From NCBI GenBank assembly GCA_026397405.1, contig JAPLUW010000001.1:339977-403976 (forward strand): a DNA stretch of 64,000 nt. The letters are read 5' to 3'. The notes under the pieces are model-generated. The model saw only the letters and a list, made by a program, of their open reading frames with translations. It was not told where the DNA came from and ran no database searches. Of this stretch, positions 1 to 64,000 are shown piece by piece. Made by a program: the position numbers and the translations under genes. Source of the stretch: Candidatus Adlerbacteria bacterium. GTDB lineage: Bacteria; Patescibacteriota; Minisyncoccia; Phycocordibacterales; SBAW01. Position 1 is the first letter of the stretch. Every line of letters starts with the position of its first letter.

Positions 1-86
1 GAAGACCAGCCTTATCACCCTTACCCTGACTTCGATGCCTCACAAAGCACCTAAGGCAAAAAAGGTAGCCGCAGCCAAAAACTAAT

Positions 87-755
87 ATGTCTAAAATCGT
101 AAATCCATTTGCACATCGTTTGGGAATTATCCATGACTGGCGTCATCGCTGGTTTGCTATGGGTGCAAAATACCAGGAATATTTGAAGGCAGACATTTTG
201 CTCCGCGAGTTTTTGCAGAAGGACCTCCGCGGTATGCACATTGGTGGTATCGAACTTGAGCGCAACGACAAAAACCTCCGCATTTTGATAAAAACATCTC
301 GCCCGGGTCTTATCATTGGCCGCTCGGGAGAAGGCTCTGTAAAATTGAAGAACAAAATCGTCGCTTTCCTTAAAGCAAAAAAACTTGTCGCGCCAGAAAT
401 CAAACTCGATATTGAAGAAATCCGCTCGCCAGAGTCTAACGCAGCTATTGTTGCGTACTTGGTAGCCGAAGGTCTTGAAAAACGCCTCCCGTTCCGCCGT
501 GTGTTGAAGCAGACAATTGAAAAAGTAATGGCAAACCGCGACGTTAAAGGTGTGCGTATCGCGCTCGGCGGCATGCTCGGCGGCGGTTCTATGTCCCGCA
601 AGGAAGAGTTGAAGAAAGGCCGCATCCCACTGCAAACCTTCCGTTCTGACATCGACTACGCAAAGGAACGTGCAAACCTACCGCTCGGCGTGATTGGTGT
701 TAAAGTTTGGATCTACCGTGGCGAAGTCTTTGCGTCCAACGCAAAAGACAAATAA
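87..755 (+). CDS. rpsC: 30S ribosomal protein S3
   Basis: 222-aa ORF with the S3 N-terminal KH-like motif (MSKIVNPFAHRLGI...WFA) and C-terminal domain. It sits first in the spc-like operon order. Confidence 0.9.
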   Translation: MSKIVNPFAHRLGIIHDWRHRWFAMGAKYQEYLKADILLREFLQKDLRGMHIGGIELERNDKNLRILIKTSRPGLIIGRSGEGSVKLKNKIVAFLKAKKLVAPEIKLDIEEIRSPESNAAIVAYLVAEGLEKRLPFRRVLKQTIEKVMANRDVKGVRIALGGMLGGGSMSRKEELKKGRIPLQTFRSDIDYAKERANLPLGVIGVKVWIYRGEVFASNAKDK

Positions 756-776
756 AACACATCCTCTGAAATTTTT

Positions 777-1202
777 ATGTTATTCCCAAAGAAAGTAAAA
801 TTTAGAAAGTCGCACACGATGCGCCGCAACACCAAGCGCGACATGGTTGCGTCACGTGGTGTCACCATTGCGTTTGGTAGCCATGGTTTGAAGGCGACAA
901 CATCTGCTCGGGTACGTTCAAACCAAATTGAAAGCGCTCGCAAGGTTATCGCACGCTCACTCGGCAAAACAGGGAAGTCGTGGGTGCGCATTTTCCCTGA
1001 CAAGCCATTTACGCAAAAGCCGCCGGAAGTGAAGCTCGGTAAAGGTAAGGGCGACCCAGTTGGATACGAAGTCCAAATTTGGCCGGGACGCATTTTGTTT
1101 GAAGTGGACGGTGTTGACGCAAAGCTTGCAACCGCAGCACTTGTCAGTGCATCAAAAAAGCTTCCGCTTAAGGCAAAAGTAGTATCGCGTGTCGCACACT
1201 AA
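777..1202 (+). CDS. rplP: 50S ribosomal protein L16
   Basis: N-terminus MLFPKKVKFRK is typical of L16. It follows rpsC as in the canonical operon. Confidence 0.9.
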   Translation: MLFPKKVKFRKSHTMRRNTKRDMVASRGVTIAFGSHGLKATTSARVRSNQIESARKVIARSLGKTGKSWVRIFPDKPFTQKPPEVKLGKGKGDPVGYEVQIWPGRILFEVDGVDAKLATAALVSASKKLPLKAKVVSRVAH

Positions 1203-1206
1203 TTTT

Positions 1207-1401
1207 ATGTCAAAGAAAACATCACTCACAAAACACTCTGTCGAAGATTTGAACCGCCTTGTTGCAGACAAGCAGGAAGAACTGCGCACCTTGCGTTTTT
1301 CGGTCGCAGGGAGTAAAAATCGTAATGTAAAGCTGGGCCGTACCTTGCGCAAAACCATTGCCCGCGGCCTGACAGAGCTGAACGCCCGCAGAAACGCATA
1401 A
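1207..1401 (+). CDS. rpmC: 50S ribosomal protein L29
   Basis: About 64 aa and basic. Coiled-coil L29-like sequence (LRTLRF...KNRNVKL), in operon position after rplP. Start taken at the internal ATG at 1207. Confidence 0.8.
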   Translation: MSKKTSLTKHSVEDLNRLVADKQEELRTLRFSVAGSKNRNVKLGRTLRKTIARGLTELNARRNA

Positions 1402-1406
1402 CCACC

Positions 1407-1658
1407 ATGGAAACAACACTTACAACAAATAGAAAACTCCTCCGCGGCGTCGTGACCTCGGACAAAATGCAGGACACTGCAGTGGTTTCTGTGCAGCGTT
1501 ATGTAAAGCACCCAAAGTACAAAAAGTACATGAAGCAGAACAAGAAGTACCACGTACACAACCCAGGCAACCGCGCGAAGGAAGGCGACCAGGTTACTAT
1601 CCGTTCGTGCCGTCCACTTTCCAAAACCAAATCGTTCGAAATCGTATTTGAGAATTAA
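1407..1658 (+). CDS. rpsQ: 30S ribosomal protein S17
   Basis: 83 aa. Motif LRGVVTSDKMQDTAVVSV...KYHVHNP is typical of S17, and the operon position fits. Confidence 0.85.
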   Translation: METTLTTNRKLLRGVVTSDKMQDTAVVSVQRYVKHPKYKKYMKQNKKYHVHNPGNRAKEGDQVTIRSCRPLSKTKSFEIVFEN

Positions 1659-1661
1659 TTT

Positions 1662-2042
1662 ATGATCCAAGACCGCTCACTCGTTGTTGTTGCAGATAAT
1701 TCCGGCGCCAAAATCGGCCGCATTTTCAAGATTCCCGGATCTTCAAAAAAGCGCTATGCAGAAATTGGCGAAATTGTTGTCCTTTCAGTACAAACTGCAG
1801 AGCCTCGCAAAGCAGTAAAAAAGAAAGATATTTTGAAGGCCGTCGTGGTACGTCAGCGCAAACCGTTTCGTCGCAAAGACGGTTCGTACCTCCGCTTTGA
1901 CGAAAATGCAGTAGTCATTTTGGAAACGTCCGGCAAGGACAAAAAGGAGCCAAAGGCAGGACGCATCTTCGGCCCTATACCACGCGAGCTCCAGGAGCTT
2001 GGCTACCAGACAATTATTTCCCGCGCACCTGAAGTCGTATAA
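1662..2042 (+). CDS. rplN: 50S ribosomal protein L14
   Basis: MIQDRSLVVVADNSGAK is the L14 N-terminal signature. 126 aa. Confidence 0.9.
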   Translation: MIQDRSLVVVADNSGAKIGRIFKIPGSSKKRYAEIGEIVVLSVQTAEPRKAVKKKDILKAVVVRQRKPFRRKDGSYLRFDENAVVILETSGKDKKEPKAGRIFGPIPRELQELGYQTIISRAPEVV

Positions 2043-2047
2043 CTTGT

Positions 2048-2341
2048 ATGAATACTCTCCACATTAAAAAAGGCGACAATGTCCGCGTGTTGTCGGGAAA
2101 CGAAAAAGGTAAGACCGGCAAAGTGGTTGGCGTGTTCCCAAAGACAAACCTGGTCCTTGTTGAAGGTGTCGGCATGCGCAAGAAGCACCAAAAGGCGCGT
2201 CGCGAAGGTCAGAAAGGCCAAATCATCGACAAGCATCACCCAATTCACGCAAGCAAAGTTGTAAATACTGCCGCACCAAAAAAGACAGCTACTAAGGAAA
2301 AAGCTGCACCTGTAAAGAAAACTCGCGCAGCAAAAAAATAA
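2048..2341 (+). CDS. rplX: 50S ribosomal protein L24
   Basis: KOW motif IKKGDNVRVLSGNEKGKTGKV, with a Lys/Ala-rich tail. Confidence 0.85.
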   Translation: MNTLHIKKGDNVRVLSGNEKGKTGKVVGVFPKTNLVLVEGVGMRKKHQKARREGQKGQIIDKHHPIHASKVVNTAAPKKTATKEKAAPVKKTRAAKK

Positions 2342-2347
2342 ACCACC

Positions 2348-2890
2348 ATGCCTAACTTAATTCAAGAACAACAGAAGACAACGTTTAAAGACCTCAAGGG
2401 CGACTTTGGGTGGACAAACGTCATGCAAGTACCAAAGATCCAGAAGGTGGTAATTTCTGTAGGCGTTGGTTCTACTAAAGACAAAAACAAAGTAAAACTT
2501 ATCGAAGACCGTCTTGGTCGTGTCACCGGGCAGAAGCCTGCTGTGCGTGGTGCAAAGAAGTCTATCGCTACCTACAAAACCCGCATTGGTGACAAAATTG
2601 GTTACCAAGTAACCCTCCGCGGTAAGCGCATGCAGGATTTTTTGAACCGCATGATCCACATCGCGCTTCCTCGTACTAAAGACTTTAAAGGTATCCCAAC
2701 TACGTCAGTCGACGAGATGGGTAACTACACACTTGGTATTAAAGAACACTCAGTGTTCCCTGAAACTGCCGACGAAGAATTGAAAGATGTCTTTGGCATG
2801 GCGGTGACTGTTGTCACAACAGCAAAAGACAAAAAAGAGGCGCGTGCATATTTGGCCCACCTCGGCTTCCCATTCAAAAAAACAAATTAG
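2348..2890 (+). CDS. rplE: 50S ribosomal protein L5
   Basis: 180 aa. L5 motifs (VPKIQKVVISVGVG...) and operon position. Confidence 0.9.
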   Translation: MPNLIQEQQKTTFKDLKGDFGWTNVMQVPKIQKVVISVGVGSTKDKNKVKLIEDRLGRVTGQKPAVRGAKKSIATYKTRIGDKIGYQVTLRGKRMQDFLNRMIHIALPRTKDFKGIPTTSVDEMGNYTLGIKEHSVFPETADEELKDVFGMAVTVVTTAKDKKEARAYLAHLGFPFKKTN

Positions 2891-2912
2891 TTTAAAAACT
2901 ATTTTCCTCCTC

Positions 2913-2940
2913 AAAAACTCCCCACAGGGGGAGTTTTTGT
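2913..2940. terminator. Bidirectional intrinsic terminator hairpin (ACTCCCC-ACAG-GGGGAGT), with an A-tract on one side and a T-tract on the other
   Basis: Perfect inverted repeat AAAAACTCCCC / GGGGAGTTTTT seen directly, immediately after the rplE stop. Confidence 0.6.
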
Positions 2941-2949
2941 TTTGGTAAA

Positions 2950-2976
2950 AGAAAAACGGCGCTTTGTGTGCGCCGC
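2950..2976 (-). terminator. Intrinsic terminator for the minus-strand insertion gene (GGCGC-TTTGTGT-GCGCC, followed on the minus strand by a T run)
   Basis: Inverted repeat with AAAAAC on the plus strand. It lies just 3' of the minus ORF stop at 2983. Confidence 0.5.
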
Positions 2977-2982
2977 TTCGGA

Positions 2983-3332
2983 CTATTCCAAATCCAATTC
3001 CTGTTGGTTTGGATGTTCGTCACGTGTAGGTTCTTGAGAAACAAAGAGGGAATTGACGAAATAGAGAGGACAGATATGTTTGGCCGCTTCTGCGGGGGTT
3101 GCGTCCCCATAGTTGAAACACTCTATCAGGCCGCCATCGCTGGCCCAGCACGAGCATTTCCTAGGTGAATCCTCGCAGTAAGCTTCTTCAAACTTCCACC
3201 ATATAAATCTTTTTCTCCCTAGTGTCAGGTGGTCCCCGGTGTGGCCATGTTCGCGTAAGCACCCTTGGTCCGACTCCGTTTCGTCAAATAGGTCAACCTC
3301 TTTTCGAGGCATAACAATGCCGCAGCAGCTCA
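2983..3332 (-). CDS. Hypothetical Cys/His-rich small protein, convergent insertion inside the ribosomal protein operon
   Basis: The minus-strand ORF extends to 3393 with a TTG start. The best ATG is at 3332, preceded by a GGGAGAG Shine-Dalgarno. There are at least 8 Cys plus an HGHTGDH motif. It has its own terminator and occupies an atypical 665-bp gap between rplE and rpsN. Confidence 0.4.
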
Positions 3333-3555
3333 TGCAACTCTCCCGTGAAAAACTGTCTGCCAACGTTATACCACCTCTACAAAATCTGAACAATTTTATT
3401 CTAAAAGAAGGAGTTTGACTTCTAAAGTAGGTTCAAGTATATTGATGCCTAGCCCAACAGGGCTCCTTTTTTCTACTAGGTGCCGCTTAGTCGCAAGGCG
3501 AGGTAAACCGGTAGAATCATAACTCCCAAAGGTATATGGGGAGTAACCACGAATA

Positions 3556-3741
3556 ATGGCTAAAAAATCAACAGTCGCACGCTCAAACAAGGCTCCGAAG
3601 TTTGCTTCGAGGGTCGTTCGTCGTTGCTTCCGTTGTGGCCGCAAGCGTTCGTTTATGCGCGACTTCGGCATGTGCCGTGCGTGCTTCCGCGAAGCTGCAA
3701 ACGAAGGCCTTATCCCTGGCGTCCGCAAGTCATCTTGGTAA
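3556..3741 (+). CDS. rpsN: 30S ribosomal protein S14, type Z (zinc-binding)
   Basis: 61 aa with the CxxC...CxxC zinc ribbon ([25 protein letters not shown]). Confidence 0.85.
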
Positions 3742-3744
3742 TTT

Positions 3745-4134
3745 ATGGTAACTGACCCAATCTCAGATTTGATAATCCGCATTCAGAATGCGTCACGTGC
3801 TAAAAAGGAAAGCATGTCTTTGCCGTTTTCGCAGATGAAGCTTGCTATTGCAGAAGTCCTGCAGCAGGAAGGCTACATTGCTGCGGTCGACAAAAAGTCG
3901 AAGAAGGAAGGCAAGCTCACACTTTCGCTTGCGTACAAAAACGGTGCATCGGTTGTACAGGGTGTTAAGCGCATTTCTAAACCATCACGCCGCGTGTACT
4001 TTAGCGTCCACGATGTAAAGCCAGTTAAACGCGGCTACGGTCTCCTTGTCCTTTCAACCCCAGCTGGCGTTATGAGCGGCAAGCAGGCAAAGATTAAACA
4101 TGTCGGTGGGGAAGCACTGTTCGAAATTTGGTAA
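3745..4134 (+). CDS. rpsH: 30S ribosomal protein S8
   Basis: N-terminus MVTDPISDLIIRIQNA and C-terminus YGLLVLSTPAGVMSG are typical of S8. Confidence 0.9.
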   Translation: MVTDPISDLIIRIQNASRAKKESMSLPFSQMKLAIAEVLQQEGYIAAVDKKSKKEGKLTLSLAYKNGASVVQGVKRISKPSRRVYFSVHDVKPVKRGYGLLVLSTPAGVMSGKQAKIKHVGGEALFEIW

Positions 4135-4140
4135 AATATT

Positions 4141-4674
4141 ATGTCACGACTTGCTAAACGCCCCATTGCTATACCGTCTAAGGCCGAAATTACAGTTTCG
4201 GAAGGCATGATCCGTGTCAAAGGCCCAAAGGGTACGCTTGAAAAAGCTACTCACCGCCTTGTTTCTGTTGAAGTGGGCGCAGAGGGTGTGCAGGTTGCAG
4301 TACGCGGCGCTTCACTTGAAGGCCGTGCACTTGTTGGTACCTACGCGTCACATGTCCGCAACATGCTCGCAGGTGTGACAGAAGGCTATACAAAAAAACT
4401 CCTTGTTGAAGGTGTCGGCTACAAGTGGGATGTACAGGGCAACAAGTTGAACCTTTCACTTGGCTTTTCGCACCCGGTTGTTATGGAAATACCTGCAGGT
4501 TTGGCGGTAAAGTCAGAAAAGTCGGCACTTACTATTGAAGGTCATGATAAAGAAATGGTGGGCCAGTTTGCAGCAAACGTCCGCGCACTTAAAAAGCCAG
4601 AACCGTACAAAGGTAAAGGTATCCGCTACGATGGGGAAGTTATCCGCCGCAAGCAGGGTAAAAAGGCCGCATAA
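4141..4674 (+). CDS. rplF: 50S ribosomal protein L6
   Basis: 177 aa. MSRLAKRPIAIPSKAEITV... is typical of L6. Confidence 0.9.
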   Translation: MSRLAKRPIAIPSKAEITVSEGMIRVKGPKGTLEKATHRLVSVEVGAEGVQVAVRGASLEGRALVGTYASHVRNMLAGVTEGYTKKLLVEGVGYKWDVQGNKLNLSLGFSHPVVMEIPAGLAVKSEKSALTIEGHDKEMVGQFAANVRALKKPEPYKGKGIRYDGEVIRRKQGKKAA

Positions 4675-4680
4675 ACCTAT

Positions 4681-5034
4681 ATGTCTAACACTCTCAACAA
4701 ACAACTTACTCGTACACGTCGCCACAACCGCATCCGCAAGAGCGTTATCGGTACTGCTACACGCCCACGTTTGGCCGTCTACAAGTCTAACCGCTACTTG
4801 CACGCGCAGATTATCGACGACGGTAAGGGCGTAACGTTGGTTGCAGGTACTACTAAGGACATTGCAAAGAACGCAAAAAAGATGGACGCTGCAGAAAAGT
4901 TGGGAGCCCAGCTTGCAGAAAAAGCAAAAGCAGCTGGCATTACCGCAGTAGTGTTCGACCGCGGTGGTTTCCGCTATACTGGCCGCGTTGCCACCTTGGC
5001 AGCAGCAGCACGCAAAGGTGGTCTTGAATTTTAA
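4681..5034 (+). CDS. rplR: 50S ribosomal protein L18
   Basis: RPRLAVYKSNRYLHAQIIDD motif. 117 aa. Confidence 0.9.
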   Translation: MSNTLNKQLTRTRRHNRIRKSVIGTATRPRLAVYKSNRYLHAQIIDDGKGVTLVAGTTKDIAKNAKKMDAAEKLGAQLAEKAKAAGITAVVFDRGGFRYTGRVATLAAAARKGGLEF

Positions 5035-5037
5035 TAT

Positions 5038-5667
5038 ATGACTGATAACGAAAACGAAATTGTAGTTGCAGAGCCGACAGTGGCAGCAGTAGAAACTGCG
5101 GATGTTACTCCTGCACCTGTAGCAACAACTGCTGCTCCTGTGGGTGACCGCCGCAACAACCGCGCGCCTCGTGGTGCGGGGAGAGGAGGTGACAAAGGTG
5201 GCCGCCGCCCTTCCTCACGCCCGCCACGCGCAAAGAGCGAATACGACCAGAAGATGATCAACATCCGCCGTGTTGCCCGTGTTGTTGCCGGAGGTCGCCG
5301 CTTCTCGTTTAGCGTCGCACTTATCATTGGTAACAAAAAAGGCAAAGTTGGTGTGGGCTTGGGCAAAGCAGGGGACACAACCCTCGCTATCGACAAAGCA
5401 GTCCGTGATGCAAAAAAGCACATGATAACGGTTGCACTTACAAACGACAGCTCTATCGCACACGAAGTGTCGGCAAAATACTGCGCAGCGCGTGTGTCAT
5501 TTATGCCCGCACATGGTCGCGGTTTGGTTGCAGGTTCGTCAGTTCGCCCTGTGCTTGAACTTGCCGGCATCACCAACACCGTTGCAAAAATTCACTCTGG
5601 TTCAAAAAACGGTTTGAACAATGCCCGCGCCGCAATCGAAGCCCTAAAGCAGCTCAAAGTGAAATAA
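5038..5667 (+). CDS. rpsE: 30S ribosomal protein S5, with an Ala/Pro-rich N-terminal extension
   Basis: S5 dsRBD and C-terminal domain motifs (INIRRVARVVAGGRRFSFSVALIIGNKKGKVGVGLGKA). Confidence 0.9.
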   Translation: MTDNENEIVVAEPTVAAVETADVTPAPVATTAAPVGDRRNNRAPRGAGRGGDKGGRRPSSRPPRAKSEYDQKMINIRRVARVVAGGRRFSFSVALIIGNKKGKVGVGLGKAGDTTLAIDKAVRDAKKHMITVALTNDSSIAHEVSAKYCAARVSFMPAHGRGLVAGSSVRPVLELAGITNTVAKIHSGSKNGLNNARAAIEALKQLKVK

Positions 5668-5671
5668 TTTT

Positions 5672-6124
5672 ATGCAATTAAACGAACTCAAACGCGCAAC
5701 CGCGCAAAAAGCACCAAAGAGAGTCGGCCGTGGAGGCGGGCGCGGCAAGACATCTGGCCGTGGTACTAAAGGTCAGAACGCTCGTTCCGGCCACAAGAAA
5801 CGCCCAGACATCCGCGAGATCCTCAAGAAACTTCCAAAGATGCGCGGTCGCGGTATTGGTGGCCTCATGTCTATCCAAGCAAAACCTCTGGTGGTGAACG
5901 TTGCGTCACTCGAAATGGCATTTGCTGCAGGCGACACTATCACACCAGCAGTACTTGTTGAACGCGGTCTCGTGCGCACACGTAAAAATGCATCGAAGGC
6001 TCCTGTTGTTAAGATCTTGGGTGACGGTGAGCTTACAAAGAAATTTATACTCTCCGGGTGCGTAGTCTCTGCATCCGCAAAAGAAAAGATAGAAAAAGCC
6101 GGAGGTTCAGTAGCAATTAAATAA
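5672..6124 (+). CDS. rplO: 50S ribosomal protein L15
   Basis: Gly/Arg-rich N-terminus RVGRGGGRGKTSGRGTKGQ. It starts 4 nt after the rpsE stop, so no rpmD (L30) lies between them. Confidence 0.9.
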   Translation: MQLNELKRATAQKAPKRVGRGGGRGKTSGRGTKGQNARSGHKKRPDIREILKKLPKMRGRGIGGLMSIQAKPLVVNVASLEMAFAAGDTITPAVLVERGLVRTRKNASKAPVVKILGDGELTKKFILSGCVVSASAKEKIEKAGGSVAIK

Positions 6125-6136
6125 ACCAAAATCTAT

Positions 6137-7408
6137 ATGAGCGGATTTGCTGAAAAACTCACACTCCTCCTCCGCGACAAGATGTTGAGGAACCGTTTAC
6201 TGTTTGTGCTTGGCGCACTTGCAGTTTTTCGGTTGCTCGCGTCTGTTCCAATTCCTGGCATCAACGCGGCACAGCTCCAGCAATTTTTTAATAACAACCA
6301 ATTCTTTGGGCTCTTGAACCTGTTTTCAGGTGGTGGGCTTTCTAACCTTTCGCTCGTGTTGCTCGGCGTTGGGCCGTATATCACCGCGTCAATTATCTTG
6401 CAGTTGTTGACCATGATGGTCCCTGCCTTGAAGCAGCTTTACCAGGAAGAAGGCGAAGCAGGTCGCCAGCGTTTTAGCCAATACACGCGACTGCTCACGC
6501 TGCCCGTAGCCGTACTCCAGGGCATTAGCTTTTTGCTTATCTTGCAGCGCGAAGGTGTGATGCCAGGCTTAACCTCGTTCCAGTTTGCAGTAAACTTGCT
6601 CGTGATTGTTGCAGGCTCGCTATTGCTGATGTGGATAGGTGAGCTCATTTCTGAATTTGGCCTTGGTAACGGTGTGTCAGTTTTGATTTTTGCCGGCATT
6701 GTTGCGCGCCTCCCGCGTGACGCATCCCAGGCACTCTTTTCCTTTACGCCAGCACAGTTGCCGGTCTACTTGGCATTTGCCGCAGCTGCCGTTGCTGTTG
6801 TTGCAGCGGTTGTTGTTATTACGGAAGCAGAACGTCCAGTCCCGGTTACCTACGCAAAACGTGTCCGTGGTATGAAGTTTTTCGGCGGTGCGTCGACCTA
6901 CTTGCCACTGCGCCTAAACCAGGCAGGTGTTATCCCTATTATCTTCGCACTTTCTCTGCTGCTTATCCCACAGATGGTTGCAACATTCTTTGCAACTTCT
7001 ACACATGCGTGGCTCGCGACTGCATCAAACGCGGTGTTGCACGCACTCCAGAACTTGGGGCTGTACGGCACGCTCTACTTCCTGCTCGTGTTCCTCTTTA
7101 CCTATTTCTATACAGCCGTTACGTTTGACCCACACCAAATTGCAGAAAACTTGCAGAAGAACGGTGCGTTTATCCCCGGCGTTCGCCCAGGTCCGTCCAC
7201 TATGGAATATTTGGGTCGCGTTATCACACGCATTACGTTTGTTGGTGCGCTCTTCCTCGGGCTTATCGCAGTTATGCCTATCGCTATGCAGTCGGTCACT
7301 GGTATCACGACGCTCACCTTGGGCGGCACCGCACTGCTTATCGTCGTCTCTGTAATTCTCGACCTTGCGCGCCGCATTGACGCGCAGATCTCTATCCGCG
7401 AGTATTAA
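6137..7408 (+). CDS. secY: Preprotein translocase subunit SecY
   Basis: 423 aa and polytopic. SecY motifs (GIMPGL-like, ten TM helices), located after rplO. Confidence 0.9.
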   Translation: MSGFAEKLTLLLRDKMLRNRLLFVLGALAVFRLLASVPIPGINAAQLQQFFNNNQFFGLLNLFSGGGLSNLSLVLLGVGPYITASIILQLLTMMVPALKQLYQEEGEAGRQRFSQYTRLLTLPVAVLQGISFLLILQREGVMPGLTSFQFAVNLLVIVAGSLLLMWIGELISEFGLGNGVSVLIFAGIVARLPRDASQALFSFTPAQLPVYLAFAAAAVAVVAAVVVITEAERPVPVTYAKRVRGMKFFGGASTYLPLRLNQAGVIPIIFALSLLLIPQMVATFFATSTHAWLATASNAVLHALQNLGLYGTLYFLLVFLFTYFYTAVTFDPHQIAENLQKNGAFIPGVRPGPSTMEYLGRVITRITFVGALFLGLIAVMPIAMQSVTGITTLTLGGTALLIVVSVILDLARRIDAQISIREY

Positions 7409-7412
7409 GAAA

Positions 7413-7985
7413 ATGGAAGGGAAACTCATACTCGTTGTCAGTCCTGCAGGCGGCGGAAAGAGTACCTTGCTCAAATATCTGCGGGAACAGATGCCCGAGA
7501 TCGTCTTCCCAGTTTCGTGCACAACAAGGCCGATGCGTCCAGGCGAAGTAGATGGCGCGGTGTATCATTTTATTAGTGACGAAGACTTTCAGGCACGTGC
7601 TGCTCGAGATGAATTTTTGGAATGGGTATATACCGACGGCAAACGCTACGGGACCCTTATATCCGAAATTGTCCCTGCGGTAGAAGCTGGCAAGACAGTG
7701 GTGCGAGAAATTGATATAAAAGGTTTTTACAAAATCCAAGACATTTTGCCTAAAGAAAATGTTCGCACTATTTATATAGACGCCGGCACGTGGGACGACT
7801 TAGAAAAACGCATCGTTGCGCGCGCACCGATAGAGCAAACAGAACTTGCCTCGCGTCGCGCACGTTTTGAAGCTGAAGCGCCGTTTAAAGACCACGCAGA
7901 CATCGTAGTAAAAAACCCGGACGGCGGCTTGGAAGTGGCTAAACACGACTTTGTTGCGGCAGTGCAAACACTTTCTGCGAAGTAA
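7413..7985 (+). CDS. gmk: Guanylate kinase
   Basis: P-loop SPAGGGKST, and the SCTTRPMRPGEVDGAVYHFIS motif that is diagnostic for guanylate kinase. Confidence 0.8.
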   Translation: MEGKLILVVSPAGGGKSTLLKYLREQMPEIVFPVSCTTRPMRPGEVDGAVYHFISDEDFQARAARDEFLEWVYTDGKRYGTLISEIVPAVEAGKTVVREIDIKGFYKIQDILPKENVRTIYIDAGTWDDLEKRIVARAPIEQTELASRRARFEAEAPFKDHADIVVKNPDGGLEVAKHDFVAAVQTLSAK

Positions 7986-7991
7986 TGTACA

Positions 7992-8594
7992 ATGCAAAGC
8001 GTGAATAAACAGACACTTATATTTTTAGGACCGCAAGGATGCGGGAAGGGGACGCAAATTGCACTCTTAAAAGAGCTTTTAAAAACAAAGGATGCGGGGC
8101 GGGAAATTGTCCATTTTGAAATGGGCAAATGTTTGCGTGAACTTGGCGCGCAGGAAACATTTACCGGCACAAAAACAGCACATATTTTGCACGAAGGTGG
8201 GCTTATCCCATACGCGATAAGCTGCTCGGTGTTTGTGCAATATTTGATGCAACACGCGTCGCAGGCAGAGGAACATATTATTATCGACGGCTTTCCTCGT
8301 ACAAAAGACCAGGTGCCTATGCTCGACTCCGCACTCGACTTTTTTAATGCAAAGCCAGCTGTGGTGGTGTGTATAAATATTTCAGACGAAGAGGCAGTAA
8401 AACGCCTCCTGTTGCGTGGTCGCCATGATGACACAGAAGAAAGTATCCGCACACGGCTCGAGTGGTCGCGCAATGACACCATGCCAAACATCGCGTGGTT
8501 CCGTGCTAACCCGTCTTACACCGTGCTCGACATTGAAGGTGAGCGAACAGTAGAGGAAATTCATGCTGACATTGTGCAAAAGTTAGGATTGTAA
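7992..8594 (+). CDS. adk: Adenylate kinase (short form without a zinc lid)
   Basis: GPQGCGKGTQ P-loop, IIDGFPRT NMP-binding motif and RxDD LID residues. Confidence 0.8.
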   Translation: MQSVNKQTLIFLGPQGCGKGTQIALLKELLKTKDAGREIVHFEMGKCLRELGAQETFTGTKTAHILHEGGLIPYAISCSVFVQYLMQHASQAEEHIIIDGFPRTKDQVPMLDSALDFFNAKPAVVVCINISDEEAVKRLLLRGRHDDTEESIRTRLEWSRNDTMPNIAWFRANPSYTVLDIEGERTVEEIHADIVQKLGL

Positions 8595-8597
8595 TTC

Positions 8598-9362
8598 ATG
8601 CTAGCTAAAACACAGGAAGACATAGAAGGTCTGCGCATGTCGGGCAAAATACTTTCAGACGTGCTGAAAGAGCTTATACCGCTTGTACAAGTTGGAGTGA
8701 CAACTGCCGAGCTCGACTTGGCCGCAGAAAAGGGAATCCGCGAGCAGGGGGGAGTGCCGGCATTTTTAAATTACAAACCCTCTGGCGCATCATTTCCATA
8801 CCCGGCAGCACTATGTGTCACGATAAATGACGAAGTTGCGCATGGTATACCGAGCGAACATCGTGCTATTGCCGACGGTGACATCGTGTCTCTCGACTTA
8901 GGTGTTTCATATAACGGGTACGTTACCGACGCAGCGCTTGCCTGCATTGTGGGCGCGGGCGACGCAGACGCGCAGCGCTTGCTTGTTGCTGCCCGCGAAT
9001 CACTCGACGCGGCAGTAGCCACATTGAAAGCAGGTGCACGCACAGGCGACGCAGGTGCTGCAGTAGAAGTTGTTGCAAAAAAATATAACGTCGCAATTGT
9101 CGAAGACTTGGGCGGGCACGGAGTAGGAAAAAGTGTCCACGAAAAACCATACATTTCGAACGTGGGTAAAAAAGGCACTGGCGACGTGCTACCTCTGGGC
9201 AGCGTGCTTGCACTTGAACCTCATCTCACACTTGGGAAAGGTGACATAGTTCTTGAAGACGACGAGTGGACGTATGCAACACATGACGGTTCGCGCGCAG
9301 CGCATTTTGAACAAACTGTGATGGTCACTGAAGCAGGAGTAGAAATTCTGACCCCGTTTTAG
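8598..9362 (+). CDS. map: Methionine aminopeptidase type I
   Basis: 254 aa. Pita-bread fold metal ligands (D...D...H...E...E pattern, GHGVG motif) and operon position after adk. Confidence 0.85.
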   Translation: MLAKTQEDIEGLRMSGKILSDVLKELIPLVQVGVTTAELDLAAEKGIREQGGVPAFLNYKPSGASFPYPAALCVTINDEVAHGIPSEHRAIADGDIVSLDLGVSYNGYVTDAALACIVGAGDADAQRLLVAARESLDAAVATLKAGARTGDAGAAVEVVAKKYNVAIVEDLGGHGVGKSVHEKPYISNVGKKGTGDVLPLGSVLALEPHLTLGKGDIVLEDDEWTYATHDGSRAAHFEQTVMVTEAGVEILTPF

Positions 9363-9389
9363 TAGAAGCAATTGTACGGAAAGGGTATA

Positions 9390-9418
9390 TTGCGAAAATT
9401 TACATACTGTTGTATAGT
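9390..9418 (+). promoter_or_regulatory. Sigma70-like promoter TTGCGA-17nt-TATAGT; the ndk ATG lies 7 nt downstream, so the mRNA is probably leaderless
   Basis: Hexamers and spacing seen directly in the sequence. There is no SD before the ATG at 9425. Confidence 0.4.
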
Positions 9419-9424
9419 AGCGCC

Positions 9425-10009
9425 ATGATAAATCCGAAGGAGGAAAAAACGTTTGTGCTTATTAAGCCCGACGGTGTTCGTAAAGGGCTGATAGGGGAGA
9501 TAATCAAACGCTTTGAACAGCGCGACATTAAAGTTGTGGCCCTTGAGATGTTCCAGGCAACCAAGGCGGAGATGGATAAACACTATCCTAAAGACGAAAA
9601 GTGGATACGCCGCCTCGGCGAAAAAACGTCTGCCACCTACCAAAAGTACGGCTACGATGTAAAAAAAGACTTCGGTACCGACGACTTGCTCAAAATTGGT
9701 AAGACGGTGCGCGGCTGGCTTATCGACTTTATGATAAGCGCGCCTATGGCAAAAATGGTTGTACAAGGCGTGCACGCTATAGACATGGTGCGCAAAATTG
9801 TAGGGCCGACCTTGCCGTACTTGGCCGAGATGGGCACCATACGCGGCGACTATTCCACCGACTCTCCGCTGTTGGCCAACATGGAACGCCGCCCGGTACT
9901 TAACCTTATCCATGCGTCGGAAACTCCCGAAGAAGCTAAGCATGAAATCGCGCACTGGTTTGGCAAAAAAACAATTTTCAAATACAAGCGTTTTGGTATT
10001 GACGAGTAG
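9425..10009 (+). CDS. ndk: Nucleoside diphosphate kinase
   Basis: FVLIKPDGVRKGLIGEIIKRFE N-terminus and the NLIHASE active-site His region. Start taken at ATG 9425; the longer ORF from 9410 begins with TTG. Confidence 0.8.
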   Translation: MINPKEEKTFVLIKPDGVRKGLIGEIIKRFEQRDIKVVALEMFQATKAEMDKHYPKDEKWIRRLGEKTSATYQKYGYDVKKDFGTDDLLKIGKTVRGWLIDFMISAPMAKMVVQGVHAIDMVRKIVGPTLPYLAEMGTIRGDYSTDSPLLANMERRPVLNLIHASETPEEAKHEIAHWFGKKTIFKYKRFGIDE

Positions 10010-10103
10010 AGAGCGTAAGGGCAAATACTTAAGGAAAAGTCTGGCCTGCTGGGAGCAGGAGATCCGAGGACTTTTTCGAAAGTATTTGCCCTTTAGCGTT
10101 TGT

Positions 10104-10111
10104 GATATAAT
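10104..10111 (+). promoter_or_regulatory. Extended -10 element TGaTATAAT upstream of the ribonuclease gene
   Basis: The sequence tgtgatataat is seen directly. It would give a leader of about 165 nt. Confidence 0.3.
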
Positions 10112-10284
10112 TGGCGCAGGACCCTGGAAGCAAATGTCCTTAAGTGATCTACCGGGAGTTCGCTGTCGGGCAGCACCGTGGTGTGGCTCGTAGAACACCC
10201 ACTTTACACAAAAGTAGACACTTGCTTCCCTGGTCCCACAGAGCACCCCGCGTCCGGCGCGGGATTTTCTGTAAAAAACTTTCA

Positions 10285-11667
10285 ATGGAGAATAAATCAA
10301 CCATATTTTTTTACGGTGGGGCAGGCACGGTTACGGGCTCAAATTTTTTGCTAGATGGAGGACATTCTAAAATTTTAATAGACTGCGGTTTGTTCCAAGG
10401 CGAACATTCCTTTGACGACACCAACTGGTTGCCGTTCCCCTTTAACCCTGGCGAGATTTCATATTTAATAAATACACACGCACACATCGACCACATTGGA
10501 CGTATTCCAAAGTTGGTTAAAGACGGCTACACGGGGAGGATACTTTCAACCGAAGCAACTAAAGCGCTTGCAGAGCCGATGCTCTTGGACGCCATGGAAC
10601 TTTCCCGCCGTACAGCCGAACATATTGGCAAAGAGCCGTTGTATGACGAAGTGGATATTAGACAGGCGCTTTCGCAGTGGGACACGGTGCCGTACCACAA
10701 GGTAGTGGAGCTGCCCGACGGTTTTAGTGTTGAGTTTTTCGACAGCGGGCACATTTTAGGTTCGGCACTAGCGAAATTTACCCGAGCAGGGAAGTCGGTC
10801 GTGTTTACGGGTGACTTGGGCGGAGGCAATTCGCCCCTACTTTCACTCTGCGAAATACCAGAAGGTGTCGACTATTTAGTGATGGAAAGCGTATACGGCG
10901 ACCGTGTGCAAAAAGACCGCACCAACCGCCTTGAGGATCTTGGGAAATATATTACAGACAATGCAGAGCGCGGCGGCACGTTACTTATCCCTGCATTTTC
11001 AACCGAACGCACACAGGACTTGCTGTATGAAATCCGCGCACTTATGACAGAAAAAAAAGTTCCGAGTGTGCCGGTGTACCTAGACTCGCCTCTCGCAGAG
11101 AAAATTACCGCCAGCTACCTGGCCTACCCGCAGTATTTTAGTAAGGCAATGCAACAGCGCGTGCAGGGTGGAGAGCATATTTTTGAATTCGCCGAACTGC
11201 AGTATGTGCACGACGCAGGGGAGTCTCGCGCAATTGCAGCACGCCCTGGCCCTAAAATTATTTTGGCGGGTTCGGGTATGAGCAACGGTGGCCGCGTTGT
11301 TGGCCACGAAGCCGAGATATTGCCCGACCAAAAGTCGACCGTGCTTATTGTTGGCTACCAAGCTGCGGGGAGTTTAGGTCGCAAACTCGCAGAAGGCGCC
11401 AAACAAGTGTCGATAAAAGGCCAAAAAATTACTGTCCGTGCACATGTCGACACTATGTACGGGTATTCGGCGCATATGGACAGCGAACAGCTGTTGGCAT
11501 TTGCACAACAGGTGGGTGAGGCAAACACAGGTGGCGGTTTACGGGAAGTGTTTGTCGTGATGGGCGAACCTGCAGCGGCAAGTTTTTTAGTACAGCGCCT
11601 ACGCGACTACGTAGGACTACATGCCACAGCACCCACTGCAGGTGAAAAAGCAGAAGTGGCGGTATAA
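10285..11667 (+). CDS. MBL-fold beta-CASP ribonuclease (RNase J / CPSF-like)
   Basis: HxHxDH motif (NTHAHIDHIG), beta-CASP D and H motifs, and an RMMBL-like C-terminus. Start at ATG 10285 (MENKSTIFFYGGAGTV). Confidence 0.75.
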   Translation: MENKSTIFFYGGAGTVTGSNFLLDGGHSKILIDCGLFQGEHSFDDTNWLPFPFNPGEISYLINTHAHIDHIGRIPKLVKDGYTGRILSTEATKALAEPMLLDAMELSRRTAEHIGKEPLYDEVDIRQALSQWDTVPYHKVVELPDGFSVEFFDSGHILGSALAKFTRAGKSVVFTGDLGGGNSPLLSLCEIPEGVDYLVMESVYGDRVQKDRTNRLEDLGKYITDNAERGGTLLIPAFSTERTQDLLYEIRALMTEKKVPSVPVYLDSPLAEKITASYLAYPQYFSKAMQQRVQGGEHIFEFAELQYVHDAGESRAIAARPGPKIILAGSGMSNGGRVVGHEAEILPDQKSTVLIVGYQAAGSLGRKLAEGAKQVSIKGQKITVRAHVDTMYGYSAHMDSEQLLAFAQQVGEANTGGGLREVFVVMGEPAAASFLVQRLRDYVGLHATAPTAGEKAEVAV

Positions 11668-11678
11668 TCTCTACAGAT

Positions 11679-12272
11679 ATGGAACAGACGTATATGCCGG
11701 GGCAGATAAAAATTGGAGTGGCGGGTGCAGCCGAGACTGGCCACTGTGGCATTGATGCAGAAGAAAAGGGAAAGGAGCTTGGCCGCCAAATCGCACAACA
11801 AGGCGCGATACTTTTGACTGGCGCTACAACCGGCTTCCCCATGTGGAGTGCGATGGGTGCCAAAGAAGCAGGAGGACTTTCTGTGGGGCTTTCGCCTGCG
11901 ACAGGCGAGAAAGAGCATATCGAGACATACAACCTACCGCTCGAGTATATGGACATGATAGTTTACACCGGTTTTGGGTACCCGGGGCGTGATATTATTT
12001 TTACCCACTCCACAGACGGCATGCTCTTTGGCTGCGGGCGCATTGGCACTATACACGAATTTACCGTCGCGTTTGAAGACGGTAAACCAATAGGCATTTT
12101 AGAAGGCGCGTGGGAAACAGACGAAGTGTTGCATGACATCATTAACAACGGCCACCGCCCAAGTGACATGATTATTTTTGACAGCGACCCTAAGGCGTTG
12201 GTGGAGAGGGTCGTAGAGATGGTTAAAAAAGACAGAGTTAAACGTGCGGGTTTCCACGTGGCTGCGCTCTAA
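11679..12272 (+). CDS. LOG / TIGR00725-family Rossmann-fold protein (possible lysine-decarboxylase-like nucleotide-binding protein)
   Basis: IGVAGAA...LLTGATTG glycine-rich motifs of the LOG/SLOG fold. Assigned on family resemblance only. Confidence 0.5.
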   Translation: MEQTYMPGQIKIGVAGAAETGHCGIDAEEKGKELGRQIAQQGAILLTGATTGFPMWSAMGAKEAGGLSVGLSPATGEKEHIETYNLPLEYMDMIVYTGFGYPGRDIIFTHSTDGMLFGCGRIGTIHEFTVAFEDGKPIGILEGAWETDEVLHDIINNGHRPSDMIIFDSDPKALVERVVEMVKKDRVKRAGFHVAAL

Positions 12273-12338
12273 AGAGTAGCCCGATTATACCCAGCAGGTG
12301 CCTTTTGTTTGAGGGGTATGTACCGTATCTTTATATAT

Positions 12339-14321
12339 ATGCAACAATTTTTACGTACAAAAACTCTTCTCTCTTTTGTATTCGCTCTTTCTTTTCTATG
12401 TGTACCGACGTTAGCCCTTGCCCAAGAAGACGGCGAACAGCAGGGTCCGGCGCCAGAACAACAGCAACAATATGACGAACCTACGCAGTCTGCACAAACA
12501 AGTAGCGACGACAATAGTTTATACGGCGGCAGCACGGAAGGTGCCAGCACCGCATCCTTTAGTTTCTTCGACACACCTGCACTTGAAACCTCCGGCTGGG
12601 GTGGGGAGGGAAGTCTGGGCGAACCTCAAGTCGGTGGAGGTAGTACTGGCTTTAGCGAACTTCAGCGGCAACTTACCCAAAGTGCTGAACAGACTTATAA
12701 CGGTCCAACAGAAGTACCGATCGAATACAGTAACAGAGACCAACAGGACTTGCTCAATAGCCAACTTCCTAACAAATACGACTACATCAACCAAAGTTTA
12801 ACCAACACTAACAATGTTGGAACCTACGATTTCTTCCCTGAAGGTACTGTGTCACCAGAATTTAATACTCTTGAAAACAGCCTTACCCGCAATGAACTAA
12901 ACGATCCATATTTGCTTAACAAAGACGTTCCTCCTGTTTCGGCTCTTGACTATCAACGGCTGGACCAAGCTCAAGCGCGTGCAGAGCAAGATGCGTTGAA
13001 TGCGCAGCTGAACGAAAATGCGGCAAATAATCCCAATTTGACAGGCCCAGACACGCCGACCCTTTTACAAAATTTGGAAACATGGGCGTTTGGTGGGCCA
13101 AATGAGGGCGGCGACGAAAAAGGCGTTAACGCCGGAGGTAAACCTTTGCCTTCAGAAGAACTTGGAACCACCCTTGAGTCGGGTATCAAAGAGCTTAGGA
13201 CTAGCCCCGAAACGGGAAGCAAGGAAGACTATATTTTCAGTGAAAAAAATGGCGGTTCCTGGATACCGCTTCCTCTCAGTGGGCAGGAGCGTACAGATGT
13301 GGTGAATAGACTACAGGCCGAAGGATATCTTGCAGAAGGGCAAAATGCCAAAATTGTAGAAGTGCGCGACGGCGCAATAAATGCGGAACCAATTGGGTTT
13401 GGTCTGCCCGGCATGTCCCCTACGTCTCCCAGCTCTTCTGCGGGGCCCGATGTGAACATACCTCCTGGTTCTAGCGCTGGCGGCAAACCGTTACCATACG
13501 ACGAGAAAGAAAGTACTATGGTTCCAGCCGGACAGACGCTGGGCGTCGCAGATGGAAAAGGTTCGCGGCTCCTACTGGCAACTCCTGGAGTGGGCGGTTC
13601 TAGTCCAGCACCCGAACAGGCGTCTACCCCTGCCCCAAGCACACAAAGTGGGGGAGGGCTACAAAACTTTGTAGGGAATATTGGTTCGGCTGTGGGTGAA
13701 TTTGGCGCGAAGGTCGGAGATGTTGTAGGTAAGGGAATTACTTCAGTTGCAGACACTCTTTCCGGTTGGGGGAGCTCTATTGGAGGTTTGTTTAGTAGCA
13801 CACCACCTGCGGCATCAAGTGGTTCAAAATATCTCGATTCAACGCCGTCTGTGGGAGACTCTCCAGTAAACCAGGCCGGGGCTCCTACGACCCTGCCGGT
13901 CACGCCAGTTTCTGCTCCTACCGAACCTACCCCTGCCCCTGCTCCATCATCTCCTGCTCCGGCAGAGCAAAAAGTGGGTGGTCCAAGCACTACCCAAATA
14001 CCTCCTTGGAAAGAGGAAGAAGAAACCGTGTTTGTGCCGCCTGCAGCAATTCAAGAAAAATTAACCCCTCCACCTCCAGGTACGCCCTTAGACAGTCCAG
14101 CATCCAAGGCGTATGACGCGCAACTGACAAGAGTTTACGAAGCGATAAACGGACTGGCCCCTGATGAGAAGCAGGCTCTTGTGGAGCAGAAAAAACAATT
14201 GGAAGTCGAAAACAAGCCAGTTCCTCCATGGATGCAAAGCGCAGTCAACCAGATAAATCTTCAAAATGCAATTTTGGAGCAACAGAAGGATTTCTTGAAA
14301 AGAAAAGGGCTTACTAATTAG
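12339..14321 (+). CDS. Large secreted low-complexity (Pro/Ser/Gly/Gln-rich) protein, paralog 1
   Basis: Signal-peptide-like N-terminus (MQQFLRTKTLLSFVFALSFLCVPTLALAQE). About 660 aa with biased composition. Shares motifs with the downstream gene (AQEDGEQQGP..., SFFDTPALETSGWGG). Confidence 0.6.
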   Translation: MQQFLRTKTLLSFVFALSFLCVPTLALAQEDGEQQGPAPEQQQQYDEPTQSAQTSSDDNSLYGGSTEGASTASFSFFDTPALETSGWGGEGSLGEPQVGGGSTGFSELQRQLTQSAEQTYNGPTEVPIEYSNRDQQDLLNSQLPNKYDYINQSLTNTNNVGTYDFFPEGTVSPEFNTLENSLTRNELNDPYLLNKDVPPVSALDYQRLDQAQARAEQDALNAQLNENAANNPNLTGPDTPTLLQNLETWAFGGPNEGGDEKGVNAGGKPLPSEELGTTLESGIKELRTSPETGSKEDYIFSEKNGGSWIPLPLSGQERTDVVNRLQAEGYLAEGQNAKIVEVRDGAINAEPIGFGLPGMSPTSPSSSAGPDVNIPPGSSAGGKPLPYDEKESTMVPAGQTLGVADGKGSRLLLATPGVGGSSPAPEQASTPAPSTQSGGGLQNFVGNIGSAVGEFGAKVGDVVGKGITSVADTLSGWGSSIGGLFSSTPPAASSGSKYLDSTPSVGDSPVNQAGAPTTLPVTPVSAPTEPTPAPAPSSPAPAEQKVGGPSTTQIPPWKEEEETVFVPPAAIQEKLTPPPPGTPLDSPASKAYDAQLTRVYEAINGLAPDEKQALVEQKKQLEVENKPVPPWMQSAVNQINLQNAILEQQKDFLKRKGLTN

Positions 14322-14392
14322 CCGGTCTTCTGTAAGTTATACCCACCCCCTTCTTCTGCCTATGGGGAATATCAGCTATTGTTAGGGGACAT

Positions 14393-16882
14393 ATGCAATT
14401 TTTTATAGGCAAAAAAGTCGCCACTATTAGTTTTGTTGTAGCGTCGGCAGTGTTGTGTGCGCCGCTTGTTGCGCTCGCTCAAGATACTGCGCCGCAGCCC
14501 CAACAATCATTTCTTGGTTTTATAGTACAAAACATATTTTTGTCACCGTTGTCGTTTGCCGCGCCGTCGCTTGAAGCTGCGTCGGCTATGCGTGCGGTAC
14601 TTGCCCAAGAAGGCGGCGAACAGTCAGGGCCCGAACCAGAGGCCCAGCCCATGCAAAACGAAGAGCCCACACAACCTGCACCCGTCGACTCTTCGTTTGG
14701 CGGTAATACAGAAGTCGGTGGCGGCGGTGGAGGTTCTGGTAGTACGGGAGATCCAACTTCTGTCCCAATTAGTTTTTTCGACCCACCAGCACTCAAAACA
14801 TTTGGGTGGGGAGGAGGGCCGCTTCAACCGGAAACATCAGAACCCATTAAATATGAAGTAACAGAAAGTCGATATACAGAGCAAGGAGGACAAGAGTATA
14901 CACCGCTTAACCAAGCTCAGAAGCCCCAACAACAGGGGCCAGAGCCGGAGCAGCAGATTGGTGCAAATGGAGTGGCACAAAACGGACCAGTTGATCCTTC
15001 GTTTGGTGGTAATGCGGAAGTTGCTGTCGGGGGCGGATTCAGTCTTTTTAAAAAACCCCAACAGGAAACACCAGAGTTAGGACAAGAACCTGTACAATAT
15101 AAAACACAAGACACTGCATATAAAGAACTAGACTATATGCCGCTTAACCAAGCTCAAGCGCCAGCACCAAAGCAACAAGATTCGCTGAATGCACAAAATG
15201 TACTCGCCACATCAAAATTTCTCGACGCAAACGGAGTGTCACCAGAGGAACAAAAAACTATTTTGGGTGGGCTCTATGACTTTGTAACTGGTGCAGATAC
15301 AAAAGATGGCCCGATGGTTTCTAACTCTGGATGTAAAACTCCAGATGGGTCCTCATGTACTCTAGAAAGCAAATATCTAGGAGGTTCACGTCCCCAGCTA
15401 GGGAATGATTATGATACAGGCATACGCGCCCTGCCAAATGTGTATGTAAACACTGCCCCTTTTACTTTTGCATATGTTGAGAAAGGCGGTGTCGGATATT
15501 GGTACAGTCTTGGATATAATAGTGAACCAGAGGGAATCGCTAAAGGAGTAGCAGCTTTAAAGGAAGAAGGTTATGAGAATATTCGAGGAGTCGTGCTAAC
15601 AGCGGGGGGAGCAGAGACTAAAGAGGTAAATTTGATGCCGGCGGGTGGTTTGCAGCAAATCGAAACATACACTGTTCCTGGTGCAACTGCTGATAAGCTT
15701 GCTCCTACGCTTCCGCCCGGTTTTGATCCTAATACTAGTCTTGAGGAGGGCAAGAAAGATTTAATATCTCGCAGTGCGGATGCTGTTTTTGTGGATAATA
15801 AATGGTATCCATCGCCAGTAGATCTCAATGAGAGAAAAGCTTTGATAGAACAACTACAGGCAAAAGGAGATGTAACAGAGATACGGAGTGGCGGAATATA
15901 TGAGTTTAAAAGTCAGCCTGGAGGAGCCCCTTCAGGACCGCAAGGGAATGAAAATCCATCACCAAACACTGGTCCTCGTAACGAAGTACCGCCAGGTCTG
16001 GGCCCCCGCGCAGTTGCTGGACTTGAAACTACAGTAGGTCTTCCGGGTTCAAAGCTCCCACCATTTAATCTCACTCCAGGCTCTAATGTGTTGCCTACAT
16101 TTAGCAACCCTACTCCTAATAAGCCATATGACCCTTTATATGGTACTGATAATATTGTCCCAGCTGGCGCTAAGATGCCAGTAGTTGGTGGTGGCACAGG
16201 CTCTAACACCCCAGGGTCTGCTGTCACAGGCGGGGGCAGCGCAGGAGTTGAATCTTCATATTATGTAAATCTCAAAGGGGAAGGTACCGGCTTGGTTACC
16301 TTGCGTGAAGGTCAAGCACCACCAGCCGGGTACACTCGTGTGTGGTCCACAGGGGACGGTGGTTTTACACCTACTGCACCAACCCGTGAAGGAGGGCAGA
16401 GCTTCGCTGAAACGGCTCTGGTAAATAGAATACAGGCAAGTGCTAATGCTCCTGTCCCTGTCGAGCCTCCCGGTTTCTTCGAACGGGCATGGAATTTTAT
16501 TACAGGACGTTCCTCTAGTGCTCCTGCTCCAACTTCACAAACCCCATATTCTTCAGTAGATGACCTGTTGCGTACCGACCGACCGGCTACTCCCGCCGCT
16601 ACCACACCGACAAGTGCTAATAACTTCACGATTGACCCGGCTACAGGGCGTGTTACAGCAGTTGATCCTATTACAGGGCGTACTTCCGCAGTAGATGTTC
16701 CAGTTTCTCGCTCTGCTACTTCGCCAGCGCCCGCTACTGAATCTCCGTCTTTTTGGAGTGATCCTATTGGTTATTTAAGCAGCAAGGGGATCATTGGACC
16801 ACCACCAAAAGTTTTGCAAGCACCGCCACCACAAAAGCAACCTGAAGGGTTTCTCATTGGCGGTGGTATTAGAATAAGGTAA
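14393..16882 (+). CDS. Large secreted low-complexity protein, paralog 2, with internal repeats
   Basis: Signal peptide plus AQEGGEQSGPEPE and SFFDPPALKTFGWGG motifs paralogous to the upstream gene. Internal duplications (VDSSFGGNTEV / VDPSFGGNAEV, Y[TM]PLNQAQ). 829 aa. Confidence 0.6.
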   Translation: MQFFIGKKVATISFVVASAVLCAPLVALAQDTAPQPQQSFLGFIVQNIFLSPLSFAAPSLEAASAMRAVLAQEGGEQSGPEPEAQPMQNEEPTQPAPVDSSFGGNTEVGGGGGGSGSTGDPTSVPISFFDPPALKTFGWGGGPLQPETSEPIKYEVTESRYTEQGGQEYTPLNQAQKPQQQGPEPEQQIGANGVAQNGPVDPSFGGNAEVAVGGGFSLFKKPQQETPELGQEPVQYKTQDTAYKELDYMPLNQAQAPAPKQQDSLNAQNVLATSKFLDANGVSPEEQKTILGGLYDFVTGADTKDGPMVSNSGCKTPDGSSCTLESKYLGGSRPQLGNDYDTGIRALPNVYVNTAPFTFAYVEKGGVGYWYSLGYNSEPEGIAKGVAALKEEGYENIRGVVLTAGGAETKEVNLMPAGGLQQIETYTVPGATADKLAPTLPPGFDPNTSLEEGKKDLISRSADAVFVDNKWYPSPVDLNERKALIEQLQAKGDVTEIRSGGIYEFKSQPGGAPSGPQGNENPSPNTGPRNEVPPGLGPRAVAGLETTVGLPGSKLPPFNLTPGSNVLPTFSNPTPNKPYDPLYGTDNIVPAGAKMPVVGGGTGSNTPGSAVTGGGSAGVESSYYVNLKGEGTGLVTLREGQAPPAGYTRVWSTGDGGFTPTAPTREGGQSFAETALVNRIQASANAPVPVEPPGFFERAWNFITGRSSSAPAPTSQTPYSSVDDLLRTDRPATPAATTPTSANNFTIDPATGRVTAVDPITGRTSAVDVPVSRSATSPAPATESPSFWSDPIGYLSSKGIIGPPPKVLQAPPPQKQPEGFLIGGGIRIR

Positions 16883-16894
16883 AACGTAAAACGG

Positions 16895-16930
16895 TAAAAA
16901 ATCCCTCTAGGTTAGAGGGATTTTTTATTT
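16895..16930. terminator. Bidirectional intrinsic terminator (TCCCTCT-AGGTT-AGAGGGA, followed by a T run)
   Basis: Inverted repeat with flanking A and T tracts, lying between the convergent gene at 16882 and rplT. Confidence 0.65.
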
Positions 16931-16940
16931 GGAGCGTTTA

Positions 16941-17291
16941 TTATTTTACTTTGGCTACTATCTTTGCAAATATTTCCGGAGACTGTTCTGCAAGGAGAGA
17001 AAGCATTTTGCGGTTTATCGCAATCTCGGCCTTCTTAAGTGCACCTATAAACTTGCTGTATGAAAACTTTTCGTCAATTTGGTCGAGGCCGGCGTTGATG
17101 CGCACGTTCCAGAGTTTGCGGTAGTCGTTCTTTTTGTCGCGGCGGTGGGCAAACGCGTACTTACCCGCGTGGAAGATAGCTTCGCGAGCCTGCTTCTTTT
17201 TTGTTGAGCGGCCAAAGCGGTAGCCTTTGGTCATCGCAAGCATGTTCTTGCGGCGCTTCAATGAATTTACTCCTCCTTTTACGCGTGACAT
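16941..17291 (-). CDS. rplT: 50S ribosomal protein L20
   Basis: 116 aa. MSRVKGGVNSLKRRK... is typical of L20. Canonical infC-rpmI-rplT order. Confidence 0.9.
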   Translation of the reverse strand: MSRVKGGVNSLKRRKNMLAMTKGYRFGRSTKKKQAREAIFHAGKYAFAHRRDKKNDYRKLWNVRINAGLDQIDEKFSYSKFIGALKKAEIAINRKMLSLLAEQSPEIFAKIVAKVK

Positions 17292-17301
17292 AGTAGTGTA
17301 A

Positions 17302-17502
17302 TTAGTTCTTATTCTTAGACGCAGTACCGACGTACATCTGCGACACCTTTGGGCTTACGGTCAACTGCTGTGAGCGGTTACCGTCCATCTGGGTCGAACG
17401 GCCTTCCTTTGCATTAAAGTGGTTCTGGCCTGGCTTGCGCGCAATAAGCTTACCGTTTTTGGTAATTTTAATGCGCTTGGTAAATGCTTTGTTTGTTTTC
17501 AT
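17302..17502 (-). CDS. rpmI: 50S ribosomal protein L35
   Basis: 66 aa and basic. MKTNKAFTKRIKITKNGKL... is typical of L35. Confidence 0.85.
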   Translation of the reverse strand: MKTNKAFTKRIKITKNGKLIARKPGQNHFNAKEGRSTQMDGNRSQQLTVSPKVSQMYVGTASKNKN

Positions 17503-17517
17503 GGAAATTTCTCTAAT

Positions 17518-18081
17518 CTATGCTTTCTTGCCGGCTCTCTCGATTACTGTTGTCAGGCCTTTAGGGCTTTTGGTTATGGGGTCGCTTATCTTGTACTCCT
17601 CGGGGATGATTTTTAAAAATCGCTCGAGGCGTTCCTTCAAAAAGGCAAACTCCATATACTTGTAGCGCCCCCACAAAAAGAGGTCTACTTTGACCCGGTG
17701 GCCTTCCTTAAGCCACTCTGCAGCCCTTTTGGCCTTTAATTGCAGGTCATTTTCGCCGGTCCCTATTTTCACCTGGACGCTCTTCGTCTCCGTGGTGTGC
17801 GACTTCGCCTTCATTTCCCGGCGTTTCTTCTCCTGTTCGTATTGGAATTTACCATATTCCATGATTTTTGCAACAGGTGGGACGGCCCCGGCCGAGATCT
17901 CTATAAGGTCCAAACCGACCTCTTCGGCACGACGGATAGCTTCAGAAAGCGCCAAAACACCAAAGTTCTCGCCTTCGGGGCCTATGACGCGTACCTCTGC
18001 CGCGCGTATGTGGTGGTTGATGCGTGTATCCAAAGTAGTTGTGTTGGGAAACAGTATACCAGAAAAGGTGTTTTTTACCAC
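17518..18081 (-). CDS. infC: Translation initiation factor IF-3
   Basis: RINHHIRAAEVRVIGPEGENFGVL N-domain and the C-domain. The true start is probably a non-ATG codon downstream of 18081, since IF-3 genes often use AUU/UUG; the start is uncertain. Confidence 0.8.
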   Translation of the reverse strand: MVKNTFSGILFPNTTTLDTRINHHIRAAEVRVIGPEGENFGVLALSEAIRRAEEVGLDLIEISAGAVPPVAKIMEYGKFQYEQEKKRREMKAKSHTTETKSVQVKIGTGENDLQLKAKRAAEWLKEGHRVKVDLFLWGRYKYMEFAFLKERLERFLKIIPEEYKISDPITKSPKGLTTVIERAGKKA

Positions 18082-18174
18082 TGGGAGTCCTCACGAGAGC
18101 TTCATTAAGAATAGGGGACAATGTGGGTGCAGTTTCAAACAGCAGTCTATTATTTACTACGCGAATTTATTTGT

Positions 18175-19251
18175 ATGAACAGAACAACAGCAATAGTGGG
18201 CGGCATTGTGGTTCTTATAGCACTCGGGGGTTTATTTGTATACGCAAACCAGGGTGGGTTTAGTCCGCAAGGGGTAGCGACGACTACTCCGGACACTACG
18301 GGGGTTCCTGGGGCAAACACTGCAGGTACGGCAAGCGCAGTAACTAGTTCAAATGTTACAACAACCGACGCAACAGCCATTGTTACCGGCAGTATTGTGC
18401 CAAACGGCGCCCTCACTAGTTATTGGTACGAATATGGTTTGACCGCGGCTTTGGGCGCTAAAACAGCAGCGCAAATAGTTGGCTCGGGATACTCATCATT
18501 TTCGGCACCGGGGTATATTGTAGGTCTAAGCAGAGACACCACATACTACTTCCGTCTTGTTGCGGAAAATCAGTATGGCAGGACCTATGGCGCAGCCCAC
18601 ACATTGTTGACCACGCACAGCACACCTGCGCCGCAGGGAGGCGTGCCAACAAGCACTACAGTCAGTGCAGACGGTATAACAAAAACTGCCGTAAATTTGC
18701 ACGGTCAGGTAATACCAAACGGAGCATCTACCCAGTTCTGGTTTGAATATGGGACAACGGTAGCGCTCGGCAACACAACATCACTCCAGTCTGTTGGTAG
18801 TGGCACTGCGGTGGTACCTGCAGCAACGTCCCTTTCGGGCTTGCAACCCCTTACCACGTACTACTTCCGCTTGAATGCACAAAACCAATTTGGCACCGTA
18901 AACGGTGGGACACTAAGCTTTACAACGGCTGGGCCTGCGGCAACACCAGCACCCGCTGTGCAGACCAGCAATGCCACTGCGGTGGGCAACACCAGCGCTA
19001 CCTTGCGCGGTTCAATTAACCCACAAGGCGAACAGACAACCTACTGGTTTGAATATAGTACAGACTCACTTCTTGGTGCAGTCTTGTTAAAGACAACACC
19101 ACAAGCAAGTGCGGGTTCTGGAACTGCTGCAAGGTCGCTTAGTGCAAATGTTACAGGGCTTGCCCGCAACACGACATACTACGCGCGCATCGTGGCACAA
19201 AACAGCAAAGGTCAGTTTCGCGGAGACAACGTAACCTTTAAGACAAAGTAA
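18175..19251 (+). CDS. Membrane-anchored surface protein with three tandem Fn3-like repeats of about 90 aa
   Basis: N-terminal TM (MNRTTAIVGGIVVLIALGGLFVYA). Three repeats each carry T.YW[YF]EYG...TTYY[FA]R[LI][VN]A.N..G. Confidence 0.6.
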   Translation: MNRTTAIVGGIVVLIALGGLFVYANQGGFSPQGVATTTPDTTGVPGANTAGTASAVTSSNVTTTDATAIVTGSIVPNGALTSYWYEYGLTAALGAKTAAQIVGSGYSSFSAPGYIVGLSRDTTYYFRLVAENQYGRTYGAAHTLLTTHSTPAPQGGVPTSTTVSADGITKTAVNLHGQVIPNGASTQFWFEYGTTVALGNTTSLQSVGSGTAVVPAATSLSGLQPLTTYYFRLNAQNQFGTVNGGTLSFTTAGPAATPAPAVQTSNATAVGNTSATLRGSINPQGEQTTYWFEYSTDSLLGAVLLKTTPQASAGSGTAARSLSANVTGLARNTTYYARIVAQNSKGQFRGDNVTFKTK

Positions 19252-19294
19252 CAATCACACTCTTTGGTTGCTCGCGCATAGGCGTGGAGCAGTC

Positions 19295-19340
19295 TACAAT
19301 AGACGGATGAAAGGTATACGCCTTTCATCCGTCTATTGTA
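19295..19340 (+). promoter_or_regulatory. Perfect 20-bp inverted repeat (TACAATAGACGGATGAAAGG-tatacg-CCTTTCATCCGTCTATTGTA) ending 1 nt before the sigma-factor ATG
   Basis: Seen directly. The arms are exact reverse complements. No T-tract follows, so it is not a typical terminator. Confidence 0.5.
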
Positions 19341-19341
19341 T

Positions 19342-19878
19342 ATGGAGGATACTGCACAACAATTTGCCGAAATATTCGAGAAACATTCGGACGAGCTCTT
19401 TCGGCACGCGGTTATGCGCCTGTCCGACCGCGAACGCGCGGTTGAACTGACGCAAGAGACCTTCCTTAAGGCATGGAACTATATGTCAAAAGGCGGTGAA
19501 GAAGTTCGCCAGTACCGTTCGTTCCTGTATCGTATTTTGAACAACCTCATCATAGACGAGTACAGAAAACACAAAACCCAGTCGCTAGACGCCATGCTCG
19601 AACATGAGACGACCGAACAAGCGGTTGAAGGCACATTGCTTCGCGATGAAACGGACAATATGGAAGAGGCGATGATCCGGTTTGAAAGCGCCGCCGCAGT
19701 TAAAGCGCTCACGCAGCTTACAGAGCAGCACCGTACCGTACTCGTGATGCGCTACATTGACGGCCTGTCCCCAAAAGAGATTGCAGAAACGATGCAAGAG
19801 AGCGAAAATACGATATCAGTACGCATCCATCGGGGCATAAAAAAGTTACGCGAACTGCTCGAGGAAAACCCTATATGA
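19342..19878 (+). CDS. ECF-type RNA polymerase sigma factor (sigma-70 regions 2 and 4)
   Basis: Region 2 (LFRHAVMRLSDRERAVELTQETFLKAW) and region 4 HTH (LSPKEIAETMQESENTISVRIHRGIKKLRE). Confidence 0.75.
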   Translation: MEDTAQQFAEIFEKHSDELFRHAVMRLSDRERAVELTQETFLKAWNYMSKGGEEVRQYRSFLYRILNNLIIDEYRKHKTQSLDAMLEHETTEQAVEGTLLRDETDNMEEAMIRFESAAAVKALTQLTEQHRTVLVMRYIDGLSPKEIAETMQESENTISVRIHRGIKKLRELLEENPI

Positions 19879-20687
19879 ACAAACTACACACCCACCTACA
19901 AAACGAAACTACGCACATCCGCCTAAGCGATGCGGAAAAGAGCGCCATGCGCGCGAGGTTAGAAGAGGTAATGCGTGCTATGCCTGCACAACCTATGCCC
20001 GCGTACACACCCAGCCCCTATGCGTGGATATTGTTGCCGCGCTCACTCGCGCTTTCGGCATTTGCACTGCTACTTATCATTTCTACCAGTACGGCATATG
20101 CCGCAGAAGGCTCGCTACCTGGGGGCACACTCTACCCGGTAAAAGTAAGCGTTATCGAACCACTTAAAGTTGCACTTGCAACCAGCCCTGCAGCAAAAGC
20201 ACAAGTTAATGCCGACATCGCCACCGTGCGTGTGCGGGAAGCACAAATATTGGCAGTGCAGGGCAAACTAACACCACAAACGGCACAAGAAATTTCTGAA
20301 AACTACAGCAGACATGCCGCAGAGGCACTTGCCCTTGCAGAAGACTCCGATGCTGCGCTCGGCATAGTGGCTTCGACTACAGTTCTTGCTGTAGCGCCCC
20401 AAGTCGCGCCAGTTCCTGAGGAGGACGATACTTATAGTAAGGACGAGGAAGCCCCAGCATTGTCTATGCGGGTTAATACTATGCAAGCCATAGTAGCTAC
20501 AAAAAAAGCTGCACTAGCTGCTCCTACAACAACAATGCCAGTACCGCAGGCTACATCGACCCACTCCAAAGTAGATACAAGAGAAAGTTTTTCCAAGAGA
20601 ATGCATGCGTCGCTTGAAGAGCAGGCCGACATTTTGCACAGTTTACATATAGACGTGCGCGCCCAAAACAAAAACCGCCGAGACTAG
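19875..20687 (+). CDS. Putative anti-sigma factor (single-pass membrane protein co-transcribed with the ECF sigma)
   Basis: ATGA start/stop overlap with the sigma gene. A cytoplasmic N-terminus, one TM helix (LALSAFALLLIISTSTAYA) and an extracytoplasmic Ala-rich domain. The role is inferred from context. Confidence 0.45.
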   Translation: MNKLHTHLQNETTHIRLSDAEKSAMRARLEEVMRAMPAQPMPAYTPSPYAWILLPRSLALSAFALLLIISTSTAYAAEGSLPGGTLYPVKVSVIEPLKVALATSPAAKAQVNADIATVRVREAQILAVQGKLTPQTAQEISENYSRHAAEALALAEDSDAALGIVASTTVLAVAPQVAPVPEEDDTYSKDEEAPALSMRVNTMQAIVATKKAALAAPTTTMPVPQATSTHSKVDTRESFSKRMHASLEEQADILHSLHIDVRAQNKNRRD

Positions 20688-20705
20688 TCTCGGCGGTTTT
20701 TTCTA
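20668..20705. terminator. Bidirectional intrinsic terminator (CCGCCGAGAC-TA-GTCTCGGCGG, followed by TTTTTT)
   Basis: 10-bp perfect stem, flanked by an A-tract upstream and a T-tract downstream. Confidence 0.7.
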
Positions 20706-20720
20706 CTCCTCTACTAACTG

Positions 20721-21371
20721 TTAGTTAGTCGTAAAGGTCGAAGGCAACGTGATGCTTACATTGCCCGATGTGTCGGTCGCTACAACTACATAGTAGTACG
20801 TAGTGTGTGACGAGAGGTTGCTCAACTGTACCGAGTTAGAGCTGTTGAGCGATGCGCTCATGCTCAACACGTTGTTGCCAGTGACGCCTGGTGCGCCGCT
20901 CATAACTTCGTGGAGTGTCAATGGAGATGTGCTGTAGTACACAATGCTTGTTACCGGTTCATTGCTGTTCCACAAGAGAGTTGTACCGCTGTTTGTTGGC
21001 GCTACCGCTACGCTTGAGAGAAACGGAGCCATGTCGTCTGCTGAAGTACCTGAACCATATACCGCGTTGAACTTCGCGATGGTTGAAGGACCCACACGAC
21101 CGTAGCCAGTACTTGCTGCTGAACCGCTCGAGACAATACCGTTGTTTGCCTGGAAACGTTTTACTGCGGCTGCAGAAAGCGAACCGAAGTAGCCAGTTAC
21201 CAAACCTTCAGGATACAAAGATGCATCGCCTGCAAATGTTTGCTGGAGTGTTGTCACATCTGAACCGCGTGAGCCGATGTCCATCTGTGTGGAAATCGTT
21301 GCTGCAAGTGCAGGTGCAGCTAATGCAAGCATCGAGATGCTTGCCGCGAGAACCGTAAGTTTGTTTTTCAT
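20721..21371 (-). CDS. Secreted protein with a peptidoglycan-binding domain (PG_binding_1-like) and a C-terminal Fn3-like domain
   Basis: Signal peptide MKNKLTVLAASISMLALAAPALA. LQQTFAGDASLYPEGLVTGYFGSLSAAAVKRFQANNGI matches the PGBD consensus. The C-terminus has a TTYYYVVVATDTSGN motif. Confidence 0.6.
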   Translation of the reverse strand: MKNKLTVLAASISMLALAAPALAATISTQMDIGSRGSDVTTLQQTFAGDASLYPEGLVTGYFGSLSAAAVKRFQANNGIVSSGSAASTGYGRVGPSTIAKFNAVYGSGTSADDMAPFLSSVAVAPTNSGTTLLWNSNEPVTSIVYYSTSPLTLHEVMSGAPGVTGNNVLSMSASLNSSNSVQLSNLSSHTTYYYVVVATDTSGNVSITLPSTFTTN

Positions 21372-21547
21372 ATACTAAATGAGTTAAATAAATAATTGAT
21401 AATAGTTTCTACGCACACACAAGATGACGCATGAGTGAGGTGTTCATTACCCGGGTGTATGAAAAAACTTCATAAAAAATTCATCTAGAGATTGTTACTG
21501 TTGGTTTGCAGAGCAACATATTTATTAACCTGCGAATATAATTTTTT

Positions 21548-21760
21548 ATGACAACAGTAGTTAACAACCCGACCCCGAGCGACAGCACAGACGGAAGTGC
21601 AGGGTGGGCGGTAGCAGTTATTATCCTCATCGCGGTCATTATTGCAGGCGGGTACTGGTATACACATCGCCGTGCTGCAGCAGCGCCGAGCGGTGGGACA
21701 AATATAAATGTCACCCTTCCAGCGACGGGTGGGAACACAAACCCCCAGCCTGCTCAATAA
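21548..21760 (+). CDS. Small single-TM membrane protein (hypothetical)
   Basis: 70 aa with a central hydrophobic helix (WAVAVIILIAVIIAGGYWY). A hairpin terminator follows at 21783-21812. Confidence 0.35.
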   Translation: MTTVVNNPTPSDSTDGSAGWAVAVIILIAVIIAGGYWYTHRRAAAAPSGGTNINVTLPATGGNTNPQPAQ

Positions 21761-21782
21761 AATAAAAGCTATAGCCGTAGCA

Positions 21783-21812
21783 AAACCCCTCACATGCGAG
21801 GGGTTTTGTGAT
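21783..21812 (+). terminator. Hairpin CCCCTC-ACATGC-GAGGGG followed by a T run
   Basis: Inverted repeat seen directly downstream of the small membrane ORF. Confidence 0.45.
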
Positions 21813-21824
21813 ATTGTAGGAGCC

Positions 21825-22184
21825 ATGAAAGTACGCACACTGCGAACTCCCGAGATGGAGGCGAAATATCAAGCAATGAAAGACAGCGGGGTGATGTCCC
21901 ACGAGTGCCGTCTGTGCGAAGAGGATATCTCCATGACCTTTACTTATTGGCGGCTCATACCAAACCGCTTTCCGTACAACAAAGTGTTTGAACCGTGCGA
22001 CATGTTAATACCTATCCGCCATACTGCCGAACTTAACGAAGAAGAAAAGGCGGAGTTTGAGGAAATAAAAAAGTCGTACATCAACTCCCATTACAGGTAC
22101 ATTATGGAAGCAACGCACTCAACCAAGTCTATTCCGCAGCACTACCATGTGCATTTGGTCGAGATAAAAGAAGAAGAGAAATAA
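21825..22184 (+). CDS. HIT-family (histidine triad) protein with a CxxC motif
   Basis: Histidine triad HYHVHLV near the C-terminus, and HECRLCEE upstream. Start chosen at ATG 21825; the ORF extends to 21708. Confidence 0.5.
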   Translation: MKVRTLRTPEMEAKYQAMKDSGVMSHECRLCEEDISMTFTYWRLIPNRFPYNKVFEPCDMLIPIRHTAELNEEEKAEFEEIKKSYINSHYRYIMEATHSTKSIPQHYHVHLVEIKEEEK

Positions 22185-22232
22185 AAAGGGAATTATATAT
22201 TCCGAGTGGGGGGGGTGGTAAAGAAAAGAGCG

Positions 22233-22258
22233 TTGTCATATTTCAGACAACGCTCGAA
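22233..22258 (-). terminator. Hairpin GAGCGTTGTC-atatttcag-GACAACGCTC downstream of the minus-strand two-gene islet
   Basis: 10-bp inverted repeat, followed on the minus strand by a T-rich run. Confidence 0.4.
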
Positions 22259-22281
22259 GTTCAAGAGCAGGAAGCTGCCAG

Positions 22282-22731
22282 TCAGCTTGGGTAACAACCT
22301 GCAGGATAATCAGAACCCCAAGTGATTTCCTCCAATCCGTGAACGCAGTTAGAACCCAGGAGGAGTTCGTCATTGCGTTCACCGATACATGGAACCACCA
22401 AGCGTCGGTTGGAACTCCTGCCTACCGACCTCCACAAAAACAGAGTGGTTCGGCCGAACAGTCCGCGGAAGACCTCCAGACCTTTCTGTTGTATGGCGAG
22501 GCCGTCCGCGTAGCCCAGGCATCCTTCGAGCATGTTGTTGCGCGTGAGATGCCCGTAGAGTGTTTGTCCTTTCGCTCCCTCCTTCTGCTTCTCGTGCAGC
22601 CAGAGTTGGATAGCGGCGAGGTCGTACTCGGCAGGCCCAGTCGTTGCCAACTCAGGATGCAACGGTTTCTTCAGCCATTGGGGTTGGGTGGGTACTGTCG
22701 AACGGTCGATACGCACGATTGTGTCAACCAT
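22282..22731 (-). CDS. Hypothetical protein (GC-rich islet gene 2)
   Basis: 149-aa ORF with a GGGGG SD 6 nt before the ATG. GC content is clearly higher than the flanks. The opposite-strand ORF 22339-22956 looks like an Arg-rich antisense artefact. Confidence 0.4.
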   Translation of the reverse strand: MVDTIVRIDRSTVPTQPQWLKKPLHPELATTGPAEYDLAAIQLWLHEKQKEGAKGQTLYGHLTRNNMLEGCLGYADGLAIQQKGLEVFRGLFGRTTLFLWRSVGRSSNRRLVVPCIGERNDELLLGSNCVHGLEEITWGSDYPAGCYPS

Positions 22732-22743
22732 GTGCGCCCCCGG

Positions 22744-22974
22744 TTACTTCTTCTTGTTGAGCGTCGGACAGCCGGCATCACGCTCGGTGTTGATCTCGAC
22801 CCACGATGCCCGAGGATCAAGCTTCATGGCCTCTGCCATGTTCCGGCGCAGTCCGTCCATGGAACCACCACCGTCAATCAAGACCGGGCAGTCCTTCGGC
22901 CACACCGACTTCTTTTCCTGCGCCACAGCAGCAGTGCAGGGAAGAAGCAGAACTAGAATAACGATGACTCGCAT
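22744..22974 (-). CDS. Small secreted protein (GC-rich islet gene 1)
   Basis: Signal peptide MRVIVILVLLLPCTAAVAQE. 76 aa with 2 Cys in the mature part. Its stop lies 13 nt upstream of the next ORF. Confidence 0.45.
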   Translation of the reverse strand: MRVIVILVLLLPCTAAVAQEKKSVWPKDCPVLIDGGGSMDGLRRNMAEAMKLDPRASWVEINTERDAGCPTLNKKK

Positions 22975-23045
22975 TAATTACCCGATACCCATTCAAGGGG
23001 TCCTTTCAGGACATATAATGCCTATTTTAATAGAAAAGTCAATAG

Positions 23046-23425
23046 TTGTGGAGATGGGCGGAATTGAACCGCCGTGCAATGAAGTGCTACTGGAGCTTCT
23101 ACGGAGTCTAGTTCGCTTTTTGTTTCTTTAGCGTGTCATGGGCTAAGCGAACGAAATCATGACACCCTGCAGCTCCTTAGTTTCAGCTTCAGACCGAAGC
23201 GGTTTCTGAAGTAATACCTTTGCTATATAACATCCGGTCTCAACCCGCAAAGTGGGGAAGAGTGAATGCGACTAGGCCTTGGCGTAAGCGAAAGCGAAAT
23301 CGTTCGCCGAAAAATACGGCGAGGCAACTGTTTTTGCAGTTATGTTTTCCAGATTTTTAGAGAGGTCTGGGCTCTCACTACGCGCATCCGAATAGATGGC
23401 TTCATTGTCTAGGCCTGGCATCCCC
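23046..23425 (-). ncRNA. ssrA: tmRNA (SsrA)
   Basis: The minus strand shows the tRNA-like 3' end GGCGGTTCAATTCCGCCCATCTCCAC and a 5' GGGGATGCC that pair as an acceptor stem with G3:U70. Internal tag ORF GCG AAC GAT TTC GCT TTC GCT TAC GCC AAG GCC TAG at 23272-23307. Adjacent to smpB. Confidence 0.85.
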
Positions 23426-23478
23426 AAAGAAATAATTTCTCCTCAGGAAACGAACTCTTTACGAATGCCAGCTGACGT

Positions 23479-23922
23479 TTATTGATTTTTCAAAGTTCTG
23501 CTGATGTCGCGCTTGGTGTCCCTTTCTTTTAAGACGGCACGCTTGTCGTACTTCTTACGGCCGCGCGCGACAGCGATTTTTACCTTCAACTTAGAGCCTT
23601 TATTATACACCGAAAGTGGCACCAATGTCAAGCCTTTCTGACCCTCAAATTCGGCCAATATTCCTAGCTCTTTTTTAGTCAACAAGAGTTTGCGGCTGCG
23701 TTCCGGGTCATAGTCGTCAGGGGTATTTGCCACTTGAAACGGCGGCACGCTCATTCCCACAATGTACGCCTCGCCTGCACGTACTACTATATGCGCACCT
23801 TCAAGCTTGCCGTGTTTCGCGCGGATACTTTTAACTTCGTGGCCGAGCAATTCCAAGCCTGCCTCAAATTCTTCGAGTAGGTCGTAGTTCATTCGCGCCT
23901 TTTTGTGTTCCAGTAAGTTCAC
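23479..23922 (-). CDS. smpB: SsrA-binding protein SmpB
   Basis: 147 aa. SmpB motifs (KARMNYDLLEEFEAGLELLGHEVKSIR...) and a basic C-terminal tail. Adjacent to ssrA. Confidence 0.85.
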   Translation of the reverse strand: MNLLEHKKARMNYDLLEEFEAGLELLGHEVKSIRAKHGKLEGAHIVVRAGEAYIVGMSVPPFQVANTPDDYDPERSRKLLLTKKELGILAEFEGQKGLTLVPLSVYNKGSKLKVKIAVARGRKKYDKRAVLKERDTKRDISRTLKNQ

Positions 23923-23978
23923 AAAATGAATATACCATTTTTTGCCAAAAAAGATCGAAATGGTACAATGTAGTATTC

Positions 23979-25916
23979 ATGCCTGAACAAAAGAATAAAA
24001 ACAAAAAGCGCGGGCTTAAAGTCCCCAAGATGCCACGCAGCGACTCGTTCTGGGTCAACGCAGCAACAAGCCTGTTGCTGCTCTTTTTGCTCGCAAGCGC
24101 CTACACCTATTTTGCAGCAGACAAAACAACTGCGCCTGTAGACATCGCCATTTCTGAACTTGCGAGTGACGTCCAGGGCGGCCGCGTGAGTGCAATTACT
24201 GTTGACGGCGATGACCTGCAAATTACCTACGCCGACAAGACTGAAAAAATTTCTAAAAAGGAAACTGGTACCGCACTTTCCCAAACACTCTTTAACTACG
24301 GTGTGCCAGCCGCGTCGCTCGACAAAATTTCTATCAATATCAAGCGCGAAAGTGGATGGAGTTTTTGGCTCACAACTCTCGCACCGTTTTTGGCACCACT
24401 CCTGTTGATTGCATTTTTTGTTTGGTATCTCTCACGTCAGGTTAAAGGCGCCGGCATGCAAGCGTTTTCGTTTGGGCAGTCTAAACACCGCGTCATTGAC
24501 CCTAACGACAAGTCACAAAAAGTTACGTTTAAAGATGTTGCAGGCGCTAAAGAAGCAAAGATAGAACTGCTCGAAATTGTCGATTTTTTGAAAAACCCAA
24601 AAAAGTTTTTGGACATTGGCGCACGTATCCCTAAAGGTATTTTGTTGATGGGCTCTGCCGGTACCGGCAAGACCTTGCTTGCACGTGCAGTAGCAGGGGA
24701 GGCAGGTGTGCCGTTCTACTCTATTTCAGGTTCGGAATTTGTTGAAATGTTTGTCGGCGTTGGTGCATCGCGCGTGCGCGATCTCTTCCATATGGCAAAG
24801 CATTCGGCACCGTCTATTATCTTTGTTGACGAAATTGACGCAGTCGGCCGCGTGCGCGGCACCGGTGTTGGCGGCGGCAACGACGAACGTGAACAAACAC
24901 TGAACCAAATTTTGGTTGAAATGGACGGTTTCGAGCCAAACGAAAAAGTTATCGTTATGGCAGCTACTAACCGCCCCGACGTGCTCGACCCAGCACTGGT
25001 GCGCCCGGGCCGCTTTGACCGCCGCGTTGTTATCGAACTTCCGGACCGCCAAGACCGAAACGAAATTTTGCATATCCATGCCCGCAAAAAACCACTCGCC
25101 GAAGATGTAAACCTTTCAGTCATTGCAGAGCGTACACCGGGCTTTTCTGGTGCCGACTTAGCAAACCTGATGAACGAAGGTGCGATTTTGGCTGCACGTG
25201 AAGCGCGCAAAACAGTTGCGCAATTCGACCTTATCCGTTCAATTGAGAAAGTGATGCTTGGCCCCGAGCGCAAGTCGCACGTGATGAACGCCAAAGAAAA
25301 AGAAATAACCGCCTACCACGAAGCGGGCCACGCACTTGTTGCATCACTCTTGCCGCATGCCGACCCAGTGCACAAAATCTCTATCATCTCCCGCGGCCGC
25401 GCTGCAGGGTATACGTTGAAGTTGCCGTTTGAAGACAAGCGCATGCAAAGCAAAAAAGAATTTTTGGACGACATCGCGATGTCGCTCGGCGGCTACATTG
25501 CCGAAAAAGAAGTGTTTAGCGACGTGACAACCGGGCCGTCCAACGACCTCCAGGTTTCAAGTGCGCTTGCGCGCGACATGGTTACTAAGTTTGGTATGTC
25601 AGAGAAAATCGGCACCGTGGCACTTGAAGGTAGCGACGGCCGCGCATTGTTTGGCTCGGGCGTATCTGGTAAAGAATATTCTGAAAAAGTTTCTGGCGAT
25701 ATCGACTCTGAAGTAAAGCGCATTATGGACGAAGCATACGCAAAAGCGCTGAACATAATTACCGAACACCGAAAAGTTTTGAACGCTATTGCCGGCCGCC
25801 TTGTCGAAGTAGAAACTCTCGAGCGCGAAGAGTTTGAAGGTATTTTGGTCGCGCACGGCATCCCTCTCAAAAAGAAACAAGAAATTACTACCGAGCCCGT
25901 TACCGTTAATTTTTAA
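23979..25916 (+). CDS. ftsH: ATP-dependent zinc metalloprotease FtsH
   Basis: N-terminal TMs, AAA+ Walker [12 protein letters not shown], and the HEAGHA zinc-binding motif. Confidence 0.9.
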
Positions 25917-25960
25917 AAAGAAAAGCCCGCGTTTCCGCAGGCTCGGGTTGGAGGGGTTGG

Positions 25961-26140
25961 TCAGTCTCCGTAGTCGACCATTGAAGTTCCGCAGGAACAG
26001 ATGCGCCCGTGCCTTTTGAAGCTGTAATGCTTGTGGTCGCAGGTCAGGTTTTCGGGCGGATGGCCTGCGCGCAGGAACGCCTGCTCGATACGCTCCTGTT
26101 CAGGAGTGCGCGTCCGCGGCGTGGGCTTTTGGTCGGTCAT
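25961..26140 (-). CDS. Small (59 aa) Cys/His-rich putative metal-binding protein, absent from the ORF track because it falls below the length cutoff
   Basis: AAGGAGAG Shine-Dalgarno 7 nt upstream of the ATG. Sequence MTDQKPTPRTRTPEQERIEQAFLRAGHPPENLTCDHKHYSFKRHGRICSCGTSMVDYGD. Confidence 0.4.
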   Translation of the reverse strand: MTDQKPTPRTRTPEQERIEQAFLRAGHPPENLTCDHKHYSFKRHGRICSCGTSMVDYGD

Positions 26141-26418
26141 GAAGAACTCTCCTTGGTGGTTGTGTATTGGCAGCGTAGCACCATTGAAGAAAAAAGAAAA
26201 ACGCCGTCCCTGAGGGGCGGCGCTTACGTTTCAAGCGGTAACTTTGCCATCGAGGTACATCAGAATATCGACGAAGACCTGTCCGCCAAACTCGCACGAT
26301 AGCACGGAATTATTTTTGTGGTCACAAATAGTTTCTCGCCGACGCTCGAAACTTTCGCGACCCCGGCTCGCGGTTTTGCAAGTGCAAAACATCGCTGTGC
26401 CTCACACAAAAGCAGAAA

Positions 26419-26437
26419 ACCTCCCGTAGGGGAGGTG
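26419..26437. terminator. Bidirectional hairpin CCTCCC-GTA-GGGAGG with T/A tracts, downstream of the minus-strand tRNA
   Basis: Inverted repeat seen directly. Confidence 0.4.
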
Positions 26438-26450
26438 TTTCTGTCTTTTG

Positions 26451-26524
26451 TGTGCCTGCCTGGACTCGAACCAGGGACCGCCGAGGTATAAGCTCGGAGC
26501 TCTAACCAACTGAGCTACAGGCAC
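26451..26524 (-). tRNA. tRNA with anticodon UAU (tRNA-Ile, AUA decoder)
   Basis: Manual cloverleaf: acceptor GTGCCTG/CAGGCAC, D-arm GCTC...GAGC, anticodon stem CCGAG/CTCGG with loop CTTATAC (anticodon TAT), T-arm CCTGG-TTCGAGT-CCAGG. Confidence 0.7.
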
Positions 26525-26556
26525 ATAGGTACTCGCTGCCAAATATACCTCGGTTA

Positions 26557-28794
26557 CTACTCAAAGTGTAGGGTCTGGGCTCGTGCAAAGAGTGCATGCT
26601 GCAGAAGTGGGTGTCTCAGTAAATTTTCGTCCTGCTCCACAAGGGCCAGCGCTTCGGTCCGAGCGGCTTCAACAAGTTTTAGATTCTTTAGTGCTTCCAT
26701 GCCGATGTCAGAGATGCCCCACTGTTTGCGGCCCGAAAGTTCACCGGGCCCGCGCTGCAGCAAGTCTTGTTCGGCAAGTTCAAAACCATTTTTTGCAGTG
26801 GCCAATGCCTTGAGCCGCGCAAGTGTATGTTCGCCGCGGGACTCTGGGCAGACAAAACAATAGGCCTGGTGGTTGCTGCGCACCACGCGCCCGCGTAGTT
26901 GGTGGAGCTGTGCCAAACCAAAGCGCTCGGCGCCCTCGATAAATATCATTGTGGCATTTGGCACGTTGACGCCCACTTCGACCACAGACGTTGCGACCAA
27001 AATGTCGATTTCGTGCGCAGCAAACTTTTGCATCGTTTCGTCTTTTTCCTTCGGCGTCATTTTGCTGTGCAAAATCGCAATCTCGTAGTTTTGGAAGACA
27101 TCTTTCTTAAGTCGTTTTGCTTCTGCGGTGACCGACTTTGCCATCAATGCAAAAGCTTTGTCGGGGTCGGGTTCGTCGATGCGGGGGCAGATAACATATG
27201 CTTGCCGGCCTTCTGCTAATTGCTCGTGGATTTTTGTATAGGCTTTTGGGCGCCCACTGGGGCTTACAATTTCTGTAATAATCCGCTTGCGGCCTGCCGG
27301 CATTTCGTCGAGCAGTGTTAAGTCTAAGTCTCCATATATAGTAAGCGCCAACGTGCGGGGAATGGGGGTAGCTGTCATCGACAACAGATGGGGGAGCCGC
27401 TTTTCTTTAGTCGCAAGTTTTTGTCGTTGTGCGGTACCAAAGCGATGTTGCTCGTCTATCACAACGAGTGCCAAGTGTTTAAACTGCACCGACTTTTGAA
27501 TAAGTGCGTGCGTGCCAATGACAACAGGGATCTCGCCCGCGGCTACCCACTTAAGCAGCTGCGTACGAGAGATAGTGGTCGACTTGCCGCGCCCTATTTT
27601 TGATGGAAATTTATAACATCCCGAGCCCGTAATAAGCCCAATGTTAATAGGGAACGTTTCAAAATATTTTATAAACGACTCAAAATGCTGCTTTGCTAAA
27701 ATTTCGGTCGGGGCCATGTACGCAACCTGCAGCGTGCCAAATTTCTGGTTCTCTGGGCGCGTACGAACAGTCGCATAGGCGGCAGTTGCTGCAACGGCAG
27801 TTTTGCCCGAACCTACATCGCCTTCAAGTAAGCGCGACATCGGGTGGCCGCTGCGCATGTCATGCAAAATTGCCTCAATTGCTTTTTCTTGTGCACCCGT
27901 TGCGGTAAAGGGGAATGTGCCTATAAAGTCGTCGACCGCTTGTTTAGGAGCGTCGACGGCAAAACTTTTTTCGTGTGATTGTTTTTTACGCTCGAGCCCA
28001 CGTTCGAGTTGGATCATAAATACTTCTTCAAACGCAAAACGTTTACGCGCAGCGTCGGCGTCTTTTAATTTTTCAGGTATGTGCATCCACACAAGCGCGC
28101 TGCCAAGCGTTGGTAAGTTGTAGCGCTTTAACATGTCGGGAGGCAGCGGGTCTTCGGTCTGTTCGATAATTCCTGTTGCAAGTACTTTTTGTATCGCATG
28201 GCGGAACCAAAGTGACGTAACTCCGCGGCTTTCGGGGTATTGGGCGAACAGGCCTTCGGCAACAGCTGCCGATTCTGGGTACACAATTTCCTTGCTAGGA
28301 AATTGCTCAGTCCTCGGGCCGTCGCCCTGTGGAGCCCCTCCATCGGCACTATTGCCTCCGGTCTGTACGAATAACCCCTCCTCCGTTGCAGAAATTTTTT
28401 CAAGCTGTGGGTTTGCTAAGTAGAGTTTGCCGGGGGAGCCGGTAACTTTGCCGGTTGCTTTTACACGTGTGCCGTCGGCATACATTTTGGCAATGTAGGG
28501 TTGGTTAAACCACATCAACTTTACGCGGCCGCCTTGGTCGCGCAGGTAGCCGTCGGAAATGGGGATACGCCGCTTCCACGACTTTTTTGTTGTGAGTTTT
28601 TCCAAGATCCCTACAACCGTAACTTCCTGGCCGACCTGCAACTCGCCCGTACTCGCTTCGCTCCCGGCCTGTTCGTAACGAAAGGGGAAGTGGTACAGCA
28701 GGTCGCGTAGTGTTTTTATGCCTAGTTTCCCCAAGGCAGTTTTTTGAATGTTTGTTAGCCGGAAGTGCTCGGAAATGGGTTCGCGTAGATCCAT
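26557..28794 (-). CDS. recG: ATP-dependent DNA helicase RecG
   Basis: Wedge domain, helicase motif I GDVGSGKT, DEQH box (VVIDEQHRFG) and the C-terminal helicase domain. Start chosen at ATG 28794 (MDLREPISEHF...) to avoid the long upstream extension. Confidence 0.85.
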   Translation of the reverse strand: MDLREPISEHFRLTNIQKTALGKLGIKTLRDLLYHFPFRYEQAGSEASTGELQVGQEVTVVGILEKLTTKKSWKRRIPISDGYLRDQGGRVKLMWFNQPYIAKMYADGTRVKATGKVTGSPGKLYLANPQLEKISATEEGLFVQTGGNSADGGAPQGDGPRTEQFPSKEIVYPESAAVAEGLFAQYPESRGVTSLWFRHAIQKVLATGIIEQTEDPLPPDMLKRYNLPTLGSALVWMHIPEKLKDADAARKRFAFEEVFMIQLERGLERKKQSHEKSFAVDAPKQAVDDFIGTFPFTATGAQEKAIEAILHDMRSGHPMSRLLEGDVGSGKTAVAATAAYATVRTRPENQKFGTLQVAYMAPTEILAKQHFESFIKYFETFPINIGLITGSGCYKFPSKIGRGKSTTISRTQLLKWVAAGEIPVVIGTHALIQKSVQFKHLALVVIDEQHRFGTAQRQKLATKEKRLPHLLSMTATPIPRTLALTIYGDLDLTLLDEMPAGRKRIITEIVSPSGRPKAYTKIHEQLAEGRQAYVICPRIDEPDPDKAFALMAKSVTAEAKRLKKDVFQNYEIAILHSKMTPKEKDETMQKFAAHEIDILVATSVVEVGVNVPNATMIFIEGAERFGLAQLHQLRGRVVRSNHQAYCFVCPESRGEHTLARLKALATAKNGFELAEQDLLQRGPGELSGRKQWGISDIGMEALKNLKLVEAARTEALALVEQDENLLRHPLLQHALFARAQTLHFE

Positions 28795-28832
28795 ACATCT
28801 AGTATATAAGCCCTGTGATATACTCGCGAGAT

Positions 28833-29975
28833 ATGAAGAAAAACGACACTGCAGCACGTGCCATTGCATTACACAAAAAACTGGGTGGGAAAATTCGCAT
28901 TACGCCGGCCGTAGCTATTAAAAGCCGGGCCGACATGTCGCTTGTGTACACGCCAGGGGTTGCGGCGGTTTCTATGCTTGTTGCAAAAAACAACAAACTC
29001 GCGCGCGACTACACTATTAAAGGAAAGATGATAGCCGTAATCTCCGACGGCTCGGCAGTGCTTGGGCTCGGTAATATTGGCGCACTCGGGGCGCTTCCAG
29101 TAATGGAAGGGAAGGCCGCGTTGTTTAAAGCGTTTGCAAATGTCGACGCATTCCCAATTGTTTTGGATACACAAAACGTCGACGAAATAGTAAAAACTAT
29201 TGTAAACATTGCACCTGCATTTGGCGGTATTAACCTAGAAGACTTTAAAGCACCCGAATGTTTTGAAATTGAAGACCGCGTCAAAGCCGCGCTCGACATC
29301 CCCGTGATGCACGACGACCAGCATGGCACTGCAATTGCGGTACTCGCAGCACTTATGAATGCATCAAAAGTTGTTGGCAAAAAATTTAATTCTCTCCGCG
29401 TCGTTGTTGCAGGGGCGGGCGCTGCAGGTACTGCAGTTACCAAATTGCTTTTGAAGGCAGGCGTTACAGACGTTATTATGCTCGACCGCAAAGGCACACT
29501 TTCTAAGGACCGCACTGACCTTTCTGGTCACAAAAAAGAACTTGCTGGAATGACAAACCCGCGGAATATAAACGGCACACTACAAGACGCTCTCAAAGAT
29601 GCCGACGTTGTGCTTGGCGTGTCAGGCCCCGGTTTAATGACTGTAAAAGATGTGCAGTTGATGGCAAAAAAAGCGATTGTATTTGCGATGGCAAACCCGA
29701 CGCCGGAAATTATGCCCGAAGACGCAAAAAAGGGCGGTGCGGCAGTTATAGGTACCGGCCGCAGCGACTATCCGAACCAGATAAACAATTCACTCGTCTT
29801 CCCAGGCGTCTTCCGCGGCGCACTCGACAACCGTGTGACAAAAATCACCGACGACATGAAGTTGAAAGCGGCCAAAAACTTGGCAGCATTGGTTAAAAAA
29901 CCAACCGCCGACAAAATTGTCCCTGGGCCGTTTGATAAAGGAGTAGTGCAAGCAGTTGCGAAAGCAATAAAGTAA
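28833..29975 (+). CDS. NAD(P)-dependent malic enzyme (short MaeB-type)
   Basis: ISDGSAVLGLGNIG and VVAGAGAAG dinucleotide motifs, and a FANPTPEI-like motif (AMANPTPEI). Confidence 0.75.
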   Translation: MKKNDTAARAIALHKKLGGKIRITPAVAIKSRADMSLVYTPGVAAVSMLVAKNNKLARDYTIKGKMIAVISDGSAVLGLGNIGALGALPVMEGKAALFKAFANVDAFPIVLDTQNVDEIVKTIVNIAPAFGGINLEDFKAPECFEIEDRVKAALDIPVMHDDQHGTAIAVLAALMNASKVVGKKFNSLRVVVAGAGAAGTAVTKLLLKAGVTDVIMLDRKGTLSKDRTDLSGHKKELAGMTNPRNINGTLQDALKDADVVLGVSGPGLMTVKDVQLMAKKAIVFAMANPTPEIMPEDAKKGGAAVIGTGRSDYPNQINNSLVFPGVFRGALDNRVTKITDDMKLKAAKNLAALVKKPTADKIVPGPFDKGVVQAVAKAIK

Positions 29976-29982
29976 AGATTAT

Positions 29983-30009
29983 CCGCTCGAAAGAGCGGTT
30001 TTTCTTTTT
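29983..30009 (+). terminator. Intrinsic terminator CCGCTC-GAAA-GAGCGG followed by a T run
   Basis: GNRA-looped hairpin followed by TTTTTCTTTTT. Confidence 0.65.
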
Positions 30010-30074
30010 CTTGCACAATGTTGGGAGTTTGGTAGTTTCAAACTAGTTCAACGCTCTTTTTGGAGGAGAAAGCC

Positions 30075-31409
30075 GTGAGCGACATCATAGTAAAAAAGTT
30101 CGGCGGGAGTTCCCTTGCTGACGTAGGCCAATTCGAGAAAGTGTTGCGTATTTTGGAAGTCGATCCACGACGCATGTACATCGTGGCGTCGGCACCCGGC
30201 AAGCGCAAAGGCATGGAGGGCGACCATAAAGTCACCGACCTGCTGCTCGCACTCTACGGCAAGTACGACCGGGCCAAAAACACTCCGAAGACAGTCATTG
30301 TCGGGATGATTCGGGACCGGTTCCTCGGTATCGCGCAAGGGCTTGGACTCGAGGTGTTCGAGGAAGACGAGTTCGACATCCTGCATACCGCGTCCGATAC
30401 CTTCCACGACATGGACTCAATTGTGGCATTGGGCGAATACTGGAACGGCCGCATTCTTGCAAAAGCGCGACATGTTCCATTCGTAGACGCAAAAGATGTC
30501 GTCAAGCTGAACAAAGACGGAATGCTCGACATGAATGCAACGCTGCAAAGTCGTGAACTTTTGTTGAACTACAAGGACGGCTGCGTCATCCCAGGGTTTT
30601 ACGGAGTAATGCCTAACGGTACCGTTAAAACATTTACCCGGGGCGGGTCAGACCTTTCGGGTACCGTAGTCGCGAGGGTTGTCGGAGCTGCGGAGTGTCA
30701 GCTATGGAGCGATGTGTCGGGTATGTTGATGACCGACCCGCGTATCGTTCCTCATGCCAAACCTATTCGCTTCCTCACCTATGCAGAGGCTGGTGAAATG
30801 GCATACGGGGGCGCAAACGTCTTGCATCCGGAAACAACTTTTCCGGTGGAAGAGGTGGATATTCCCATTCGGCTGCTCAACACAAACCAGCCTGATGACG
30901 AAGGGACGCGTATTGTCCCCGACCATTTGGCTCCCGAGAGAGTGCCGGGTTCCATCGTTGGTATTGCGGGTCGCCAACCGTTTGCGGTCATCGGAGTCAA
31001 AAAACCCTCGATGAACTCCGAAGTCGGTTTCATCCATCGTGTTTCTGGCGCGTTCGTTCGCCATGATGTCAACATAGAACATATGCCGGGTGGTATTCGT
31101 ACGTTAAACATCATTGCCTCAAAGGAGCAGCTTAACGGCAAGCTTTCGGCAGTGATATCGGACATCGAATGGGACTGTGCGCCTGTCGAAGTTCTTCTCC
31201 ACACTGACATGGCACTTATTTGCATAGTCGGCAGAGGTATGTCGCACACTCCCGGAGTCGCTCTGCTTCCTTTGCAGGCTCTGGCATCCGTAGACGTTAG
31301 TGTGCGAATGATAGATCAAGACTCCAACGAATTGAACATCATCATCGGTGTCAACGTGGGCGACTATGAGACGGCGGTCCGCGCTATCTATGCGGCATTC
31401 GTTACGTAA
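30075..31409 (+). CDS. lysC: Aspartate kinase (with C-terminal ACT domains)
   Basis: IVKKFGGSSL amino-acid-kinase N-terminus and C-terminal ACT repeats. GTG start at 30075 follows a GGAGGAG SD. The gene is markedly GC-rich (about 57%) compared with neighbours. Confidence 0.75.
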   Translation: MSDIIVKKFGGSSLADVGQFEKVLRILEVDPRRMYIVASAPGKRKGMEGDHKVTDLLLALYGKYDRAKNTPKTVIVGMIRDRFLGIAQGLGLEVFEEDEFDILHTASDTFHDMDSIVALGEYWNGRILAKARHVPFVDAKDVVKLNKDGMLDMNATLQSRELLLNYKDGCVIPGFYGVMPNGTVKTFTRGGSDLSGTVVARVVGAAECQLWSDVSGMLMTDPRIVPHAKPIRFLTYAEAGEMAYGGANVLHPETTFPVEEVDIPIRLLNTNQPDDEGTRIVPDHLAPERVPGSIVGIAGRQPFAVIGVKKPSMNSEVGFIHRVSGAFVRHDVNIEHMPGGIRTLNIIASKEQLNGKLSAVISDIEWDCAPVEVLLHTDMALICIVGRGMSHTPGVALLPLQALASVDVSVRMIDQDSNELNIIIGVNVGDYETAVRAIYAAFVT

Positions 31410-31518
31410 CCAATATACGGCACTGCTCCAGTAATGGGGCAGTTTTCTTTTTTATTCCTGTTTCCGTTTTTGCTCCAAAAATGCTAAGGTGTTTCTGTTC
31501 GGCTCTGCATATATAAAA

Positions 31519-31607
31519 GGAGAGGTGTCAGAGTGGTCGATTGTGCCTCCTTGCTAAGGAGGTAGAGGGTAAACCTCTCGAGGGTTCGAATCCCTCCCTC
31601 TCCGCCA
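31519..31607 (+). tRNA. tRNA-Ser (anticodon GCU), with CCA encoded
   Basis: Acceptor GGAGAGG, anticodon loop TTGCTAA, long variable arm, T-arm GGTTCGAATCC, 3' CCA. Confidence 0.85.
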
Positions 31608-31612
31608 AATGA

Positions 31613-31642
31613 AAAACAGATGCTTTTGCATCTGATTTTTTA
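31613..31642 (+). terminator. Intrinsic terminator CAGATGC-TTTT-GCATCTG followed by ATTTTTTATTT
   Basis: Perfect 7-bp stem plus a T-tract, directly after tRNA-Ser. Confidence 0.7.
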
Positions 31643-31808
31643 TTTCTGCGGAATAGCGGTCGGGATTCGAAAGGCGGAAAAATTCATTCGGGGAATGAAT
31701 TTTGAGCCGGGGTCGCGAGATTTTTCAGCAGAAAAATACTTGTGACCGAATCCCTCTCTCACATCCTCAATCCCTCCAATTTCACCTCAAATAGTGTATA
31801 TTCTATAA

Positions 31809-33422
31809 ATGCATATAGTAAAAAAGGTTATCTCATACATACGACACCTTCCTCTGAAGTATTCCCTAGGTGGGGGAGCGGCTATTGCTGTCGCACTTGT
31901 CTTGGGTGTGCATATGCTCACACGCCCAGATGCTGGTGCAACACTGGCGCCACAAGTGTCCCACGTGCGCATTGCTTCGGTCGCGAGCCTTTCATCCCAA
32001 ACAGCGGGGCCATTGCCGGTTACTGGTACCGTTACCTCGCTTAACGAAGCAGTTATTCTTGCACAAAGCTCGGGCGAAGTTGTGGTACTTAACCGCGAAC
32101 TAGGTGACTACGTATCCGCGGGCACCATTATTGCCCAGCTCGAAAACAGCAGCCAGCGTGCGGCGGTGCTCCAAGCGCAGGGTGCGTACGACGCTGCGCA
32201 GGCAACATTTGCAAACACAAGTGGCACCAATGCGACAAACTCGGGCATTAGTGCTGCGCAGGCAAAACAAAATGTAATTAATGCACAAAACGCTGCCGAC
32301 ACGTCACTTCAAAGTCTCTACAGTGCGCTCGACGATGCAGTGCACACCAAAGCAGACCTTTTGTTTGTTGATCCACATACAAACCCAAAACTTATATTGA
32401 CCGTCTCTGACAGCCAGCTGCTTATTACTTTGCAAAACGAACGCGGACAGCTTGACCTGACACTTGCAAATGCAAGCACTCTCGCAAATAAAACATCTCG
32501 CACTGACACCGATGCAGACATTGCTGCCATGAATGCACACGCACGTCTCATTTCGACCTTCCTTAACAACTTGGTTGATGCGGTCAACAAGTCTATACCA
32601 AGCCAGACTGTCTCTGCGTCGCAAATTGCGGCGTTTCAGGCATCGGTTGGTGTTGCGCGCACATCTGTCACGAGCGCTGTCGCTGCGCTTGCGGGAGCCA
32701 AGGTCTCGTACGACAACGCAGTTGCAAGTGCGGCGGCAGCAACAAATACTGCAGGGACGGGAACGTCAAACAGTATCAGCATTGCAGAAGCAAATGTGAC
32801 ACAAGCACAAGGTGCATTAAATGCAGCGCGTGCAACACTTGAAAAAACAATTATCCGTTCGCCAATTTCAGGCACTATTGTGAGTCTCCCCCTCACGCGC
32901 GGCGGGTTTGTGTCCATGGCGACTCAAGTTGCACAAGTGTCGAACCCTAGCGCACTCGAAGTAAAAGCGTATGTGACTCCAAATGACGCAAAAACTCTTG
33001 CAGTCGGAGGCGCTGCGGTTATAGGTGAAGGGACACAAGGAGTAATTGTCTCAATTGCGCCAGCACTCGACCCAACAACAGGCAAGATTTTGGTCACGGT
33101 GGGTATTGTCGGGAGTCAAAGTGCACTGACCGACGGCGAAACAACCACCGTTTCTATTGCCCGTGCTACTGCTGCACAAAAACCAAAAATAAAAAATGCA
33201 TCAACAGATATTCTTATTCCTATTATTGCGGCAAAAATTACTCCCGAAGGCCCGATAGCATTTACGGTCAGCTCCTCTACGTTGCAGCAAATTCCTATTA
33301 CGCTCGGGACCATACTCGGTAGCCAAGTAACAGTATTAACAGGTCTTACAGGGGAGTCGGTAATCGTCACAGACGCTCGCGGCCTTTCAAACGGCCAAAC
33401 AGTGGTTGTCGACACACACTAA
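31809..33422 (+). CDS. Efflux RND transporter periplasmic adaptor (membrane fusion protein, HlyD family)
   Basis: N-terminal TM, a long Ala/Gln-rich coiled coil, a lipoyl-like domain (IIRSPISGTIVSLP) and a beta-barrel domain. Translationally coupled to the downstream RND permease. Confidence 0.7.
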   Translation: MHIVKKVISYIRHLPLKYSLGGGAAIAVALVLGVHMLTRPDAGATLAPQVSHVRIASVASLSSQTAGPLPVTGTVTSLNEAVILAQSSGEVVVLNRELGDYVSAGTIIAQLENSSQRAAVLQAQGAYDAAQATFANTSGTNATNSGISAAQAKQNVINAQNAADTSLQSLYSALDDAVHTKADLLFVDPHTNPKLILTVSDSQLLITLQNERGQLDLTLANASTLANKTSRTDTDADIAAMNAHARLISTFLNNLVDAVNKSIPSQTVSASQIAAFQASVGVARTSVTSAVAALAGAKVSYDNAVASAAAATNTAGTGTSNSISIAEANVTQAQGALNAARATLEKTIIRSPISGTIVSLPLTRGGFVSMATQVAQVSNPSALEVKAYVTPNDAKTLAVGGAAVIGEGTQGVIVSIAPALDPTTGKILVTVGIVGSQSALTDGETTTVSIARATAAQKPKIKNASTDILIPIIAAKITPEGPIAFTVSSSTLQQIPITLGTILGSQVTVLTGLTGESVIVTDARGLSNGQTVVVDTH

Positions 33423-33425
33423 CGT

Positions 33426-36400
33426 ATGCTTTGGCTTTGGAACTTTTTTCTTGAACGGAAACAGTTTAGCTACGTACTTATTGGTACGCTGGTTATTGCA
33501 GGGTTCTACTCGTTACTCCAGATCCCAAAGGAAAATTCGCCATCTATTGTTATACCCGACGGCATTGTGTCGGTTGCACTGCCAGGTGCGTCGGCTGCCG
33601 ACATGGAGACGCTTGTTACCGACAAACTCGAAAACAAAATTTCGGGGTTGAGCAACGTACACAAAGTTACTTCCAATTCGAGCGACGGCGTGTCTGTTGT
33701 AACAGTCGAATTTGATGCAAGCGCCGACGTTACTCAGTCGATACAGGAACTGCGTGATGTTGTCGCAAAAGCAGTGCCGGAACTTCCTACAGATGCTACG
33801 ACACCGCAGGTAAGTAAAGTCGATATCAGTAACCAGCCGGTGCTTGTTGTTTCTATTTCGGGAGACTTACCACTTACAGAATTTTCTGCACTCGGCACTA
33901 CCATTTCTGACGAGATAAAAAGTGTTACAGGGGTGTCTGACATTTCTATTGCCGGCGTACCCGACCGGCAAGTCACAGTTGTTGTCAGTAAGGAGCAACT
34001 TCAACAGTACGGCCTGCGGCTTATCGATGTTATTGCGGCTATTCGTGCGGCAAATGTTGCGGCACCTGCCGGAAGTATTTCTATGGATGGTGTTAACTAC
34101 AACGTTAACTTTAAAGGTGGCATTACCGACCCAAAGGAAATACAAGACATTGCCGTCGGGTCAAAAAATAATATTCCTATATATGTGCGCGATATTGCAG
34201 TAGTTTCAGACGCGCTTGCTCCTGCAACAACATACTCGCGCCTCTCCCTTGGCGGCAAACCGAGCAACCAGGCAATGACGCTGCTTATTTCAAAACAAGC
34301 AGGTGCAAGTGTGCAGGGCGTTGCCGATGCAGTCAAAGCAAAAGTAGCAAGCATGCAGCAAGGGACGTTGAAAGGGCTCGATGTATTTATCTCTCCGTCG
34401 ACCGACCAAGGTGTCCAGGTGCGTAAACAGCTGGGTGACTTAACCAAAACAGGGTTGGAAACAGTGGGGCTCGTTATTATTGTGCTGCTTCTGACCATCG
34501 GATGGCGCGAGTCAATTGTAGCCGCCCTCGCCATACCGCTGTCGTTCCTCATTGCGTTTATTGGGCTGTACTTCACCGGCAATACACTTAACTTCATAAG
34601 CCTCTTTGCACTTATTTTGGCGGTAGGTATTTTGGTGGACTCCGGCATTGTGGTGACAGAAGCTATTCACGCCCGCATGAAGGTGCACGGCAACCCCATG
34701 GATGCTGCACGTGCGGCGCTACACGACTATGCGTGGCCGCTTATTGCGGGAACTATGGCAACGGTCGCAGTGTTCGCTCCACTCTTTTTTATCTCCGGCA
34801 TCATAGGTAAATTTATTGCGGGTATTCCATACACACTTATCTTTGTGCTTATGGCGTCGATTTTTGTGGCGCTCGGCATTGTCCCACTTATTGCAGTGTT
34901 GTTTACCAAGCAATCAGGACAGAGCCGGTTTGAAGAGTGGCAGGAAATGTATACCGACAAGGCAACGCATTGGTACAAAAATAATCTACACAAAATCCTG
35001 GCGAGTGCGCGTTTGCAACGCCGTTTTTTGTGGACGCTCGGTATATTGTTTACCCTCTCGCTCGCGCTGCCATTTACGGGCCTGGTGCAGACAACATTCT
35101 TTCCACAAGACGACCAAGACTTTGTGTATATCAACATCCAAAAACCCCAAGGCACAACATTGTCCACAACTGACCTTACGGTCCGCGAAATCGAAGAATT
35201 GCTCTATGCGGACCCGGACATTTCATCACTACAAACAACAGTAGGACAAAGCTCTGGTGTGGCAGGGGGCGGGGGCTCTGCGGGCAGCAACCAAGCAAAT
35301 ATTACGGTCAACTTGCCGCTTGGTCATAAAAAAACCAGTACCGAAATTGCAAACGAATTGGGGCAGCGCCTTGCAGTTGTAACAGATGCGTCGGTCCAAG
35401 TACTGCAAGCAAACAACGGCCCGTCTGCGGGTGCGCCTATCCAAATTCAGTTTAAAGGAGACAACCTTAACGACTTGGTCAAAGCAGCAGAAGCAGGGAA
35501 GCAACTGCTCGCTACTATTCCGCACGTCACCAACGTTACGGCAACAACACAAAACAATGGAACCGAGTTTGACTTGACCGTTAACAGAGGTAAGGCCACA
35601 GCGCTAGGTTTGAGCACGCAAGTTGTCGCACAAACATTGCGTGCTGCTATACAAGGCACCAAGGCAACCAGCATCACACAGCCATCTAAAGACATCGACG
35701 TCGTGGTTAAGCTCAACTTAAATGCCAACTACACCGACCCGTCTGACACATCCCGCACGACAATTGATACGATAAAAAACCTCACCATACAGGGTGCTGC
35801 AGGGCCGGTGCTGCTTGGTACGGTCCTCGACGACACGCTGGGCCCAAGCAATGCAAACATTGCCCATATAGAAAAAACTCGAGTCGAAACAATTTCTGCC
35901 TACCCCGACGACAAAACAACCGCAACTGCAGTGGTCGCAGAATTTCAAAAACGTGTAACAGAGTTGCGGTTGCCGGCAGGTGTTGCCGTCGCATACGGTG
36001 GTGAGACAGAAGACATCACGCGTTCGTTTATAGAAATGTTTGTTGCACTTATTGCAGGGCTCGTGCTGATGTTCATGATTCTTATTTTGTGTTTTAACTC
36101 CATTCGCTACACCTTCCAGTTGCTGCTTATTGTGCCACTCTCGCTTATTGGTGTGCTCGACGGTTTGGCACTTACCGGGCAGCCGGTGTCGTTTACGTCG
36201 CTGCTTGGCATCATTGCGCTTGGTGGCGTGATTATTAACCACGCGATTATTTTGATGGACTCGATGATCCATCAGCTCCACGCCGCGCCGAACATGGCAC
36301 TTATTGACTCGGTCGTAGAATCTTCTGCAACACGCCTACGTCCTATTTTCCTCACCACCGTTACAACCATTGTTGGTATGATCCCGCTTGCAGAGTCCAA

Positions 36401-36521
36401 CCCTACGTGGGGGCCGCTCGCATTTTCAGTTATGTTTGGACTTGGGTTTGCTATCTGCCTTACGCTCGTACTCGTTCCCGTATTATTTTTCCGCACACAA
36501 CAAAAGAAGGGACTAAAATAA
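33426..36521 (+). CDS. RND efflux transporter permease (AcrB/HAE1-like)
   Basis: 1031 aa with the 12-TM pseudo-repeat architecture. Conserved RND TM4/TM10 regions (GILVDSGIVVTEAI..., GVIINHAIILMD). Confidence 0.8.
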   Translation: MLWLWNFFLERKQFSYVLIGTLVIAGFYSLLQIPKENSPSIVIPDGIVSVALPGASAADMETLVTDKLENKISGLSNVHKVTSNSSDGVSVVTVEFDASADVTQSIQELRDVVAKAVPELPTDATTPQVSKVDISNQPVLVVSISGDLPLTEFSALGTTISDEIKSVTGVSDISIAGVPDRQVTVVVSKEQLQQYGLRLIDVIAAIRAANVAAPAGSISMDGVNYNVNFKGGITDPKEIQDIAVGSKNNIPIYVRDIAVVSDALAPATTYSRLSLGGKPSNQAMTLLISKQAGASVQGVADAVKAKVASMQQGTLKGLDVFISPSTDQGVQVRKQLGDLTKTGLETVGLVIIVLLLTIGWRESIVAALAIPLSFLIAFIGLYFTGNTLNFISLFALILAVGILVDSGIVVTEAIHARMKVHGNPMDAARAALHDYAWPLIAGTMATVAVFAPLFFISGIIGKFIAGIPYTLIFVLMASIFVALGIVPLIAVLFTKQSGQSRFEEWQEMYTDKATHWYKNNLHKILASARLQRRFLWTLGILFTLSLALPFTGLVQTTFFPQDDQDFVYINIQKPQGTTLSTTDLTVREIEELLYADPDISSLQTTVGQSSGVAGGGGSAGSNQANITVNLPLGHKKTSTEIANELGQRLAVVTDASVQVLQANNGPSAGAPIQIQFKGDNLNDLVKAAEAGKQLLATIPHVTNVTATTQNNGTEFDLTVNRGKATALGLSTQVVAQTLRAAIQGTKATSITQPSKDIDVVVKLNLNANYTDPSDTSRTTIDTIKNLTIQGAAGPVLLGTVLDDTLGPSNANIAHIEKTRVETISAYPDDKTTATAVVAEFQKRVTELRLPAGVAVAYGGETEDITRSFIEMFVALIAGLVLMFMILILCFNSIRYTFQLLLIVPLSLIGVLDGLALTGQPVSFTSLLGIIALGGVIINHAIILMDSMIHQLHAAPNMALIDSVVESSATRLRPIFLTTVTTIVGMIPLAESNPTWGPLAFSVMFGLGFAICLTLVLVPVLFFRTQQKKGLK

Positions 36522-36528
36522 CGTCCTG

Positions 36529-37149
36529 TTAGGAATACGCTAAGGCAACACACTCAACACGCGCAGCACCTGCCTTTTTTAATGCACGTGTGGCTTCGGC
36601 AAACGTAGCGCCCGTTGTTGAAACGTCGTCTACAACTACGCACACACGGCCCGCAATTTTTTTTGGGTCTTGTGCGTGCATCGAACCTTCTATGTTTGTA
36701 AGCCGTAGATGTTTGTGTAGGCCTTGTTGTGGAGGAGTGGCACGGGTTCGCGTAAGTGCGTACGGTACGTAGTCAAAAAAACTACTCGCATGTACGAGCG
36801 CGGCTCTGCACAACACCTCTGTTTGGTTGTGTCCGCGCTGGCGCCTTCTGGCTGCATGTATCGGTATGGGTACAAGTACAGGCTTTCCTAATTCTTCTGA
36901 GGCTATTCCAATGAGCACTTCAGAAAGTATTGCGCCGGCAAGTACTGCAGCACGGGGATGTGCATAATATTTTAGTTCCCACACAAGTGCCGTCACGCGT
37001 TTGTCATGATAGGGAAGGCTGCCTGCTCGGTCGCCGCGTAACACGAGTAGTTGCAACTGCTGCAAAGTTAATGCGCGGACAATGTTTTCTGTTCTGCGTG
37101 GAGGAGCTACAATGTCGATAAGTGTAGAGAAAAAAGAGTAGAGAGACAT
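36529..37149 (-). CDS. comFC: ComF family protein (ComFC, phosphoribosyltransferase domain)
   Basis: PRTase motif VCVVVDDVSTTGATFAE and an N-terminal zinc-finger-like region. It lies divergent from pilM. Confidence 0.7.
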   Translation of the reverse strand: MSLYSFFSTLIDIVAPPRRTENIVRALTLQQLQLLVLRGDRAGSLPYHDKRVTALVWELKYYAHPRAAVLAGAILSEVLIGIASEELGKPVLVPIPIHAARRRQRGHNQTEVLCRAALVHASSFFDYVPYALTRTRATPPQQGLHKHLRLTNIEGSMHAQDPKKIAGRVCVVVDDVSTTGATFAEATRALKKAGAARVECVALAYS

Positions 37150-37190
37150 ACTACTAATGATATACTAGCAAGTGTTCATCTCACCTCATT

Positions 37191-38288
37191 ATGGCATTTT
37201 CCTTTTCATCACTCTTCTCTAAGGAAGTAAAAAGTGTGCTTGGTGTTGACATCGGCACGTCGTCGATAAAAATAGTACAGCTGCGGCGCGAAAAGGGTCG
37301 TGTGGTACTTGAAACATATGGTGCTATTGCGCTCGGGCCGTATGCAGACATTGAAGTTGGTCGTGCGACGGCCTTGCCGGCCGAAAAAATCGCCGAAGCT
37401 CTTAAAGATGTGATACGAGAAGCAAATGTCACCACGGCCGACGCTGCAATTTCTATTCCGTACTCGTCGAGCCTGGTGTCGATCGTTACCCTACCTGCAT
37501 CGGTTGAAAAACAGCTCGCAACGGTCATGCCACTTGAGGCGCGTAAATATATCCCTGTCCCGATTAACGAAGTACTGCTCGACTGGTTTGTTATAAGTGG
37601 TGGCGAAGGCGAAAAAAACGCCAGCCCTACCGGCAAAATTGAAGTACTGCTGGTGGCTATACACAACGACACAATTACAAAGTTTCGCTCCATTGCGAGC
37701 ACTGCAAACTTGGAGTTAGGTTTTTTTGAGATAGAAGTCTTTAGTGCAGCACGCGCCGCGCTCGACCACGGCATTGCACCAGTTGCAGTGGTCGACATGG
37801 GTGCGGCAACAACTAAATTTTATGTTGTCGAGCGCGGCGTAATACACGAAAGCCATATTATCAGCCACGGCAGCCAAGACTTAACCTTGGCAGCGGGCAG
37901 AGCGCTTGGTATCACCGTAGCAGAAGCCGAACAGCGCAAGCGTAAGTTTGGTCTGACAGGAGATATAGCGACCGCAGGCATTGCAAACCTAAAACAATCG
38001 CTAGAACTTTCCCTAGGCATAGTGCTGTCCGAACTCTCGCGGACTATTGCAGCGTATGAGGCGGCTAAAAACCAGTCACTCGGCGCACTTGTGTTAACCG
38101 GCGGCGGCGCAACGTTGAAAGGCATGAAAGAATTTGCGCAAAAGTCGATACAGACAGAAATCCGTCTTGCCGACCCGTTTAGCAAAACGCAGGCCCCTGC
38201 CTTTTTGGAAGAAATTCTGCGAGAAGCCGGACCGGAGTTTTCGGTTGCGGTGGGGTTGGCGCTGCGGCGCTTGCAGGAAATTGGATAA
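37191..38288 (+). CDS. pilM: Type IV pilus assembly protein PilM
   Basis: Actin-like ATPase fold motifs (VLGVDIGTSSIKIVQL..., GGGATLKG). Confidence 0.8.
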   Translation: MAFSFSSLFSKEVKSVLGVDIGTSSIKIVQLRREKGRVVLETYGAIALGPYADIEVGRATALPAEKIAEALKDVIREANVTTADAAISIPYSSSLVSIVTLPASVEKQLATVMPLEARKYIPVPINEVLLDWFVISGGEGEKNASPTGKIEVLLVAIHNDTITKFRSIASTANLELGFFEIEVFSAARAALDHGIAPVAVVDMGAATTKFYVVERGVIHESHIISHGSQDLTLAAGRALGITVAEAEQRKRKFGLTGDIATAGIANLKQSLELSLGIVLSELSRTIAAYEAAKNQSLGALVLTGGGATLKGMKEFAQKSIQTEIRLADPFSKTQAPAFLEEILREAGPEFSVAVGLALRRLQEIG

Positions 38289-38363
38289 CACACCAACCGG
38301 TCGGCAGGCGCATGTGTTGATAGAGTTCTCCTTGTTTTTATTTGCACGGTATACTTACAAAGA

Positions 38364-39011
38364 ATGGATTCTCAAATTTCTGCATCGTTCATACCAAAAA
38401 AACCACTCGACAGTGGAAAGCCGTACCGCGAAGGTGGGGGGTTTGGCCTCTTCTTTTTTATTGCGCTGTTCATATTTATTGTTTCGTTGGTTGCTGCCGG
38501 AGGTGTGTTTGGCTACCAGACCTTGCTCGCGTCGTCACTGGCGTCAAAGTCCGACTCTCTCGCAAAGGCCGAAGGCGCGTTCGACATCTCGACCATACAA
38601 GACCTTGTGCGTATGGACTCTCGTATCAACAATGCACAATTACTTCTGCAAAACCACGTTGCTCCGTCTGCTATTTTTAATTTCCTCGGCAGCCAAACTC
38701 TCCAGGCAGTTCAATTTGTAAGCCTTACGTACAACTTACAGGGCGGCAATTCGGCAACGGTTGTGCTTGCAGGGCAGGCCGACTCGTTTGCAACCGTTGC
38801 GCTGCAAAGCGACCAATTTAGTGCAAGCAAGGTTCTTAAAAATGTTGTGTTTTCGGACATAAAGGTGGGACTTGTGGGCAAAGTGACGTTTAATGTTACT
38901 GCCACAGTCGACCCGTCGCTTATTAACTACACCAAAAATTTAGGTGTTGCACAGACTCTGCCGCAGCAGAGCGCCCCCGCATCAGGAACCACGCCAAATT
39001 TTGTACCCTAG
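38364..39011 (+). CDS. pilN: Type IV pilus assembly protein PilN-like
   Basis: Single N-terminal TM helix followed by a periplasmic domain. Position after pilM. Confidence 0.55.
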   Translation: MDSQISASFIPKKPLDSGKPYREGGGFGLFFFIALFIFIVSLVAAGGVFGYQTLLASSLASKSDSLAKAEGAFDISTIQDLVRMDSRINNAQLLLQNHVAPSAIFNFLGSQTLQAVQFVSLTYNLQGGNSATVVLAGQADSFATVALQSDQFSASKVLKNVVFSDIKVGLVGKVTFNVTATVDPSLINYTKNLGVAQTLPQQSAPASGTTPNFVP

Positions 39012-39014
39012 TAT

Positions 39015-39566
39015 ATGAAACGAATTATCCTTCCAGTATTTTTGTTTGCGGCGGCACTTGGGTTGTTTGTGCTGTATACCAACCCTGCGTATCAAACGAT
39101 AAAAAATCTTTCAGTTCAAAATGCATCGTATGACGACGCTCTCACTAAGTCGGCAGAACTACACAGTTTGCGTGACAGACTACTTGCAACCCGCGCATCA
39201 TTTTCGAACGACAATGTGATAAAGCTAAGTCATGTGCTCCCCGACAACGTCGACAACATCCGCTTAATAATAGATATCAACAATATTGCTGCCAGACATG
39301 GGTTAGCACTTTCAACCGTAGAGCTTGGCAGTGTCTCCGACAGCGACCAAAAAAGGAGCGCCTTGGCAGTAGGCTCCTCGGGAGCGGCGGTGGGTTCGGT
39401 ACAGGTTGGGTTTTCGGTTGCGGCAAAATACGACGACTTCCTAGTATTTTTGCAAGACCTCGAACACAGTTTGCGCATTGTAGATATAGACAAGATATCG
39501 TTTAACACCGGGCCCGGTGACCTTAATGTGTACTCTGTCGACATACGGACGTACTGGCTTCATTAA
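39015..39566 (+). CDS. pilO: Type IV pilus assembly protein PilO-like
   Basis: N-terminal TM and a coiled-coil region. Position in the pilMNO order. Confidence 0.5.
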   Translation: MKRIILPVFLFAAALGLFVLYTNPAYQTIKNLSVQNASYDDALTKSAELHSLRDRLLATRASFSNDNVIKLSHVLPDNVDNIRLIIDINNIAARHGLALSTVELGSVSDSDQKRSALAVGSSGAAVGSVQVGFSVAAKYDDFLVFLQDLEHSLRIVDIDKISFNTGPGDLNVYSVDIRTYWLH

Positions 39567-39574
39567 TATCTTCT

Positions 39575-39961
39575 ATGGATTTTCTTAAAAAAAATAAAAT
39601 GGTAACCGGGGGAGTTATACTCGCTGTTGTTTTGTTACTCGGGGTGTTGTTTTTTTCGGGTAACACGAACACACCGACATTGTCGTCGTCAGCTGACCCG
39701 AGTGAGCCGTCAGTTTCGAGAGACTTACTTGTAACACTTTCAAATTTGCATACGCTTCGCCTCGACGGCAGCATCTTTTCAAATCCTGCATTTATTTCGT
39801 TGACCGACTACGGCGTCATTATCCCGCCTCAGCCTGTCGGGCGCCGTAACCCATTTTTGTCGCTCACTGCTCCAACCCCAGTACCTCCGGCGCCCGCAGC
39901 TTCAACCCCTGCAAGTACGAAAACAAAAACCCCAACAAAAACTCCTACTACGACGCACTAG
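39575..39961 (+). CDS. Small membrane protein of the pilus assembly locus (PilP-like, Pro/Thr-rich C-terminus)
   Basis: TM helix plus a low-complexity tail. Assigned by context only. Confidence 0.35.
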   Translation: MDFLKKNKMVTGGVILAVVLLLGVLFFSGNTNTPTLSSSADPSEPSVSRDLLVTLSNLHTLRLDGSIFSNPAFISLTDYGVIIPPQPVGRRNPFLSLTAPTPVPPAPAASTPASTKTKTPTKTPTTTH

Positions 39962-39977
39962 TGCGCTGTCATTTGCT

Positions 39978-41822
39978 ATGGACCTACTCACGCTTCTTTT
40001 ACAAACTGGAGCTATAGACGCTACGCTCGTGCCTGCTCTCCGGCTAGAGCTCGGCAAACCTGGCGCAAACGCAGAGGAGGTGTTTCTTGCTGCAGGTGTT
40101 CCGGCCGAAGAAATTCTTAAAGCTAAGGGTGCGTATTACGGCACCCCTGTGCGCGAGCTTGGGTCCGAACCTGTGCCGTTTAGCACACTTAGCTATATTC
40201 CCGAAGAATCTGCGAGGCACTACCACTTTGTCCCGCTTGGGGTAGAAGACGGCGCGCTGCTTGTTGGTGTAACCGACCCCGACAATCTTGAGGCACGCGA
40301 TGCACTGACGTTTATTTCGGCAAAAGTGGGGATGCCGTACAAAGTATTTCTTATAAGTGAGGCTGACTTTGCAAAACTCCTTCTCGAATATAAAGGACTC
40401 TCCGGTGAAGTGGGAAAAGCGTTGAATGACCTCGAAACTGAAAGTACTACAGACATTCACGCCGAAGAAACAAAGCGCAATATTTCTATCGAAGACGAAG
40501 AGGTGACAGACACAGCAGAGGCGGTGAGCGAAGGTGCGCCTGTGACAAAAATTGTTGCGACGGTGCTGCAGCATGCCTCCGAGCAGCGCGCGTCTGACAT
40601 CCATATCGAACCTATGGCCGAACAAACTCGTGTGCGGTTTCGTATCGATGGTGTGCTTATCACCAACTTAACACTACCTTCCAAAGTACACACGTCGGTT
40701 GTGGCGCGTATCAAAGTGCTGTCTAACATGCGTCTGGACGAAAAGCGCAAACCTCAAGACGGCCGTTTTTCTGCACGGGTTGGTACTGACAAAATAGACT
40801 TTCGTGTTTCGACATTTCCAACCTACTATGGCGAAAAGGTAGTGATGCGTATTTTGGGCTCTGCTGCGCAAGACTTACGGCTGGAAAGTTTGGGCATGTC
40901 CGAGCGCGACATTGCACTTATCCGTACCGCGATAAAAAAACCCTACGGTCTGGTGTTGGTGTCGGGCCCAACAGGTTCGGGTAAGTCGACCACCTTGTAT
41001 GCGCTGTTAAATGAAATTGATCGCGAAGGACAGAATGTACTTTCGCTCGAGGACCCGGTTGAATATACGATCCCTGGTGTATCGCAAAGCCAAATTCGCC
41101 CTGAAATCGGATACACGTTTGCAACAGGCTTGCGCACCACACTGCGCCAGGACCCAAATATTATTATGGTCGGCGAAATCCGCGACGCAGAAACTGCAAA
41201 CTTGGCCGTGCAAGCAGCACTTACGGGCCACTTGGTGCTTTCAACCATACACACCAACAACTCTATTGGTATTATCCCGCGCCTCCTCGATATGGGTGTC
41301 GAGCCCTACCTTATACCACCAGTGCTTATTTTAGGTATGGCACAACGCCTTGTTCGTACGTTATGCAAAAACGGCGGCAAAGTAGTTACTGCAGAACAAA
41401 GTATGCAGGAAATGTTTACAAAAGAGTTTGAAGACTTACCTGAAGAATATAGAAAAAAATTACCCCCGCTCAACACCGTGCACCGGCTGCAAGTCACGCC
41501 CGAATGTCCGTCGGGTACACAGGGACGTATTGCAGTAGTTGAAGTGTTCGATATGAATCCAGAACTTGAAAAAGCGATACTCGAACACAAACCCGAAGAA
41601 GAAATGTTTGCAACGGTGCGTAGACACGGCATGTTGACCATGAAAGAAGATGCTATTATTAAATCTGTAAAAGGTATTATTCCGTTCGAAGAAGTAAACA
41701 CACTCGGAGGTCAGTATGAACTGGAAGACGATGTAGAAGCAGCCCCCATGCCGCCTCCAGCTCCCGAAGCGCTTGCTGCAGATGGAGATAACGATGCACC
41801 AGGAAAAGAAGTACAAATTTAA
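39978..41822 (+). CDS. pilB: Type IV pilus assembly ATPase PilB (GspE family)
   Basis: N-terminal GSPII-like domain, Walker A GPTGSGKSTT, Asp box, Walker B, His box, and a C-terminal Cys cluster. Confidence 0.85.
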   Translation: MDLLTLLLQTGAIDATLVPALRLELGKPGANAEEVFLAAGVPAEEILKAKGAYYGTPVRELGSEPVPFSTLSYIPEESARHYHFVPLGVEDGALLVGVTDPDNLEARDALTFISAKVGMPYKVFLISEADFAKLLLEYKGLSGEVGKALNDLETESTTDIHAEETKRNISIEDEEVTDTAEAVSEGAPVTKIVATVLQHASEQRASDIHIEPMAEQTRVRFRIDGVLITNLTLPSKVHTSVVARIKVLSNMRLDEKRKPQDGRFSARVGTDKIDFRVSTFPTYYGEKVVMRILGSAAQDLRLESLGMSERDIALIRTAIKKPYGLVLVSGPTGSGKSTTLYALLNEIDREGQNVLSLEDPVEYTIPGVSQSQIRPEIGYTFATGLRTTLRQDPNIIMVGEIRDAETANLAVQAALTGHLVLSTIHTNNSIGIIPRLLDMGVEPYLIPPVLILGMAQRLVRTLCKNGGKVVTAEQSMQEMFTKEFEDLPEEYRKKLPPLNTVHRLQVTPECPSGTQGRIAVVEVFDMNPELEKAILEHKPEEEMFATVRRHGMLTMKEDAIIKSVKGIIPFEEVNTLGGQYELEDDVEAAPMPPPAPEALAADGDNDAPGKEVQI

Positions 41823-41831
41823 GAACATTCC

Positions 41832-42893
41832 ATGGACTACAAAAAGAAACTAGCTGAACTTATCGCACTCCTTATTGCGCAAGGCGCCTCGGACTTGCAC
41901 TTGGGTGCAGGTATCCAGCCGGTTATCCGTGTATCGCACACACTCACGCCGCTTTTGTCTGAGCCGGTACTTTCAAACGACGACGTCATGGGCCTCCTTG
42001 CAGAAATGTTGAGCCCCGAACATAAAAAACGCTTTTTAGAAACACAAGAAGTAGACTTTTCGTATGCCTACGAAGACAAGGCGCGGTTCCGCGGGAACGG
42101 CTACTTCGAACGTGGACATGTGGGTGTGGCACTCCGCTTAATTCCTAAAGTTATCAAGACACTCGCCGAGTTGAACTTGCCGCCGTCTATAGAAACGTTC
42201 GCTGCGCGCCAGCAAGGGTTCTTTTTGGTGGTGGGTCCGGTAGGGCAGGGAAAGACAACCACGCTTGCGGCACTCATAGACAAAATAAATTCTGAGCGCA
42301 CCGAACACATTGTCACGATTGAAGACCCGATAGAATATTTGTTCGAAAATAAAAAATCGCTCATTGACCAGCGCGAAGTCCATATAGACACGGCGGACTT
42401 CGAGTCGGGTCTGCGTTCGGTATTTCGCCAAGATGCAAACGTGCTTATGATAGGCGAAATGCGCACGCCAGAAACTATGGCCGCAGCGGTAACAGCTGCC
42501 GAGACTGGACACTTGGTGTTTTCGACATTGCACACCAACAACGCAGCGCAAACAATAGACCGCATCATCGACTCGTTTCCCGGGGGCCAGCAAGACCAAA
42601 TCCGCACGCAGCTTGCGGCCTCTCTTGCAGGTATTTTCTCTCAGCGGCTTATCCCGCGCGTTTCAGGTGGCCTTGTCCCTGCATGCGAGCTACTTATAAA
42701 TACTGGTGCTGTCGCAAACTTAATACGCGAAAAACGCACACACGAAATACAGACCGTCATAGAAACTGGTTCCGACGAAGGCATGATAGACATGAACCGT
42801 TCGTTAGCCGAAATGGTCCGCATGGGGGAGATAACAATAGAAAGTGCCTATGCCCGTTCGTGGAGCCCAAAAACCCTGGAGCGTTTGTTGTAA
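41832..42893 (+). CDS. pilT: Twitching motility ATPase PilT
   Basis: Walker A GPVGQGKTTT, AIRNLIRE-like motif (AVANLIREKRTHEI). About 350 aa. Confidence 0.85.
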   Translation: MDYKKKLAELIALLIAQGASDLHLGAGIQPVIRVSHTLTPLLSEPVLSNDDVMGLLAEMLSPEHKKRFLETQEVDFSYAYEDKARFRGNGYFERGHVGVALRLIPKVIKTLAELNLPPSIETFAARQQGFFLVVGPVGQGKTTTLAALIDKINSERTEHIVTIEDPIEYLFENKKSLIDQREVHIDTADFESGLRSVFRQDANVLMIGEMRTPETMAAAVTAAETGHLVFSTLHTNNAAQTIDRIIDSFPGGQQDQIRTQLAASLAGIFSQRLIPRVSGGLVPACELLINTGAVANLIREKRTHEIQTVIETGSDEGMIDMNRSLAEMVRMGEITIESAYARSWSPKTLERLL

Positions 42894-42899
42894 TATTGT

Positions 42900-44120
42900 A
42901 TGTCAGAATTTAAGTACGAAGGACTCGACCAAACAGGTAAGCCGCAGAGCGGCACAGCCAATGCGCCTACCCAGGACGCTGCGGTGGAAGCTCTGCAGCG
43001 CCGCGGGCTCACGCTTACCTCCATTTCTCCTATAAACCAAGACAACAACGTACGCGCGCTTTTAAACAACACATCTTTTTTTGGAGGAGTATCTAACCGC
43101 GATGTGGTGCTGTTGTCGCGCCAACTTGCAACGCTGTTTGAAGCGCAAGTATCAGCCCTGCGCGTATTTCGCTTGCTTGCAGAGCAGGCCGAAAAACCAT
43201 TTTTGCGCAAAGCACTTACCGACGTAGGGGACGACCTCCAGAGCGGTGACTCAATTTCCAAAGCACTCGCAAAACATCCAAAAGTCTTTTCGGACTTTTA
43301 CGTCAACATGGTTCGTGCGGGCGAAGAGTCGGGCAAGCTCGACCAAACCTTTTTGTTTTTGGCAGACTATATAGACCGCTCGTACGAATTAACCGGCAAG
43401 GCACGCAACGCGCTTATATACCCGGCGTTTATTATGGTCACCTTTGTTGCGGTGATGACGCTCATGCTTACCGTTGTTATCCCAAAAATTGGCTCGATTT
43501 TGGAAGGGGACGGCCAGCAGTTGCCACTCTTTACACAAATAATACTTAGCTTCAGCGCGTTCTTAACCGACTACGGTATTTTTATACTTATTGCACTTAT
43601 TGTTGGTGGGTACTTTCTCTACCGATATGCACAAACGCCCACAGGTAAACTTGCCATGAGCCGTTTCAAACTTTCTATTCCCTACGTTGGCGAGTTGTAC
43701 CGCAAGCTCTACTTGTCGCGGTTTGCAGACAACATGCACGTGATGCTTACGTCGGGCATTAGCGCCGTCCGTTCGCTTGAAGTAACGTCGAGCGTTATCG
43801 AAAACCAAATATACGAAGGGATAATCCTCGAAGCTCTCGAAGGCGTAAAAGCCGGCCGTTCGATTTCAGAAACATTTAGCCATTACCCGCAGGAAATCCC
43901 GTCTATTATGGTGCAAATGCTCAAAATAGGTGAAGAAACGGGGGAACTCGGGAATATTTTGCAGCGCATGGCCAAGTTTTATAACCGCGAAGTAAACGCC
44001 GCGGTCGACACCCTCGTGTCGCTCATAGAGCCGGCCCTTATTGTTGCACTGGCGCTCGGTGTCGGCTTCCTTCTTGCTGCGGTATTGCTCCCAATTTACA
44101 ACAGCACGGCAAATATTTAG
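42900..44120 (+). CDS. pilC: Type IV pilus inner-membrane platform protein PilC (GspF family)
   Basis: 406 aa with duplicated T2SSF domains and three TM segments. Confidence 0.8.
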
Positions 44121-44182
44121 GCCTATATAGGCTTATCCCCACCGCATACAGGCATAGAAGCTCTGTGCGCTATACTGTACCT

Positions 44183-44710
44183 ATGCACACATTTTTCAAA
44201 AAAACGTCCACCCGAGGTTTTACCCTTATCGAACTCCTCGTTGTTATCGCTATCATCGGCATTCTGGCCGCAATTGTGCTCGTGTCTTTGACGGGTGCTC
44301 GTACGAAGGCGCGCGATGCAGCACGCGTAGCATCACTTCAAGAAATGGGTAAGGCAATTGCAGTTGCTGACACCGACCCTGCACTACCTCTGACTGGGTG
44401 CACCGGTGGCGGCAGTTCTGCAACACCAAATTCAACTACCAACAAGGCAAGTGCCTGCACAGGGCCTGCTCCTATAAGCTTTGCAAGTTACATTGACCCT
44501 GCAGTTACATCGTCAGGTGCTCCATGCACCAGTAGCCCAACCGCAGCTTGTAACTACCTCATTGCTAAACAAGACGGCTCTTCCGGAAACCCGACAACTC
44601 AAAATTACGAAATCTGTTCATATTTGGAAGTTGGGTCGGGCGCAATACCTGCTGGAAAAGTAATGATAAACAGCAACAGTGGTGGTACCGTAACGACCGG
44701 TTGTAACTAA
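44183..44710 (+). CDS. Type IV pilin (major pilin candidate 1)
   Basis: Class III signal peptide: [21 protein letters not shown], with the G/F cleavage site and Glu5. Confidence 0.8.
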
Positions 44711-45273
44711 TGAAAAAAAGAGGTCTCACCCATAGGGCTATAACCGAGGGTTTTACTCTCATAGAGCTCCTTGTTGTCATAGCCATCATTGGTATTTTGG
44801 CATCTATTGTCATGGTTAACTTGGCGAGCGCAAGGAAAAAGACCCGCGACGCAAAACGCATATCCGATATTAAAAACCTCCAACTTTCGCTCGAGGAATA
44901 TTACAACGACAATTTAAAATATCCGACCGTACTGGGTTCCCTTATACCAAATTATTTACCGAACATTCCCTATGACCCAAACGGTACTGTTGTCTGCAAC
45001 ATAGGTTCGGAAGCGAGCTGTTATGCATATGCGGCACTCAATGTTACGGGCGGCACTGCCGACTGCTACGCGGTCCCTGCAAGCAAGTACCACCTTGGCG
45101 CTGCGCTTGAAGCAAACAACGCCATAACGCAAGATGCAGACCTGGCCGCGGCGCCGGCGGGGTTTCAAAAATGTGCAACGAGCAACGCCAACTTTAACGG
45201 TGTAGCAACAGACTGTGTGGGTGCTACGGCAGGTTTTGGTGGTGCCGACAACTGTTACGACGTCACTAACTAA
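44710..45273 (+). CDS. Type IV pilin (candidate 2)
   Basis: [21 protein letters not shown] prepilin motif. Confidence 0.8.
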   Translation: MKKRGLTHRAITEGFTLIELLVVIAIIGILASIVMVNLASARKKTRDAKRISDIKNLQLSLEEYYNDNLKYPTVLGSLIPNYLPNIPYDPNGTVVCNIGSEASCYAYAALNVTGGTADCYAVPASKYHLGAALEANNAITQDADLAAAPAGFQKCATSNANFNGVATDCVGATAGFGGADNCYDVTN

Positions 45274-46029
45274 TGTACGAACTTTCTGCTCTTGGGCTTT
45301 GGAGTATAGGTCTTGGGCTCATCGCCGGTAGTTTTTTAAATGCACTTTCGTTCCGGCCGTTCTATGTGTATGCGGTGTGGGCATACGCTCCGCGCGCTTG
45401 ACCTTATTCCACTTTTTTCATACGTGTTTCTTTTGGGTACATGTCGCTATTGTGGCACACGTATTTCAATGCAATATCCGCTGGTTGAACTTGCCGCTGC
45501 CATGCTTTCGTTTGGAGTCTTCACTGCAGTGCAGACACCACTCATGTATGCATTTTGGTTTTTTGTGTGGATGGTTATTTTGTTTATCGTTATATACGAC
45601 ATACGCCACACTGTTATTCCGTGGAGTTGTTCGCTGTTGCTTATAGGGTTGTCCCTCGTGTCTCTTTTTTTGTCAGGTATGCCATCTTTTGCCGCGCTTC
45701 TTTCGGGGCCACTTTTGGCGCTGCCACTTTTAGCATTGTCATTTTTTTCTCGTGGTCGGTGGATGGGGTGGGGCGACGGGGTCTTCCAACTTTCACTCGG
45801 GTGGTTCCTCGGGCTCGTGCCAGCTCTGAGTGCACTCGCACTTTCGGTTTGGACAGGCGCCTTCGTTGGCGTCGGGCTTGTTCTGGTCTCACAACTTCCA
45901 TGGAAATACCGCTCGCGTGGGTTTACAATACAAAGTGAGCTTCCCTTTGCGCCGTTCTTAGCGCTTGGGGCCCTGCTCGTGTACTTCTTTCATGTCGATC
46001 TTTTTTCAACATATTTTCTCCTCTGGTAA
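45273..46029 (+). pseudogene. pilD: Prepilin peptidase PilD (A24 family) split by a +1 frameshift
   Basis: Frame 0 (45273-45401) encodes the canonical N-terminus MYELSALGLWSIGLGLIAGSFLNALSFR..., then reaches a stop. Frame +1 (45340-46029) encodes the rest, including CMRCGH...CRYCG and WMGWGDG. The shift must fall between about 45340 and 45366. Confidence 0.6.
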
Positions 46030-46651
46030 GAGCAAGTTCGCGCTGGGTAGGAGCCGCGGTTTTACACTTATCGAATTGCTCGTAGTATCGGCAATTATTG
46101 TCATCATTACGATGGTGCTGTTGTTGCGGCAGTCGCGGTTCGACAGCTCAACTATTTTGCGTAGCCTCGCGTACAGCGTGGCACTCTCGGTGCGGCAAAC
46201 CCAGGTGTACGGTACCAGCGTGCTCGGCAGTAATAATTCGGGTGCCGTGAGTTATGCATCTGCATACGGACTTTATTTTTCTGCTACAACACCTTCTTCC
46301 TATGTCTTGTTTGCCGACTTTAATAACAACGGTGTGTACGACTCCGCAGAGGAAACAGTTAAAATATTTTCATTAAACACCGGCTACGTCATAAGCGAAG
46401 TCTGTACAAAACTCTCGGGCGGCTCGAACCGCTGCACCGGTGCAGACGACTCTTCGGGCATGCGCACCATTACGTCGCTCAACATTTTGTTTAAACGTCC
46501 AAACCCCGATGCGGTTTTTACAACCGACATTAACGGCGAGTCCTATATCAGTGGGTATATTCAAGTGCGCTCGGGTGACGGCACTACGCGTAGCGTTGTG
46601 ATAACATCCCCCGGGCAAATAAGCGTCCAAGCGCCAGGAACACTGCCATGA
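45992..46651 (+). CDS. Minor pilin / pseudopilin
   Basis: [18 protein letters not shown] prepilin motif. Start uncertain (long leader). Confidence 0.65.
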   Translation: MSIFFQHIFSSGKSKFALGRSRGFTLIELLVVSAIIVIITMVLLLRQSRFDSSTILRSLAYSVALSVRQTQVYGTSVLGSNNSGAVSYASAYGLYFSATTPSSYVLFADFNNNGVYDSAEETVKIFSLNTGYVISEVCTKLSGGSNRCTGADDSSGMRTITSLNILFKRPNPDAVFTTDINGESYISGYIQVRSGDGTTRSVVITSPGQISVQAPGTLP

Positions 46652-47229
46652 ACAACCGAGTCTCACCCATAGGACTACGACCGAGGGGTTTTACACTTAT
46701 AGAAATGCTCGTGTCGGTTGCTATATTTAGCACGGTGATGGTTGTTGCACTTGGTGCGCTCCTTTCGCTTTCGGAAGCGAACCGCAGAGCAGAATTGTTG
46801 TCATCGGCAACTAACAACTTTGACTCGGCAATAGACAGCATGTCGCGCGCTATTCGCACCGGCATAAATTACCATTGCGGCGCAGGGACACTTACGGCAA
46901 CGCTCGACTGCACCAGCGCTGGTGCCACACAGTTTGCGTTTTTGGCAGCAACTGGCAACGAAACAGTCTACCAGTTTGGCACTATTGGCTGCCCAAACAA
47001 TGTCGGGTGTATTTTGCGCTCAACGGACGGAGGAGCATCGTATGCAAGCATTACCTCGCCGGAGATTTTTGTCACATCCCTTAAATTTTTTGGCCTCGGT
47101 GCATTTAACACAGACAACATACAGCCCCGCGTTGTCATGCTTATTTCTGGCTATGTCGTGGTTAAGGGTGCGCAAAAATCAGTATTTAACTTTCAAACGT
47201 CCGTAACACAACGCTTTTATGACAGGTAA
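46648..47229 (+). CDS. Minor pilin / pseudopilin
   Basis: PRGFTLIEMLVSVAIFSTV motif. Confidence 0.7.
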   Translation: MNNRVSPIGLRPRGFTLIEMLVSVAIFSTVMVVALGALLSLSEANRRAELLSSATNNFDSAIDSMSRAIRTGINYHCGAGTLTATLDCTSAGATQFAFLAATGNETVYQFGTIGCPNNVGCILRSTDGGASYASITSPEIFVTSLKFFGLGAFNTDNIQPRVVMLISGYVVVKGAQKSVFNFQTSVTQRFYDR

Positions 47230-47833
47230 AAAACCACATATGCGTGCACGAGGGTCTGTTCGCCGGCAGGCAGGGTTTACACTTGTTGAAACTCTGCTCG
47301 CTATCCTTATTTTGACAACTGCAATTGCGGGGCCACTTACTATCGCTGCAAAAGGTTTAAGTTTGGCGCTCATCGCAAAAGACCAAGTGGCCGCAACATT
47401 TTTAGCGCAAGACGCTGTAGAGTATGTCCGGTTTATCCGCGACACAAACAGGCTTTCAAACAACAGCGACTGGCTGGCAGGGCTCGACGGTGGTAACAAC
47501 GGCCACACGACAAGCAACAGCGGCGCGCAGCCAAATTGTACAAATGGTAATGCGTGTGTGGTCGACTCGTTACAAGACCTCGTTTCAAACTGTGGCTTGG
47601 TTACTACTGGGTGTGCGTCTACGCCACTCTACTTTGACCCTACAAACCAATACTACACATATGTCACGGCTGGAAATACGCAAACTATTTTTTCGCGGAC
47701 GATAAGTATAGAAACACCTTCACAGGGCGGCAACACCAGCGAAGCAGAACTGACCGTCCTCGTGCAGTGGAAGGACGTTGGCGGAGTTGTGCGTTCTGTT
47801 GTACTGCGCGAAAACTTGCTTAACTGGCAGTAA
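47219..47833 (+). CDS. Minor pilin / pseudopilin (PilV-like)
   Basis: QAGFTLVETLLAILIL motif. Confidence 0.65.
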   Translation: MTGKKPHMRARGSVRRQAGFTLVETLLAILILTTAIAGPLTIAAKGLSLALIAKDQVAATFLAQDAVEYVRFIRDTNRLSNNSDWLAGLDGGNNGHTTSNSGAQPNCTNGNACVVDSLQDLVSNCGLVTTGCASTPLYFDPTNQYYTYVTAGNTQTIFSRTISIETPSQGGNTSEAELTVLVQWKDVGGVVRSVVLRENLLNWQ

Positions 47834-47839
47834 CTATAT

Positions 47840-48376
47840 ATGAAAAAAAATTCCAAAGGCTTTACTATATTTTTTGCAACATTGGTTGCGTCTTTGGCGC
47901 TGGCCATTGGTCTTGCTATCTACGACATAACCGTGCGCCAGCTTGACCTTGCAACCACGGTGATACAGTCGCAGTACGCAATTTACGCTGCCGACAGCGG
48001 TGCCGAATGCGCACTCTACTGGGACTCAAAATTTATTGGGGCAGGAAGTGCGTTTGCTACCTCGAGCGCTTCGACGTACCCAACATCAGGTGTTGTGTGT
48101 GGTGCATACGACATTGCCGCAAAAGGGACTCCGCCGACCCCGTTTGGTCCAGAACCTGGCGGGTGGGGTACATGGAATGTTGGATCTACCGACACTGCCG
48201 CGACTACTACATTTACATTAACCTTCCCGTCGTACTCGTACTGTGCACGCGTAGAGGTGGGGAAGGCGGTCAACAATTTGGGTATCGTGTCGACCACGAT
48301 ACGTTCGCACGGGTACAACACCTGTGCCAAAAACGCGCAAAATCAGCTGGAACGCGAGTTGAAAGTGAGCTATTAA
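47840..48376 (+). CDS. Pilin-like protein with a degenerate prepilin motif (KGFTIFF, no Glu5)
   Basis: N-terminal hydrophobic pilin-like helix. Position in the pilin array. Confidence 0.5.
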   Translation: MKKNSKGFTIFFATLVASLALAIGLAIYDITVRQLDLATTVIQSQYAIYAADSGAECALYWDSKFIGAGSAFATSSASTYPTSGVVCGAYDIAAKGTPPTPFGPEPGGWGTWNVGSTDTAATTTFTLTFPSYSYCARVEVGKAVNNLGIVSTTIRSHGYNTCAKNAQNQLERELKVSY

Positions 48377-48390
48377 AGGAAACCGTGTAG

Positions 48391-50418
<2,028 letters not shown>

Positions 50419-50433
50419 TGTACTATTGTTTTT

Positions 50434-50736
50434 ATGATTTCTAAGGAAGAAATAGAAAAGCTCGCGGAGCTCTCACGCTTAAAGCTGGGGGAGGAGGAGA
50501 TTGCCGCCCTGCAAAAGGATATTTCCAGTATTCTCGACTATGTGGGGCAGATTAGTGCTTTAGAGGGTGGAGAGATAAAAAAGGAAGTTGGCCTCAACCA
50601 CAACGTCATGCGGGAGGATATTCCCTATGTAAAAGAAAACCCGCTGCTTGAGTCGCGCGACGCGGTGCTCGAAGCATTGCCTAAGCGCGAAGGCGACTAC
50701 GCTGTCGTGCGAAAAATCTTACATAAAAATGACTAA
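50434..50736 (+). CDS. gatC: Asp-tRNA(Asn)/Glu-tRNA(Gln) amidotransferase subunit C
   Basis: 100 aa. GatC-like sequence (EEIEKLAELSRLKL...), located upstream of gatA. Confidence 0.75.
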   Translation: MISKEEIEKLAELSRLKLGEEEIAALQKDISSILDYVGQISALEGGEIKKEVGLNHNVMREDIPYVKENPLLESRDAVLEALPKREGDYAVVRKILHKND

Positions 50737-52165
50737 ATTAAACGAACTTTCAATAATAGAAGCATCTGCGAAGTTGCAAGCAGGAGAAATCACTGCGGTC
50801 GACTTGGCTCGTGCGTGCCTAGCAGAAATTGAGCGGGACAGGCCTGAAGGAACAGTAGACCGTCTCAATGCATACTTGGAAGTGTTTACTGACGTGGAAG
50901 AGCAGGCGAAGCAAGCAGACGAGCGCCGCAAAGCAGGAGAGTCGCATCCACTGCTCGGTATCCCGCTTGCTATCAAAGACAATATTTTAATTAAAGGTAA
51001 AAAAGTTTCTGCAGCAAGTAAGATGCTCGAGCACTACAGCGCAACCTATGACGCAACAGTCATTCAAAAATTAAAAGACGCGGGGACTGTCTTTCTTGGT
51101 CGTACCAACATGGACGAGTTTGCGCTCGGTGGCTCGACGGAAAATTCGGCATTCGGGCCAACTAAAAACCCGCATGATCCTACACGTGTTGCCGGTGGTA
51201 CATCAGGGGGCTCAGCCGCAGCAGTGGCGGCGCATATGTGCCTCGGAGCTTTGGGCACTGACACGGGCGGCTCGGTACGTAACCCAGCAAGTTTTTGCGG
51301 CGTGGTTGGTTTAAAACCAACGTACGGCACGGTGTCGCGCTCGGGGTTAATTGCTGCGGTGTCGTCGTTTGACCAAGCAGGGCCTATAACTAAAACAGTT
51401 GAAGATGCGAAATTAATTTTTGACACTATCCGCGGCAAAGATATTCTTGACGCAACTTCTATCGATGAAGATCTATACCCGAAACACACACAGAAAAAAA
51501 TTATAGGGGTCATCAAATTAAACGTTGAGACAGCAAAAGAAAATATGGATGCTGTTAACTCTACGGTTCAGGTATTCTCTGCGGCTATCAAAAAACTCGA
51601 AAATGAAGGATTTAAGATTGTAGAAATTAACTTGCCTTCAATGCAGCCCGCACTTGCGGCGTACTACATCACCAACTTTGCTGAAGTGTCGTCCAACCTG
51701 TCGCGCTTTGACGGTGTGCGCTACGGACTTTCACTTTCGGGCGAGTCACTTTTTGATGACTATGCAAAAAGTAGAGGGGAGGGGTTTGGTGCAGAAACCA
51801 GGCGACGTATTATTTTAGGCACCTACGTGCTTTCTGCTGGGTACTACGACGCATATTACGGAAAGGCTGTGGCTGCACGCGAGCAACTACGTAAAGAATT
51901 TGAACAGACGTTTAAAGATGTTGATGTTATTGCGACGCCAACAATGCCGACACCCGCGTGGAAGATTGGGGAAAAATCTGACCCACTTTCTGCCTACTTG
52001 GCTGACATTTTTACTGTGACCGCAAACCTAACGGGCAACCCGGCAATTTCTGTGCCCATGGGCACAGTCGACGGCCTTCCCGTTGGCATACAGTTTACTG
52101 CGGCGCATGGAGACGAAGAAACTTTGTTTCGGGTGGGGAAGAATGTAGCAGGCGAAGAAAAATAG
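50729..52165 (+). CDS. gatA: Glu-tRNA(Gln) amidotransferase subunit A (amidase signature family)
   Basis: Amidase signature GGSSGGSAAAVAA with the Ser-cisSer-Lys triad. Start at ATG 50729, overlapping the gatC end. Confidence 0.85.
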   Translation: MTKLNELSIIEASAKLQAGEITAVDLARACLAEIERDRPEGTVDRLNAYLEVFTDVEEQAKQADERRKAGESHPLLGIPLAIKDNILIKGKKVSAASKMLEHYSATYDATVIQKLKDAGTVFLGRTNMDEFALGGSTENSAFGPTKNPHDPTRVAGGTSGGSAAAVAAHMCLGALGTDTGGSVRNPASFCGVVGLKPTYGTVSRSGLIAAVSSFDQAGPITKTVEDAKLIFDTIRGKDILDATSIDEDLYPKHTQKKIIGVIKLNVETAKENMDAVNSTVQVFSAAIKKLENEGFKIVEINLPSMQPALAAYYITNFAEVSSNLSRFDGVRYGLSLSGESLFDDYAKSRGEGFGAETRRRIILGTYVLSAGYYDAYYGKAVAAREQLRKEFEQTFKDVDVIATPTMPTPAWKIGEKSDPLSAYLADIFTVTANLTGNPAISVPMGTVDGLPVGIQFTAAHGDEETLFRVGKNVAGEEK

Positions 52166-52188
52166 GGCGTACAATAGGAAGGTAATCT

Positions 52189-52764
52189 ATGTTCACTATC
52201 GACTTTGCAGCTATATTTACGCGCATCTACGAACTCGTGCATGGCACGCATGTCGACGTACACAGCCTCCAAAGCCAACTGATAAGCACGGCTAGTATTA
52301 TTGCGGTCGTAGGTTTAAGTCTGGCGCTTGTGATGCTTGTGACCTTAGTGTTTGTAAATATTCGTTTGCATGAGTTGGAGCATCATGGATTCCATGCGAT
52401 GGAAGTACACGACCATGCAGAGCACGAGCATGAAGTGGTGCACGAAGCAAAAAACCCACGCTGGGAAGCCGTGTCGATGCTTGCAAGTTCTGGAAACGAA
52501 AGCGACTGGCGCCGTGCAATTATGGAAGCCGACATTATGCTGTCGGTGTTGCTTAACGAAAAAGGCTACAGCGGTGCGACCCTGGGCGACCAATTAAAAA
52601 TGGCAAATCCGCTGCAATTTACCACCGTGGACATTGCATGGGAGGCGCACCGTATGCGCAATGCCCTGGCGCACTTGGGTGAAGCGTTTCCGTTGAGTGA
52701 GCGTGACGCACGCGCAACCATAGACCAATATCGCCGTGTATTTGAAGAGTTCGACTATATTTGA
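52189..52764 (+). CDS. Membrane-anchored protein with a His-rich linker and a C-terminal DUF4145/HEPN-like domain
   Basis: TM helix (IIAVVGLSLALVMLVTLVFV), followed by HELEHHGFHAMEVHDHAEHEHEVVHE. The C-terminus AWEAHRMRNALAHLG fits the R-x(4-6)-H / N..AH motif of DUF4145-type HEPN domains. Family assignment is tentative. Confidence 0.45.
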   Translation: MFTIDFAAIFTRIYELVHGTHVDVHSLQSQLISTASIIAVVGLSLALVMLVTLVFVNIRLHELEHHGFHAMEVHDHAEHEHEVVHEAKNPRWEAVSMLASSGNESDWRRAIMEADIMLSVLLNEKGYSGATLGDQLKMANPLQFTTVDIAWEAHRMRNALAHLGEAFPLSERDARATIDQYRRVFEEFDYI

Positions 52765-52808
52765 TAGACTCCTTTTATACGGGCGCGTGGCTCTGTAGCA
52801 GTGCAAAA

Positions 52809-52879
52809 TACTACATATAGCGGGGTGGAGGAGTAGTACCTCACAAGGCTCATAACCTTGGGACCCGGGTGCAAATCCC
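52809..52879 (+). tRNA. tRNA-Met (anticodon CAU), initiator-like
   Basis: Anticodon loop CTCATAA, unpaired 1:72 (A:A), A11:U24 in the D-stem, and a TGCAAAT T-loop. All of these are initiator hallmarks. Confidence 0.75.
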
Positions 52880-52884
52880 GGCCC

Positions 52885-52920
52885 CGCAACAAGATACAAA
52901 ACAGCCCCGCTCCTGCGGGA
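52885..52920 (+). terminator. Hairpin CAGCCCCGC-TCCT-GCGGGACTG followed by TTTTGT
   Basis: Near-perfect inverted repeat after the initiator tRNA. Confidence 0.45.
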
Positions 52921-52964
52921 CTGTTTTGTATTAACGGTTGAAGCAAAGGAGATAAAATGCTAGC

Positions 52965-53038
52965 GTGTCTGTACGTCGGTGTAGCTCAGGTAGTTAGAGC
53001 ATGGCACTCATAAAGCCAAGGTCGAAGGTGCAAGTCCT
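52965..53038 (+). tRNA. tRNA with CAU anticodon (elongator Met or Ile2/LAU)
   Basis: Acceptor GTCGGTG/CATCGAC, D-arm GCTC-AGGTAGTTAG-AGC, anticodon loop CTCATAA, T-arm GAAGG-TGCAAGT-CCTTC. Confidence 0.75.
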
Positions 53039-53120
53039 TCCATCGACACAAGTGAAAAGGTGATTGGAAAAAGGCGCATTCTGCGCTAGAATCGCTTTGT
53101 TCGCTTAAGGTTCCTCATTT

Positions 53121-53195
53121 GCGGCCATAGCTCAATTTGGTTAGAGCGCTTCCCTGTCACGGAAGAGGTTGCCGGTTCGAGTCCGGTTGGCCGCG
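53121..53195 (+). tRNA. tRNA-Asp (GUC)
   Basis: Acceptor GCGGCCA/TGGCCGC, anticodon loop CTGTCAC, T-arm GCCGG-TTCGAGT-CCGGT. Confidence 0.85.
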
Positions 53196-53228
53196 CATCA
53201 CATTTGCTGTGTACAATGGTAGGTACAC

Positions 53229-54512
53229 ATGAGCCCTCTCGCACGTTTACCGTATTCTGTTTCAAAATGGGCTGACCCATTTATTTTGTGCGCAACCACC
53301 TTGGTTGCATACTGGGCTTTTTCGCGTGCGCCCATTTCTAACCTGGTACTTGCGGCAGCTATTGTTGGGGCTGCCTCCAGTGTCATGACGCTGCTCGAAT
53401 GGGTACGGTTGCCAGTAGTGGCACAGAGGCAACCGCTATCAAAAATATTTTCACATTCTGTAACAACCTGGTTAGGTACGCTTGCAGGTCTCGCCCTCAC
53501 CTGTGCTTTGTGGGGAACGTTGGCAATATATCGCGACGCCTACTACGCGCCTTTTTTCGACATACTTCCACTCATTCTTATTGCGACACCCGTATTGAGC
53601 GCGTTGTTTATTCTTGCTGCAGATAGTTTACTGGGGCCATCAGTGCAGGGCGGCTATCAGCTCGGGCTCGTGTTGCTTGGACGTACGCGCGAGGTCAACT
53701 GGCACCTTGTGCGCGACAACCTGCTGATGTGGTTGCTGCGAGGGTTTTTCCTGCCGATAAATTTTTGCGAACTGGTGCGCGCTATGGGAGTATTTCGCGG
53801 ACACGAGCTTTCCTTGCTACAAGGGTCGTGGGTTGCGGGGGAGTATTACGCGCTGATTATGATATATGCCCTCATTATTGCTGCGGTAACCCCCGGCTAC
53901 TTGTTTGGTGCACGGCTTATTGGTACCGAAACAAAGGCAATAAGTTCTACCTGGTTTGCGTGGGTCGTCACACTCGCGTGCTACGCACCGTTTGAAGTTG
54001 TTGTGTTTAAAAATTGGTTTAACTACAACCCCGTGGCTGCAAGTCCTGTGTGGTTCCAGCCATGGGTGCAGCATCTGCAACATCTTCCCGCGGTGCTTGA
54101 AACGGTAGGCGGGGCTATTATACTTTTTGCACTTATACACTTGTGGGCCGAAGCGCAGTTTGGACTACGTTCGTCCAACATAAGCAACCGTGGAATTATT
54201 ACCACTGGTGCATACCGATTTTGTAAACACCCGGTGTATGCAACTAAATGCGCTGTGTGGTTTTTACTATGGATGCCGTTTGTCTCGGGCACTACAGCCT
54301 TCGACAGTCTGCGGCTGACATTTTTATTTGCCTGTGTGTGCGGAATATATATACTCCGCGCGCTTGCCGAAGAAAAGTTGTTGAGTGCCGACCCAGACTA
54401 TGTTTCCTATGCACTGTGGATGGATGAACACGGCACATTCAAATTCCTTGGTTCTCTTTTTCCGCCGCTCCGGTTTGCCTGGCGCTTGGCATATTGGCAA
54501 AAATTGAGGTAA
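53229..54512 (+). CDS. Polytopic membrane protein with a C-terminal ICMT/phospholipid-methyltransferase-like domain
   Basis: About 10 TM helices. The C-terminal motif GIITTGAYRFCKHPVYA resembles the isoprenylcysteine/phospholipid methyltransferase family (RHPxY). Confidence 0.55.
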   Translation: MSPLARLPYSVSKWADPFILCATTLVAYWAFSRAPISNLVLAAAIVGAASSVMTLLEWVRLPVVAQRQPLSKIFSHSVTTWLGTLAGLALTCALWGTLAIYRDAYYAPFFDILPLILIATPVLSALFILAADSLLGPSVQGGYQLGLVLLGRTREVNWHLVRDNLLMWLLRGFFLPINFCELVRAMGVFRGHELSLLQGSWVAGEYYALIMIYALIIAAVTPGYLFGARLIGTETKAISSTWFAWVVTLACYAPFEVVVFKNWFNYNPVAASPVWFQPWVQHLQHLPAVLETVGGAIILFALIHLWAEAQFGLRSSNISNRGIITTGAYRFCKHPVYATKCAVWFLLWMPFVSGTTAFDSLRLTFLFACVCGIYILRALAEEKLLSADPDYVSYALWMDEHGTFKFLGSLFPPLRFAWRLAYWQKLR

Positions 54513-54539
54513 GTTATAGAGGTTATTGTTTGAAGCAGT

Positions 54540-54612
54540 GCCGTTGTAGCTCAGCTGGTAGAGCAACTCCATGGTAAGGAGTAGGTCCCCGGTTCGATTC
54601 CGGGCAACGGCT
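54540..54612 (+). tRNA. tRNA-Thr (GGU)
   Basis: Acceptor GCCGTTG/CAACGGC, anticodon loop ATGGTAA. Confidence 0.8.
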
Positions 54613-54648
54613 CCCGATTGTAGTATGTCGGAGCCAAGAGGTTTGTTC

Positions 54649-54724
54649 GCCGAGGTAGCTCAGCTGGTAGAGCAGCGGTATCGTAAACCGCAGGTCGGGA
54701 GTTCGATCCTCCCCCTCGGCTCCA
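54649..54724 (+). tRNA. tRNA-Thr (CGU), with CCA encoded
   Basis: Acceptor GCCGAGG/CCTCGGC, anticodon loop ATCGTAA, 3' TCCA. Confidence 0.8.
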
Positions 54725-54750
54725 ATTTTTTAGAAAAGAAAAACCGCTGG

Positions 54751-55245
54751 TCAGGCGGTCCTCAATAGTTCGCTGAATAGCGACAGGTGATGGGGAAGGA
54801 AGTCTTTCATATACGAGACATCGCGTATAGGGAACGCTCGTGTCTCGAACAGTTCATCCTTGTCGGCGCCGTCAAACCGCTTGCCAGAAAGGTCAAGCAA
54901 ACGTTCGTCAGGCATTTTTATTTGGTAAAAGTACTGCTCATAAAAATTACCTGTAAGGAAGTTATGTAGAGTTATCGGTGGTCTGACCGAACTAACCCAC
55001 AGTGAGCTGTCGCCGATATCAGTGATAACTCCTAGCTCGTCATAGACGGCCCGGATACATAAACCACCTTCTTCCCACACTCCGCGCACAAGTGTGTGAA
55101 GAGGAAGTTCTCCAACTTTGCTTGTCTCGCCAATAAATTTCCAGAACAAACTTGGGTCAAGAATATTTTGAATGAGAAGGAGAAAGTTTGGGCTTCTAAT
55201 TGCGGCCATGACCGCAAACGAGCCCTCCTCATGTGTTTTCATGAT
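54751..55245 (-). CDS. NUDIX hydrolase
   Basis: Nudix box GETSKVGELPLHTLVRGVWEEGGL (Gx5-6Ex7R.UxEExGU pattern). Start at ATG 55245 (MKTHEEGSF...). Confidence 0.65.
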   Translation of the reverse strand: MMKTHEEGSFAVMAAIRSPNFLLLIQNILDPSLFWKFIGETSKVGELPLHTLVRGVWEEGGLCIRAVYDELGVITDIGDSSLWVSSVRPPITLHNFLTGNFYEQYFYQIKMPDERLLDLSGKRFDGADKDELFETRAFPIRDVSYMKDFLPHHLSLFSELLRTA

Positions 55246-55312
55246 GCACCTCTGTTTGCAAAATAGCAGCAAATGCCAAAAAGTCAACGGTGTGCTAAAG
55301 TAATTTTTACAT

Positions 55313-56188
55313 ATGCAGTCCAAGGAAGATATTCAAAAACGAATTGTAGAAATTGAAGCGGCAATGGAGCTCTCTGATTTTTGGAGCGTACCTGCGAAGG
55401 CTCAGAGCTTGATAAAAGAACTACAAGACTTAAAAGAAGCAGCTGAGGGTGGCGGCAAGTATGACAAAGGTAATGCGATTATTATGATCGTTGCAGGAGC
55501 GGGTGGTGACGATGCCGAAGACTTCGCCCACATGCTTTTGGAAATGTACAGAAAGTATTCTGAAAAGCGCGGATGGGGCATGCGCGCGCTGCACGCAAAT
55601 GAAAACGACCACGGTGGCTACCGTAATGTCACCGTGGAAGTCGAGGGTAAAAATGCGTACGGTACTCTACAAAAAGAATATGGCGTGCACCGTTTGGTGC
55701 GTATCTCGCCCTTTAATGCATCTAAAAAACGTCAGACCTCATTTGTACTTGTGGAAGTGTTGCCGGTGATAGAAAAAATTGGGAGTTTTGAAATACCTGA
55801 AAGCGAGCTCGAAATTACGTTTGCACGTTCAAGCGGGCCGGGCGGGCAAAACGTCAACAAACGCGAAACTGCCGTCCGCGTGGTGCATGTCGCAACGGGT
55901 ATCTCGGCACATGCCGACGGCGAACGCACGCAAGGTGCCAACAAGGAAAAAGCGCTGGCGATTGTTAAAGCAAAACTCTTTCACCTACTGGAAGCTCAGC
56001 GCAAGGAAACAGTTGCCGAACTTTCCACCAACATGAGCAAAATAGAATGGGGGAGCCAAATTCGTTCGTATGTGTTGCACCCATACAAACTTGTCAAAGA
56101 CCACCGCACCGGGGTGGAAGCCCACGATGCCGAAAAAGTGCTAGACGGTAACATCGAGCCGTTTTTAGAAGTGGAAAAGAGTTTATAG
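55313..56188 (+). CDS. prfB: Peptide chain release factor 2, minimal form without the programmed-frameshift leader
   Basis: SPF tripeptide motif (RISPFNASKKRQTSF) and GGQ motif (SGPGGQNVNKRE). 291 aa. There are only 67 nt to the divergent upstream gene, so no space exists for the N-terminal frameshift exon. Confidence 0.8.
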   Translation: MQSKEDIQKRIVEIEAAMELSDFWSVPAKAQSLIKELQDLKEAAEGGGKYDKGNAIIMIVAGAGGDDAEDFAHMLLEMYRKYSEKRGWGMRALHANENDHGGYRNVTVEVEGKNAYGTLQKEYGVHRLVRISPFNASKKRQTSFVLVEVLPVIEKIGSFEIPESELEITFARSSGPGGQNVNKRETAVRVVHVATGISAHADGERTQGANKEKALAIVKAKLFHLLEAQRKETVAELSTNMSKIEWGSQIRSYVLHPYKLVKDHRTGVEAHDAEKVLDGNIEPFLEVEKSL

Positions 56189-56237
56189 GTAGTTTGCCGT
56201 GGCGCCAAATAAGGTACAATAGGAAGGTTACATTTCT

Positions 56238-56918
56238 ATGATCTACTACGACCGTGTCAGTAAGGTATATGCCGACAGCTCTATCGCTCTTGAAGACGTG
56301 AGTTTTTCTGTCGAGCCAGGCGAGTTTATTTCTATAGTTGGGCACTCGGGTGCGGGCAAAACTACACTTGTAAAAATGCTGCTCGCTGAAGAAAAGCCTT
56401 CCTCAGGTTCTGTCTTTTTTGAATCGATAAACGTGCACGAAGTGCCGATGAACCGTATCAATCGCCTGCGCCGCAAAATGGGCACGGTCTTTCAAGACTT
56501 TCGTTTGCTTCCGCAAAAAACTGCGTACGAAAATATCGCCTTCGCTATGGAAGTTGCCGGTCGCCACGAAGACGAGATACGCTCCGACGTCCCGCATGTG
56601 CTCGACTTGGTCGACCTGGGTGACAAGGCAAACAATTTTCCAGACGAACTTTCAGGTGGCGAACAGCAGCGGGTTGCTATTGCGCGCGCTATTGTAAACC
56701 AACCCGACGTTATTATCGCCGACGAGCCCACAGGCAACCTCGACCCCGTCAACACGTTTGAAATTGTCCAGATTTTAAAAAAAATCAACGACCTAGGGAC
56801 AACTATCATTTTGACCACACACAACAAATGGGTTATTGACAGCCTTAAAAAACGCGTTATTACCATGGACCGCGGACGCGTGATACGCGACGACAGGGAA
56901 GGCAAATACATCTTGTAA
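56238..56918 (+). CDS. ftsE: Cell division ATP-binding protein FtsE
   Basis: ABC ATPase motifs: Walker [10 protein letters not shown], signature LSGGEQQR and Walker B IIADEP. Confidence 0.85.
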
Positions 56919-56995
56919 CATAAGGAGCGCAGCGACTATATGTTGCTAGATGCCGCTTCCTAAGCGGCGATTATAATTGTAGTATACTAGAGAAC

Positions 56996-57928
56996 ATGAG
57001 CTGGGTCACAACTAAAAGAATTTTCCGTGCAGGGTTCCTCGACTTTTGGAGGAACGGCTTCGTCTCCCTCGCATCAATTCTTGTTATGACCGTCACACTT
57101 TTTGTGTTGGGGATGACGCTCTTTGCAGGTGTGATTTTAAATTCGGCACTTTCTGAACTGCGCAACAAGGCCGACGTCAATGTGTACTTTACAACGAGCG
57201 CACCTGAAGAGCAGATTTTACAATTGCAAAAGTCGCTGCAGGCACTGCCTGAAGTGCAGACAGTCGAATATGTCTCCGCAGGTGACGCGCTCGCAGCCTT
57301 CCGCGAGAGGCATCAAAACGACCAACTTACCCTGCAGGCTCTACAAGAGCTGGGCGACAACCCGCTTGGGGCTGTACTTAACATTCGCGCAAAAGATATT
57401 TCGCAATACGACGTTATAGCTAAATTTTTGCAACAACAACAAGCGCTTTCAAGCAGCCAAGCCGGCATTATAGACAAAGTAAATTACTTCGACGAACAAC
57501 ATCGCCAGGCCTTAAACCGTTTGCAACACATTAGCGACTCGGCAGCACGCTTGGGGCTCATAATTATACTTATCCTTGTGCTGACAACCGTCGCGATTTC
57601 CTTTAACACACTGCGGCTCGCTATTTACACATCGCGGGATGAGATCCAAGTGATGCGCTTGGTGGGTGCCGGGCAGTTTTATATTCGCGCACCGTTTATG
57701 GTCGAAGGCGTGCTGTACGGGCTTATCTCTGGTGTTATAACGCTCGTTATGTTTTACCCGCTGACATATTGGCTGGGGGAAGCAACCGCAAATTTCTTTG
57801 GCGGCGTTAATGTATTTTCCTACTACATCGGTAACTTCCTACTCTTCTTTGGTGTGCTTATTGGCACGGGGGTGGTCTTGGGTGCAGTGTCCAGCTACTT
57901 GGCGGTGCGTAGATATTTAAAGATTTAA
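56996..57928 (+). CDS. ftsX: Cell division permease FtsX
   Basis: Four-TM FtsX topology with a large extracellular loop. Located downstream of ftsE. Confidence 0.8.
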   Translation: MSWVTTKRIFRAGFLDFWRNGFVSLASILVMTVTLFVLGMTLFAGVILNSALSELRNKADVNVYFTTSAPEEQILQLQKSLQALPEVQTVEYVSAGDALAAFRERHQNDQLTLQALQELGDNPLGAVLNIRAKDISQYDVIAKFLQQQQALSSSQAGIIDKVNYFDEQHRQALNRLQHISDSAARLGLIIILILVLTTVAISFNTLRLAIYTSRDEIQVMRLVGAGQFYIRAPFMVEGVLYGLISGVITLVMFYPLTYWLGEATANFFGGVNVFSYYIGNFLLFFGVLIGTGVVLGAVSSYLAVRRYLKI

Positions 57929-57937
57929 TATTTTTGT

Positions 57938-59572
57938 ATGGCAGCAACTCCTAAATATATTTTTGTGGTGGGCGGGGTGATGTCGGGTGTTGGTAAGGGC
58001 GTTGCAACGTCGTCTATTGGGAAAATACTTAAAGCAAAAGGTTTTAAAGTTACTGCAATAAAAATTGACCCCTACATTAACGTCGACGCGGGCACGATGA
58101 ACCCGACCGAACACGGCGAATGTTTTGTGTTAAACGACGGCTACGAAACCGACCAAGACATGGGCAACTACGAGCGCTTTTTAGATGAGTCTCTGCCAGA
58201 AGTTAACTACATGACAACCGGCCGCGTATATTTAGAAGTTATACGCCGTGAACGCAATTTGGAATATGGGGGCAAAAATGTCGAAGTGGTTCCTGACGTA
58301 CCGCTTGAAGTTATTCGCCGTATTACCGCAGCGCAGGCAAATGCAAAAGCTGACGTAACGATAATTGAAGTGGGCGGCACCATTGGCGAGTACCAAAATA
58401 TTATATTTTTGGAAGCGGCCCGCATGCTCAAGCAAAAATTCCCACGCGATGTGGCTATTGTGATGGTTTCCTACGTGCCAATACCTGGCAACATAGGCGA
58501 GATGAAGACAAAGCCCACACAGTACGCGGCGCGCTCGCTTAACTCAGTGGGTTTGCAAGCCGACGTTATTTTGGCGCGGGCCAGTGTGCCGCTCGACGAA
58601 AAGCGGAAGGAAAAAATTGCAGTCTTTTGCAACATCCCTAACGACCGGGTTATCTCGGCGCCCGATGTGGAAAGTATCTACGACGTCCCCGGTAATTACG
58701 AAAAAGACGGTCTCGGCACTATTTTGACCGATGTGCTGTCGCTTGAAGCGCGCCCAACCGACTTGAGCGACTGGGAAGCATTTGTACAAAAATCTAAAAG
58801 TGCGACAGAAGAGGTGAACATTGCCGTTGTCGGTAAATATTTTTCATCTGGAGAGTTTGTATTGTCCGATGTATACATTTCAGTATTGGAGGCAATTAAG
58901 ACAGCAGCGTATCATCTAGGCCTTAAGCCAAAAATTACCTATATAAGTTCGCAAGACTTCCAGTCGGGCAAATTGCCACTGAGTGAACTAGACAAGTTTG
59001 CGGGTGTTGTGGTGCCTGGCGGCTTTGGCGAAACAGGTGTCGAGGGTTTGATTATGACTGTGCAGTATTGTCGCGAAAATAAAATACCATACTTTGGCCT
59101 GTGCTACGGTATGCAGTTGGCGGTGATAGAATATGCGCGCAACGTTGCAGGCCTTGCAGGTGCACACACAACCGAAATTAAAAAAGATGCGCCATACCCA
59201 GTTATTGACATCATGGCGACGCAAAAAGACATTGTCGAAAAAGGGAACTACGGCGGCACCATGCGCTTGGGTGCGTACCCGTGTGTTGTGGCGTCTGGCA
59301 CGACTGCAGCCGATGCGTATGGGAAAGGAGAAATTTCTGAACGTCATCGCCACCGGTTTGAAGTAAACCCAGCCTATGTGGCGCAGCTCGAAAAAGCAGG
59401 GTTAGTATTTTCCGGCAAGTCGCCAAGCGGAGTGCTCATGGAAATTGCCGAACTCCCTAAAGACAAACACCCATTTTTCCTTGGGACTCAGTTCCATCCC
59501 GAACTTCTCTCGCGACCGCTTACTCCGCACCCACTCTTTTTGGCATTTTTGAAAGTTGCCGGTAAAAAGTAG
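57938..59572 (+). CDS. pyrG: CTP synthase
   Basis: N-terminal synthetase domain (KYIFVVGGVMSGVGKG) and C-terminal GATase with the GLCYGMQ catalytic Cys. Confidence 0.9.
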   Translation: MAATPKYIFVVGGVMSGVGKGVATSSIGKILKAKGFKVTAIKIDPYINVDAGTMNPTEHGECFVLNDGYETDQDMGNYERFLDESLPEVNYMTTGRVYLEVIRRERNLEYGGKNVEVVPDVPLEVIRRITAAQANAKADVTIIEVGGTIGEYQNIIFLEAARMLKQKFPRDVAIVMVSYVPIPGNIGEMKTKPTQYAARSLNSVGLQADVILARASVPLDEKRKEKIAVFCNIPNDRVISAPDVESIYDVPGNYEKDGLGTILTDVLSLEARPTDLSDWEAFVQKSKSATEEVNIAVVGKYFSSGEFVLSDVYISVLEAIKTAAYHLGLKPKITYISSQDFQSGKLPLSELDKFAGVVVPGGFGETGVEGLIMTVQYCRENKIPYFGLCYGMQLAVIEYARNVAGLAGAHTTEIKKDAPYPVIDIMATQKDIVEKGNYGGTMRLGAYPCVVASGTTAADAYGKGEISERHRHRFEVNPAYVAQLEKAGLVFSGKSPSGVLMEIAELPKDKHPFFLGTQFHPELLSRPLTPHPLFLAFLKVAGKK

Positions 59573-59579
59573 AACGTAT

Positions 59580-60641
59580 ATGAAATTGCGCCGAACACAT
59601 GCCCTAGTTGTTTTGGGGGCGTTGCTGGGCGGTGTTGTTCTTGGTTGGTATATACGTGCTTTCGCCGTGCCGGCAGGTGTGTATCGAGGCGCAATTATCC
59701 GCGACGACAACAGCGGCTATTCTCTTATCGACCCCATACTTGCGTGTGACATTGGCCCGGAGGACGCATTTCCAGAATTAAATCCCGTAAAACAGGCAAT
59801 TACTAATACTATTGCTGACGACATACGTGCAAAAAATGCAGGGGCAATATCTGTGTATGTACGCTTGCTCAAGAGTGGGAAGTGGTTTGTCATAAACCCC
59901 GACAGTACGTATGCTCCGGCGAGTTTGCTCAAGGTGTTTATTATGACCTCATACTATAAAGAAAATGAGGACTACCCTGGTGTGCTAAACAAGCAACTTG
60001 TGTATCAAGGTTCAGAAAATCCAACCGACGACAACCCAGGCGAAGTCATACCACATTTGACCTCCGGACAGTCATACAGTGTCCGAGATATCATCCGACA
60101 GATGATAGTCTATTCCGACAACGATGCGTTCAATACACTTGTAAATAACTTCGATGCAAAAACACTCGCTGCGTTTAATGATATTTTTACAGACTTAAAC
60201 ATTCCTTCGCCCGCAACACAAAGCGAAGACAAACTCCAGTTTATGACCGTAAGCGCCTACGCCACCATCTTCCGTGTGTTGTTTGGGGCAACGTACCTAA
60301 CGCGCGACGACTCCGAACGAGCACTTTCACTCCTTACACAAGCGCAGTATAAAGACGGGATCGTGTCGGGGGTACCCGCGTCACTTGCGGTTGCTCATAA
60401 GTTTGGTGTGCGGAGCATTCCTGCAACTACAACTATGCCTGCGGCAAGTGAACTCCACGACTGTGGCGTGGTGTACTACCCAGGCCACCCATACTTGTTG
60501 TGTGTCATGACGCACGGTACAGATTTTGCAGACTTGCAAAAAGACGTAGCGGACATTTCAAAAGTTACCTATCAACAAATGGACGCGTACTACGCCAGCC
60601 GCCCTACTGCTGCAACGTCTACGCCTGTGGTGGGGAAGTAG
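59580..60641 (+). CDS. Class A beta-lactamase-family serine hydrolase (membrane-anchored)
   Basis: N-terminal TM/signal, SxxK (PASLLK), SDN (YSDNDAFN) and a K[FT]G-like motif (HKFGV). Confidence 0.6.
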   Translation: MKLRRTHALVVLGALLGGVVLGWYIRAFAVPAGVYRGAIIRDDNSGYSLIDPILACDIGPEDAFPELNPVKQAITNTIADDIRAKNAGAISVYVRLLKSGKWFVINPDSTYAPASLLKVFIMTSYYKENEDYPGVLNKQLVYQGSENPTDDNPGEVIPHLTSGQSYSVRDIIRQMIVYSDNDAFNTLVNNFDAKTLAAFNDIFTDLNIPSPATQSEDKLQFMTVSAYATIFRVLFGATYLTRDDSERALSLLTQAQYKDGIVSGVPASLAVAHKFGVRSIPATTTMPAASELHDCGVVYYPGHPYLLCVMTHGTDFADLQKDVADISKVTYQQMDAYYASRPTAATSTPVVGK

Positions 60642-60817
60642 TGGTAAGATCTATTTCTTCCGTAATTCAAAAATCATAAACGCAGGAATTTTTTGATGTA
60701 TCTCCCTTCAGTAAACTCTCTTAAGTTTGCTGCTTGAGTTAGATATGTTTAGAACTATTGGTTGGAAGTTGGCTGGGTAGTAATAAATATACAACCCTCG
60801 TGGGTATTGCTCTTACT

Positions 60818-61147
60818 CTAGCAATCACAAGGTTTTTCTTTGAGAATAGCTTTTTGTTCCTTAAGCGTATTGATAAACACGCTCTGGCTGCCTGACCCCG
60901 TTGCAAGTTTTTTATCAAGCGGCGTGTGATGCCGGTACCCTCTGCGGGCAAATTCTTTTACTAGCGCTTCGTGCCGCAGATACAGAGCTTTCTGCTTGCC
61001 TACCCAGCGCAAGGTTTCCGGATGGTGCGAATAACCGCCCTTCCCTTTATGTTTCGTCAAAATATTCCACAAACCGTGGAGCTCACGATGCTCTGCGAGC
61101 AAATGCTTTCGGCACAAATGTTTAGGATGTATATCCCATACACGCAT
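60818..61147 (-). CDS. Pyrimidine dimer DNA glycosylase (T4 endonuclease V / DenV-like)
   Basis: N-terminus MRVWDIHPKHLCRKHLLAEHRELHGLW parallels T4 endoV ([28 protein letters not shown]). 109 aa. Confidence 0.6.
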   Translation of the reverse strand: MRVWDIHPKHLCRKHLLAEHRELHGLWNILTKHKGKGGYSHHPETLRWVGKQKALYLRHEALVKEFARRGYRHHTPLDKKLATGSGSQSVFINTLKEQKAILKEKPCDC

Positions 61148-61148
61148 A

Positions 61149-61546
61149 CTATTTTAGTGCTGTGATGATGAAATACGCAATGATGCTCGTCAAAGCCGTA
61201 AGGACGGCGCCCCACGTCATGTCTACCAGAGTCATGGTTGTTGGCCAGCGTGCAATAGTCGCCTGGTTGGTAAGATCATACGCACCGTAGGCAACGAGCC
61301 CCAAGAGTGCACCGCGCCAAAGCGCCTCAAACCACGAGACTGAAGAAACTGCCGGCACTACTGCAAGCATAAGCACACCAACTGCGTAGAGTGGATAAAA
61401 AATGCAACAGGCGCGAGATTAATAGTTTTGCTAAACAAGAATCCCATCTGTTCAGCGTAAAATTTCTTTGCAAGCAACAAAATCCACACCATGTCTAATG
61501 CGGTAAGGGGAACGAGGGTTGCGATATATGCGATAAATATGTTCAT
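61149..61546 (-). pseudogene. DUF2177-like small membrane protein interrupted by a 1-nt homopolymer frameshift
   Basis: Two overlapping ORFs (61358-61546 and 61149-61376) in different frames. Adding one base to the A6/T6 run at 61395-61400 joins them into one protein of about 130 aa (..NLAPVAFFYPLYAVGVLMLAVVPAV..AYGAYDLTN..). Confidence 0.55.
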
Positions 61547-61555
61547 ACAAGTATG

Positions 61556-62230
61556 CTAGCGTATTTCAACCATTACTTCATTACGTGTCATCCAAGGTGG
61601 AGTCCATGGCGCATTGTACCCGGCATACTGCGGCACTCCGATAGAAGCGACCTTATCGCGAGCAAGGTCAGCCACCAACTGTTTCTCCATGAGCTGTACT
61701 CGAGCATCGGTGGCATACCAAGAGAAGGTGAGGACTGCCATTTTTTGAGCAGAAACTTCAACTAACTTGACTCTTGGGTCGGTGGGCGTTGGCAGAGTCT
61801 CCAGTGTGTATGAGCGAGGCATGCCAAAAGAAATGGTGTGGGAGTTGCCATCCACATTTGCTGTTACTGGGGCGGTCATGGCTATCGTCTGCGACGTATC
61901 TTTAGAAGTCACTGGGGCCGTCATTGCAATACTTTCTTTTTTCGTATTGCCTCCAAATATATATGCAGCAACGATCCGAAAGCCTTGATTTAAGGAATCC
62001 TGATACGACCCCTCTACAGTGGTCTGTGCGACAATATGGGCTGGATAATTCCGGACCTCATAGCCATCGGCTTTTTGTATGACCGTATATTCTGCCTGCT
62101 CCACCCGGGAAGAAAAATAGCCAACCAAGGACCATAGGACAAGAATGAGGATACCCGCGATAAAAAACCATAAGAGTACTTTCACTACTCTATTGTAGCA
62201 TTTTGGTACTACTGATATACATACAGACAT
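61556..62230 (-). CDS. SOUL heme-binding family protein with an N-terminal membrane anchor
   Basis: HBP/SOUL motifs (YEVRNYPAHIVAQTTVEG..., GGNTKKESIAMTAPV). The start is uncertain: ATG 62230 lies back-to-back with the divergent gene start, and an internal GTG is possible. Confidence 0.6.
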   Translation of the reverse strand: MSVCISVVPKCYNRVVKVLLWFFIAGILILVLWSLVGYFSSRVEQAEYTVIQKADGYEVRNYPAHIVAQTTVEGSYQDSLNQGFRIVAAYIFGGNTKKESIAMTAPVTSKDTSQTIAMTAPVTANVDGNSHTISFGMPRSYTLETLPTPTDPRVKLVEVSAQKMAVLTFSWYATDARVQLMEKQLVADLARDKVASIGVPQYAGYNAPWTPPWMTRNEVMVEIR

Positions 62231-62956
62231 ATGGCAAAAAAGAAGCCCGTAGAAATACCGGAGGAACCCAAGTTTCCTATGCGCATCAACAAATATCTGG
62301 CGTTTAAGAAACAAACAACCAGGCGTGAGGCCGATGTGCTGATTGGACGAATGTTTGTAACCATAAACGGGACAGCAGCGAAGCTGGGCGACAAGGTGTC
62401 ACAGACCGATATTGTAAAGATAGGTGGGCCGCAGCGAAAATATAGATACTACGCCTACAATAAACCGCAGGGCATTATTACCCATTCGCCACAAGGTGAT
62501 GAAGTATCTATTGCTGACAGCATCAATATGCCGGGGATATTCCCTATGGGCAGGCTCGATAAAGATTCGGACGGCCTGATACTCCTAACAGATGACGGCC
62601 GCGTGACTGACGCCCTACTTAATCCAAAACATGAACATGAAAAGGAATATGTCGTCACAACGCTACACATGCTGCCAAAAGATTTTAAACGAAATATGGA
62701 ACGAGGTGTCGACATTGGTGACTACATTACAAAAAAATGTACGGTGGAGATACTGAGCGAACGTAGCTTTTCAATTATTTTGACCGAAGGCAAAAAACAT
62801 CAAATCCGCCGTATGTGCGGCGTGTTTGGCCAAAGTGTCGTCCAGCTTACGCGAGTGCGAATTATGGACATACATCTTGGCAGCCTCGCGGAAGGTGCGT
62901 ACCGAGAAATGAAAAAAACGGAACTCAGTACTTTTTTACAGGCAATTGGATTATAA
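62231..62956 (+). CDS. Pseudouridine synthase, RsuA/RluF family (S4 domain plus catalytic domain)
   Basis: S4-like N-terminus and the catalytic Asp motif GRLDKDSDGLILLTDDG. Confidence 0.8.
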   Translation: MAKKKPVEIPEEPKFPMRINKYLAFKKQTTRREADVLIGRMFVTINGTAAKLGDKVSQTDIVKIGGPQRKYRYYAYNKPQGIITHSPQGDEVSIADSINMPGIFPMGRLDKDSDGLILLTDDGRVTDALLNPKHEHEKEYVVTTLHMLPKDFKRNMERGVDIGDYITKKCTVEILSERSFSIILTEGKKHQIRRMCGVFGQSVVQLTRVRIMDIHLGSLAEGAYREMKKTELSTFLQAIGL

Positions 62957-63028
62957 ATTTTAAGAATCTGTTTTGGCTTAAAAATCAGCTGCAGGGGTTG
63001 GATGCGTTCAAAACGGTTGATTGGGAGA

Positions 63029-63427
63029 CTACAGCGACTTTAGAACTTCTTTCACAAAATCTATGACCTTTTCGTTCTGTAATGCTTCCTCCAGAGTTAG
63101 CTCAACGATAGACCTTCCTTCATGGAGTTCCAATTTGGACGGATCTATTCTTTTTGCGAGAAACATCTGGCAGTAGTCACCAGGCATATTAGGTTCTGGA
63201 AAAGCCCCAATTTCCTCTAAATCTTCTTTTTCCAGATATAGGCTGAGTTCTTCTCTCATCTCTCGTACTGCACATTGAATGATAGTTTCGCCCTGTTCTA
63301 GCCCGCCACCAAAATTTGCGATTCTGTCTGGAAATATCTTTGTATTATTATCACGTTCTTGAAACAAGAATGTGCCTTTTACAGTTTGTAAAATAACACC
63401 TGCTCCAGTTACATTCTTCTCTGTCAT
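63029..63427 (-). CDS. NUDIX hydrolase (low-GC gene abutting tRNA-Gln)
   Basis: Nudix box GGGLEQGETIIQCAVREMREELSL. Local GC is about 40%, compared with roughly 50% for the window. Confidence 0.65.
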   Translation of the reverse strand: MTEKNVTGAGVILQTVKGTFLFQERDNNTKIFPDRIANFGGGLEQGETIIQCAVREMREELSLYLEKEDLEEIGAFPEPNMPGDYCQMFLAKRIDPSKLELHEGRSIVELTLEEALQNEKVIDFVKEVLKSL

Positions 63428-63435
63428 ATTAATTG

Positions 63436-63506
63436 CTGCCAGACTTGGACTCGAACCAAGATAAACGGATTCAGAGTCCGTTGTCCTACCATTAGACGAT
63501 CTGGCA
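63436..63506 (-). tRNA. tRNA-Gln (CUG)
   Basis: Acceptor TGCCAGA/TCTGGCA, discriminator G, anticodon loop CTCTGAA, T-arm CTTGG-TTCGAGT-CCAAG. Confidence 0.8.
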
Positions 63507-63677
63507 ATACAGCTCCAAAATACACCGAAACAGCCTTCTTTTCAATCCTCTCCTCTTTTGTTATAACCAAGACGCCGAACTTGTGGGGCAGCACGATGGG
63601 CGGGCATCTTAGAAGCGGATGCCCGTTATTGAAACCGTAACAGGTCACCATCGGCGCAAGCCTTACGAGTTCGGCAC

Positions 63678-63710
63678 CCCCCCCCGCACAGTGCGGGGTT
63701 ATTTAATTCT
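63678..63710 (+). terminator. Hairpin CCCCGCA-CAG-TGCGGGG followed by TTATTTAATT
   Basis: Inverted repeat plus a T-rich tract, lying at the end of a roughly 200-nt ORF-free structured region. Confidence 0.45.
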
Positions 63711-63756
63711 CGGGTAGAATGAAATTATAAAAATTTGTAAAGAGCAGTACGCGCAC

Positions 63757-64000
63757 ATGTATTTTTTGTATATTCTCCAGTGCAAAGACGGCTCGTTGTA
63801 CACGGGCATTACGACCGATGTTGCGAGGCGTTTTGCTGAACACAAACAGGGGATTGGTAGCCACTATACGCGCGCACGAAAAGCCAAAAAAATAGTATAT
63901 ACCGAAGAATGTGCAAACCGCAGTGTGGCTTCAAAACGTGAAGCAGAAGTAAAAAAGATGCCGCGCGCGCAAAAACTCATGTTAGTGAAGTCTGCTATAG
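63757..64000 (+). CDS. GIY-YIG nuclease superfamily protein (YhbQ/UPF0213-like), truncated by the window end
   Basis: MYFLYILQCKDGSLYTGITTDVARRFAEHKQG...YTRARKAKKIVYTEE. This carries the GIY-YIG beta-hairpin and the conserved Arg/Glu of the family. No stop is reached before the window ends. Confidence 0.6.
   Translation, partial: MYFLYILQCKDGSLYTGITTDVARRFAEHKQGIGSHYTRARKAKKIVYTEECANRSVASKREAEVKKMPRAQKLMLVKSAI

Follow-up and report, generated by a model that had tools for sequence, protein, structure and literature searches.

A vertically inherited family of membrane-anchored HEPN-domain proteins encoded downstream of gatA in Paceibacteria

To our knowledge, the HEPN RNases of prokaryotes are known almost only as weapons, that is, as toxins, abortive-infection proteins and CRISPR effectors, and Csx28 is the only characterised small HEPN protein with a transmembrane (TM) helix that we know of. 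Csx28 is a type VI-B2 CRISPR accessory protein that depends on Cas13b and acts in defence. In eukaryotes, Ire1 has one TM helix that joins a sensor domain across the membrane to a HEPN-type RNase in the cytoplasm. Membrane tethering is also found in the housekeeping endoribonucleases that initiate RNA decay, RNase Y in Firmicutes and RNase E in Proteobacteria, and in RNase Y a helical linker comes after the N-terminal TM helix.

Bacterial membrane-linked HEPN proteins were predicted in a census of the superfamily (Anantharaman et al., 2013; PMC3710099), both as 'TM and SH3 (Firmicutes)' fusions of DUF4145 and as HEPN domains of the Abi2/Swt1 family attached C-terminally to one conserved TM helix. 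For such proteins, it was proposed that a surface stimulus shifts the conformation of the HEPN domain and leads to RNA cleavage at the membrane (PMC3710099). The chemistry of HEPN RNases is metal-independent and leaves 2´,3´-cyclic phosphate ends, and RNase L, Ire1 and PrrC all need the Arg, the His and the polar residue following the Arg to be catalytically active (PMC3710099). A literature search for experimentally studied members of the 2013 TM-HEPN groups, or of the family described here, found none.

We analysed a 64,000-nt stretch of DNA from a Candidatus Adlerbacteria bacterium (contig JAPLUW010000001.1; hereafter the window), which encodes a 191-aa protein, referred to here as X, directly downstream of gatA. 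Like X, the TM-HEPN groups of 2013 have a TM helix and then a HEPN domain, predicted to be cytoplasmic, in which the Rx4-6H motif is intact; an external domain is optional, and is SH3 in some. Unlike X, they have a TM domain with a WP signature and a preceding conserved all-alpha globular domain. The X family was seen only in Patescibacteria, which the 2013 census did not sample, and is a core, syntenic gene, whereas the 2013 groups are sporadic. The type itself (TM plus cytoplasmic HEPN, sometimes with SH3) was predicted in 2013; what is new is the family and its status as a core gene.

Architecture of X and its C-terminal HEPN domain

The features of the X locus are collected in Table 1. The one TM helix given in the preliminary description corresponds to a single strong hydrophobic segment at residues 37–55, and the acidic His-cluster linker noted there (HELEHHGFHAMEVHDHAEHEHEVVHE) is present at residues 61–86. 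The C-terminal region reads AWEAH-RM-RNALAH-LG (AWEAHRMRNALAHLG, residues 150–164), in which R157-N-A-L-A-H162 is an Rx4H motif, bearing out the reported Rx4-6H signature.

Table 1. Features of the X locus, in positions of the window
Feature	Position	Strand	Details and basis
ligA	48400-50418	+	Co-oriented, upstream of X; ORFs, Pfam labels of equivalents in related loci, tblastn synteny (86 loci)
gatC	50434-50736	+	Co-oriented, upstream of X; basis as for ligA
gatA	about 50729-52165	+	Directly upstream of X; basis as for ligA
gatA stop codon	52163-52165		TAG
Shine-Dalgarno AGGAAGG	52176-52182	+	6 nt 5´ of the X ATG; read from sequence
ORF X	52189..52764	+	ATG start, 191 aa plus stop; membrane-anchored HEPN-domain protein; ORF list
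N-terminal segment, aa 1-36	52189..52296	+	Short amphipathic helix, aa 6-18 (AF2 model)
TM helix, aa 37-55	52297..52353	+	Kyte-Doolittle window 2.92; helix pLDDT 92-98 (AF2 model)
His/Glu-rich juxtamembrane linker, aa 61-86	52369..52446	+	Includes E64-H65-x-G67-F68-H69-x-x-E72
C-terminal HEPN domain, aa 88-191	52450..52761	+	Predicted to be cytoplasmic
H154 codon	52648-52650		
Rx4H motif, R157-N158-A-L-A161-H162	52657..52674	+	Putative RNase active site
tRNA-Met	52819-52890	+	ARAGORN
tRNA-Met, tRNA-Met, tRNA-Asp	52819-53196		Downstream of X; ARAGORN
First terminator-like hairpin after X	52906-52919	+	Beyond the first tRNA-Met; terminator scan

The invariant module of the family is its C-terminal 106 residues, with the consensus KNxRWexv..h..S.N..DWR.AI.EADImLdelL...GY.G.t.GeKLK......F.TlD.AWEAHkvRN.IAH.G..f.L..rEA.r.I.lY..VF.EF.yI. 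Across 266 domain sequences, D115, L118, H154, R157, N158, A161, H162, G164 and F185 are 100% conserved, and W92, W107 and W151 are among the residues conserved in at least 95%. An Rx4H motif by itself could arise by chance; in this family, R-N-x-x-[A/T]-H is carried by all of the 386 relatives retrieved, and in 262 of the first 269 of them its distance from the C-terminus is exactly 35 residues. The domain is acidic, with a net charge of -4.6 and a pI of about 5.1, and is negative in 98% of the members. This is unusual for a general RNA-binding nuclease and counts against reading X as an RNase.

The structural features of the module were compared with those described for HEPN domains, in which Rx4-6H closes helix 3 or opens the helix 3–4 loop, a polar residue (N, D or H) directly follows the R, and a second conserved acid is found in helix 2, typically within Ex3[KR] (PMC3710099). 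AlphaFold2 run on the X domain alignment gave a model with a pLDDT of 96.5 and a pTM of 0.89. The X motif (domain residues 72–77) falls in the second half of core helix 3 (62–81), with N after the R, and the motif is followed by the invariant G164 and the loop. Helix 2 (domain residues 19–39) contains the invariant D115, and position 113 (E113) is acidic in 98%. The exact Ex3[KR] spacing is absent from X; the nearest pattern, E134-x-x-K137, falls in the insert that separates helices 2 and 3 and itself contains a short helix.

Profile searches point to the same superfamily. The preliminary description had assigned X a C-terminal HEPN domain of DUF4145 type, and of this the HEPN part stood: HEPN-type families dominate the recurring Pfam matches of the soluble domain among 130 divergent members. 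The DUF4145 part fitted only loosely, as HEPN_Swt1 was the best Pfam match and DUF4145 was weaker. HEPN_Swt1 (PF18731) was matched by 16 of 31 close members at E<=1 and by 12 of the 130 divergent members at E<=0.01. The window protein itself matched this profile with E 0.038 and 14.7 bits, and the best member, P0270, with E 1.1e-5 and 26.1 bits over profile positions 19–110 of 115, against a gathering score of 27.5. By comparison, DUF4145 (PF13643; gathering score 23.1) was matched by only two of the 130 at E<=0.01 (best 2.7e-4), and member P0356 reached E 0.079 and 13.5 bits; a Pfam search with the window protein returned no match to DUF4145. Further recurring matches among the 130 members were to HEPN_RiboL-PSP (3), the pEK499_p136 HEPN (1) and CTD11 (3). 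All of the Pfam HEPN matches that we inspected among members of the family were below the gathering cut-off. We therefore did not assign X to DUF4145, whose gathering score was not reached and whose motif layout X resembles, or to the Swt1-like HEPN family, which we treat as a sister family given the sub-threshold best score.

Searches at the level of structure gave weaker matches. With Foldseek, the best E values for the X models were 0.16 and 0.28, which are not significant, and the matches of highest probability were HEPN proteins. The HepT/HEPN toxins (5yep, 7ae2 and 8xdj) and an AF0298-type HEPN protein (2hsb) share only 8–11% identity with X. PDB sequence searches with X alone and with two profiles returned TM-helix noise (a designed TM protein and TMIE) and insignificant fragments, and an NCBIfam profile search gave nothing relevant. 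Collectively, these data place the C-terminal domain of X in the HEPN superfamily (Pfam clan CL0291), nearest the Swt1/Abi2 and DUF4145 groups. Judged by sequence comparison, the X family is a separate HEPN family outside all current Pfam and NCBIfam models, and it deserves its own profile model.

The TM helix lies ~100 aa before the motif throughout the family, and about half of 149 divergent representatives have a second, N-terminal TM helix. Long orthologs, of up to 696 aa, have the order short Lys-rich N-terminus, TM1, ectodomain, TM2, linker and HEPN domain. In many cases, the ectodomain is built from bacterial SH3 repeats (Pfam SH3_3, E 6.6e-14 for P0176 and 6.6e-11 for P0222), with 0 to 4 SH3b repeats of ~80 aa each in positional orthologs, and the place of residues 1–36 of X is taken in orthologs by TM1 plus the ectodomain. 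Because the two-TM orthologs add TM1 and an ectodomain (often SH3b), the HEPN domain is expected to be in the cytoplasm, and the N-terminal segment of X is predicted to be extracytoplasmic. The charges of the window protein (-2 in the N-terminal segment and R59 after the TM helix) agree with an N-out/C-in orientation. Ortholog topology and charge distribution together suggest a constant module of TM helix, ~30-residue linker and HEPN domain, combined with an outside part that varies. The 2013 census predicted cytoplasmic placement for other TM-HEPN proteins as well (PMC3710099).

In size and architecture, X matches Csx28, which is likewise shorter than 200 aa and has a single TM helix at its N-terminus and, at its C-terminus, a HEPN-like four-helix bundle in the cytoplasm. 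Csx28 is an octameric pore without nuclease activity, which shows that a TM-HEPN protein need not be an RNase to function and counts against reading X as one. By the same design, X could form a face-to-back ring that conducts ions or small metabolites, with the HEPN motif serving a structural purpose. Csx28 has a divergent motif, a face-to-back octameric assembly and no RNase activity, whereas the motif of X is canonical and invariant, its ectodomains vary, and its genomic context is one of housekeeping genes without a link to CRISPR. No Pfam CRISPR-associated domains were found among the called genes of nine annotated loci, and Csx28 was absent from the fold-search matches listed. X was considered as a Csx28 and rejected, as neither the association with cas13b nor the divergent motif was found. 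We regard a pore as improbable.

The linker of X contains nine His in 25 residues (binomial P about 3e-8 at the family His frequency of 3.1%). In the close (Adlerbacteria-level) family (alignment A1), E64 and H65 are each conserved at 97% and H69 at 81%, position 72 is acidic in 90%, and these residues form a local motif with G67 and F68. Linker residues are His at an average of 15.5% in this close family and 3–4.5%, equal to background, elsewhere; His-rich linkers recur sporadically in other branches. We rejected both the His-rich linker as a family-defining trait, given its confinement to the Adlerbacteria-level clade, and a single-face His stripe on the linker helix (resultant 0.15, P 0.75). 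A protein devoted primarily to metal handling, in which the His/Glu segment would hold Ni, Zn or Cu for storage, chaperoning or sensing and the C-terminal domain would be secondary, would make use of this density of His and of the clade-conserved E-H-x-G-F-H-x-x-E with its i/i+4 His pair, and the sporadic His-rich linkers of other branches fit such a role. However, the linker His do not fall on one helix face, most of the superfamily lacks the His-richness, and it is the C-terminal domain that is invariant, so that a primary role in metal handling seems barely credible. Since the His are clade-limited and unaligned, metal binding would be at most a clade-specific regulatory add-on. We speculate that in the Adlerbacteria clade the EHxGFHxxE linker may add control by metal or pH.

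Genomic context and inheritance

X is one of a co-oriented series of genes in the window, in the order PilB, PilT, PilC, pseudopilins, ligA, gatC, gatA, X and tRNAs, followed after these tRNAs, again co-oriented, by a membrane ORF, tRNAs, prfB, ftsE, ftsX and pyrG. The location between gatA and a tRNA cluster given in the preliminary description is therefore correct. It had also stated that X stands alone; instead, X is operonically attached to gatA, with a spacer of 23 nt between the gatA stop and the X start, in which we sought a promoter-like or terminator-like site and found none. The tRNA-Met and the hairpin downstream of X likely form the 3´ end of the transcription unit, with the hairpin a weak basis given that the hairpin count in the terminator scan was not above shuffled expectation. 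With the pilus cluster upstream, X was considered as a pilus alignment protein of the PilN/PilO type; this was rejected because the soluble domain of X is an all-alpha HEPN domain.

The same arrangement was found in related genomes. Among the first 86 loci, in which 80 different GTDB species are represented and domain identity falls as low as 44%, a same-strand gatA preceded X in 85, nearly always after gatC and ligA and often after pseudopilins, with a median of 12 nt (interquartile range 5–31 nt) from the gatA stop to the X start. Gene order was unchanged in three further, more divergent branches, so that gatA is upstream of X in 88 of 89 related loci, the sole exception having no upstream DNA. 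The housekeeping gene order was kept in all 89, and the long SH3b forms sit in the identical slot after gatA. The 80 GTDB loci are the best-scoring of at least 581, so that this synteny is that of the closer members of the family. Identity to the window averages 57% for the X domain, 59.5% for GatA and 60.6% for LigA, and the identities of the X domain and GatA are correlated (Spearman 0.77, P 2e-16) much as those of GatA and LigA are (0.75).

The protein closest to X, at 98% identity, is from a Candidatus Adlerbacteria MAG. A word-indexed search returned 331 homologs, nearly all of 191–197 aa and none assigned to a Pfam family. Members of the family are labelled 'hypothetical protein' and, in one case, 'transposase'. 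With phmmer against 1.84 billion cluster representatives (50% identity), there were 1,825 matches at E<=1e-3, 970 of them at E<=1e-10; the names of cluster members were uninformative as to taxon or function. A pattern and tblastn scan found X in at least 581 GTDB species-representative genomes, and the taxa named among these carriers are all Patescibacteria, including Adler-, Nomura-, Kaiser-, Taylor- and Campbellbacteria and Paceibacterota. Several submitters used labels such as 'uncultured Candidatus Saccharibacteria', which are probably generic for CPR. Among the papers listed by full-text searches, none was seen to describe this family.

The preliminary description considered X a candidate minimal defence or stress effector in a frequent integration region, that is, a defence, abortive-infection or stress toxin inserted at a tRNA integration hotspot. 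Most prokaryotic HEPN families are indeed RNases of conflict systems (PMC3710099). In the window, tRNA genes directly follow X, and the downstream genes differ by genome (DUF975, VanY, a DEAD helicase, glycosyltransferases or tRNAs). However, the tRNA neighbours are specific to the window genome, and the slot after gatA is fixed across the related loci, with a short median gap, in place of the integration region that had been claimed. A survey of the genomic contexts of homologs, which had been suggested as a check on neighbouring defence genes, found homologs only in housekeeping contexts in the 89 loci examined: no defence-type Pfam domains occurred among the genes downstream of X in related loci, and no antitoxin, MNT or R-M neighbour was seen there. 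PADLOC (PADLOC-DB v2) assigned X to 0 families at E<=10. Searches for X in 50,697 phage records and in IMG/VR gave no match, and in 72,556 plasmids there was nothing significant (E>=0.03 only). Unlike HepT of MNT-HEPN systems, X has no adjacent MNT antitoxin and is a membrane-anchored core gene. The Tyr after the His that is the AMPylation site in HepT is also missing from X, which has G164.

The conserved gene order, the divergence in step with GatA and LigA and the lack of matches to mobile or defence elements indicate that X is a core gene in a housekeeping operon rather than the cargo of an island. Together with carriage in at least 581 species, this largely refutes the defence reading, which we now hold to be very improbable. 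X is a vertically inherited core gene of the class Paceibacteria (Patescibacteria/CPR).

The position of X also bears on whether the domain is catalytic. Directly after gatC and gatA, X occupies the slot of gatB in canonical gatCAB operons, and gatB is absent from the window. X could thus be a non-catalytic HEPN adaptor or anchor that binds protein, nucleotide or RNA (for example, tRNA) and tethers it to the membrane, with GatCAB or the transamidosome as a candidate partner and with the R, N and H serving binding rather than cleavage. The acidic surface of the domain and the many invariant residues beyond the catalytic triad (W92, W107, W151 and F185) are consistent with this, and non-catalytic HEPN domains are known from the 2013 census, such as those of nucleotidyltransferases and Swt1 (PMC3710099). 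Non-catalytic HEPN domains usually lack Rx4-6H, however (PMC3710099), whereas the X family retains the R, N and H in 100% of its members, very divergent ones included. With ligA and pilin genes in the operon as well, the arrangement looks more like a superoperon than a specific partnership with GatCA. We consider an adaptor function unlikely.

A possible RNase at the inner membrane

The reading that we prefer, with a probability of about 0.55, is that X is a HEPN RNase tethered to the membrane, probably gated by dimerisation, that serves in housekeeping or in signalling. The RNase activity, the dimerisation gating, the substrate and the role of the His residues are what we infer. X would be a bitopic inner-membrane protein, co-transcribed with ligA-gatC-gatA, with its N-terminal segment outside and one TM helix, followed by a juxtamembrane helix of ~30 residues and, in the cytoplasm, the HEPN domain with its R-N-x-x-A-H site intact. 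Judging from HEPN enzymes that have been characterised, X would act as a metal-independent endoribonuclease at the inner membrane face, with a composite active site that would form only upon face-to-face pairing of two HEPN domains. Control of pairing would fall to the TM and juxtamembrane helices, joined in orthologs by the SH3b ectodomain. With pairing controlled in this way and the protein held in the membrane, RNA would be cut there, whether at a low constitutive level or when a cue arrives from the surface or envelope. The cleavage would follow an Ire1-like logic and the proposal of 'stimulus-dependent RNA degradation', and tethering would limit the substrates of X, as for RNase Y. Points against this reading are the sub-threshold Pfam matches, the Foldseek E values, the PDB profile searches, the acidity of the domain and the example of Csx28, and the link of gatCA to X may be a gene order kept by descent that carries no functional meaning.

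The likeness of X to Ire1, the RNase L KEN domain and C6orf70/ERMARD, all of them eukaryotic membrane-linked HEPN RNases, is one of logic and not of orthology. In Ire1 and RNase L, the R-N-x-x-x-H chemistry needs back-to-back or face-to-face pairing. Unlike this group, X has no kinase domain, is far smaller and has an ectodomain that is of SH3b type or absent. The catalytic domains of X and of RNase Y (KH+HD) or RNase E (S1/DNase I-like fold) are unrelated, and a literature search on the status of RNase Y and RNase E in Patescibacteria showed nothing relevant among the papers listed.

A stronger form of this proposal, which we offer tentatively, is that X is an essential, lineage-wide, Ire1-like 'receptor RNase' of Paceibacteria that would cut specific RNAs at the membrane, possibly tRNAs or their precursors in view of the fixed coupling to the genes for a tRNA-dependent amidotransferase. 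Here the ectodomain (from none to several SH3b repeats) or the state of the envelope would control pairing of the HEPN domains, and the SH3b repeats may bind host material or material of the cell's own wall.

The X family combines an intact catalytic motif with the behaviour of a core gene, namely a fixed operon position and a housekeeping rate of divergence, in streamlined genomes that retain little beyond their needs. If X is an active RNase, bacteria too have put HEPN to use in core RNA biology, as eukaryotes have with Ire1, Las1 and Swt1, and CPR bacteria have a candidate for surface-to-RNA signalling or membrane-localised RNA processing. Should the receptor proposal hold, X would be the first bacterial HEPN nuclease in a core housekeeping or signalling role rather than in genetic conflict, and a candidate link from host contact to gene expression in episymbiotic CPR bacteria.

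The pilus genes and the ligA-gatC-gatA block

In the window, the ligA-gatC-gatA block, together with the gene for the membrane-anchored HEPN-domain protein that follows gatA (hereafter the HEPN gene), directly continues the type IV pilus cluster. Upstream of ligA, the junction with a pseudopilin gene is kept in most of the 89 related loci that we compared with the window (L001-L089), and this conservation points to a large conserved superoperon spanning the pilus cluster and ligA-gatC-gatA-HEPN. Immediately after gatA, the HEPN gene occupies the canonical place of gatB; gatB itself was not found among the right-sized ORFs tested in the 64-kb window. Among the 86 loci with a determined distance between gatA and the HEPN gene, the ortholog is separated from gatA by an insertion (~1.5 kb) in a single case, locus L076 (positions 2874-4398 of that locus).

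Features of the window (window positions)
Feature	Position	Strand
RNase J-like beta-CASP/RMMBL nuclease	10144-11664	+
ORF, 670 aa	12309-14318	+
ORF, 829 aa	14393-16879	+
tmRNA, tag AKTVASPYFSANDFAFAYAKA	23048-23425	-
tRNA-Ile, anticodon TAT (UAU)	26450-26524	-
HlyD-like membrane-fusion protein and full-length AcrB-type RND transporter	31809-36518	+
Type IV pilus cluster (PilB, PilT, PilC, several N_methyl pseudopilins)	39978-48376	+
gatC and gatA	50434-52165	
First tRNA-Met after the HEPN gene	52819-52890	+
GC-rich hairpin with T-run, 3´ of the first tRNA-Met	52906-52919	+
ORF, 427 aa	53229-54512	+

The probable 3´ end of the transcription unit

In the plus-strand region 52764-52919, no terminator-like site separates the stop codon of the HEPN gene from the first tRNA-Met; terminators counted in this region did not exceed the shuffled expectation. 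As the terminator-like hairpin comes only after this tRNA, the operon transcript may include the tRNA-Met. Unlike the HEPN gene, the 427-aa ORF is truly surrounded by tRNA genes, with tRNA-Asp on one side and a pair of tRNA-Thr genes on the other; it contains numerous hydrophobic stretches and gave no Pfam match.

A family member and other ORFs

One member of the HEPN protein family, P0160 (228 aa, JGI record), carries the source name "transposase". This looks like a misannotation, because the protein has the TM-linker-HEPN architecture of the family, with a very His-rich linker. Elsewhere in the window, the two neighboring large ORFs gave no Pfam match at E<=1e-3. The HlyD-like/AcrB-type pair (E 4.8e-180 for the transporter) is a curious find in a Patescibacteria genome if such cells are without an outer membrane.

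RNA processing and decoding

Both the RNase J-like nuclease and the tmRNA bear on any inventory of RNA-processing enzymes in the Adlerbacteria genome. In most bacteria, AUA is read by a CAU tRNA carrying lysidine, which makes a tRNA-Ile with UAU encoded in the genome uncommon; the gene detected here may be informative on decoding in this lineage.
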